A DNA stretch of 64,000 bases from the NCBI RefSeq assembly GCF_009914755.1, contig NC_060936.1; one strand, given 5' to 3'. Origin of the DNA: the human T2T-CHM13v2.0 reference genome, Homo sapiens. Made by a program: the position numbers and the translations under genes. Of the stretch, positions 1 to 64,000 are shown in pieces; positions within the stretch are counted from its first letter, which is position 1; each line of letters opens with the position of its first letter. Under the pieces are notes generated by a model that was not told the origin of the DNA, searched no databases, and worked only from the letters and a program-made list of their open reading frames with translations.

Positions 1-1348
1 AAAAGTGTATGAACAAAATGATTAGAAAAAAGGGTTTTGTAAAAACACTTATCTCTGCATTGAATAATCAATCTTTTACATTTTTGAAATTTTTTATTAT
101 CACACTCAACATAATTGGGACAGAATTTTTCAAATGATTGGGTTGTATGAAGATTTTATTTCTTTATGAGATGAAGCCATGGAAAAAGAAACATGTTCAG
201 GAAAGTCATGATTTCATATGTGTGTGTGGGTGTTTTTTTTTATAAGAAAATGCTTTGTGTCAGACAGAGAGACCTTTATAGGATTTCATTTGACTATCTA
301 CCAAACTAAGCATAAATCACCCTAAAATTTCTCCTACTTCTTTTGGAGATTTTTTACTAACTTACTAAAAAATAAAACATGTTAAGTTAAATGAAATGAA
401 TCATTAAGGAATAAAGGAAGAAAAGAGGTAAAGAAATATCAGAAGACATAATATATTCATAATATTCAAAACCACATTATATCAAGTAACTTTGTATTTT
501 TCAATTCAAATTAAAATCATGAAATAAGTGGTCCATCTGTGTTGACTTTCACTTAAACAAAACTACTCTTCATCTTACTCAGAATCCTATAGTTTTCCTA
601 TTATGTATGGTTCTTGCCTTCTGGCTCCTAGCCTTTTGGGAGTGAAATCTGCCCTAGCGAATCCATAGTTTAAATCAGTGTATTTGAGTTAAAAATAACT
701 TAAACAGTGATAGTGGAGAACACAAAGAAGGGTGATAGAAACAGAAAAATAAGGAGAGAAGAGTGCCAAAATTCTCACATATTATTTAAGTTGTTGTCCT
801 CTCTCCTCTCCCCACACAGAATATAACATCTTTAATATTCTAGCATTGCTATAAACAGAAATTTCACTGTTACATCTTGGATCCATTTATGATGAGCATT
901 GTAAATCTTGAGAAAGGATAGCAGATTAATTCTGTTGGCTTCTTTTTTAATACTGAAATTTTTTTTTAGAAAGAAGAAGGGTTTAAGAATTTTACAATAT
1001 TTTCTGTCTTTATTTCCTTGTTTATATTTCTTCTTTTATACACTGAAAGAGAATGGGCATATCGTGAGCCTAATATTACCAACAATTGCCCTTTACTTGT
1101 CCTCTCACACCCTTTCCCACCTCTTTTCCTGCCAATCCACCTTAAGTTCCCACCACAAGAATTCCCTGAATTCACGGAAATATTGAATCCATGTCTTCTT
1201 CATGTTCTTAATCTCATCTAATTTTCTCATTATCGAGCTTAGAATCTACATTATGTAATATAACATTGTATTATGTAATGTCTACTCTTAGTCTCTTACA
1301 CTTCTCCTCTTCAATGTGTGTTAATTTTTCCTTAAAAACTCCAGCTCT

Positions 1349-1675
1349 GGCTAGGTGCAGTGGCTCATACCCATAGTCCTAGCACTTTGAGAGGCCAAGA
1401 TGGGAGGATTATTTGAGGCCAGAAGTTTGAGACCAGCCTGGGGAAAGTAGAGATATGCCATGTCTATAAAAAAAAATTTTTTTTAATTAACTGGGCACCC
1501 ATAGTCTCAGCTGCTTGGGAGGCTGAGGAAAGAGGATTACTTGAGTCCAGGAGTTGGAGGCTCTAGTAAGCTAAGATCAGGCGAGTGTACTCCAGTCTGG
1601 GTGACACAGCAAGATCCTGCCTCAAACAAATCAAAACAAAACAAGACAAAAACCCCAAAAACAAACAAATAAAAA
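1349..1675 (+). mobile_element. Alu (AluJ-like)
   Basis: Dimeric Alu, degenerate A tail, TSD aactccag(c/t)tct. Confidence 0.9.
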
Positions 1676-2990
1676 CAACTCCAGTTCTGGTTAAACCCGA
1701 ATATCCACCCACTCTGCCCCAGAGTTGAATATTGCTGGTGAAAAATACACAAATTTTCAACCCCTGTTACTCTCACCTTTCCTCTGGTAAGAAAAAAGCA
1801 TCCATCTACACTTTTTTTTGTTGTTATTTAAATGTCTATCCTACCATGTCCTTACTGATACTCTGCTTTCCTTCCAGATAGTATTTACGATAAGTATGTA
1901 CTTATGAAGGGACGGCTCCTCATTTTGCTCTGAATTTCAGTCCATGTGTCGTTTTCAAAGACAGACTTCCGTAATTTTTTCCTTTCTCTCCTGTGTCGTT
2001 ATTCTCTCTTCCTTCTCTGCTTTTCCTTTTTTGGTGCACCAACATACTCTACTACTCACCAATATACTCTGCTACTCCTTTTATAACAAAACACAATCCT
2101 TGCTTGACCACTTAAGCCTTTCCATTATTATTTAACTTCTTTGTTTCCTTTCACAACTCAACTTTTGAAAGCATTTTCTTTGGCCACTGACTCTCAGTTC
2201 TTCACCTCTCATTCTGTTCTCAACCAACTCTATTAGGCTTCTGCCCCCTTGGTGCCATAGAGACTGAGCTTTAGGTCACTGATGTCCTGCCTGTTTCATC
2301 CCAATAGTCACATGTCTCTTCCATTACTTCACTTCCCTGCAGCATTGAAAAAGTTGAACAGTCCTCTAAATGCTTTCTTTGCACATCCCTCCTGACACAT
2401 CCTCATGGCTTCTCCTGTCACCATGCCTGCCTCTCCTCATTCTTTGTTGATTCCTCCTCCTAGATGAAACTCTACAAGATGGAATACTCTGAAGCCCTGT
2501 CCTGGGTCCCGTTTTATTGCATCACTCAGTACACTCTTCTAATCTACCTCATTCAGTTGTTTGACTTTAAATAGAGTGACTCCCCAATATCTCTGTATGA
2601 CCTTTCCCTGAATCTCAAGACTAGAAAATACATGTGCCACTTTCACATTTCCATAAGGAGTTCTAATCTCATTTTAAACTTAAAATGTCAAAAATAGTAA
2701 TATTTATTTTTCTTCTAAAATTGTCTCTCTCTCCAGACAGCCTCATCTCATTAAATACACATATAAATATATATTTAAATACAATTTTCAAGTGTTTTCT
2801 CTGTGCCAGTTCTGTTCTAATTGCATTATAAATATTAAATTATTTAGTGTCTGATACTTTGCAGTCTTTCTGTCTCCCATGCTTTAACCATATTGAAACT
2901 CAGACACAGAGATGTCAAAAGGTGTTAAATAATTTTCCCGAGGTTTCACAAGCAATAAGCAGCAGAACCAGAATTCAAACCAAAACATAC

Positions 2991-5250
2991 TGATATGGTT
3001 TGACTGTGTCTCCACCCAAATCTCATCTTGAATTGTAGCTCCCATAAGTCCCACATGCTGTAGGAGGGACATGGTGGGAGGTAATTGAATCATGGGAGCG
3101 GGTTTTTCCCATGCTGTTCTTGTGATAGTGAATAAGTCTCATGAGATCTGATGGTTTTATAAAGAGGAGTTTTCCTGCACAAGTTCTCTCTTGTCTGTGG
3201 CCATGTGAGATGTGCCTTTCACCTTCCACCATGAGTGTGAGGCCTCTCCAGCCACATGGAACCATGAGTCCATTAAACCTCTTTTTACTTATAAATTACC
3301 CAGTTGTGGGTATGTCTTTATCAGTCGTGTGAAAATGAACTAATGCAGTAAATTGGTACCAATAGAGTAGGGCGCTGCTGTAAAGATACCCAAAAATCTG
3401 AAAGAGACTTTGGGACTGGGCAACAGGCAGAGGTTGGAATACTTTGGAGGGCTCAGAAGAAGACATAAAAATGTGGGACAGTTTGGCACTTCCTAGAGAC
3501 TTCTTGAATGGCTTTGACAAAAATGGTGATAAGGCTGAGGTGGTCTCAGATGGAGATGAGGAATTTGTTGGGAACGGGAGCAAAGGTGACTCTTGTTATG
3601 TTTTAGCAAAGTGACTGGTAGCATTTTGCTCCTGCCCTAGAAATTTGTGGAACATTGAACTTGAGAGGGATGATTTAGGATATCTGGCAGAAGAAATTTC
3701 TAAGCAGCAAAGCATTAAAGATGTGACTCGGGTGCTGTTAAAAGCATTCAGTTTTATAAGGGAAGCAGAGCATAAAAGTTCAGAAAATTTGTGGCTTGAC
3801 AATGATAAATAAAAGAAAATCCCATTTTCTGAGGAGAAATTCAAGCCAGCTGAAGAAATTTCTAAAGTCATGGGAAGCCAAATGATAATCGCCAAGGCAA
3901 TGGGGAAAATGACTCCAGGGCATATCAGAGGTCTTCCCAGCAGCCCCTCCCATCACATGCCCAGAGGCCTAGGAGGAATAAATGGTATTATGGACTGAGC
4001 CCAGGGTCCCTCTGCTGTGTGCAGTCTAGGAACTTGGTGCCCTGCATCCCAGCTGCTCCAGCCATGACTAAAAGAGGCTAAGGTACAGCTCAGGTCATGG
4101 CTTCGGAGAGGGTGCAAACCCCAAGCCTTGGTAGCTTCCATGTGGTGTTGAGCCTTTGAGTGCACAGAAGTCAAGAGTTGGGTTTTGGGAACCTCTGTCT
4201 AGATTTCAGAGGATGTATGGAAATGCCTGGATGTCCAGGCAGAAGTTTGCTGCAGGCATGGGGTGCTCATGGATAACCTCTGCTAGGACAGTGCAGAAGG
4301 GAAATGTGAGGTCAGAAGCTCCACACAGAGTCCCCACTGGGGTACTGTCCAGTGGAGCAGTGAGAAGTGGACCACCGTCCTCCAGCTCTCAGAATGGTAG
4401 ATCCACTGACAGCATGCACTGTCCACTTGGAAAAGCTGCAGACACTCAATATCAGCCCATGAAAGCAGCCATGAGGGAGACTGTACCTTGCAAAGCCACA
4501 GGAGCAGAGCTGCCCAAAGACATGGGAGCCTACCTCTTGCATCAGCATGACCTGGATGTGAGATATAGAGCCAAAGGAGATGATTTTGGAGCTTTAAGAT
4601 TTGGTGCCCTTTGGACTTGCATGGGGCCTGTAGCCCCTTTGTTTTGGCCAATTTCTCCCATTTGGAATGACCGTATTTATCCAATGCCTGTACTCTCATT
4701 GTATCTAGGAAGTAACTAACTTTCTTTTGAATTTACTGGCTCATAGGTGGAAGGGACTTGCCTTGTCTCAGATGGACTGTGGACTTTTGAGTTAATGATG
4801 AAATGAGTTAAGTCTTTTGGGGACTGTTGGGAAGGCATGATTGGTTTTGAAATGTGAGACATGAGATTTGGGAGAGGTCAGGGTGGAATGATATGGTTTG
4901 GCTGTGTCCACACCCAAATCTCATCTTGAATTATAGCTCCCACAATTTCCACGTGTTGTTGGAGGGACCTCGTGGGAGGTAATTGAATCATATGGTAGGG
5001 GTGTTTCTCGTGCTGTTCCTGTGATAGTGAATAAGTGTCATGAGATCTGATGGTTTTATAAAGGGGAGTTTCCCTGCACAAGTTCTTTCTTCTCTTGTCT
5101 GCTGCCATATGAGGTGTGCCTTTCACCTTCCACCATGATTGTGAGGCCTCCCCAGCCACGTGAAACTGTGAATCCATTAAACCTCTCTTTCCTTATAAAT
5201 TGCCCAGTCTTGGGTATGTCTTATTAGCAATGTGAAAATGGACTAATACA
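2991..5250 (+). mobile_element. Full-length THE1 (THE1B-like) MaLR: LTR 2991-3347, internal 3348-4888, LTR 4889-5250
   Basis: Both LTRs run TGATATGG...TAAT(G/A)CA; TSD catac/catgc; source of the ORFs at 2884-5177. Confidence 0.93.
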
Positions 5251-7131
5251 CATGCTAACCCTAAAAATGGTGTTTTGCTTTTTATCACTATGAGATACTG
5301 CCTACAAATGTGCATATCTACCAACTTTCTCTAAAGAAAAATTTCAGAAATTTTTGCAATAGATTTTAGCTTAGAAATGTATACTTAATTTATCCATGGG
5401 TCATCAAATTCCCTAGTACTAGCTAGTCAAACTTCTGTTCTCTTTCACATGTCATACTGTAACAGATTTCTTACTGATAAAACAACTCTGTTATTTTGCC
5501 CTCCTAGATTAAATTCTTCCAGTGGTTTCCCCAAAAATCTAACTTATTCTGGCTAGAAAAGGCTGTAAATAATGTCTCCTCCTTGTTATTTTAAAAACAA
5601 ACCAAAAGAAAACAAATAAAACCTTTAACATCATTTTTCACATTGGCCACAATTCTTCTGCCCCTCTGAATATATTCTGTTTTTCAAATAGAAATCTTTT
5701 CCTTAAATTATTGTCTTTGAACTTCATGTAATTGCTACCTGTAATGTTCTTCCTACTTATTTTGCATGCTGGTTCCTATTCATAAGATTTGAACTGCCTG
5801 CTCTCTATAACAGCTTAGTTTTAAATCTCTGCACAACATCGCCAAATTTGAGATCTTTTCTCCCTTTCTTTCTTTCTCCCTGTCTCACTTATATATCTAT
5901 TTATCTATTTCCTCCTACAATTAAAATTTATAGCTGTGAAAACAGGAACTTGTACATCTTGCTCACTTTGATATTGTTAGCACCCAGGATAATGTCTAAT
6001 AAATACAAGGCACTCAAAAGATAACTTTTGAATAATTGAACTTTTTAATAATTGAATAAGTTCATTGAATAAATAAACTTGAATAATTGAATACATATAT
6101 AAATAAGAAAATAATTTTAAGAAAGATAGCACTGGCATTTATAATTCTAATCTTAGATAAAATCTTGAACATATAGTTCTTTCAGTAGTAACTATTTTCT
6201 AAAGTCTACAGAAGTTAAGTTTTACTATTTATTAGTAATTGTCTCTGGATTTCACAATATTATTGCACCATCAACTATGAGATGTAAGACATAGCTCAGA
6301 AGTATAGTGAGATTATTATGGTATCCCTGAATTGGATTTTCTTGAAATATCTAGCTAGTCTTTACCTAATGTATAATAGCTTTATACATAATGATGATTT
6401 AAATAACATAGTCACAATAATAATTCACTCACAAAGTTTATAATTCCTGTTTTTTTTTAAATAGAGAAATGATCTATTCTGGGCTTCACTATTCATTAAA
6501 AAGGAAGTATTCAATAAAAGTTTCTTGCAAAAACACATGAAAATTTTTTTGAAAAATTGCAATAAAAATGGTGTAGATCTGGACTAAGATCAAAAGCTAA
6601 TGGGAGGACACCCAAAGACATTATGAAAAGACAGCCTATCTTGTTCATTCTGCAGCTAAATTCTCATAATTGCCTGGGGGGATACATAAACAACTGAAAC
6701 TGTTTTTCTTGACATGCCACAATTGTCTACTCAAGCAAAGACTTCTCCTATTGGCTTCTCTGTTAATTTCCAGCTACTCACTTTTCCCAAATTTGTACAA
6801 ACAAAATACACTATATCTAGGTTGACTGGTTTTCTCCATTCTCTATTATAAATTCTGTTTTTGCTTATCTGTTTTTTTAAATCAGTCTACCAGTTAACAG
6901 CTTCTCCTGCCAGAATCAATTTACATACAAAACAATTAAGTGATTTTGATTTATTCTTGACATATTCTTCAAAAATATTTTTTGAATATTCTTGAATGGC
7001 TAGCAAATCCATTTCTTTCCAATAGGCATATTAGGAAATAAAGGTAAAATGAATGAATGAATGAATGAGTAAATAATCCAAATGAAAGTTATACCATTTT
7101 TAGGCCTCTCTGTTAATTTTGCTTTCCACAG

Positions 7132-13192
<6,061 letters not shown>

Positions 13193-13737
13193 GGCATCAA
13201 TCAAATACATTGAAGGAGTGTAGGGGGTGGGGGTTCTAGGCTATAGGTAAATTTAAATATTTTCTGGTTGACAATTAGTTGAGTTTGTCTGAAGACCTGG
13301 GATTTTATCATGCAGATGAAACATCCAGGTAGCAAGCTTCAGAGAGAATAGACTGTGAATGTTAATGCCAGAGAGGTATAATGAAGCATGTCCCACCTCC
13401 CACTTTCCATCATGGCCTGAACCCTGGAGGAAGAGGAAGTCCATTCAGATAGTGTGGGGGGCCTTCGAATTTTCATTTTCATTTACGTTCTTCCCCTTCT
13501 GGCCAAGATTTGCCAGAGGCAACATCAAAAACCAGCAAATTTTAATTTTGTCCCACAGCGTTGCTAGGGTGGCATGGCTCCCCATCTCGGGTCCATCCTA
13601 TACTTCCATGGGACTCCCTATGGCTGAAGGCCTTATGAGTCAAAGGACTTATAGCCAATTGATTGTTCTAGGCCAGGTAAGAATGGATATGGACATGCAT
13701 TTATTACCTCTTAAAATTATTATTTTAAGTAAAAGCC

Positions 13738-13743
13738 AATAAA
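13738..13743 (+). terminator. Probable CLEC12A poly(A) signal AATAAA
   Basis: First AATAAA I found after the stop codon, ~550 nt downstream, inside antisense ERV internal sequence. Confidence 0.6.
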
Positions 13744-14612
13744 CAAAAACGAAAAGGCAAGTTACGAGACTGACTTATTTTTAACTTCTGTGTGTTGAGC
13801 TACTGTAAGCTTGGCTTTTGTTAAAGACATACAGCAATTAGCTATGCAAACATAAGCATTGTTCTGAAAAAAAATATATAGATAGATATGTTTATCTCCA
13901 TAACTCATAACTGGGAGTATTATACCCAAGAGGCTTTGTTACAAGGTATTTTTTATCCTGTTAGTAAATATTTTCCTGTAATTCTATAATAAGCAAATAA
14001 ATTTTCATGGTTGGGGTAGATGCAAAAGTGACACATAATCATTTAGAAAGCAACTAAACTTGTTTTACCAGCTGTTTAGGCATTTTTGTAACCCCTCCTT
14101 GATTTGGAGGTTTGACCTTGACCTAATTTTTTTCTTTAAAACCAGCCCTTACAATCTTCTGCCCCCTCCTCTTCTGTGACAGTAGCTGGGCCTAGAGGGA
14201 AGGGGGCTTGTATAGTTTGTGCAGCAGAGCATTCTCAGTGAAATACAGATCCCGGCCCAGTGGGATGCCAAAATGACGGAGAGCCACATCTCTGATCTTC
14301 AAAATATCATGATTTGGGTTTTCCTGGAAGTAAAACAAGAAGAGATAAATAACATTTACAGTTTGATCATTAAAAGAGCAATTTGTGCGTCAGAATAGAA
14401 AAAGGAACCTATTCCATTAGGGTACCAACTAAAAATACGAAGAAAAATTATAATCTGGTACTTGCTAGTGGATTACCATAGCCAAAAAATGATGTTTCAG
14501 TCTCCACTGAAAAAAAAAAAAAAAAGATTAGGACTGAAATTGAGTATTAAATGTTTTCCTTTGAAGCAATTCCTTTATCCCCCCGCCCTTTTTTTCTATT
14601 AAAGAGAAATTA

Positions 14613-14997
<385 letters not shown>

Positions 14998-15961
14998 AAA
15001 ATGCAGCAAGAATTGATTGGCCATATAGGCTTCTTTAAGTTGACCTTGACTGAACTTTACCTAAAAATATGCTATTTTAGTTAAAGTCTTAGTAAAATAA
15101 CCAGTGTCTCAAATTCTTTTGTTTTAAAAGATGCTTTTTGAATTTATGCAAATGACTATACTGTCATAAAATCACAATCCAAATTTTAGAACTCAAAGAG
15201 AAATATAAATTTGCTTACAAAAACATACTTCACTCAAATAACTCAAAAGAAAAAGATTTTGTTGACCCTGCTTTAACCAGAGCCAGAGCTTTCAAACAAT
15301 GTTTATTTGGGAAATGCCATTTACAAGCCAACAGCTCATGAAAGCTGTCTATCAGGCATGGTAGAATCTAGGAAAGAGGCCCCCTACTTATCAGTATTTT
15401 CTCCTAATATCCCCAGGTAGCAAGATTCTATGTAAATCATTTTTATTTTTTTATGGAACTCTTTTGGGCACCATCATTTTTATTAGCTTAGGGGTGGCTT
15501 CAGTTAAAATTCCATAGCAAGGCAGTACATGGCTCTCAGGTGGAAATTCTCTGTTCAATATTGTCATTGGGAAATATTTACAGTTTTTTGCCATCAGCCC
15601 CAATAAATGTGCCACAAATGCCACAAATGAAATGGAGGATTTGTCCTGACTAGCGCTCTAGCTTCTACCCAATACTTTGTGGGCTGAGGCAATTTTACTA
15701 GTTCCCATTCAGCATGTTCAATTAACATTTACTAAAAGAGCAGATTTATATGCCTTCAGCTTTATAGTACTAGAAAGGGGAAACATCTCCCAGTCAGATA
15801 TAGTACCCATTTTCACATGACATTTAGGTAAAGGGCTTACAACTACCTTCCATAAAGTTTGTTTAAACATCTTAAATTTTATAATTCTGTTAACCTGTAT
15901 GTTTTTGTTTGTTTTTTTGTTTTGTTTTGTTTTTAGCCCCAGATCATTTTACCTTTTCTTT

Positions 15962-16400
<439 letters not shown>

Positions 16401-17539
16401 TTAGACCTAAAACCATAAAAATCCTAGAAGAAAACCTAGGCATTACCATTCAGGACACAGGCATGGGCAAGGACTTCATGTCTAAAACACCAAAAGCAAT
16501 GGCATCAAAAGCCAAAATTGACAAATGGGATCTAATTAAACTCAAGAGCTTCTGCACAGCAAAAGAAACTACCATCAGAGTGTACAGGCAACCTACAAAA
16601 TGGGAGAAAGTTTTTGCAATCTACTCATCTGACAAAGGGCTAATATCCAGAATCTACGAAGAACTCAAACAAATTTACAAGAAAAAACAAACAACCCCAT
16701 CAAAAAGTGGGCAAAGGATATGAACAGACACTTCTCAAAAGAAGACATTTATGCAGCCAAAAGACACATGTAAAAGTGCTCATCATCACTGGCCATCAGA
16801 GAAATGCAAATCAAAACCACAATGAGATACCATCCCACACCAGTTAGAATGGTGATCATTAAAAAGTCAGGAGACAACAGGTGCTGGAGAGGATGTGGAG
16901 AAATAGGAACACTTTTACACTGTTGGTGGGACGTAAACTAGTTCAACCATTATGGAAGTCAGTGTGGCGATTCCTCAGGGATCTAGAACTAGAAATACCA
17001 TTTGACCCAGCCATCCCATTGCTGGGTATATACCCAAAGGATTATAAAACATGTTGCTATAAAGACACATGCACATGTATGTTTATTGCAGCACTATTCA
17101 CAATAGCAAAGACTTGGAACCAACCCGAATGTCCAACAGTGATAGACTGGATTAAGAAAATGTGGCACATATACACCATGGAATACTATGCAGCCATAAA
17201 AAAGGATGAGTTCATGTCCTTTGTAGGGACATGGATGAAGCTGGAAACCGTCATTCTCAGCAAAGTATTGCAAGGACAAAAAACCAAACACCGCATGTTC
17301 TCACTCATAGGTGGGAATTGAACAATGAGAACACCTGGACACAGGAAGGGGAACATCACACACCGGGGCCTGTTGTGGGATGGGGGGAGGGGGGAGGGAT
17401 AGCATTAGGAGATACACCTAATGTTAAATGACGAGTTAATGGGTGCAGCACACCAACATGGCACATGTATACATATGTAACTAACCTGCACGTTGTGCAC
17501 ATGTACCCTAAAACTTAAAGTATAATAATAAAAAAAAAA
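16401..17539 (+). mobile_element. 5'-truncated L1PA 3' end
   Basis: ORF2 C-terminal fragments (ORFs 16370 and 16881), G-rich 3' UTR, poly(A) tail. Confidence 0.96.
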
Positions 17540-17540
17540 G

Positions 17541-19318
17541 AAATTACAAGTGCTGCTCCAATGAACACACAAATAGTAAGAAAACAAGATAGCCTTATTG
17601 CTGATATGGAGAAAGTTTGGTGGTCTGGATACAAGACGAAACCAATCACAACGTTCTCTTAAGTCAAAGCCTAATCCAGAGCAAGGCCCTAACTCTTGTC
17701 AATTCTGTGATGGGTGAGAGAGGTGAAGAAGCTACAGAAGAAATGTTGGAAGCTAGCAGAGGTTGGTTCATCAGGTTTAAGGAAAGAAGCCTTCTCTCTA
17801 ACATAAAAATGAAAGATGAAGCAGCAAGTTGTGATGTAGAAACTGGAGCAAGTTATCCAGAAGATATAGCTAAGATAGCTGAAGGTGTCTAGATGAAACA
17901 GCTTTGTATTGGAAAGACATGTCATCTAGGATTTTTATACCTAGAGAGGAAAAGTCAATGGCTGGCTTGAAAGCTTCAAAGGACAAGCTGACTCTCTTGT
18001 TAGGGACTAATGCAGCTGATGACTTTAAGTTAAAGCCAGTAGTCTTTTATCATTTCAAACGTCCTAGGGACCTTAATAATTATGCTAAATGTACCTGCCA
18101 ATACTCTATGAATGAAACAATGACGTCTAGATGAAAGCACATTTGTTTATAGCATTGTTTACTGAGTATTTTAAGCCCATTGTTGAGAAACACTGCTCAG
18201 AAAAAAAAAAGGTCTTTTTTTCAAAATATTACAGCTCATTGACAATGCACCTAGTCACCCAAGAGCTCTTATAGACATGTACCGGGAGGTTAATGTTTTC
18301 AGTCCTGCTAACACAGCATCCTTTTCTGCAACCAACAAATCAAGGAGTAATTTTGACTTTCAAGTTTTATTCTTTAAGAAATACACATCATAAGGCTATA
18401 ACTCCCACAGATACTGATTCTTCTTATATATCAGAGCAAAGTAAATTGAAAACCACCTGGAAACAACTTACCATTCTAGATGCCATTAAAAAGATTTGTG
18501 ATTCATGGAAGGAAGACAAAGTGTCAACATTAACAGACACTTGGAAGAAGTTGAATCAAACCCTCATGGATAACTTGCAGGCGTTCAAGACTTCAGTGGT
18601 GGAAGTAACTGCAGATGTGGTGGAAATAGCAAGAGAACTAGAACTGGAAGTGGAGCCTGAAGATGTGGCTGAATTGATGCAATTTTATCAGGAAACTTTA
18701 ACAAATGAGGAGTTGCTTTTTATGGATGAGCAAAGAAAATGGTTCTTGAGACAAATATTATTCCTGGTGAACATGCTGTGAACATTGTTGAAATGCTAAT
18801 AAAGTATTCTGAATATTGCATAAACTTAGTTGATAAAGCAGTAGCAGGATTTGAGAGGACTGACTTCAATTTTGAAAGAAGTTTACGATGAGTAAAATGC
18901 TATTTAACAGCATCGCATTCTACAGATAAAAATTTCATAAAAGGAAGACTAAATTGATGCTACAAACTTCACCATTGTCTTATTTTAAAAATAGCCACAT
19001 CTACCCCATCCTTCAGCAACCACTGCTGTGATCCATCAGCAGCCATCAACATCAAGGCAAGACGCTACACCAGCAAAAAGATTTTCACTCACTAAAGACT
19101 CAAATAATCAGCATTTTTAGCAATAAACTATTTTTAATAAAACTATGTACATTTTCCAGACATAATGCTGTTGTATACTTAATAGAAGACGTTGTAGCTC
19201 AAACATAACTTTTACACGAATTGGGAAAGCAAATAATTAATGTGACTCACTTTATTGCAATAATTGCTTTATTGTGGTGGTCTGGAACTGAACCCACAAT
19301 ATTTCCGAGGCATGCCTG
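17541..19318 (+). mobile_element. Tigger1 DNA transposon, 5'-truncated
   Basis: Degenerate pogo transposase ORFs (17617-18781); right TIR ...GAGGCATGCCTG followed by TA. Confidence 0.92.
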
Positions 19319-21255
19319 TAAGTTAGTTTTAAATTGAAGAAGACAGAAGTCAAATTTTGCTGGAGTTCACTTAGATGACATGTAGAAGATTTAGTATTTG
19401 AAATGAGGTGGTCTGATCTGTGCTACTAACGTTTGTGCTATTTTGATTTTATGTATAAGATACTTTAGATATGAATACCAGAAAAAGAATCACAGTGATT
19501 GGCCTACATTTTTAATTGTATTGTTGCCATGCACTAAGATATTATTCTTCTAAGTTTATGTGTGCTATAGGGATGTATACACATATGTTTTTCCATTTTA
19601 GGGAGATGAAACAAAGTTGAGTTGCTAATTTTGTACAGTTTTCTGAATTATTGGTTCCTATTTAGTTTCTCTAAATAGACAATTCAAAATAAAAAACATA
19701 CTGATACCATCACCCAAATCCAAGATCTCCAGACATTTGAAGTAACAAGTAAAATTTGAGGTATTTCTATTATTTTTCCTAAGCCCTCCAAATCTGCTTA
19801 ATTATTGATAAGCTAGAAAAAAGATAAAGATTCAAGTGTCTTTCAGTGTTAGCGCACAAAGCTTTAAGAGTAACACATATTTATTGAGTATGTATTACAT
19901 ACTTGGTATTCTGATCGATACTTTATATAATCATATTAAATGAGCTTCACAATTAACTTATGAGCAAGGTAATAATATTAAACCCATTTCAAGGTGAGAA
20001 CATTACTTATCCAAAGCCAGATAGAGAGTAAGTTCTAAAGTAGTGATATTTCTCTAACTGTATTAAAGACTACTTGTATGAGAATTGTGTCGTGATGCTG
20101 GTAAAAACCCAGGTCTCTGTGTCTCCTCAGTCTTCCCACTGAGTAACATCAGCATTTGAGTTTCCTATTTGGTTTCTCTATGTTTTAACCAAAACCTCCG
20201 TTGAGATGTTTGAGAATCATGTTCGTAAATGGTAGCCACTAGTTAAAAAAGGGAAGCTGTGGGAAAGAAATGCAATTTTTTCCTATTATCCTGTAAAAGG
20301 GTGCCTTTCCACATATTCTGTAAATACTTCCTGAGTTACTCAGCAAAAATAAAGCACAGAACTGTTAGGAAAATACTAATTAAAGCATTTTTACTTGTCC
20401 TTCTGTCTAGTAGCCTCTGAAACTTAAGAAGCATTTATTCATTTTACAAACCCAGTGAGTTTTCTTGCAAACTTTCTTTTCCTTCTCTAGCGCAGAAAAT
20501 TACTACTGTTGAATCTAACCAGAGGTAGACTTGGAATAGTAATTCTATTTGCGTAATGTTTTAATGATTGAGCTATTTTTCTCATGAACTATCTTATACA
20601 AAGAGAAACAAATATCTCTCTGTTTTGTGAGCCAGGGTTTCGGGTTGGTGCTGGTAAGAGAATAGTGAATGGGGAAGTCATAGTGTTCGCTTTCATGGAG
20701 TTTCTGGTACAGTTAACACTCTAAAGTTCTATTTTAGGTTGTAGAACTGTGAGATATAAAAGATGGTTGTTATTATTCCTATTTTAAATATGAGAAAAGG
20801 GAAGTTAAAGAGGTTATGAAACTTGTTCATGATTGTAATTTAGTTAATTGACATCTAAATTATTTTGCTGATTCTAAGTTTAATATTCTTTTTACTATCT
20901 TACACTGCCTTTCAAACTTAGATATTTTGGACAGATTTCAAACATAGATATTTTGCACAACTTATATTAATTAAGCCCTAACCTATATTGGCCTGATTTT
21001 GATGTTATATGTGTATATCTGAAGATGCAGTAAATCATACCATGTTCAGGTAATTAGAAATGAAGGACAAGAAGAAAGAAAATTAAAGGAAAATAGAACA
21101 ATTGGGAAGCAAATGATAAACTCACGTGATGGCTTCTGTATATTCAAAGAAGGGACTAGGTAATTCTGATAGGAAAGATAATATTAAAAATAACTCCAGT
21201 GAGAAGAAAGGGAGAAATAAGCAATTTTCAGCTACTGATGCATTCATACATATCT

Positions 21256-21261
21256 TTTATT
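21256..21261 (-). terminator. CLEC1B poly(A) signal AATAAA
   Basis: TTTATT on the + strand, 45 nt after the stop codon. Confidence 0.75.
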
Positions 21262-21306
21262 GTACAATAAAGCCCTTATCTGTGTTATCCTGTCCACCTC
21301 TTTGCA

Positions 21307-21451
21307 TTAAGGTAGTTGGTCCACCTTGGTCATGCCAGCCTTCCTCTCACACATTAAATAATGTTTGTTCTCACAGAAGGTAGGGTGCATTTTCCCATTA
21401 TGAAAATAAGCACAATTCATATTTCCTTTTCCATCTTCCAAAAACTCAAAC
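21307..21451 (-). CDS. CLEC1B: CLEC1B exon 6 coding part
   Basis: tcacag|GTTTGAG...CCTTAA. Confidence 0.97.
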
Positions 21452-24400
21452 CTGTGAAGGGAAAGTTAGAATAAATTCCTTTGAAAACTGAGCAAACAAT
21501 CAGTAATCAGACTCTGCGTATAGTAGTTTGATGCACCAAATAGAGACTGAGGAAAATAGGAAAAAAAAACAAAAAAAAACAACGATTCTCATTGTTGAGA
21601 AAGTTCCACCCTGCTTGGCAGTACAAGATATGCATATTTAAAAAGCCCAATATCAATTTCATTTAGCATAAAATTAGGAGCAAGGGAACAGTAGGTACAA
21701 TAGGAGCCCTGAAGAAGTGATGGAGATGGCTCCAAAATAATGGGAAAACGCATTATCTACAAGATCAGACTTTAGTTCGGTATTGATGGAAGGTCAGGAC
21801 TTAGATGAACTGACAGGAGATGGAAGAGCCCTACAGGACAAGTAGCTGCACTAGATGGGAATACGCTCATGGAAAAGTGAGTTGATTCAGTAGTTTTGAA
21901 ATCAGGATTTATGTTGCAAGATAAATCATCTAACACAGCAGGCTGTATTGTAATTGTCTGTTAAGTTATATTTCTTTCTTTCTAAACTGCTTATAATGAG
22001 ATGACAAGGAATATATACTTATTGGTTTATTTGGAAAATACCTGCAGAACTATGTGACAAAGTTGTTCTATGTGCTGAGGATACACTGATAAAGAAAGAC
22101 AAGAAAGCTAATGTCTTTCTTGTTGGGGAACTTTCATTTAAGTGGGGCGATACCGGTAAGAAGCCCACAAAAAATAGACAAGAAAAATTGAGACAGTGGT
22201 AAGAGTTACAAAGAAACAAAACAGTGGTGGACTGTATGGATATGGGTTTAAGGGAGGCTAATTTAGTTTGGGCAGAGTTAGGTTCACTGAAGAAGTGATG
22301 TTTAAATAGAGACTTGAGTCTCAGTGGAGAGATGGTCATGGAGTTCTGGAGGCAGAGCATTCTAGAAGAAAATAGCAAGACAAAAGCCTTAAGGTAACAA
22401 AACGAGTTTGATTTGTTGGAAGAATGTAAAGAACACTAAGTTGCCTGCAATATTGTAAATGAGGCAGCAAGCAATAGGAGATAGGAGATAAAGCCCAAGG
22501 TCTGTGAAGAGGCTTGCTTGTAGTTGTAGTATCCTAAGATCCTATCTATAGTAAATACTTAATAAATATTTGTTTAAAAATTTAATTCATAATTTGAGTA
22601 ATAATCAGATTATATAAGTTTTGGTTATCAGTTTAAATTTTAATTGAAGAGAGACTGCAGTTTTGATATACAGGATGAACAAAAGATGTTGAGACTGCAG
22701 ATTGGAAAGCCATATAGGAAGCAACTCCACTCAATGCAATCAGTCCCTTTGCCTGGATTGTTTGTAGAAGGACAAAGCTTCGTTAATGGACATTGGAATT
22801 ATCTTGTGAAATACAATGTATCGAATTCTTGGAGACTCCCAGAATAGAGGAATAGGCAAAACAATATTGAAAACTCAAAAGGACTCTCAAGATAACAACT
22901 TTCAACTGTAAAATAATGATATGAAATTTTGTTTTAAAAATATGTGAAGATAATCAGAACAAGCAAAACACAAAAACACACACACATGTGCATGCGCGCA
23001 CACACACACACACACTCACACATACACATACATGCACACAGTGTTCCATGGTAAGGTTGAATGTAAAAATGAATGGGAATAATATCAGAGATAAAGGTGG
23101 ATTGTGGCTTAGATAAAGAGCAAAGTAATGGGAGAGAGGGGAAAGAATTGTCTTATGACCAGCGCTGTCTTGTTTGAATTAGCAGGTAAGTGACCCAGCT
23201 GCTGCTTCTATAACCCATAGTAGTGACTTGGACTGAGAGAAGAGGGAATCTCAAGAATAAGAGTTTCCAGTACTCCCTCCTATTCTAAGTGTCCAGTGAC
23301 TTACATATTTTCTGAGATAACCGAGCCATCCTCCCACTTCCAGACCTCATTCGACTTCTGGCGAGATAATCCGACCCAACGAATTAAATGAGTCCTGGCT
23401 TTGATGTACTCCTATCGTAAACATAAATAAACACAATGGTCAGAATCCCTCCACAGCTCTTGGTATGATAGACAAAGCTTCATGATAAGACGTTGGACAA
23501 AAAATGTTGGATTACATGTCTATATTAGTATTAATGGATTACATTTGATGTTTGAAATTGTACCAATTTGACTTGTCTGAGAACTTAAAAAAAACTAATA
23601 GGACACAGGTAAAATTGTACACAAAATAGCTGATATTCTAATCTTCTTTTGTGTTTATAACATGTATTTAGATCTTCAACCAGTTGAGGATTATACTCCC
23701 AAATAGAATACCAAATATGATTCAAAGGAATAAATGTAAACAGAGAAAGGAAATACAAAGAAATACATTGTTGATGAGCTGTATATTCCTTAGAGTTAAA
23801 GCCCTACCTGCTTTGGTTTTATTGCTCAGCTTGCCTATAAAATCTTACATATGGAAGTATTAACTTGTTGTAGTTAATTGGATAAAGGCATTTATGATGT
23901 CTTTCTCAAAAGGATTTATAAATAACGTACATCTACCTTTCCCTATTTACTTTCTTCTAATTAGCAATTATCACTATCTACTAAACTATATACTATATCA
24001 TTTGCTTTGTTTCTTGGCTGTTGCTTTAACTAGAATATACTCTTGTCGAGGTTAAGCATTTTTCTTTCTGTCTTACTAACTGCATAGGTCCAAATTCTGG
24101 AATAGTTTCAGCACATAGTTGCTGAATTAATGAAGGAATAAGTGAATCAATCAATCTATGGGTAACAAAATTATGTGAAGGCCAAATGCTTATATATTCT
24201 GAGACCTCCCAGAATAACAAGTGATAATGCATTCTTGGTAAATAAAAAATGACTTGAGCTTCTTGACAAATATGTGAGACTCAAAATGGCATTCCACAGG
24301 AGATATTGTGTGAAAGTCACATGTGACTGTTTATTTCTTAAAGCTTGAGCCACCGGGAACCTTTCTGTTATATCCTAATATTTTCTTTAAAATATATCAA

Positions 24401-27254
24401 TATTATATACTTCCCAATAGGAACTGACAGATAAATTCTACCTGAAATCCAACTATACAATTTCTTTTTCTGAAAAAGTTGCATGACTACTTTTAGTTAT
24501 AAATCTTCAACCTGGCATCTGCCTAGACTAATACAAATTAAGGATATGCATATATGTCTCGAATTAATCTCTATATAATAGAGCTGAGATTTTAGAAAAC
24601 TATCTTATTTTGCTGGAGTGGAAAGAAAAGCTAATTTATGTAACTGGATATCTTCCGTATGCGTCTGAGTCCACAGAAACAGTAAGTGGACAGCACAGCA
24701 AGTTAGAACAACAGAGGACACAAATAAATATGAACATCACTGGGCTGACTCTTCATGTGTGACCCACTAGGGCCTGAGCTGTCAGGAAGGGACAAGTCAA
24801 TTTGACTGATCAACTCTATCAGTGTTGTAGAATATTATGAGTGGATTGAATATCTGGGTTCTGTAATTCTTACTAGGTTTCACAAGGGTCTTAGATTAGT
24901 ACAAACTGAAAGATGTTAAGAAAAATGTAAAAAACAAAAAAAGGTCAAGTGTTACATTTGAGGTTTCTCTCCCTTGCCTCCAAAATATTTGACATAAGAA
25001 TCTTCTTACCACAATGTTCCGGTTGTCAATCTTCAGGAGAGTAGCATTCATGTCAGTGCAGTACTGCTTACTCTCTTCCCATGTTAAGTTGTGCCTGAAG
25101 AACCCATAGCAGCTATCTCCATAATATCTCCAGTTTGTGTCACAGGGGCTGCATTTATGACCTTCTGGAGAAACCAAGCACAGGAATGGTGTATTTTTTC
25201 TAAATTGGGCTTACATTTTCTCCACATTCAATGTTTTCTGCAGATCTCAAACTCCCTTCAGTTGCCATCAGAGAAATGCTCCAGGGGTTGGAGAGATGAA
25301 GAGGTTAAAAAAACAATACTTACTGAAAGTGCCCTTTAGTTCTGATTGTTTTACCACATATTGACAGAAGCGCTTTGCTAATTGTTGCAGAGTTCCTGTG
25401 CGATTTTCATTCTCATCTTGTAGGTAATTGCGCTGCATGACAGCTAGGTTTAAAAAGTAAATAATAATAATTTGTAATTAGAACCATAGAAATGATGCAA
25501 AGGTCTGTCATTGAATTTTCATTTCCTTAACTTTGCCAATATATGAGGAGTTTACTAGATACACATGATTAAATGAATGTTGAAAAGTGTGGAGGGGCTA
25601 TAAAGAACAAATTAAGAAATACACAGAACTGACGCCTGAGGGTTAATAAGTGAACTGTTTGAAGGAGACAATCACAAATAAAAAATCCCAACATCGATAA
25701 CATCCCCAGAGCCTGTATTCATTTGCTTGAATACAAGCTTCTCAGCTGAGTTATAGAGGTGAATGACCTCTTATTTTCTGTTCTTTCTGTGATGCCAAAC
25801 TATTCATTCATTTAAAAATACATACTGATTTCTTGTTATGCTTAAAGTACTTGTGATATTCAGGTAAATAATAAAGAAATACAAGAGGATAAATGTTAGA
25901 TTCTAACATCTTTTAAAAAAATCAACAAATACACAAACAAGCAACAACTACACAGACTTCAATGTGCTATTGGAGGGCCATGAGAATTACAGAAAGAAGA
26001 AATGCACAGTAACTTAGTAAACAAAATGAGAAACAGAAAATTTTAGGTAGAGAGAATAGAATGAGAAAAATTTCAGACAAGGGAACATGGAATTTATATA
26101 TGAAATTGAAAAACTCCAGTTTGGCTGGTTCTTAGGAATGCAAGATAGGAAAAGGGATGAAAAAGTTTTTAAAAATAGTTTGGATCCACACTGAGGAGGG
26201 TCTTAAAGGCCAGTAGTACATTCTTAAAAATAACTTTTCATTAGTTAAAATCTTAAAATCTTATTTTAATCACAAGGAAACAGTCAGTGTTCTCCTTTAT
26301 TGAGATTCTCTTGGCAACTATCTGTAGGACAACTGTAGAAGTGATAAACAGACAAATAGCGACCATTGAGAAGCTTAGTGGGATATGCCATGACCCTTCA
26401 GTATTACCTTCCTCCAGTCAAATTTCTGGCAGAGTCAACACTTACACCAAATCCCCAGAGCCACCAGCCCGACAACCATCCCCACGCACAGGATCAGCAG
26501 AATCAAAGCCATCACACGCCACCAGAAGGAGGATGCAGGGCCAACTGTAGGCATATAATAAAGACATCAAGGAGCAGGCAGTATGGGTTAGCTATGGGGA
26601 AGGCTCACCCCTGCCCCTGCCCCTGCCTTCTCAGGGTCCTCCAAGTAATAGAAAGAGCTTTGCTGGCAGATCTCACCTGTGTTCTCCTGATGATCATCAA
26701 CAATAGGCATGGCCCACCCCCATACCACACATCCATCCTCATCCCCAATGGACTTTACCTCTCCAAGCTGAAATATTACTTGCTGTTAAGGCCTGATGTG
26801 TTTGTATTTTTTGTTTTGTTTTGTTTTGTTTTATGCTCACCCATGCCATAAATAATTGCTTTAATAAACAGCAAATGAAGAATCACACTCATTTGCTCGC
26901 ATATAGAAAATGAAGTTTCCACTCTTTTCCGTTATCCCCTTGACTTCTATGCCCTCGAGCATTAAACGCTCAGAATCTTAATGCAATTTTCCCTGCACAT
27001 ATATTGGATGTTTGTAATCTAAATAGGTCTGTATGAGCTTATGAAAACACTACTCAAATGCTTTAGAGCATTAACATCATTCAAGAAAAAGAAATTAAAC
27101 TATATATATTATCAATAGTAGAAAAAGAAAGAATTGAATCAACTCATTTTTTAAATTAATTTCCAAATTATTGGCTCTGAGCATTCTTACCGGAGACGAG
27201 AGCTGGTTTCCGAGTTTTAATATTTAAGGTGATGTATCCATCTTCATCCTGCAT
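21307..27254 (-). CDS. CLEC1B: C-type lectin domain family 1 member B (CLEC-2), complete, 229 aa
   Basis: complement(join(21307..21451,23305..23411,25010..25164,25324..25443,26446..26544,27191..27254)) = 690 nt. [10 protein letters not shown] (hemITAM)...[11 protein letters not shown]...IRWVGLS...[15 protein letters not shown]. All introns GT-AG. Confidence 0.98.
22976..23040. repeat. Imperfect (CA)n microsatellite
   Basis: Seen directly in the sequence. Confidence 0.9.
23305..23411 (-). CDS. CLEC1B: CLEC1B exon 5
   Basis: gatag|GAGTAC...AATAT|gtaag; [29 protein letters not shown]. Confidence 0.97.
25010..25164 (-). CDS. CLEC1B: CLEC1B exon 4 (CTLD)
   Basis: ctccag|AAGGTCAT...ATTGTG|gtaag; within ORF 24896..25177. 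Confidence 0.97.
25324..25443 (-). CDS. CLEC1B: CLEC1B exon 3 (neck)
   Basis: cctag|CTGTCATG...TTCA|gtaag. Confidence 0.96.
26446..26544 (-). CDS. CLEC1B: CLEC1B exon 2 (transmembrane)
   Basis: ctacag|TTGGC...TGGT|gtaag; 99 nt. Confidence 0.97.
27191..27254 (-). CDS. CLEC1B: CLEC1B exon 1 coding part (hemITAM YITL)
   Basis: gccATGCAGGAT...TCCG|gtaag. Confidence 0.97.
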
Positions 27255-27414
27255 GGCTTCCCGAGTACTGCAACTGAGCTCAGAGTTCAATGACTTTGCA
27301 AAATGTAGTTTCCAACTCTTACAATTTCAGTATCTGTCAGTTTATGATCTTCCTGTCTTTAGTAGGGTAGAACCATGTGAGATGGGACACATTTGTTTTC
27401 CTTTGCTTATTGTT

Positions 27415-27537
27415 TTCCAGGAAGCTTCTTCATAGCTGCTCAGAGATACATGGACCTTGAACACAAAAACACAAAAATAATAATAACTTGTGGTAAAGGA
27501 GTAGATAAGGTATTTGCTTCCTGCTTTTTTTTTATCT
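27415..27537 (-). promoter_or_regulatory. CLEC1B proximal promoter motif cluster (GAS, RUNX, GATA x2, ETS)
   Basis: TTCCAGGAA 27415-27423, TGTGGT 27489-27494, AGATAA 27503-27508, CTTCCTG ~27517-27523, TTATCT 27532-27537; 160-280 bp upstream of the ATG. Confidence 0.55.
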
Positions 27538-30028
27538 TCAACACTAAATAAAGGGACATTCCATCATGTGTATCCTTTCTAAGAACAAAAGTTCATGCTT
27601 TATCTTAGCCCTAGCTTAGTCTAAATTATATTGCTCAAATGAGAGATTTCTGCTGAAAATTCATGGATATAGCTCACCAGCAGATATATAGTTTATCTCA
27701 TTGTGAGAAGCAAGTGTAATATAATTGGATCTGATAGGGGCTAAATTAGCTGTTTCATAGTCTTGTGTTGGAAGAGATCATTCCTGATTATGACCTAGAA
27801 TTTACACAACTTCTTGCATATTTCATACTTTTTTTTATTTGAAGGATCCACATGAGGCAGGCCTGATATTGCTTAGATTTAGGTATTGAAGGAAAACTAT
27901 CAAATCAAGTAAAATAATAAAGAGTTGGTGACTTGCTGCATTGTTCTTTAGTAGTGTTTGTGCTTTAAAGTGAGTTTCCTGGAATGGAAGAATTTTGATT
28001 TGATGAAATCACTTCATTTCAAGTACAGCTGTGCTTAGATGAATATTTGAGACTGAATGGTTCCTAGCACCTTTTCATCACAATATAATATGTATTGCAC
28101 ACACTTAACTTTATGAAATGGGCTTTTACATTATTTTAGCTTGCACTGAAAGTAGTTGTAAGAACAGCCATACAAAGCTAGCTGATGCATTTATTATAGG
28201 AATATTGGGGAGGATGTTGTCTATTTTGCCATAGAGTAACTCTTACATAGTTTTATGGCAGATTTTTATTTTTGTTAAATCACCATGACTAGCAAAGCTT
28301 TAAGTAGTAGGCATTTACCTTATAAATAATTTGAATTCTATTTTTCTTTACTTAGCAGAGTGTTAGACTTTTCAATATAGTGATTATGTGGGCTGCAGTA
28401 GCAGATATTTTGTTTATTAACATGCCCTTTGGCATAGCCCGTAGATTTTTTCTCCCCTGCTATCTCCTTCACTCTGAATTTCTTGTCAATTCACTTAAAA
28501 TTATCTTTCATTCTAAATTTCTTTCTCTATACTCTTCAAATTATTTTGAGAATGAGGTGAAGAATAAGCATAACACGTATAAAAGACATTCCCTGATTTT
28601 GGAAAGCCAAACTTAGTAAGATTCAAATATTTTTACCAAAACTAATTCTTAATTAAAAAAAAACACATTTGAAATAAATGCCAAATTTTAAGAAAAGACT
28701 AAAAATTTTTAAAAAACATTAAATCCCAACACCATTTTTGTTGCTCTGTTTCTTATCTCAGTTAAAATATTCAGGGGTTCCCAATCATAAGCTGGGTAAA
28801 TTCAGTCACTTACCATTCATCTACCACTGCTTCTGTTCTCATAACTTCTGTTTCAGCTAAAAGGGATTCTTCGCTCTCCCATCATTTATCCTCAGGCTTT
28901 TCTGGAAGATTGGGGTTGGAATGGGGTTTGATCCTCCCTCTCTTCCTTCCTTTCTACATCTACTCATCAGCAAGTCCTGAGGCTATTCTGTCACAGTAAC
29001 CCCTGTCTTTCACGTTCTTTTGGTCACTGCTTTCCTTCAGTGTTTTGTTACCTAAAATATACAGAAACACTAAAAAATAATCGAATAAATAACTGTGACA
29101 AAGTAACAGAGAGAAAAGAAAATGTGTGGAGGTTATAGTACAAATGACACTTTTCCAATAAAGCTTTACTCTGTTCTCTTAGGTACCAAACAGGTACATA
29201 TGAAAACTTAATTTGTTACATTAAATCAGATATGTAAAGGTAAGATCCAAGGACATTGAGACAATTTTTAAATTATTGTAAACATTTTTTGTTTATTAAC
29301 AAAAACTTTAAGATGGTATTAAAGAGAACAATTAGATTGCTTTGTTGAGGTTTCCACATTCTCTAGGACTTGAGCAGCTGATTTCATTATAAAACATGTC
29401 CCATGTATTTTTGTAAACCACCAGGAATGTGCCAGGATTAGTTCTTGATCCTTTAATGCTTAGAACTGCATATTTAATGCCTGAAGTAGGTTAACACTCC
29501 GCCTTTGAAGATATTCCTTTCCTATATCTCAGGCTCTGGACTTTCCATTGCTTCATTCCTCTTTCTCATTGTAATTTAACCTTGCTTTTTGGATCTTTGA
29601 TCATTCCAGCCACAGTCTGAGAGTCTTATATCTTATCTGTGTTCCACAAAATATACGTTTGCCTTTCTGTGTATCCCCCCTCACATGACTTTGTGGTGTT
29701 AGAAGCAAGCTGAGCGAAGACAGAGACTCTCAGGGCCAAAGGAACTAGCCCTTGATAACATTGAGTTCTAATTTTGCTCCCTCCCCACATTCTATAAATG
29801 TAAGCTGAGTTACTCAGCAAAAATTAAGCAGAGAACTGCAGGAAAGAGAGATAGATATCACAAATGCTTCTTTTCCTTTTCCCAAATCCAGAGTCTTTGC
29901 TAGTTACCTTTTAATCACCCTCCAAGTCCCGTTATTAGCTTATTTTATTTCTGCTTCAATATTTTAACCTTGCTTGAATATCTTATTCTCTTCTCCTTTT
30001 CTTCACTAAGGAAACTATATACAGCTAA

Positions 30029-30337
<309 letters not shown>

Positions 30338-30768
30338 TAAAAAAATTCTTTATTCCAAATTTCCTGATGAAATTGAATTTAAAATAAAACCTTTTATTCA
30401 TTCAATATTTTACAGATTAAGAACACTCTAAATTGTCTGTTTTAAAGGAAATATTTAATGAATGTTAATTATGTTTCAGACACTGAAATTGGTGCTGAGT
30501 ATTCATGGAGAAAAATCATGAGGTTAGTCTTTATGAAGCAGAGTGTTAGATTTTAGCTATGTGAACTTCTTTAAAAAAATTTACAAGTTGGGTAATGTTT
30601 TTGTGACCAGAAATATGCTGTAAGTACTTAGCTTTTGTTTATATCCATTAGCCTATGATCAAATTGGCTTTGCTCTACCTTGCTTCACCTAAGTCACAGT
30701 TTCTAAGAATCTATTAATTGATGACGTTAAGTGAGGACTTCCTGTGTTACCCGATACATATTTGTTGA

Positions 30769-31140
<372 letters not shown>

Positions 31141-32030
31141 AATTTGAGGAACTTTTTAATCATTACACTTCTTGTAAAAAGTAGTACTATTTACCCAGTT
31201 TCTAAATTCTTTCGACTACATTATGAAGTCTTTCATAGACTCCATTATCTATGTTTAAGGCTGAATAATGAGTTAAAGACACTAATAACAATGACAAGGA
31301 GTACATGCAGTAAGAATGAAAATTAGTGGAATACGTAACATTGTGGTTAAGACTGATCAATATACAGGGATGTCCTGTATATATTTTACACATGTAAAAT
31401 ATGTGTAAAAGAGAAAGACAACAAGATGTTGACCACTGTGGGTGTTATAATGATTCCAGACAGAAACAAAAGGAAGTGAGTATTTTGCAACTGGTGATAG
31501 CTATTCAGAGACTTTTTAACATAAACCACTTTTAAACTAAAGCTGTTTGCCTTTGACTTACCAGGCTTTCCACAAATACTAAATACTGTTTAATTTGGTA
31601 ATGGTAGGATTTCCTGTCATAGAAAAGTATAATTAATATTTTCTCCTTCATTTACAGAAAGCTTAAACATGTGGATTTCAAAGTGAAATGAGCTTTTTTT
31701 AAAAGTTAATAAGCTAAACAATTAATAACTATCCGACCAAAATTACAGCAGAGCATTTGTTACAAACAGTAGGGAAACTGAAGGAAAAAATGTGTCAGTC
31801 TGCAGTCATACCGCAAAGTTGATCAGGCATATGTATACAAAACATATGTAAGTAAAATGTTAAACAATAAATAACAATGAATTGGATTAAGATTTACATT
31901 AATATTTGAAGAAAATGTAAATATTGACTAAGAGGAGAAAGGAGAAGGCAATGTTTTTCAGGCAGGGCAAACAACTGAATAAAGGTCAGGAAGTTCGAAT
32001 ACATGTACCTCTTGTAAAAAGCAATGCCAG

Positions 32031-32340
<310 letters not shown>

Positions 32341-32401
32341 CAGTACCATCTAACCTCATCTAATCCACCCAGTGTGATTGAGGGAAATAGTGTGATTAAG
32401 G

Positions 32402-33398
32402 TGAAATGGGAGAGGTCTGGCCCTCTTAGCAGGGTATGTGACGGGCATGTCTGTCTGTTTGACTGTCATGAGCTCAAATCCCTTGTGGGAGGGAGAGCAT
32501 GCAGACGGGCAGGTGCAGGAGTTGGGGTGAGCACTTTGGGCTGTGGCCCCACTGTAGTGTCTAGGGGTGGGTGCCTGGAACCCCAGTGTTACAAAGTTCT
32601 TTTAGCTCTGCCATCTGCAGACAACATAAGTGTTAACCAGCTCAGTGCCTCCCCGGCCTTTTCTCAAGGGCAGAGGGCCAGTGTGACAGCTTTCTGTATT
32701 CCAAGCTCTTGTCCAGCATCCCAGAAGAAACGGGTCACACATGAACTCAAAGGATGAATGTGGGGGTTTTACTGAGTTGTGGAAGTGGCTCCTAGTGGGA
32801 TGAATGGGGAGCTGGAAGGTGGATGAAATGGGAAGGTGATCTTCCTCTGGAGTTTGGCCATCCAACGGCCAAACTACTCTCTGACCACTCCCAGCCAAAC
32901 TCCTCTTGGCGTTCAGAAGTTCCTCCTCTTCTCTCCTTCTCTGTCATGTCATTCCACCTTTCATCTGCTTGTCTTCTCATCTCCTCGTCTGCTCATCTGA
33001 TCTGGAGCCTGGAGTTCAGGGTTTATATGGGTACAGAATAGGGGGCATGGCAGGCCAAAAGGCAACTTTTTGGGGCATGAAAACAGGAATGTCTGTCCCC
33101 ATTTGGAGCTGCCAGTCTCCCAGCTTAAGGGTGGGGCACGTGCCAGGGAACCACTCTCTTCTTTATAAATATATATATATAACATTTCAAGTTCTAGGGT
33201 ACATGTGCACAATGTGCAGGTTTGTTACATATGTATACATGTGCCATGTTGGTATGCTGCACCCATTAACTTGTCATTTACATTAGGTGTATCTCCTAAT
33301 GCTATCCCTCCCCACTCCCCCGACCCCACGACAGGCCCCGGTGTGTGGTAGGAACAACCCTCTTCTACCCAGTATTTCCCTGTCTCTTGTCTGAATCA
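32402..33398 (-). mobile_element. ERV1 solo LTR (LTR1/LTR27/LTR28 group) with nested L1PA 3' fragment (33163-33350)
   Basis: TGAT...TTCA termini; TSD aagg/aaga; nested L1 flanked by a ~16-bp TSD (33147-33162 / 33351-33366). Confidence 0.8.
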
Positions 33399-35173
33399 AA
33401 GAGAAAGTGAAATGATCTAGTATATTTGAATTAAGGATTCACAGAATGTTAAGTATATCTACTATTGTACTTTCCAATTAAAATTACTATAAAACTTCAT
33501 GGCAGGGACTATTAATTAATCATTTATTTGAACATATGTTTACTGATCACTGCAGATGTCCAAGGCACAATTCTATTTTCTGGGGACCAATGGTTAATGA
33601 ATTATACAAGCATTTAGCTTATATTATAGTAGAAGGTGGTCAGCACAGATAGTAAAGAAACATAGAAAGCAAAGATCAAGATAATTGTATATCATGGAAA
33701 GTGTTATGAATGAAGAAAAGTGATATAATCGAGTTCTTCTGGACAGGCTCAAGCAGACCCTCGTTGTGCTCATGAGGATTGGTTTGTTTAAGCTTCACTG
33801 TCAGTGCTTGGACAATTGCCCAGGTTTCTTCCATTTTTAATATGATCCAGAATAATCCAAACTTGCTTCTACGATGACAGCTGCCATTTATTGCTCTTTC
33901 TATATGCTTTTATCAGTTATATTTGTGGCAGGAATTAAATTTATGACAGATTTACTATTAAGAAAAATAAAGCACAGAGGTTCAATAACTTGCCGAAAGC
34001 CACAAGGCAAGTAAGTGTTGCTCCAGGATTTGAATCAATTTGTCTGTCTTCATAGTGCTTCATTTTAATTGGGATATTTTATTATGCTGGTCAGGTATAT
34101 TCACCTGATGGGGTAAATATATTAATACATTTCAAAATAAATTCCATCCTATATTCATCCTCTGTCTCCTTCTTGTGGCCATTTATTTTCCTTCTGCTTT
34201 TAGTTTATTTTTGTTTCCTTTAAGTCTTTGATACCTCTGGCTTTCATCTTCACTTTTCCCTATTTCTTTTTTGTAAATAATTCGGAATTAATTGTCATTC
34301 TTGCCATTCTCTGGGTACTTTCCCATTTAAACCCCACTTTAAAAGTGTCCTCTGAAATAGGCATGAAATGTGAGAACAGAAAGAACAGAGTGAGAATGAA
34401 TCCTTCTGTCATGTTAACTCAATATTTCTTTTAAGATCTTCTAAATCAATAATACTTCCACATTTAATAACTGTGTTTCCATATTTTCCAAGGTGAACAA
34501 TATTTTCTGACAAGTTTAATTCATGTGAGAGCAGCAAGAATTGTCAAAGGTGATTCCAAGTTTTTAGCTGAGAAACTGTACGTATGGAGTGTACATTTGT
34601 TAAGATGAAGAAACACATTGGGAAAAGGTACCCATTTTTTGATGTGTTAAGCTAGAAAATCCTATAATATATCAAAGTGAATATGCCAAGAATCCATTCA
34701 GATACGTGGTCCTGTAGATCAAGCGCTGGTATGGAGATAACAATTTTTGGACATTATCAATGTATGGCTGTTATCTCAAGGCACGAATCTATAAGAAATT
34801 AATTCCCATTCTGGCCATTCTCTGGGTACTATTCAATTTAGTTCATTCCAGGATAAGTTTTTTGTTTTTTTTTTAAGAAGACCAAGAATTGAACTCTAGG
34901 ACACAACAACATCTTAAATTAATTTAAAGAGGAATCAGTTAATCTGAGGGAGGATTGGGTTGTGAGTGAAGCAAAAGGAAAACCAAGAGAATGGTGTCCT
35001 AGGGAACAAAGCATTTTGGAGAAGAAAGTTTGTCACGAAAAGTGAATAATCAGTTATTTAAAATTCTGTTTATACGATGTGTAAGATGAATCCTGAGAAC
35101 TAGCCATTGGATGTGTTTATACTGAGGTAATGTTGACTTTAGCAGGAGTGTTTTTTAGAAATAGTGAAAGAAG

Positions 35174-35516
<343 letters not shown>

Positions 35517-36501
35517 CTAATTAGAATAGGTTTGGGAAGATCATAGAGAAATTTTTGAACCCATTTGTTGTTAAGAAAATTAGAGAAATGGAGTGATCAT
35601 GTGTATGGTGTTACGGTGAACAAAAGATGGCTTCTGCTTGTTTTAATATAGGAGATATTATATCATCTTTGGAAGTGAACATAAGTGAACAAGTAGAGAT
35701 GAAAAAAATGGAAAAATTGATAGAAAGAGAAAAAGAAGGAAAATTACAAGCTTGAAATCTTTAAGGAGATAGGTGGATGGATTTTAATATACAGATGGAG
35801 ATTGATCTTAGATGAGTAGTACAATTCAACCACTGTTGAAAAGAATACTACCTCATATACTGATGTAGCTGTTTTGGTATATTTGACTAGTGAAACAGAG
35901 AAAACTTCTTTCTGAATTTCTTTTTTTTCTTAAGATAATGTTAATGGAAAAGCCAGGTTATCCGTTTAGTTTGTAGAAAGAGAAGACAGAAAGAAATTTG
36001 AGAGTCTGAGAAAGAAAAAGAGATTGGGAATAATCTTTTAGGAGATTTGCAGAACAGATTGATTAGTAAGAGTGCTGAGAAGTTACATTTCAAAAACGTA
36101 AGATAAAACCAGTTAATATGATCACATTCAGCTACTTGAATGTATGCACAGAGTAGGTAGGGTTGGATTTAAACAAGCTGCATTTTCTAGATGCTTATGA
36201 TGAATGAAGAGGTAAGCAAGGAAGTTGTAGCTGTGGGTAAGAAAACGATTTTTATAATTGGCCCTGGTAAGTGGTGCATGCTGGGTATAATAGGAAATGA
36301 GACATGAGGGATTGACAACAATGAGAAGTTGGCATGGTCAGTGAAGTTGCTATCTCAGTGGGCACTGAAATGCTGTAGAGTGTAGAATACCCAGAGAGAG
36401 TGGGCTGGAAACATAGGAGGTGGAGGTCAGAGAGTGAAATATCTGAAACAGATCATGGAAGAATTTCTCATATTGGAAATGAAATTGTCTGCACTCTAGT
36501 G

Positions 36502-36710
36502 CAGTGCTGTTCAATAGCCACGTTGCTAATAATGGAAATGTTATTTACCTGCACTGTCCAATTGCATAGCCAATGCCACCTGTGGCTGTTAAGTACCTGA
36601 AGTATGACTAGTGTGACCTAGGAAATAAATTTTAAATTTAATTTAATTTTAATTAATTTAAGTTTAAATAGCAATTATATGCCTAGTGATTACTACGGTG
36701 AATAGCCTAG
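36502..36710. mobile_element. MER3/MER33-like hAT MITE
   Basis: cagtgctgttcaatag...AT-rich palindromic core. Confidence 0.55.
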
Positions 36711-37293
36711 CTCTAAACTAGGATCATCTAGTGGGTGACTGATTTTTGTGTGTGAGCAACTGATTTCTGAGTGTGGGTAAGGTTATTGGAGGCAAATTCA
36801 AGAACTGAGAGCCCATAGTATTGGAATTATCACCTACCTGAATGTCGAAATCACATGATAATCATGATAGGAGTAGAGATCAATAAGATTTAAGATAGTT
36901 GAAAAAATAATGAAGAAATAAGGAGAATTTGGTAAATGACTGCAACAAAGTGAGTTTTTAAATAGTGTAACTGATAAAATAAGCTACAGAAATGCTGTAA
37001 GTTTTTAAGGGAGAAAAGTATATAAAGAAATGTCTAAATTAATATGATCATACACTAATAATGATAGATGATATAGCTTTTTGGATCATAATAATAGAAA
37101 GTATGTGAGAAGTGTTATCAATCTTCTCTTAGAAATAATTAGGAATCAGGTGACATTCTTCATCATTGTTCAAGCTAAGCATCATTTCATGGATAGTGAG
37201 AAGTTAATACTTTGTTAGGAAGCTTTAAGGTATGTGAAAGAATTAAGGAAATGAGGATGAAAACCCAGTTTTTGCAAAATCTGGTGAAAGTCA

Positions 37294-37743
37294 TGAGACG
37301 TGAGGCCAGCCAGACTTCCTGAATCGAGTGGGGACTCAGGGAACTTTCCTGTCTTACAAGAGGATTGTAAAACGCACCAATCAGTGCCACGTAAAACGCA
37401 CCGATCAGCGCTCTGTAAAACGCACCAATCAGCAGGATTCTAAAAGTAGCCAATTGCGGTGAGGATTGAAAAAAGGTCAGTCTGATACGACAGAAACGGA
37501 ACATGGAGGGGACAGTAAGGAAATAAAAGCTAGCCACCCCAGCCAGCAGCAGCAACCCGCTTGGGACCCCTTCCATGCTGTGGAAGGTTTGTCATCCTGC
37601 TCTTCACAATAAACCTTGCTACCACTCAGTCTTTGGGTCCGTGCCATCTTTAAGAGGTGTAACCCTCACCGCAAAGGTCCGCGGCTTCATTTTTGAAGTC
37701 AGCGAGACCAGGAACCCACCGGCAGGAACCAACTCCGGACACG
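37294..37743 (+). mobile_element. LTR12 (LTR12F-like, HERV9) solo LTR
   Basis: Tandem gtaaaacgcaccaatcag CCAAT repeats, AATAAA, ends ccggacac. Confidence 0.9.
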
Positions 37744-38552
37744 GACCAGAACAGAGATAGAAAACCATTCTTAATTTCTTATTTTTGTAATCATCTATTT
37801 AAACTGGTCCTCATGTCAATGGTCTCTGCCTTTTCTGAATTCAACTAGAATAGTAAACATAAGCATAGATTTATTATTTGTTTCAATATTTTTGATAGTG
37901 GAGTTTTATTGATATATGACTTAGAGCCTCCAAACATTTTTTTGATTATTTCATCAATTTGAAAAAAAAAAAAACAAAAAACATGAACAAGTAACATATG
38001 TATATTTAGGTGTTTAGAGATCATGCACAGCGTTCCTAAAGAGAAAGTTTTTACATTGCCTTTCTGCATCTGCTTCACAGCTGTGGGGTGAGTGCACCTC
38101 ACGCTGGACACCTTTGACTAAGATAATCTCCACACAGATATGAACCTTGGAAGTTTTAGATCACTCCCCACTCATCTGAAACCACAAAACTCATACCCAA
38201 TCCTTCCCCTAAGTACAGTTATCTAATATTCTGCCTCTCCCCAAAGGAAAGCTTTAGAGGAGATTCCTTAATTTCGTCCCTCATATATAGCGCTCCCCCC
38301 CCATATTTTCCTGGGTTCTGTATTAACTACATATTGCTGCTGTAACAAATTACCACAGATGTATTAACTTCCGGTAGTTATCTTTTTAAAATCTTGTCCT
38401 GTGTATTCCTTGCTGTCTGCAGGATTATCCCATGGTTGTTGTTCTGTTAGGAACTTTCCCAACCATGCCAGAAGAGGGCACTCCCATTCATACTCACGTT
38501 AAGTAGCTAAGTAGCTATCAGTTTCTTCTCCATGCCCCATTACCAACACCAT

Positions 38553-38591
38553 GTCTCTCTCTCTCTGTCTCTCTCTCTCTGTCTCTCTCTG

Positions 38592-38641
<50 letters not shown>
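38553..38641. repeat. (TC)n(CA)n compound microsatellite ~0.5 kb upstream of CLEC12B
   Basis: Seen directly in the sequence. Confidence 0.95.
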
Positions 38642-38644
<3 letters not shown>

Positions 38645-39163
38645 TGAATTTTCTATAATAGCAGCCAGGTGTGTGGCACAGCTCTTTCTGTCTTAATGTG
38701 TGTCTCTCTGCTTAATATCTAATGTGGCTGAGAATAAACTAGAACCAATGTCTCCAGGCAGATTAGCTAGCCTTAGATAGATGTAAAGAAGACAACCTGA
38801 CTCTTTTCTGAAACATTCAGAGCATCCTCTACCCCGAGGATCATGGGAATTCCCTCATGTTCCTCCTGCTCTGCCTCAAGCACCCCTTCTTTGCTGCACA
38901 GCAAGAAACAGTTCTGACAGAGCAGACAGTTTGAGATCTGTAACATTCTAATGAGAATATCTCTAAGGAGAATATTTGGCTTTTCTCACTTTCTCTGTAG
39001 AGAAACAAATTGTCATTCTTCTCTTACAGAGGGGCAGTAGAGTGTGTCTGGGTCAGCTGAGTGACTACATCAAAGCTCCCAGCCTTGAAAAACACATGCT
39101 GTTCCCAGGCCTCAAGATATTGAAACATTAATTAGATAATTTAAAGTAGCGTTTTCTTCTACA

Positions 39164-39254
39164 ATGTCTGAAGAAGTGACCTACGCGACACTCACATTTC
39201 AGGATTCTGCTGGAGCAAGGAATAACCGAGATGGAAATAACCTAAGAAAAAGAG
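39164..39254 (+). CDS. CLEC12B: CLEC12B exon 1 coding part (ITIM VTYATL)
   Basis: acaATGTCTGAAGAA...AAAAGAG|gtagga. Confidence 0.97.
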
Positions 39255-42200
39255 GTAGGAGTTCAGAGAAGACCAGCTGTGTCCTTGGGGGAGTGGACAG
39301 GTGTTAAATGCTTTGAGGTGCCAGCTTTAATACTGGCGTTAAAGACATGTGCTGTGAAATCTCCAAAATGGGGACAAATAGTTGTGGAATGTATTAGAAA
39401 AGTGAGTGTTCCCAAGGTTGAAGTGAAAATATGTGGCTTTCAGAACCTCTTTAAAGTTGTGTGATATCACACAGTCAGAGAAATTCTGACTGCACATGCC
39501 AGAAATTGAGCTTGGGGAATTAGAGATTTCTTCTTATGAATATAATCCTTGATATTTATACCTTGTTAGAGATGCCAGGAGGATATTCTTTCAGAAACCA
39601 GATTGGAGGCTTCTAAAATAGAGAAGGTAGAGGACGTTTTTCTTTTAGATGATGTAAGTTACTTAAGAGAAAACTGGAAGATGAGTGAGTGGATTAGAAA
39701 TAGATCAGAGCTAATTTTTCTTTTGTCAGTATTTTTTCAAATTTTAGGGTAGTTGAAATCCGAGCATAATTTGTAATGTTGAACCAGTAATAATAGTATC
39801 TGGGTAGTATTTTATGTACATTATATACAGATATAATTGTAATGAAAATCCACAATAATATTCGAATATTAGTATTTTCTCCATTACATAGATGAAAAAA
39901 CTGAGGGTGAGAGAAATTAGATAATTTAAGCAAGCTCACACAACTGCTATGTGGGGAAGCCCAGTCTCAGTGCTGGTCTTCAGCTCATTCTCTTATGCCT
40001 AATTGGAAAAATAGCAGTCTCCATGGTCAAGACTCTGATTTAATATATAAGACCACATCTCTTATTTTCAGATATGTTAACTATCCAGGTTCTCCTGAAT
40101 CATGTCAGTCATCTGAACTACTTTCTCCTGCCCTCTAGATTTATCTTTACATTTTGTGTGGTGCATGACATTTGAGGGAAGGATATTTACAAAAAGCCGA
40201 TGGGAATAGACTTTGCATATGTCTAATAAATGTGGTTACACATTTTTGCCTTGTTTTGTTTTACTTTTTAATTCTAATTCTAACCTGTGAGGAAAAAGGA
40301 GGTGTGGATATGGTGCATATCACAGTGTACCTAGAGTCTGTCATGCTGTATCTAAAACATTGCGCTAGATGTTATTTGGACCTAAATCAAGGGATATGAA
40401 GCTAAGGAAAACATGACAACCATTGATATTTTAAACAACAACAATGACTAGGATGCTAACGGCTTTCTGGTCTATTCTGCTGTTTGTAGGTTAGACTGCA
40501 CATTCTTTCCTTCTTTCATTCAGTATTCATTCATTATTTATTAGGTGATAAATAGCATGAATAATAGATAAGTTATTGTTAACAGGTAAAAGATACTTTA
40601 AAAAGTCGAATCCACTTTTACAAGGCAGATAGAACATGTGCCTTATAGAGACTTTTGAGCTCAAAAGCTTGAGGTGTCTCCTACTGTCAGCATCATCCAG
40701 AAAAGCAGTTTTTAGATCTCTCATTTATGAATTCAATAAACTTGAGGAAGAAAAGTGGGCAATGATGTAAAACAAAAACCTTGAAATTAGGAGAAGCTTC
40801 CTTTTTATTTTATTATTATTATACTTTAAGTTTTAGGGTACATGTGCACAATGTGCAGGTTAGTTACATATGTATACATGTGCCATGCTGGTGTGCTGCA
40901 CCCATTAACTCGTCATTTAGCATTAGGTATATCTCCTAAAGGTATGCCTCCCCCCTCCCCCAACGAAGCTTCCTCTTAAAGTGAAGGAGAGCGGTGGAGA
41001 AATGGAGGGGAAACAAGGATGGCACCCTCATTGCACTTCATATTAGGTATTTTCTAAATGAGGGCATTAAAGAAGCAAGAAAGAAACGTTAGTATCGGGA
41101 AGCTCCCTAAGTGGGAGAAATAAACAAACCAAAGTGAAACAAGCACAAAGCAGTTCTGTGTGCTGATTGCTCTTTTGGCTTTCTCCAGGGCATCCAGCTC
41201 CATCTCCCATTTGGCGTCATGCTGCTCTGGGTCTGGTAACTCTTTGCCTGATGTTGCTGATTGGGCTGGTGACGTTGGGGATGATGTGTAAGTATATCAG
41301 CATCAAACCCAACAAAGGCAACTAGAAAACATATTGTAAACCATGTACTTTCAGCTTGGATTGTAGATGGGTCCTAGCATCCTGAATCGTCTGATACGTT
41401 TCTGCTGTCTCATATCTCTCCTATTCGTCATATCTTCCCAAAAAACCGGCAAAAGACATTATCAGGATTTGGTTCTAAATTCATTGTTTTATCTTGATAA
41501 GCTAAACTGGACTTAGACAAAGACTCTTTGTTTCCAGTTATTCATTAGAATAAAGAGCCTCTTTTCTGCCTAGACACACATTCACTTATCATTCCAATGC
41601 TGAGAAATAAAGTCAAGAAATATGTATTGAAGGAAGTGCTTGCTATTTTTATTTACCTGAAAGACTTAACACTAGACTAGGTTCAGTCTGCTTACATGAG
41701 ACTTCTCTAGTGGAGAGAAATCTTCCAAGTAGCAGCAGCAGCCTGATTTCTATGAATGAGAAAGACATATAAACAAAGAGGAAGAGTGGCCTGATACACC
41801 TTACCAAGTAAGAGAGTTGAACCATCTCCACATGACAATGGAAGCTCCACTCTCAAGCACCACAGCCACAAAGGAACATTCTATTGATTCTGACCCATCC
41901 TCGGGAAGTTGGGGATGAACATGGTAGGGAGTTCTTGAGTAATGAGAAAAACATCCTGAGAATACAAACTTTATAGGGTTGTTAAGTATATGGTATACAG
42001 AGTAGTGAATTGGCATGGTATTCGCTTACAGGGAACTCACAGTCAAGAAAGTTAATTTGCTGAATGATACTAACATCTCCTCTGCTACATTCATTTCTTT
42101 TTAATGATTTAATGGATAATTTTTTAGGATTTAATGGTTAATTAGGATTTGGACATATCTTTGCCAACATAAAAAGAGACTAATGATGTACCTTGCTCTT

Positions 42201-45200
42201 TTGAAAAGGAATATGATGTTCAAGCAGCAGTAACAGATATTCTGGAGCCAATCAGTATGAGGATTAGCAGCCGATCTTCTACAATAATGTATATTTAAAA
42301 ATTAAGTGAAAATGCAATAACGTACGTCCATTGGTTCGATATAGAAGGGTGACATTTCTTTTCTAAAATTTAGTGCTTTTGGTGCAGTGGTTCTTAAATT
42401 TGTTGTGCTGATGAAGCACCTTAAATGCTTATGAAAAGGGCATATTTCATGGACCCATGACGAGAAATGGTCTGATATGCCATTAAGATCTGCTTTTTCT
42501 TTTCTTTTGGTAAACAAGCATCTCAGGTCATCTGCAGAGTTTGAGATATCCATTGTCCCAAAGAATGCTGTTTTCATTAAAACAACAATTACATCATCTA
42601 TCTCCAAATAAAATAAAACAAAAATAAAACAATTTCATGAAAATGAGTGGCAGAATGACTGGCCCTTCCTTAGATGTGATGTCAGAAATATATCATTATT
42701 AAATCATTATTTTAATATAGTGCAATAATAAAAATGTAAATAAAATTATAAAGAACTATAAATAATTTGGAATAGAAAGGCATCTGGTTTGTTTCTTTCA
42801 TGATACCTCAAATACTAAGAGCTACTAATAAATCTTGAACAATTAAGAAATGTTTCTGTCACGAGAATTATCTACAGTTATAAGAATAGAAGAATATATG
42901 AACTTGTCTCCTGTCATGTCTTGGAGTTTTGCAGATATCTAATGACATTAACTCAGATTCAGAGAAATTGAGTCAACTTCAGAAAACCATCCAACAGCAG
43001 CAGGATAACTTATCCCAGCAACTGGGCAACTCCAACAACTTGTCCATGGAGGAGGAATTTCTCAAGTCACAGATCTCCAGTCTACTGAAGAGGCAGGAAC
43101 AAATGGCCATCAAACTGTGCCAAGAGCTAATCATTCATACTTCAGGTAATCAGACTTAGTCCTGCTGACCAGTCAGATGGCATATGTTATCCTGGTCTAA
43201 GTTGATCACATGTACCACCTAAGAGTATTGAGAGAGTTATGTCATCCAGTGAACCTTAATGATGTTGCACTAAATTTACACACAGCAAGGAAATATACAA
43301 ATTCATTTAATATTTTTGAAACCACAGGCAAATTTGGGAAGTATCTTGGAATGATATCAATCTGGATACTTCAACCCCTCATTTTATTAACTATTTCTAG
43401 GTGATCATGTTGCTCTGAAAGCTTAAAGGCATAGCTGGTAATTCTGAGGTCAGAAGACTAAGCCATGAAAAGAGAATCCCTGTTGCCCCAACCCATAACC
43501 AGGGGTCACTTTTTTTTCAGAGGCTTCTAAAGCAGTATGCTTTCAGGGTGCAGGCTCTCAGTCCCTATTGTTCAATTACATGATTTTGTTTCAAAGCCTT
43601 CTCCAGTCACTCTAGAGTCTTCAGTTTATATTATTGGGTATAATTTCCTTTTCAGACCACAGATGTAATCCATGTCCTAAGATGTGGCAATGGTACCAAA
43701 ATAGTTGCTACTATTTTACAACAAATGAGGAGAAAACCTGGGCTAACAGTAGAAAGGACTGCATAGACAAGAACTCCACCCTAGTGAAGATAGACAGTTT
43801 GGAAGAAAAGGTAGGATTGAGTCTCATTCTCTAGTTATAGACATTATCCATACAATGAGAGAGAAATAAATAAAACATCTGATTCACATGATGGAAATTC
43901 AGTGCATCTTGAATTAGAATTAATACATGAATTTAATGAATGTCCTCATCTATCTTAACTCTGCAAACTGGAATGTGGCGCTCACGTAAAACTTTTTCTC
44001 TGTTTTCTCTCTTAGGATTTTCTTATGTCACAGCCATTACTCATGTTTTCGTTCTTTTGGCTGGGATTATCATGGGACTCCTCTGGCAGAAGTTGGTTCT
44101 GGGAAGATGGCTCTGTTCCCTCTCCATCCTTGTACGTCTCTAACTATTGAGGGTAAACACAAGCTTTCCATGGAATCCTGGGAAAATTAATAATGATTGT
44201 GAGAATTATAAATACAGACATAAAAAGAGGAGTACAACATACTGAGAAAAGAGCTCCAGTAACAAATATTGAAAGGAGGTATAGTTCATTTCATCTCTGT
44301 GACAAATTTATAGCAAGGCACTGAATTTTATCTTTTGGTAGAAATGTGTTTATTTAACACACACACACACCTAATACTACATTCAAAGTATTTTATAAAT
44401 ACTAACCCTTGAAGAAAGCAGTTATATTCCCATTTTATAGGTAGAAATATTATAATAGAGAGATTAAGTAACTTGCCTGAGGTCACTCAGCTCATAAATT
44501 GCACTTTAGGGATTGCGCACTCAGTCACTCAGCTATTCTGACTCTCCAGCACCTACAATCCAAAAGGGTGCTGCTGGTCATAAGAACACATATCAACACA
44601 TTTATTTATACTAAATAACTGTCAACCATTTTCTAACAAAAAGTAAGACTGAATTGACTGATTAGTTCAACAATTAGTGTCATGTTGAGGACTTGCCAAT
44701 TACAATATACGGCAAGTGTCTTTTATGAATTAAAATGAACTAAACCTTCCACTTCAGGGTTTGGATGAAACTATTTAAAGGACAAATAGAATATATAACA
44801 CTTGGAAAATTTCAATTTTTTTAACTATTTAAAGTTATGAAAAAATAGACGTCAACAAAAATGTGTAAGGGGATATTAGGTTTGCTAAATTCTTTCACAG
44901 ACTATAAAACAAAAAATTTTGAGGAACACCTCTCATCATAACTACATTTAAATGAAACAACTGTATTAATATTTTAAATATAATAGTATTTTTCTATTAG
45001 ATAAAATTTAAGATCTTTGGCATCTTAATGGATTTTTAAACTTTTTATTGATACATAAGAGATGTATATGTTTTGGGGTATATGTGATAATTTGATACAT
45101 TCAGATAGTGTGTAAAGATCAAATAAGTGGAATTGGGATATCGATCACTTTAAATATTTATCTTTTCTTTATGCTAGGAGCATTCAAATTATTATTTTCT

Positions 45201-46885
45201 CATTATTGTGAAATGTACAGTAGATTATTGTTAATTGTATTCACCCTAATAATCTATGAAACACTAGGTCTTACTTCTTCTATCTAACAGAATATTTGTA
45301 TTCATAATGGCTTTTTATCTACCTTCCTCCCCCAACAAATCATTATCCACCCCCCTCCCTCCTGTTTCACTCTTTAAAGCATGTTGTCAACGTTTTCTTA
45401 AACTGAATAATAATCACTCATCTTCTGTCAAAGATGCCATGCTTCAGCTGTGACTCAGCAGTTCCTTAAATCACAAACAATGGTAGGTCTATTATTTTCT
45501 CCCTGGATACACTTTATCTTCATCCATTTCCCAATGTTTTGTCATGGCTATTTCTACTCAAACACTAATCCCCCATTCTCTAATCACCATTATTAATCAT
45601 ATCAAGTCAATTAGTTTGGTTTCACACTAATAATAATGACAAAAAGCACATGCAGAGTAATACACAAACAAAAAAAGTGACAGTTACTTTTTTGTGACAA
45701 GAGCAATATTGGGTATGAACTGATTAATATTAATCTGAGGTGTTGCTACTAGACTGAGGGTTTCCAGGAGTAGTACTATGACATCATGTAAACACATTCA
45801 GTTTTCATGTTGGAATCTAAGATGTGTCCCTTCTCCCAAAGGGATTTTAATCATTCTTGGCCTCTCTACTCACTCTTAATCAAAGTGTGGAGGAGGTGGC
45901 CCCCACAGCAGGGTTTGGAACCTACAGACCCTGGCCCCTGAGACATGCAGCTGTCAGACAAGCCATCATGTCAAACACAGGTTAGAGAGACTGAGCTTCC
46001 AGATTGCATAGCCATTTCCTTGACTACTGAGTAAAGGCCAAGGCTAAGATTTAGTAAGCCTAGCCCTGAAGCAAGCAAAGAATATGGCAGTGTAATGCAG
46101 GTCATTTAGAAAAAAACAATGTTGGGCACAAAGAAAATTTAGATCTGACAAGTATAATTTTCTAAAGACATTATTTCAGGATTAACATCAATTTCTTAGC
46201 AGAGGAAATGAATACTATTGTCAGAACCATATCTATATAGTCAATCATTTCCTCTTTTAACGTCTGTCTTGTTCTCTTTTTACCCACCACATATGTATAA
46301 CTATGTGAAAAATTATATTTGTGCATAATAAAATGTGATAACTTTTTACAACAGAATGTGATTTTATTTTTATGTTTTTCTTCATAAGGTCCCAAAGAAC
46401 TTCAAGTACTTCTAATATAAGCTGAACTGATTAGATTTCATTAATGGAATTCCATATTTATGAAGGAAATACAAAATCTCAGTCCAGGATTTAAGTATTT
46501 CTCTTAAAGAATTCTACCTGGGATTATGATTGACTTAAAATAAAGAACCCAGATGTGCCAGCTCTGGGCAGATTTTGTGCCAGCTTTAGGCAGCTTCAGA
46601 TTTTGAAGCTTTGTGGAGGCAGAAGTCTCTCCATATTCAGATACATGACATTGGCTGTAAGAGCAACTGAGGGCACTAAATAGTGATCACGTTTCAAATA
46701 CAGAATTTATAATTAATTTTAAATTAATTTTCAGATTTAGTACTAAAGAACTTGACCAGATCAATGGATCCAAAGGATGTGCTTATTTTCAAAAAGGAAA
46801 TATTTATATTTCTCGCTGTAGTGCTGAAATTTTTTGGATTTGCGAGAAGACAGCTGCCCCAGTGAAGACTGAGGATTTGGATTAG
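39164..46885 (+). CDS. CLEC12B: C-type lectin domain family 12 member B, complete, 276 aa
   Basis: join(39164..39254,41189..41287,42927..43145,43656..43810,44016..44131,46735..46885) = 831 nt. MSEEVTYATL (ITIM)...RCNPCPKMW...FWLGLSW...WICEKTAAPVKTEDLD*. Confidence 0.98.
40802..40964 (-). mobile_element. Very short L1PA 3'-end insertion
   Basis: TSD gaagcttcct on both sides. Confidence 0.9.
41189..41287 (+). CDS. CLEC12B: CLEC12B exon 2 (transmembrane)
   Basis: ctccag|GGCATCC...ATGATGT|gtaagt; 99 nt. Confidence 0.97.
42927..43145 (+). CDS. CLEC12B: CLEC12B exon 3 (neck)
   Basis: ttggag|TTTTGCAG...TTCAG|gtaatc; within ORF 42929..43159. Confidence 0.94.
43656..43810 (+). CDS. CLEC12B: CLEC12B exon 4
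   Basis: tttcag|ACCACAGA...GAAAAG|gtagga. Confidence 0.97.
44016..44131 (+). CDS. CLEC12B: CLEC12B exon 5
   Basis: cttag|GATTTT...TCCTT|gtacgt; read-through of the donor gives YVSNY* ending at 44150. Confidence 0.96.
45040..45300 (-). mobile_element. L1MA 3' end fragment
   Basis: L1MA 3' UTR-like sequence. Confidence 0.65.
46735..46885 (+). CDS. CLEC12B: CLEC12B exon 6 coding part
   Basis: tttcag|ATTTAGT...GATTAG. Confidence 0.97.
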
Positions 46886-47173
46886 TATGCTTCTTCCAAA
46901 TTCTCCAAGAAGTAAGAGACTTGTGAGTAAGCTCATATGAGGAAAGAGGAAACTACGGTACCAGAGCCAAACCAGCTTTTAAAATGACTGTGTATTTACA
47001 TTATCAGACAAATGAACTTGTTTAACAGAACATTCTCCAGTTCCTTGTCTGACGTCTTCTGATTTGATGTTATTATTCGGTCTTAAAATTATACCTGGGG
47101 ACAAAGGGGAATAGCCATACTATGGCCCTATGATTGTCTCAGAATCATTTCACTGAATTTCTTTGCTTTCTCA

Positions 47174-47179
47174 AATAAA
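47174..47179 (+). terminator. Candidate CLEC12B poly(A) signal
   Basis: AATAAA ~290 nt after the stop codon. Confidence 0.55.
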
Positions 47180-47218
47180 GACTCCTTTCTTTCATTATTA
47201 TTATACTGTCACGTGTGC

Positions 47219-47274
47219 ACTAGGGTGATATTTAAATATTTAAAAACTAGGGTGATATTTAAATATTTAAAAAC
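47219..47274. repeat. Perfect 27-bp tandem duplication
   Basis: (actagggtgatatttaaatatttaaaa)x2. Confidence 0.95.
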
Positions 47275-47571
47275 ACAGGCCACAGCACTAGAACAAGGTC
47301 CAAGAGATGCCTGTTGTGATAGTTGCTGGGTCATGTGGAGGTCTGGGGGATCCCAGGCTAAGGGTCCTGGTAGCTGGGGCTGCAGCACTGTATCAACTGA
47401 TTTGGAAATATTTTATTTTAGCAAATGTTTGTACCACTGTGAACCAGCTAAGTGTCACCCTGCACTTGCAAAATAGCTTTTCTTCTCCAACAACCCTATG
47501 AAAATAAGCATTCTTATTAATCTTTAAAATTTAGATAATTTATAATCTAGGCATAATAATTTAATATTTAC

Positions 47572-47886
<315 letters not shown>

Positions 47887-48585
47887 TAAATTAGTAATAT
47901 TGATGTTATTGATTTTGTAATCTGGGTATTATTATAAAAATATATTCTCTTACAATTGATATTTTGTTTCCCTCAGAAAAGTTCTAATAAACTGTTTGAA
48001 GACATCAAAATAGAAGAACCATTATCTTTAATTATTTAGACCTTTCCTGAATCACAGTTTGTCAGTGTTCCTGCACACTAGATGCTAAATATTGTAAATC
48101 TAGGGTTCAAGATTTTTCCTGGAACAAAATTGCTGATTTCAGAATACTGGTAAAGGACGTAGTTTTCCATTTATCTTCACATAGTTCCATAGCTATATAT
48201 AGGAAGAAAATAATGATAAATTAGCCTTTGATACTGATTTTGCTAGATCAGAAATCTAGAATTTACTGGAAAATTGATATAATCTAAATTCAAAGTTAGA
48301 TGCATTTCAATACTTTGACAGTCCTTTGAAACTACCACTTCATACATACCATCTAGTAGCTTCTTATTCTCTAAATATTTAAAATTATCAACTAATCAAT
48401 GTTTTATATAGGCACCAACAGAAACTCTAGAACAAAGGAAAAATGTCAAGTGTGAAAATTTAGTAAAAATTACAAACAATATATTTAAGCACAACTTTTT
48501 AAATACAGACAATTATCATAGTTCAAGTAAACAGTGTTTCTTAGTTCTTATACGGGATTCAAACATAAGTTATATACACATGGAT

Positions 48586-48750
48586 TAAAGAAGAAACTTG
48601 ATTCTTCCATTTCTCTTTAGCAGTTTGCCCCTGGCATTCTCACAAAGATAAAATTATTTCTTAAAGGTCAAAATCTGTGCCTCTGACTCTCACACATTTG
48701 GGTTTCGTTTTATTCCCATGAGAAAAATAAGTTCTTTCATTCCTCTATTT
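48586..48750 (-). pseudogene. Possible relic CTLD exon 6
   Basis: ttttttttaattag|A...KEL/...KPKCVRVRGTDF/...FYLCENARG...*; CTLD-terminal C...YLCE pattern on the expected strand and in the expected order. Confidence 0.4.
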
Positions 48751-49245
48751 CTAATTAAAAAAAATCTACTTTTAATAATTAAAATACCTTAGTTGGTTAT
48801 TTTGTTCCTATTAAGAAGTTACAGGTTTTTTTTTCTGGTATCTTGTATATTTTAATTCTCATTTCATGTAAACTCTTTTATACTCATTAAAAGAAAATTT
48901 CTGTTTCTGACCTTACAGTGCTCTGGATCTTGATCAGCTCCTATTACTAAGAGCTCCCTCCCTGCTGCCCTGCTATCATCATATTATCCCTGACGACCTC
49001 TACAGTAGATGCATAAATCCAGAGTTCTCAAGATTCACTAGCCCTTTGTGTCAGAATACTTCATCCTTTGATTCTGATAACTTAGCTTATGAGACAGGAC
49101 TTGATTCCAGAAATTTTCATCTCTTTCTTTTTCTTTCTTTCTTCCTCTCCTACTGCCCCTACACCCTCTCCAGTCAAAATCCCTGAGATATTTTATTTAT
49201 ATATACAGGTATATACAAATGGTATATTTTTAGGGGAAAGACCAT

Positions 49246-49670
49246 TGATATGGTTTGGATCTGTGTCCTTACCAAATCACATGTCAAGATGTAATCCCCA
49301 ATGCTGGTTGTGGGGCCTGGTGGGAGGTGATTGGGTTATGGGAGCAGATTTCTCATGAATGACTTAGCACCATCTTCTTGGTGCTGTTCTCATGATAGCG
49401 AGTTCTCGCAAGATCCGGTTGTTTAAAAGTGTGTAGCATCCCCACCAACCCCACCCCACACCCTCTCTCCTGCTCCTGCTCCAGCCGTGTGAAGTACCCA
49501 CCCCTCCTTCATCTTCCACCATGACTGTAAGTTTCCTGAGGCCTCCCCAGAAGCCCAGCAGTTTCCAGCATCATTCTTCCTGTACCGCCTGAAGAACTGT
49601 GAGCCAATTAAACTTTTTTCTTTATAAATTACCCAGTCTTGAGTATTTCTTTATAGCAATGTGAGAATTT
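49246..49670 (+). mobile_element. MST (MSTA/B-like) solo LTR
   Basis: TGATATGGTTTGG start; MaLR LTR 3' motifs. Confidence 0.85.
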
Positions 49671-50789
49671 AACATGGGTTCCAAACATGGCTTCACATCA
49701 GATTTACATGGATAGTCCCTTAAAGGCACAGATATTTGGGCCACGCGTCAGATCTATAAAATCAGAATGATTGGAAGACAGAAATGGAGAATCTGTAAGT
49801 TTCTCAAACTACACAGGTGATTTTTATTAACACAGCCTGAGTGGCAATGTTTGGATAAATAACCTCAATACTAACTCCCTGAGCAAATAGGCCCAGAGGC
49901 GAAGGTGCTGGAACCATCTTCAAACTGGATGGCTCTTTCTGCAACGTTAGCAAATTTAGTTTGGTTTGTGCAGACCACATTAGGTCAGGACAGATCAGAA
50001 TTGGGACAGATATAGTGACAGTTCTCAACTATTTCACTGTTGTAATCTTAGCCAACAAGCCCTTACTGAGGGTATTAATTGGCATGGTTGGGATGGACAA
50101 GTGATATGAAGTTTGATCTATTTAGCTCTCTGAAAATAGTTCTCAATTTTGCTGCACACTGAAATTATACTGGGGAGCTTTGAGGAAATACTGATGCCTA
50201 AGATTGTCCCACCTCTTAAGATGCTGATTTCATTGATGAGAAGTGTAGCTGGGCTATTAAAAAAATTTAAATTTCCTACATGATTCCAATCTGAAGCTAA
50301 GGTTGAAAATCCTTGTACTGAGGTTGGCCCAATGGCCCCTATTTTCAGTAAAATAGCCAACCCTCCATTATATATTAAGAAAACGGGTGAACTAGCTCCA
50401 TTGGTGATGATTACACATGGTTGAGACAGGGACAATAATGATGATTACCTGAAACTAGGATTGATGGTATATTCGAGGCTGCATACAAGCATATATAATC
50501 ATACTTGTATACATTTGTATGCACCTGGAGAAGGATTTAGACACATTAGTAACATTGTTTTCCTCAGGGTAGGTATGATGGAGTCAAATTGGGAAGAAGG
50601 GGAAATGATACACTTTTGGAATGAGAATCCACTGTGAAGCTGAGGACTGAAATCAAGAGTCAGATTATAAATAGGTGGCCAAAATTAACCATGTGGTCCT
50701 CAAGCAAATATAATTTTTTATTCCACAGGTATATTAGTTTTACTGAACAAGTAACTACAAGTAATACACCTGTCTGTCTGACTTCCTAA

Positions 50790-50912
50790 ACTTCCTTCCT
50801 TCTTTCCTTCCTTCCTTCCTTCCTTCCTTTCCCTGCCTCCCTCCCTCCCTTCCTCCTTTCTTCCTTCATTCTTTCCTTCCTTTCTCTCTCTCTTTCTCTT
50901 TCTCTCTCTCTT
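50790..50912. repeat. (CCTT)n/(CT)n polypyrimidine repeat
   Basis: Seen directly in the sequence. Confidence 0.9.
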
Positions 50913-51119
50913 TTTGAGGGTATATAATAATATAAATATAATAAAACACATCTCCTCTCAGTTCTTTCAAAACATGTCACAGCTTTCAAGCAGGCGGAAG
51001 TATCCCAACCCCTTATTAGGAAGCAGTACAGCTTGGTGCTTAAGACAATAAATTTTTTAAATCAGACAGCCATGGGTTATGTTTTTATTCTCAATGTAAG
51101 TGCTGTATATTTTAGACAA

Positions 51120-51818
51120 TGTCTCAGTCTGTTTTGCGCTGCTATAACAGAATGCCTTAGACTGAGTATTCTATCTATTTCTTGGCTCACAGTTCTAGAA
51201 GTTGGGAAGTGTAAGTTAAAGGCACCAGCAGGTTTGGTGCTTGATGAGGCCATTCTCTTCTTTAAGAAGGCAACTGTAACCTTGGGAACGGAGGAAGGTG
51301 GGATCCTCATGTGGCAGAGGGCAGAATGGCCAAGAGGCAAAAGGGGATGGAACTCATCCTTTTATAACAGCATTAATTCCACCCATGAGGGCTGTGCCCC
51401 TTAATGATCTCTTTGTTTGTTTTTATATTTAGAGACAGAGTCTTGCTCTGTCACCCAGGCTGGACTGCAGTGGTGCAATCACAGTTCACTGCAACCTTGA
51501 ACTCCTGGGCTCAATTAATCCTCCTGCCTCAGTCTTTTGAGGAACTGGTAGGTACCACAGGTGGGCACCACCATGTTCAACTATTTTTCAAAAATAAATT
51601 TTTTGTAGAAATGGGATCTTGCTATGTTGACCAGGCTGCTCTTGAACTCCTGGCTTCAAGTGATCCTCCTGCCTTGGCCTTCCAAAGTGTTGAGATTACA
51701 GGTGTGAGCCGCCTCACCCAGCCAATCACTTCTTTAAAGTTTCACACTTTAATAACTATTATAATGGTAATTAAATTACAACGTGAATTTTGGAGGGTAC
51801 AAGCATTCACACCATAGC
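51120..51818 (-). mobile_element. Old MaLR LTR (MST/MLT1-like) interrupted by an AluJ (51412-51723, -)
   Basis: tgtctcagtc...gctataacag...ccatagca termini. Confidence 0.7.
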
Positions 51819-53509
51819 AGACAGGGCTCTTAAATTATGTAAACCCTTTTCATAATAGGGTGACAAAACTCGTGCCCATCCTCTGAGATTTTTGTGAAGA
51901 AAACAAAAAGAGAGATAACCCACATGGTACAGTGAAGACCCAGTTAAGTTTAGCTGTTCTTACATTTACCATCCTCTGCTTCCCCTTAGAGAGCAGATTT
52001 GCATGATCCTTCCAGTCCCAAGAACATTCCTGCATTGGGTGCTTAGCTTGGTTTTCACCACCAATGATATTTTCCTTGGGAAAATTATCTCAGTGTAACT
52101 GAAAGGCAACAGTTTTTAAATACAAACACAATAATGAAAGTTGGTTCAGCGGCTGAGCATCAGCTCATCAGGGAAGAGAAATCATGGAGGGGAGCAACAG
52201 GGTGAATAGTAGATGGCAGGTAGCCCTAGGTAATTACCTGAGACAGGCACTATATTGCCCATGGACTATTTTTGTATCTTCTGTGCCCTTTGTGATGTGG
52301 AGGCCAGAAACGAGGTGGACAAGGATAGGGTCCAGACCCTTTCACCTTTTTGATTCCTTAGCATAGCACTGGAAATTGTAGGGAAACACTAATTGTTACT
52401 GTTATAGTTACCAAGGCCATTATTTTCAGTTCTCCAGCTTTCTTTGTTTCTAGACAGAATTTGTTTCTGAGAAAAATTACTCTCTATGGGTGAATTGATG
52501 TTGGCTTCATCAATCTTGTCCAGCCCATATGATCTGTGAGTTGTATTTTGAGTAGAGTAATTTCTAGGGGGCTCCATTCTCTCTTGTTCTTCAAGTACTG
52601 ACCTTCAATTTCCAGTGCAAGAAGACAGTATTTGATTGTTTCTGTCTTTATTTTGAAGCTCTTTTGTGTCTAAATAGGACAAGTTGGGAAGGAATACCTC
52701 TCAAAACTTACAGAGCCAAAAAATGCATCAAGGAGGGTGGGAAATGAGTCCCAGGAAGGTGAATTGGACTGAAAACCAGATTTCTGGTCTCTCTTTATCT
52801 GGGTCTGCCAAATGCACAACTGATATTTCGACAGGTGCGACTGGCAGCTGCAAATTATTCACTTATTTAACAATAGATTTTGTGTGTGTGTCAACCAAGT
52901 GCTAGTCGATATGCAAACCCTTGGGATAGATATGAAGATCAGCATGACAGGACCCTTAACCACAATAAGCTCAAAGCTAGGGGCAAAGGGGCCTACAATT
53001 TTTAAGATGGCCCTAACATGGCAGGAACTTGACAAATTCAATATGTGATCTCATCTGAGATCATTCCATACATGTGGAAACTAAAGCTTGATTTAGAACA
53101 AAGCTTGGCTAAGGTTTTACAGCCGGAAAGGGTGAAGTTAGGTTCTGAACCAGGTCCAATACATGCCAGAGCCCTATTATCTTTTCACAGAATCATAGCT
53201 GTGAGACAATGCAATGCAACAGAATATAGATTTATTATATATAATAAATAATAGATTTCAGCATGCTATCAGAACACAGAAGATGGTATGCAATGACACT
53301 TCCCATAAATGGTGACCCCACCCCAGGTGTCATCTTGTTTTAAGTATACATTTTATTACTTTTCCTAATTAAATCCGTCCTCAGCAATTTTCTTGCCTTA
53401 TGTATTGCTATCTCCCCCCATAGCCCCTGTTGCTGGTCTGATGTTGACTGATTTGAAGCCACTAGGCATGCCATCCCTACTTGCCTGCCTCATTCATAAA
53501 CATTTCTTC

Positions 53510-54233
53510 TTTAAAAACCACTTTATTGGGTATAATTGACATGTAAAAGCTGTACATACGTAATATATGCAACTTAATATTTGTAGATAAGTATACACAC
53601 ATGAATAAACCATCACCACAATGTATACCATAAACATAGGCATTATCTTGAAAAGTCCTCCTACCCTCTTTATTGTTAATATTTTTGTGTGATAAAAACA
53701 CAACGTAAGATTTACACTCTTAGAAAATTCTAAATATACAATATAGTATTGTTGTCTATAGGCACTACGCTGTACAGTAGATCTGTAGGACTTATTCATC
53801 TTGTGTAACTGAACTTTCTACCCTTTGGCTAATACCTCCTCATTTCCCTCTCCTGTAACCCCTGGCAACCACCATTCTACTATCTGCTTCTATGAGTTTG
53901 GTTATTTGAAGTTCCTCATATAAATGGTATCATGCAGCATTTGTCCTTCTGTATCTGGCTTGTTTCACTTAGCATAACATCCTCCGTATTTATTCATGTT
54001 GCTGCAATGGCAGGATTTCTTTCTTTTTTAAGGCTAAATAATATTCCATGGCATGTACCATATGACCTAGCAATCCCATGACTGGGTATATATCCAAAGA
54101 AATTGAAATTGCAATTTCAAAGAGATGCCTGAACTCCTATGTTTATTGCAGCACTGTACACAATAGCCAACACACGAAAGCAACCTCAATGTCCATTGAC
54201 ATGTGAATAGAATAAAAATAAAATGTGGCATAT
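53510..54233 (-). mobile_element. L1MA/MB with 5' inversion (53510-54056 on -, 54057-54233 on +)
   Basis: Adjacent L1 segments in opposite orientation. Confidence 0.75.
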
Positions 54234-54644
54234 TCATTTTATTAATTTAAACTATTTGTTTCTAAGAACTTTATATTTTAGGTTGTTAGTTAGAAATGAA
54301 CAAAATAAATGCTTTTATTGCTCTATGAAAGCTTGATTCCTCAGATCTAGGCCCCCATTTGTGGTATATTGCACATTTGAATTTATCATAGGAGCAAAAG
54401 AAAGTTGTATATGTTGCAGGCTATGTTTACATGACTATGTTACAGAATTAACATTTATCTTTATTTCTTTCCTATATTCCTGTTAGAAGACAATAGGATT
54501 ATAATTCAGTTGACAGAAATGTAGCTTATGGCAGTCCTTAAGTCTGTGTCTTAACTTTGGGAATTTTGGAGGCTGGTGAAGTATAAGTATAGCTTTTCCT
54601 CTGGCTCTTTTGCTAGAAGAGAAAGCAGACTTTAAGAGAAAATT

Positions 54645-55115
54645 ATTGCAGCACTATTTACAATAGCAAAACTTTGGAACCAACCCAAATGTCCACCAAT
54701 GGTAGACTGGGTAAAGAAAATGTGGCACATATACACCATGGAATACTATGCAGCCATAAAAAAGAATAAGTTCATGTCCTTTGCAGTGACATGGACGAAG
54801 CTGGAAACTATCATTCTCAGCAAACTAACACAGGAACTGAAAAGCAAACACTGCATATTCTCACTCATAAGTGGGAGTTGAACAATGAGAATACATGGAC
54901 ACAGGGAGGGGAACATCACACACTGGGGCCTGTTGAGGGGATGAGGGGCAAGGGGAGGGAGAGCATTAGGACAAATACCTAATGCATGCGGGGCTTAAAA
55001 CCTAGATGACAGGTTGATAGGTGCAGCAAACCACCATGGCACATGTATACCTATGTAACAAACCTGCAGGTTCTGCACATGTATCCCAGGACTTAAAGTA
55101 AATAAAAAATTTAAA
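54645..55115 (+). mobile_element. L1PA (older) 3' end
   Basis: ORF 54699..54881 is the ORF2 C-terminus; 3' UTR follows. Confidence 0.92.
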
Positions 55116-55141
55116 AAGAGAAAATTATAGATTCGCATAGC

Positions 55142-55487
55142 TGATATGGTTTGGCTGTGTCCCCATCCAAATCTCATCTTGAATTATAGCTCCCAGAATC
55201 TCCACGTGTCATGGGAAGGACCTGGTGAGAGGTAATAGAATCATGGGGGCGAGTTTTTTCTGTGCTGTTCTCCTGATAGTGAATAAGTCTCATGAGTTCT
55301 GATGGTTTTACAAAGGAGAGTTCCCCTGCCACCATGCAAGACATGACTTTGCTTCTCCTTTGCCTTCCACCATGATTGTGAGGCCTCCCCAGCCATGTGG
55401 AACTGTGAGTCAATTAAACCTCTTTCCTTTATAAATTATCCAGTCTCGGGTATGTCTTTCTAAGCAGCATGAGAACAGACTAATACA
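55142..55487 (+). mobile_element. THE1 solo LTR
   Basis: TGATATGG...CTAATACA termini. Confidence 0.92.
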
Positions 55488-55926
55488 GTAGACAAAAAAA
55501 AAACCTACATTTTTAATCATAAAAGGAATGGAAATTACCAAAAAATGTCTCCTAAGGGATATAAGGGCATGCTGGTTATAAGAATTCTAACAGGAATTCC
55601 AACTCATTTTTTAAAATGAGTAATTTTTAATTTTCTAGTAATGCATATTTCAGTACATGCATTTTCCCAGTATTTGAAATTGCATAGACCTCACTTAATA
55701 ATAGACCAGAACTTATAAATTTAGTCTTAGGTAGTTTGTAAGAGATGTAAACTAGTATCATACCAGGTATTATAATCCTGGCAAAAAAATAAGCTTACTG
55801 TATTCCAATCACTTTCATTATAGATCATCTGTATGAGGTTACCTCTAGGTAATCAGAGGGCTAAATAGGAAATTCATTCCATGGAAGCAAATCATTGTGG
55901 TTAAGGGCACAGATCATGCAATAAAA

Positions 55927-56150
55927 CTGCCTGCCTGCCTGCCTGCCTGCCTTCCCTCCCTCCCTCCCTCCCTTCCTCCTTCCTTCTTTCCTTCCGTTTC
56001 TTTCTGTCCCTCTCTCCCTGTCTCCTCTCTCTCCCTTTCTCTTTTTCCCCATCTCGCTGTCTCTCTCTGTCTCTCTTTCTCTCTCTCTCTCTCCCCCGCT
56101 CTCTCTCCTTCTCTCCCTCTCTCTCTCTCCTCTTTCCCTCTCTCTATCTC
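55927..56150. repeat. (CTGC)n/(CT)-rich low-complexity repeat
   Basis: Seen directly in the sequence. Confidence 0.9.
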
Positions 56151-56229
56151 GGATCACTTGGTAAACACCAAGACAAAAACCTGCCAAAAGAAAAAGGAAT
56201 AGCTCACCACAATTTTCTAAGAACTTGAC

Positions 56230-56383
56230 ACACATCAGGGAAGAGATTGTGCCATCTTATAACAGTCACAATTTCCTAAGACTCTGACACAGTCAGAGGA
56301 TTATGCCATCTTCCCACACTCACAGTTGGATATGCCATGTGATAACCCCAGCCAGGAAGGAGACAACAGTGAGACACAAGGTT
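56230..56383 (-). pseudogene. Relic CTLD exon 5 (WLGLS...WEDG) with a duplicated 3' end
   Basis: tctacag|AACCTTGTG...TCC TGG CTG GGG TTA TCA...TGG GAA GAT GGC; frameshifted; lies 924 bp downstream of relic exon 4. Confidence 0.78.
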
Positions 56384-57307
56384 CTGTAGAAGACAAAAGC
56401 AGAACATAAGCCAAATCGTCCATGATGCTGCCTCCTGGAGTTGACTTGACCATGATGAAATGTAACCGAAATTGACAATATTCCATGACACCACCACGGC
56501 TTCTGTGCTGTGGATGGACATTGAAAAAAAATGCACAAGTTAGGAAGTTGTTTTCTTATCCTGCCTTTTCCTCTGCCTCCAAACTCTATTAAATCCAATA
56601 TAAATAAAAATCTCATTAAGTGTTTACTTTTTAAAGCTTCTTCCCCGGATCAGTCGTACATTCTCTTCTTTCAGCATACTTTTCATTTACCTAGACTGAA
56701 AATTTGATTCCCTAATGAAACGTGCTCTCCTAAAACTTTCCAAAGTATTGCATTTGATTGTCAGAATTGTCAGAAGGCAGGTGAGTTGTTGTGTAAACCT
56801 TAACTTTATACAATAACAATGTATCCACCTTAGAACAATTATAAATTCAAGATACGATGTATTTTTTAAATTATTCTCTTTTTTGGTTTATATTTTATTT
56901 TCTTCTTCTTGTACACTATTATTTCCCTAGATTCTCTTTTCCAGAATGATGTGTTAGATTTGGAATTCAATAATGAAAGACAAAAATAAGTATTTAAATG
57001 AGGAAGTATATATTTCCTCTGTCTCTTTTTGTTATCCTATTCAATATGCAAAACCAGGCTGTGTGATCTAAATCAAGTTTCTTATCCTCTAAAGCCTAGG
57101 TTTCATATCTAAAAATTAGGAATGATATTACCAGACTTGTAAGGCTGTTGTTTGCACACAAAGGAAGAATTAAATGTGATCATTTATAGACTCGCCTGAG
57201 AGCATAGTATTTTATTATTAGGTACTCAATAATTTTTTTAACTTACCCTTACCTTCTCACCTCACCTCTGTAAATTTTAACAAAAGACAGGAGACCTGCA
57301 TATTTAC

Positions 57308-57466
57308 CAATTCCTTATTCTCTATATTGAGTAAGGTAGAAATTTTAGAGATCCTCTAAAAATTTTTATCCTTGCTGTCTTGCCATGTTATGGATTCCTG
57401 AATTATTTTATATTACTGGTCTTTTGCTCCATTGCCACCTTTCAGGACAGGGCTTACATCCATTAT
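57308..57466 (-). pseudogene. Relic CTLD exon 4 of a dead Dectin-1-cluster lectin
   Basis: ttttcag|AT AAT GGA TGT AAG CCC TGT CCT GAA AGG TGG CAA TGG...GAA TTG|gtaaat = (D)NGCKPCPERWQWSK/DQ*YKIIQESITWQDSKDKNF*RISKISTLLNIENKEL. One frameshift, two stops, splice sites intact. Confidence 0.88.
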
Positions 57467-57645
57467 CTGAAAAGCCAGACGTATATATTAATTATCTTGA
57501 TTTCTTTATATTAAATATGGACCATTTAATGCAATGTTTGAGTTAGTCTTACAAATATCTCATTTCCTCCCATGTTCACAATAGCCAAAATATGAAAACA
57601 AGCTAAATGTTCATTTCATTGATGAACAAGTGGATAAAGAAAACA

Positions 57646-57647
<2 letters not shown>

Positions 57648-57714
<67 letters not shown>
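57648..57714. repeat. (TG)n(TA)n microsatellite
   Basis: Seen directly in the sequence. Confidence 0.95.
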
Positions 57715-57716
<2 letters not shown>

Positions 57717-58019
57717 AGAAAAAACTTTCCACAAGAACCTCCATGTCCTCATTTAGAATTTAATTTAATTTTTTACCTCACACACCTCTTTTTTTTTTTT
57801 TTTACTTCCACTTGACACCTTTCTGGGGTAATAGGTATGTTGTACCTGAATTCCACTCTCCCTCAAAATATCTGTCTCAAATTTGTATATACATTAGTAG
57901 GTATCAATCAGGAAGGTCTCCCTCAACCCATTCAATAGGCCCTGCCACAAAATTTGAAAAGTTTAAAAAATTCAGAGCCCTGCTTATGTACATGGGTGTA
58001 CATTTTTGCAGACAAAAAT

Positions 58020-58969
58020 CCCCTGTGCCCTACCTACTCAGCAATCTTCCCCCTTCCTATCAATCTTCCTCTTCCCCTGAATCATTGGTCACAACTGATC
58101 TCTTTGTTTTCTTTGTCTTGGTTTTTCTCGAATGTCATATAGCTAGGATAATATGATAGCTTTTCAAACCGGCTTCTTTCACGTAGTAATATGCATTTAA
58201 GATTCCTCCATGTTTTTCATAGTTTGACAACATTTCATTTTGTTGTCGAATGATACTCCATTGCATGAATGTACCACAGTTTGTTTATCCACTCATCTTT
58301 TGAAAGACATCATAATTACTTCTAATGTCTGGCAATTATGAATAAAGCTCCTGTGAAAATGTGTGTGCCAGTTTTTGTGTGTGTTGGGAGCAAGCCCCCC
58401 AAAATCCGGCCATAAACTGGCCCCAAAACTGGCCATAAACAAAATCTCTGCAGCACTGTGACATGTTCATGATGGCCCTAACACCCATGCTGGAAGGTGG
58501 TGGGTTTACGGGAATGAGGGCAAGGAGCAGCTGGCCCGCCCAGGGTGGAAAACCACTTAAAGACATTCTTAAGCCACAAACAATAGCATGAGCAATTTAT
58601 GCCTTAAGGGCATGTTCCCGCTGCAGTTAACTAGCCCAACCTATTTCTTTAATTCGGCCCATCCCTTTGTTTCCCATAAGGGATACTTTCAGTTAACCTA
58701 ATATCTACAGAAACCATGCTAATGACTGGCTTGCTGCTAATAAATACGTGGGTAAATCTCTGTTCGGGGCTCTCGGCTGTGAAGGCTGTGAGACCCCTCA
58801 TTTCCCACTTCACACCTCTATATTTCTGTGTGTGTCTTTAATTCCTCTAGCGCCTCTGGGTTAGGGTCTCCCAGACCGAGCTGGTCTCAGCAGTGTGTAC
58901 AGGTTTTCCACTTTCTATGGTTCCTAGATTGTCTGTTAATACTATACTTACCTCTATAAGAAACTGTCA
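58020..58969 (-). mobile_element. Old L1M, left part (hosts MER9); continues inverted at 60410-60653
   Basis: L1 3' region motifs; shares a 55-bp junction with the right part. Confidence 0.75.
58382..58892 (+). mobile_element. MER9 (HERV-K9/HML-3) solo LTR
   Basis: TGTTGGGAGCAAGCCCCCCAAAATC...GGTCTCAGCA, 511 bp, TSD gtgtg. Confidence 0.88.
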
Positions 58970-58974
58970 AGTTT

Positions 58975-59110
58975 ACCGGGCCGCGAGGGTGCAGGCTGCG
59001 CAGATGGTGTGGTCCTGCGCCCCGAGGGCCGCAGCAGCTCATCCGGCAGCTCCCACCCCAACAACCTGGAAGGGGGCGGGACTTCCGTTTGTACCCGGCT
59101 GTGGCAATCT
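58975..59110. promoter_or_regulatory. CpG-rich micro-island, probable bidirectional promoter (MER52-like LTR fragment)
   Basis: About 11 CpGs in ~125 bp in an otherwise CpG-poor region; GGGGCGGGACTTCCG combines a GC box and an ETS site. Confidence 0.65.
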
Positions 59111-59114
59111 GTGG

Positions 59115-59409
59115 TGAAGTTGAAATGCTTTTCTGCTAGACTGGCAACATGTTTTGATTCTTCTCAAATAACTCGCAAGCTCTTGTGAAGCACAACGGCC
59201 TACCTTGTCCTGAAGAAAACATACTCTAAGGCCCACAGATGATTAAACCCAGCCATTTATGTGACAATAGCATTTTTATTTTTCTTATCAAGATCTGGGT
59301 ATTTGATCCACACAATGGTAAAGATTCCCATGTTAGCCAAGATCTAAATGATTCAAACTGATGATACTCTCTGCAGAAGAGGTAAGAACCACTGGCAGTA
59401 GGGTGGAAG
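59115..59409 (+). other. CLEC9A: Probable CLEC9A non-coding first exon (5' UTR)
   Basis: Follows a CpG/GC-box/ETS promoter; donors GAAG|gtatgt (59410) and GAG|gtaaga (59382). Position ~20 kb after the CLEC12B ATG fits recalled gene order. No CLEC9A coding exon is in the window. Confidence 0.6.
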
Positions 59410-59868
59410 GTATGTCATTACAGATGATGCTGACAGAGAAGGTCATCTGAACCTACTTTATAAGAAAGGCATGATTAAAGGAGAAAGGGGAAAGGGCATT
59501 CTAGGTTAGGAAAGATTCTGAAGAAATGTAAAATAATATGAAGGTGTGAGCTGATATATTTAAGAAATAATGAATGATATGTGGGAGTATGTATCATCTG
59601 CAGAGATGGATGAGGGAAGATGCAAGTGGAGGGGAAGGCTGGAGCCGCTGGTGGAAAGACGTTAAGTGTATTTCAATGGCCTGATACTGCAGGCAGTAGA
59701 CAGCCTCTGTAAATCAGGTAGCTTCCTTACTCTTGCTCCTACTGATCCCTCAGTCTAAAATGCCCTCTGCACTTTCTCTTTAGAGATAGAGAGGGAAAGG
59801 GAGTCAAACACGAAATCTCCAGGAGGCCATCCCTGGTTATTTCTTACTCCTCTGTTGATTTCCTTTAA

Positions 59869-59967
59869 TCTGTGAAGTGTCTTCTAACTCGTGGCCTGAG
59901 GCTTTAGTGACTCTGCTGACTCATTGTCTGGTGCTACTGATTGTGCTAATGGTCTTCGATATTGTGT
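59869..59967 (+). pseudogene. Relic transmembrane exon 2, inverted relative to relic exons 4-6
   Basis: 99 nt, aligns without gaps to CLEC12B exon 2: xCEVSSNSWPEALVTLLTHCLVLLIVLMVFDIV vs GHPAPSPIWRHAALGLVTLCLMLLIGLVTLGMM. Acceptor reads tttaa and donor reads ccagt, so both are lost. Confidence 0.8.
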
Positions 59968-60049
59968 CCAGTGCCCCCCACCATTTTGGGAAGAAATTGG
60001 CTTTAGTTTTTACTCAGATTGAAATTTTATTTAGAAACGGGAGTAGCAA

Positions 60050-60130
60050 GACCAGGTGCAGTTAGTTACACCTGTAATCCCAGCATTTTGGAAGGCCAAG
60101 GTGGGAGGATTGCTTGAAGCCAGGAGGTTG
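60050..60130 (+). mobile_element. Tailless Alu/FLAM 5' fragment
   Basis: 17-bp TSD agaaa(c/t)gggagtagcaa; no poly(A). Confidence 0.8.
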
Positions 60131-60409
60131 AGAAATGGGAGTAGCAACCAATGTCGGTAGAAGAAACAGCATATAATAACAGGATGTGATAAATCTCAAG
60201 AAAAGTTACGCACAAATTACTATGGCAGCAGGAACGAGTGAGCCGCCCGATGCTGTCAGTGAAGGCTCTGAGGATTGGGAAGGATTGGCAGGGTTACAGG
60301 AGACAAACAAATGCTACAAATAACATTCCAAGTAGAAGGGGAAGTGAGGGTAGGGAAAGGAATGCAGACAAGGCTGAGCCTTGTTTGGAGAGCTAAGTTC
60401 AGTGTTGCA

Positions 60410-60653
60410 GATGCTCAATGTCATACCTTAGGAGGGAATTGCAAATTAAAACAACAATGAGAAACCACTGTATACTATTTGAATGACTAAAATCCAAAAT
60501 ACTCACAACATCCAATGCTGGCAAGGATGTGGAGCAACAGGAGCATTCATTCACCGCTGGTGAGAGGTAAAAAGGCATAGCCACTTTGGAAGGCAGTGTG
60601 GCAGTTTCTTACAGAGCTAAGTATAATATTAACATACAATCTAGCAACCATAG
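60410..60653 (+). mobile_element. Old L1M, right (inverted) part
   Basis: gaattgcaaattaaaacaacaatgag...ggatgtggagcaacagg. Confidence 0.8.
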
Positions 60654-60737
60654 ACGCAGGACAAGAACTCGGGCAAAGACGCCACAGCCACACAGGTTTC
60701 TGAACAGAAAATCAACATCCCAAAGATCCCGTAACAT
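60654..60737 (+). mobile_element. MER52-group LTR 3' terminal fragment
   Basis: ...caggtttctgaacagaaaatcaacatcccaaagatcccgtaaca LTR-like terminus. Confidence 0.55.
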
Positions 60738-60739
60738 AA

Positions 60740-61101
<362 letters not shown>

Positions 61102-63058
61102 AATAGGGATTTCAAGCTTGTAATTTTCTTTCTTTGGTTCGCTCTGGCACTATCAATTTCTTTTCATCTCCACTTGTTCACTCACCTTCACCTCCCAACA
61201 TGGTATAATATCTCCTATGTTAAAAACAAGCAAAAGCCATCTTTTGTTTACCATGCCCCCATACACACGATTCTAATTTTCTTATATTTCTTCTTAACAT
61301 TTCTCTAATTTTCTTGACAACAAAAATGTTCAAAAATCTCTCTGTGCTTACTGTTTCATCCTACTTTTCCTTTATGTTAATTAGGCTTTTTCCTTCACTA
61401 TTTCTATGAAAACACTCCAGTCAAAGTCACCATTAACCTCCACATGAACACATCTAATGGCTAGTTCTCAGAATTCATCTCACGCACCAGATAAGCATTC
61501 AAAAAAAAAAAAGATTATTCCCTTTTCATAACATACATTCTTCTCTAAAATACAGTGTTCCCTAGGACACCGTTCTCTTCAATTTCCTTTTGCTTCATTC
61601 ACAACCCAATCCTCCCTCAGATTTGGATTCCTCCTTAAATTAATTTAAAATGTTGTTGTGTCCCAGAATTCAGTTCTTGGTCCTCTTGTTTTTTTTTTAA
61701 TTTATCCTGGGATGAACTAAATTGGATAGTACCCATAGAATGGCCAGAATGGGAATTAATCTCTTGTAACCTCATGACTTAATAGCCATACATTGATAAT
61801 GTCCAAAATTATATTTCCATACCATTGCTTGATCTCCAGAACCACATATCTGACTGGATTCTTGGCATATTGACTTTGATATATTTTAGGATTTTTTAAC
61901 TTAACACATCAAAAAATGAGTGACTCTTCCCAATGAGTTTCTCCATCTCGATAAATGAATATTCCATACCTACGGTTCCTCTGCCAAAAACTTGGAATCA
62001 CCTTTGACTTTTCTTGCTGCTCTCACATGAATTAAACATGTCAGAAAATATTGTTCACCTTGGAAAATATGGAAGCACAGTTATTAATTATGGAAATATT
62101 GTTGATTGAGAATACCTTAAAAGAAATGCTGAGTTAACATGATAGGAGGATTCATTCTCACTCTGTTCTTTAACAGTCTTTCCATTCTCACATCTTATGC
62201 CTGTTTCAGAGGACACTTTTTAAGTGGGGCCTAAATTGGATAGTACCCAGAGAATGGCCAGAATGACAATTAATTCAGAATTATTTACAAAAAAAGAAAT
62301 AGGGAAAAATGAAGATGAAAGCCAGAGTTATCAAAGGCATAAGGGAAACAAAAATAAACTAAAAGCAGAAGAAAAATAAATGGCCACAAGGAGGAGACAG
62401 AGGATGGATATAGGATGGAATTTATTTTTAAATGTATTAATATAGTCACCCAATTAGGTGAGTATGCCTGACCAGGATAATAAAATGTCTGAATTAAAAT
62501 GAAGCACTGTGAAGACAGGCTGATTGATTCAAATCCTGGATCAACACTTACTTGCCCTGTGGCTTTTGGCAAGTTACTGAGCCTCTGTGCTTTATTTTTC
62601 TTAGCAGTAAATTTGTCATAAGTTTAATGCCTACCACAAATGTAACTGATAAAAGCATATAGAAAGAGCAATAAATGGCAGCTGTCATAGTGGAAGTAAG
62701 TTTGGATTATTCTGGATTATCTTAAAAAAAGGAAGAAAGCTGGGACATTGCCCAAGCACTGACAGTGAAGCTTAAACAAACCAATTCTCATGAGCCCAAC
62801 CAGGGTCTGCCTCCAGCCTGTCTGGAAGAACTCGATTATATCACTTTTCTTCATTTGTAGCACTTTTCATGATGTAAAATTATGTTGATCTTTGCTTTCG
62901 ATGTAAAATTATATTGGTCTTTGCTTTCTATGTTTCTTTACTATCTGTGCTCCCCACCCTTTACTATAATACAAGCTCATTGCTTGTATGATTCATTAAC
63001 GATTAGTCCCCAGAAAATAGAAACATGCCTGGGACTTCCACAGTGATCAATAAACATA

Positions 63059-63817
63059 TGAAATGGGAAAAGTTCTCTTGTCCCCCTAGCAGAGTGTGCA
63101 ATGGAGGTATGGCTCGCTTCTTCAGTGCCCCGCTACTCAGACCTCTAGGGGAGGGGCAGGCTGTGGGGCTCCGGCCCCACGGTAGTGTCTAGGAGTAAAT
63201 GTTTGTATCTGAAGCCCCAGTGGGCGTGTGTTACAGGGTGCTCTTTTAGTTTAGCCGTCCATAGGTGGCTTGTGTTAGTCAGCTCAATTAGACCCCTACC
63301 TTATAGCAAGGACAGAGGCTTTCTGCATCCCAGGGTTCTTACCTTGGTGTACTGGAAGAATCAGATCACACGTGGGCTTGGAGAATGAGTGCAAGGTTTT
63401 AGTGAAAGGAAGTAGCTCTCAGCGGATGGTGGAGCCAAAAGGGTGATGGTTTTCCCCTGGAGTCTGGCCACTCAGTGGCCCAGGCTCTCCTCTGATTGTC
63501 CCGGCCAAACTCTGCCTTGTTTCACCAGTTGGTGGCCTGCCGATATGCTCTTGACGTCCAGCCACTTATGTCTTGTTCCATTGATGACTACTCTCAATGT
63601 CCAGCCACTTATGTGTCTGCCTGCTAGGGTCTTGGGGGTTTTATAGGCACAGGATGGGGACATGCGGGCCAGGATGGTCTTGGGAAATGCAACATCTGGG
63701 CATGAAGGCAGGAGTGCCTGTCCTCATCCAGGTCGGTGGGCAAAGGCCCGGGTGTGGAGCCCTCGCCAGGGATCCGCCTTTCTCTATCCAGCACTTCTCT
63801 GCCCCACTTCTGTATCA
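63059..63817 (-). mobile_element. LTR1-family ERV1 solo LTR
   Basis: Minus strand starts TGATACAGAAGTGGGGCAG and ends CCCATTTCA; TSD cata. Confidence 0.85.
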
Positions 63818-64000
63818 CATATGTTCAAATAAATGATTAATTAATTGCCCTTGCCATGAAATTTTGTAGTAATTTTAAAGGAAAGTGCAATGGCAAATAT
63901 ACTTAACATACTATGAATCCTCAATTCAAATATACTTGATCAGACCACTTTCCCTCAATCAATCGCACTATTTCCCATAATCGCACTGAGTAGATTAGAT

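What the first reader, a model, noticed from the sequence alone, without database searches (positions are those of the whole stretch)
48586..59967. Fossil of a lost Dectin-1-cluster C-type lectin gene between CLEC12B and CLEC9A
Seen in sequence: exon relics with the sizes, phases and motifs of the three intact neighbours. Exon 4 (57308-57466, -) reads NGCKPCPERWQW...TWQDSK...STLLNIENKEL with intact AG/GT. Exon 5 (~56230-56383, -) has WLGLS...WEDG. A weaker exon 6 (48586-48750, -) has C...FYLCE. A 99-nt transmembrane exon 2 lies at 59869-59967 (+). Introns are present, so it is not a processed pseudogene. Exon 2 is only ~60% identical to CLEC12B by eye, which points to an ancient paralogue. Inference: it may still be intact in other mammals, i.e. 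a unitary loss of an immune receptor in the human lineage. I do not know whether it is already annotated.
Basis: partly seen in the sequence, partly recalled or inferred. Interest (0 to 1): 0.9.

Follow-up and report, generated by a model that had tools for sequence, protein, structure and literature searches.

The report
Split fossil lectin gene beside CLEC9A
Between human CLEC12B and CLEC9A lie decayed exons, absent from the RefSeq gene table, that likely come from one once-working CLEC12B-like immune receptor gene; it probably died tens of millions of years ago, its halves face opposite ways, its splice sites are reused by a lncRNA and likely by CLEC9A, and no intact copy was found in other mammals.

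Summary
Partly confirmed. Exon 4 (57308-57466, -), exon 5 (to 56383, -) and the transmembrane exon 2 (59869-59967, +) are real relics (nhmmer E 4e-8, 1e-5, 5e-5). The claimed exon 6 is not above chance and no exon 3 was found. Exon 2 faces away from exons 4-5. The last 91 nt of CLEC9A's non-coding first exon (59291-59381) are probably the relic's coding exon 1. The lncRNA LOC102724020 splices into relic exon 5. Both blocks lie in the unique 25 kb between an 18-kb inverted duplication, the known primate CLEC1B/CLEC12B rearrangement. The relic is at most 42% identical to any protein retrieved and keeps a codon-position signal, so it was likely a working paralogue. Its decay (about 0.1-0.2 changes per site, wide limits) is too old for a human-specific loss. 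No intact orthologue turned up in four protein searches or in published rat, carnivore and other inventories. However, an ITIM-transmembrane-stalk gene follows CLEC12A in panda gene models, and 4 of 7 carnivores list an 'unknown' gene at the matching place. It has no trace in human and is probably a different gene. Verdict: a new unprocessed pseudogene of a known kind, moderate interest.

The parts
57308..57466 (-). Relic exon 4 (first exon of the lectin-like domain); AG/GT intact, one frameshift, two stops, two conserved Cys lost
56208..56383 (-). Relic exon 5 (WLGLS...WEDG, two frameshifts) followed by a ~54-nt tandem repeat; the whole stretch is exon 2 of lncRNA LOC102724020, which uses the relic acceptor
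   Evidence: RefSeq table
59869..59967 (+). Relic exon 2 (99-nt transmembrane exon), open but with both splice dinucleotides lost; opposite strand to exons 4-5
59291..59381 (+). Probable relic exon 1 (91 nt, phase 1): the 3' part of CLEC9A's non-coding first exon, ending at its annotated donor; ATG and ITIM no longer readable
   Evidence: rank 5 of 1011 GTRAG donors; rank 19 and 38 of 527,816 windows; missed
58952..59150 (.). GC-rich divergent start region shared by LOC102724020 (-) and CLEC9A (+), between the two relic blocks
   Evidence: RefSeq table; (GC 0.56-0.57, CpG o/e 0.57-0.68)
48586..48750 (-). Claimed exon 6: not distinguishable from chance
   Evidence: (z 2.8 for a pre-selected site)
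17537..35813 (-). Left arm of the inverted duplication (holds CLEC1B)
60739..64000 (+). Start of the right arm of the inverted duplication (runs on to 78259, holds the CLEC1B pseudogene LOC100421202)

Best explanation
These exons are likely the remains of one once-functional CLEC12B-like type II lectin-like receptor gene that probably stood between CLEC12A and CLEC12B, on CLEC12A's strand, and died between the placental radiation and early primates. Shown: the exon homologies, the lesions, the opposite strands, the bracketing inverted duplication and the reuse of the exon 5 acceptor. Inferred: the ancestral order CLEC12A - [exons 1-2] - [exons 4-5, CLEC12B] - [CLEC1B] - CLEC9A became CLEC12A - inverted CLEC1B copy - inverted [CLEC12B, exons 5-4] - [exons 1-2] - CLEC1B pseudogene - CLEC9A, with exon 3 lost at a junction. 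This needs either one template-switching event, or a small older inversion followed by the primate one. The gene makes no protein. Its start region and splice sites likely survive as parts of other transcripts: the exon 1 donor in CLEC9A's 5' UTR and the exon 5 acceptor in a lncRNA antisense to CLEC12B. In life it would have been a myeloid receptor, probably ITIM-type like CLEC12A/B (inferred from the 91-nt exon 1 only).
For: Exon homology: (X-read exons 4-5 score 51.4 bits, best of 1000 shuffles 7.8; breaks were placed by me). Single copy in the genome. CLEC12B is the best-scoring human paralogue for exons 4 and 5 and second to CLEC1A for exon 2 (z 7.3 against 7.7). Former function: identity to CLEC12B by codon position is 0.54/0.64/0.45 (P 0.015), like the six intact paralogues, and there is no intron homology with CLEC12B. 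Age: conserved-residue loss gives d 0.09-0.10, indels give 0.11-0.23, against 0.072 per copy for the duplication. One gene: the two blocks hold complementary exons (1-2 and 4-5) 1.8 kb apart. Rearrangement; PMC3322459; carnivore gene order in PMC11484026 Suppl. Table 2. No close living relative: at most 42% amino-acid identity in a 45-row panel; 103 hits were CLEC12B-like (73-100% to CLEC12B exon 4) or CLEC12A-like (34-47%), none between.
Against: The strand flip needs an extra event that was not observed. Exons 3 and 6 were not found. Exon 1 was missed by two of four tests and the two that found it are not independent. Trees do not place the relic: long branch (1.17-1.24), and AU tests reject neither a union with CLEC12B (p 0.18, 0.43), nor with a monotreme clade (0.41), nor with the panda gene (0.43). 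Dating limits are wide (0.01-0.33 and 0.02-0.49), and exons that are still detectable are biased towards low decay. A gene does sit at the predicted ancestral place in 4 of 7 carnivores and its sequence was not seen.
Confidence: 0.58

Rival explanations
1. The relic, whole or its exon 4-5 block, is the orthologue of gene 'Y', the ITIM-transmembrane-stalk gene that follows CLEC12A in panda gene models. The lectin domain would have broken before primates and carnivores split, with the front half living on in some mammals as a receptor without a normal lectin domain.
For: Synteny: only one 'unknown' gene is listed between CLEC12A and CLEC12B, on CLEC12A's strand, in dog, ermine, bear and sea lion. 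Fused models P0099, P0100 and P0148 show Y directly after CLEC12A. Relic exon 1 fits Y as well as CLEC12B (minimum distance 35 each). Relic and panda exon 4 share Gln before a conserved Cys (0 of 137 family motifs) and Arg for another Cys (0 of 115) (panda aligned by eye).
Against: Relic against Y: transmembrane exon 6/32 and 8/32, exon 4 10/42; against CLEC12B 12-14/32 and 18-19/47. About 45% would be expected for neutral orthologues (my estimate). A Y profile finds no trace in 264 kb. Two shared rare residues among about 25 derived sites is near chance. That Y is the table's 'unknown' gene is itself inferred.
Confidence: 0.25
2. The two blocks are halves of two different dead genes: exons 4-5 from a gene downstream of CLEC12A, and exons 1-2 from a gene head-to-head with CLEC12B, upstream of CLEC1B. 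One staggered inversion plus one small deletion would give today's layout.
For: Opposite strands. No exon 3 links them. The exon 1-2 block abuts the inner end of the duplicated arm at 60739.
Against: It needs two genes that lost exactly complementary exons and ended up 1.8 kb apart, both CLEC12B-like. No second copy of the block was found at the other arm's inner end.
Confidence: 0.2
3. One reading: a full six-exon lectin receptor is still intact in some non-primate mammals and was killed in primates, perhaps by the CLEC1B/CLEC12B rearrangement itself.
For: Former purifying selection. The low decay estimate (0.09-0.10) is close to the age of the duplication (0.072), which splits the gene. Monotremes have eight cluster genes (PMC13076529), and the relic shares CKPCPE and YKI with some of them.
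Against: No such protein. Seven-gene clusters are reported for most eutherians examined, rat and carnivores. Three frameshifts in 357 nt suggest an older death.
Confidence: 0.12
4. A dead-on-arrival duplicate of CLEC12B that never functioned.
For: CLEC12B is the nearest human paralogue, and exon 4 identity (66%) exceeds all 21 intact pairs (51-64%).
Against: Codon-position pattern and 0.77 retention of conserved first and second positions, within the intact range 0.77-0.89. No flanking homology.
Confidence: 0.07

Closest known systems
[quoted passage not shown]
   Same: Probable 91-nt phase-1 exon 1, 99-nt transmembrane exon, exon 4 with CxPCPxxW and intact phase, WLGLS and WEDG motifs; 58-66% DNA identity to CLEC12B
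   Different: No open frame, exons 3 and 6 not found, ITIM unreadable, about 40% amino-acid identity, halves on opposite strands
LOC100421202, the annotated CLEC1B pseudogene 8 kb away (duplication described in PMC3322459)
   Same: Unprocessed pseudogene in the same rearranged interval
   Different: That one is a young copy (323 of 354 exon bases match CLEC1B) of a living gene; the relic has no close parent
Monotreme 'CLEC12B-like' and 'CLEC1B-like' genes (P0229, P0244, P0245, P0248)
   Same: Extra cluster members absent from human; 36-41% identity over exons 4-5
   Different: No closer than CLEC12B; placement unresolved
Clec2m and KLRA1P-type lineage losses in the NK complex (PMC2910302 and PMC11484026, passages)
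   Same: NK-complex lectin-like genes present in some mammals and missing or dead in human
   Different: Those have identified intact orthologues; this one has none so far

Membership tests
Dectin-1-cluster (group V) C-type lectin-like gene, as a relic | Lies inside the CLEC12A-OLR1 cluster | tested here: met
   RefSeq table
Dectin-1-cluster (group V) C-type lectin-like gene, as a relic | Exon 4-5 homology to the lectin-like domain with family splice phases | tested here: met
Dectin-1-cluster (group V) C-type lectin-like gene, as a relic | 99-nt transmembrane exon | tested here: met
   opposite strand, splice sites lost
Dectin-1-cluster (group V) C-type lectin-like gene, as a relic | Six collinear coding exons | tested here: not met
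   exons 3 and 6 not found; exons 1-2 inverted against 4-5
Dectin-1-cluster (group V) C-type lectin-like gene, as a relic | Tyrosine motif (ITIM or hemITAM) in exon 1 | tested here: inconclusive
   the probable exon 1 aligns ungapped to ITIM exons but the motif has decayed
Dectin-1-cluster (group V) C-type lectin-like gene, as a relic | Pfam Lectin_C match | tested here: inconclusive
   0 of 3 short pieces; the intact control exon is also under the cut-off
Unitary pseudogene | Disabled frame and no close functional parent in the same genome | tested here: met
Unitary pseudogene | Functional orthologue at the syntenic place in another species | tested here: inconclusive
   none found; candidate Y fits by place but poorly by sequence; no other mammalian genome available
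Recent duplicated pseudogene of CLEC12B | High identity and intron or flank homology with the parent | tested here: not met
Processed pseudogene | Exons joined without introns | tested here: not met
   a 924-nt intron with GT/AG separates exons 4 and 5
Already annotated pseudogene | Listed in GENCODE or Ensembl pseudogene tracks | not testable with these tools
   absent from the RefSeq RS_2025_08 table supplied; GENCODE not held

The most novel reading that the evidence does not exclude
The Dectin-1 cluster has an unrecognised eighth placental member between CLEC12A and CLEC12B. It survives in carnivores and other mammals as an ITIM receptor with a degenerate or missing lectin domain (gene Y), and this relic is its primate corpse. 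The CLEC1B/CLEC12B rearrangement cut it in two and handed its start region and first exon to CLEC9A, giving the human dendritic-cell receptor a primate-specific 5' end.
Probability: 0.2. Interest if true: 0.72.

Novelty: new member of a known kind. Interest (0 to 1): 0.45.

Why it matters
It adds a lost member to a much-studied immune receptor cluster that reviews count as seven genes. It narrows an inner junction of the primate CLEC1B/CLEC12B rearrangement to the stretch between 57466 and about 58950, if the one-gene model holds. It suggests that the annotated first exon of CLEC9A (DNGR-1) is a recycled coding exon, so human and mouse CLEC9A regulation may differ at the 5' end. The side result, an unnamed ITIM-transmembrane gene after CLEC12A in panda gene models with no trace in human, may matter more than the relic itself for comparative immunology.

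Tried and rejected
tblastn with single human neighbours sees only exon 4 (E 3e-4 to 7e-4) and exon 2 weakly. That exon 2 belongs to LOC100421202: rejected, it has its own. Exons 1-3 left beside CLEC12A at 13.8-17.6 kb, as a simple inversion predicts: not found. A stalk-exon signal at 60400-60530 (rank 1, top): rejected, it lies in an A-rich interspersed repeat with many genomic copies. Homologue search with the stop-free exon 2 frame: 0 of 19 candidates at E 10, weak evidence. The representative search used one intact CLEC12B protein; its top 150 of 5032 hits were crowded by multi-domain lectins, and no relic-weighted profile was run on that library, so a diverged intact orthologue could be missed. 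Atlas look-ups of Y gave leads only: a 'CLEC12B-like' cluster at 0.90 and ten unnamed chordate clusters, the top three 97-138 aa at 0.91-0.92. Trees did not resolve placement; the aligner dropped the relic's exon 1, so that tree rests on exons 2 and 4. LOC102724020 has no ORF over 38 codons. Ten literature searches found no description of the relic. Hao et al. 2006 was not held and Sattler et al. 2010 was not seen; either could mention it.
Full report
Observation. I rebuilt the neighbouring genes from the annotation and from the genome and tested each claimed exon. Nucleotide profiles from the human paralogues (seven genes for exons 2, 4, 5 and 6; four for exons 1 and 3), run over 264 kb, found three unannotated hits in the interval: exon 4 at 57478-57303 (-, E 4.3e-8), exon 5 at 56363-56296 (-, E 1.4e-5) and exon 2 at 59877-59956 (+, E 4.8e-5). 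The best hit on the reversed sequence had E 0.23. A frameshift-aware protein profile gave 121.5, 49.1 and 57.3 against reversed maxima of 50.0, 42.9 and 49.7. Anchored at AG sites, exons 4 and 5 ranked 1 of 988 and 1 of 752. The claimed exon 6 ranked 2 of 675 and scored below the control strand's best; I count it unsupported. No exon 3 was found.

Anatomy. Exon 4 keeps AG/GT but has a 1-nt insertion, in-frame indels and two stops. Exon 5 has two frameshifts (29 nt before the WLGLS Trp; 38 nt between the two Trp codons against 42 in CLEC12B) and ends in a tandem repeat. The RefSeq lncRNA LOC102724020 uses exactly this acceptor, skips exon 4 and runs antisense into CLEC12B; it has no ORF over 38 codons. 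Exon 2 is on the other strand and has lost both splice dinucleotides. The donor of CLEC9A's non-coding first exon lies 487 nt upstream of it. The 91 nt before that donor align to CLEC12B exon 1 with no net length change (rank 5 of 1011 GTRAG donors, real first exons included). Read ungapped in phase 1, they rank 19 and 38 of 527,816 windows against two other first exons. Searches missed this exon and the positive tests are related, so I call it probable (about 70%). The locus is thus two head-to-head blocks, exons 1-2 (+) and exons 4-5 (-), around a shared GC-rich start region.

Setting. Self-comparison shows an inverted duplication, 17537-35813 against 78259-60739, with the long blocks 78-90% identical; K2P is 0.144, or 0.072 per copy. 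The arms hold CLEC1B and its pseudogene LOC100421202, which has its own exons 2-6. PMC3322459 (part 2 of 6 and passages read) describes this duplication and a primate inversion of CLEC1B and CLEC12B; the word 'pseudogene' does not occur in its text. PMC13076529 (passages and supplement rows) reports seven cluster genes in most eutherians examined, the flip in human and chimpanzee, and eight genes in monotremes. Undoing the rearrangement puts exons 4-5 between CLEC12A and CLEC12B on CLEC12A's strand. A simple inversion would leave exons 1-2 beside CLEC12A, and they are not there, so one further event is needed.

Was it ever functional, and when did it die? Identity to CLEC12B by codon position is 0.54, 0.64 and 0.45 (P 0.015), like the six intact paralogues (P 0.005-0.026). 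Retention of conserved first and second positions is 0.77, at the low end of the intact range of 0.77-0.89. With no intron homology to CLEC12B, this points to a long-lived working paralogue. It keeps 10 of 13 and 22 of 30 family-conserved residues, giving d 0.09-0.10 (limits 0.01-0.33). Three to six indels in 357 nt give 0.11-0.23 (limits 0.02-0.49). Recalled neutral distances from human (about 0.007 to the chimpanzee ancestor, 0.05 to simians, 0.12 to primates, 0.16 to boreoeutherians; from memory, no call) place the death between early primates and the placental radiation. Death by the rearrangement is allowed but not shown.

Search for a living orthologue. An alignment of CLEC12A and CLEC12B exon 4 with three stop-free relic pieces gave 103 proteins among 260 candidates. 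All were either 73-100% or 34-47% identical to CLEC12B exon 4, the named ones CLEC12B, CLEC12A or hypothetical, and none matched the relic closely. A HMMER search of 1.84 billion representatives with one CLEC12B (best 150 of 5032 seen) added families at 35-42% to all human paralogues, which proved to be platypus and echidna genes. The exon 2 frame found nothing. The relic is at most 42% identical to any of 45 rows, sits on a long branch, and AU tests reject none of its candidate sisters. The rat inventory (PMC2910302, passages) lists no extra gene. A 2024 review (PMC11624271, passages) had nothing bearing on it.

Gene Y. Suppl. Table 2 of PMC11484026 (parts 1-2 of 3 and search rows) lists an 'unknown' predicted gene between CLEC12A and CLEC12B, on CLEC12A's strand, in 4 of 7 carnivores (dog, ermine, brown bear, sea lion; not cat, civet or elephant seal). 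The passages of main text that I saw do not discuss it, and the paper's FASTA supplements could not be read. Separately, two panda CLEC12A models and unnamed record P0148 run on into a second gene with an ITIM start (VTYATL), an acidic stretch, a transmembrane segment and a stalk, clearly conserved between the two records; in panda a degenerate exon-4-like piece follows. Human has no credible match to it (best E 3.7) and no relic above noise in 264 kb. The human relic resembles Y less than it resembles CLEC12B (6-8/32 against 12-14/32 in exon 2; 10/42 against 18-19/47 in exon 4), though it shares two residues unseen in the family. I give orthology about one chance in four. Otherwise Y is a second gene missing from human.

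Verdict. A real unprocessed pseudogene of an old CLEC12B-like receptor, split across the primate rearrangement, with splice sites reused by living transcripts. It is not in the RefSeq table or in the papers that ten searches returned; GENCODE and two older subscription papers could not be checked. The claim of an intact receptor elsewhere is unproven and, for a full lectin receptor, unlikely on present evidence. New member of a known kind; interest 0.45.

Noticed in passing
P0099, P0100 (from residue 196), P0148 (from residue 445); syntenic place just after window 13760: Unnamed ITIM-acidic-transmembrane-stalk gene ('Y') fused to CLEC12A in panda and one unnamed gene model; probably the carnivore 'unknown' gene; no human match or relic found
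   Followed up: partly
window 59091-59381: The annotated CLEC9A transcript starts 22 kb before its first coding exon (81098) and spans the whole CLEC1B pseudogene; this first exon is probably recycled from the relic and may be primate-specific
   Followed up: partly
window about 58380-58895: LTR-like insertion between the two relic blocks; it looks like a MER9/HERV-K9 solo LTR (label recalled, from no call); only 58714-58893 is masked in the table
   Followed up: no
window 67528-67629 (L002:3528-3629): The CLEC1B pseudogene has a well-kept exon 2 (96 of 99 bases match CLEC1B) upstream of the annotated start of LOC100421202 (69251)
   Followed up: partly
window about -31070 to -32720, minus strand (L019, L020): Weak lectin-domain exon 4 and 5 hits inside the span of LINC02470; perhaps the human relic of Clec2m, which PMC2910302 could not find in human and which carnivores have at this place
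   Followed up: no
window 34493-34627: Alternative exons of CLEC12A (ending 34550) and CLEC12B (starting 34551) abut inside the left duplication arm
   Followed up: no
PMC11484026 Suppl. Table 2, between GABARAPL1 and KLRD: A second 'unknown' locus (ermine XM_032347259.1; pseudogene in cat) outside this window
   Followed up: no
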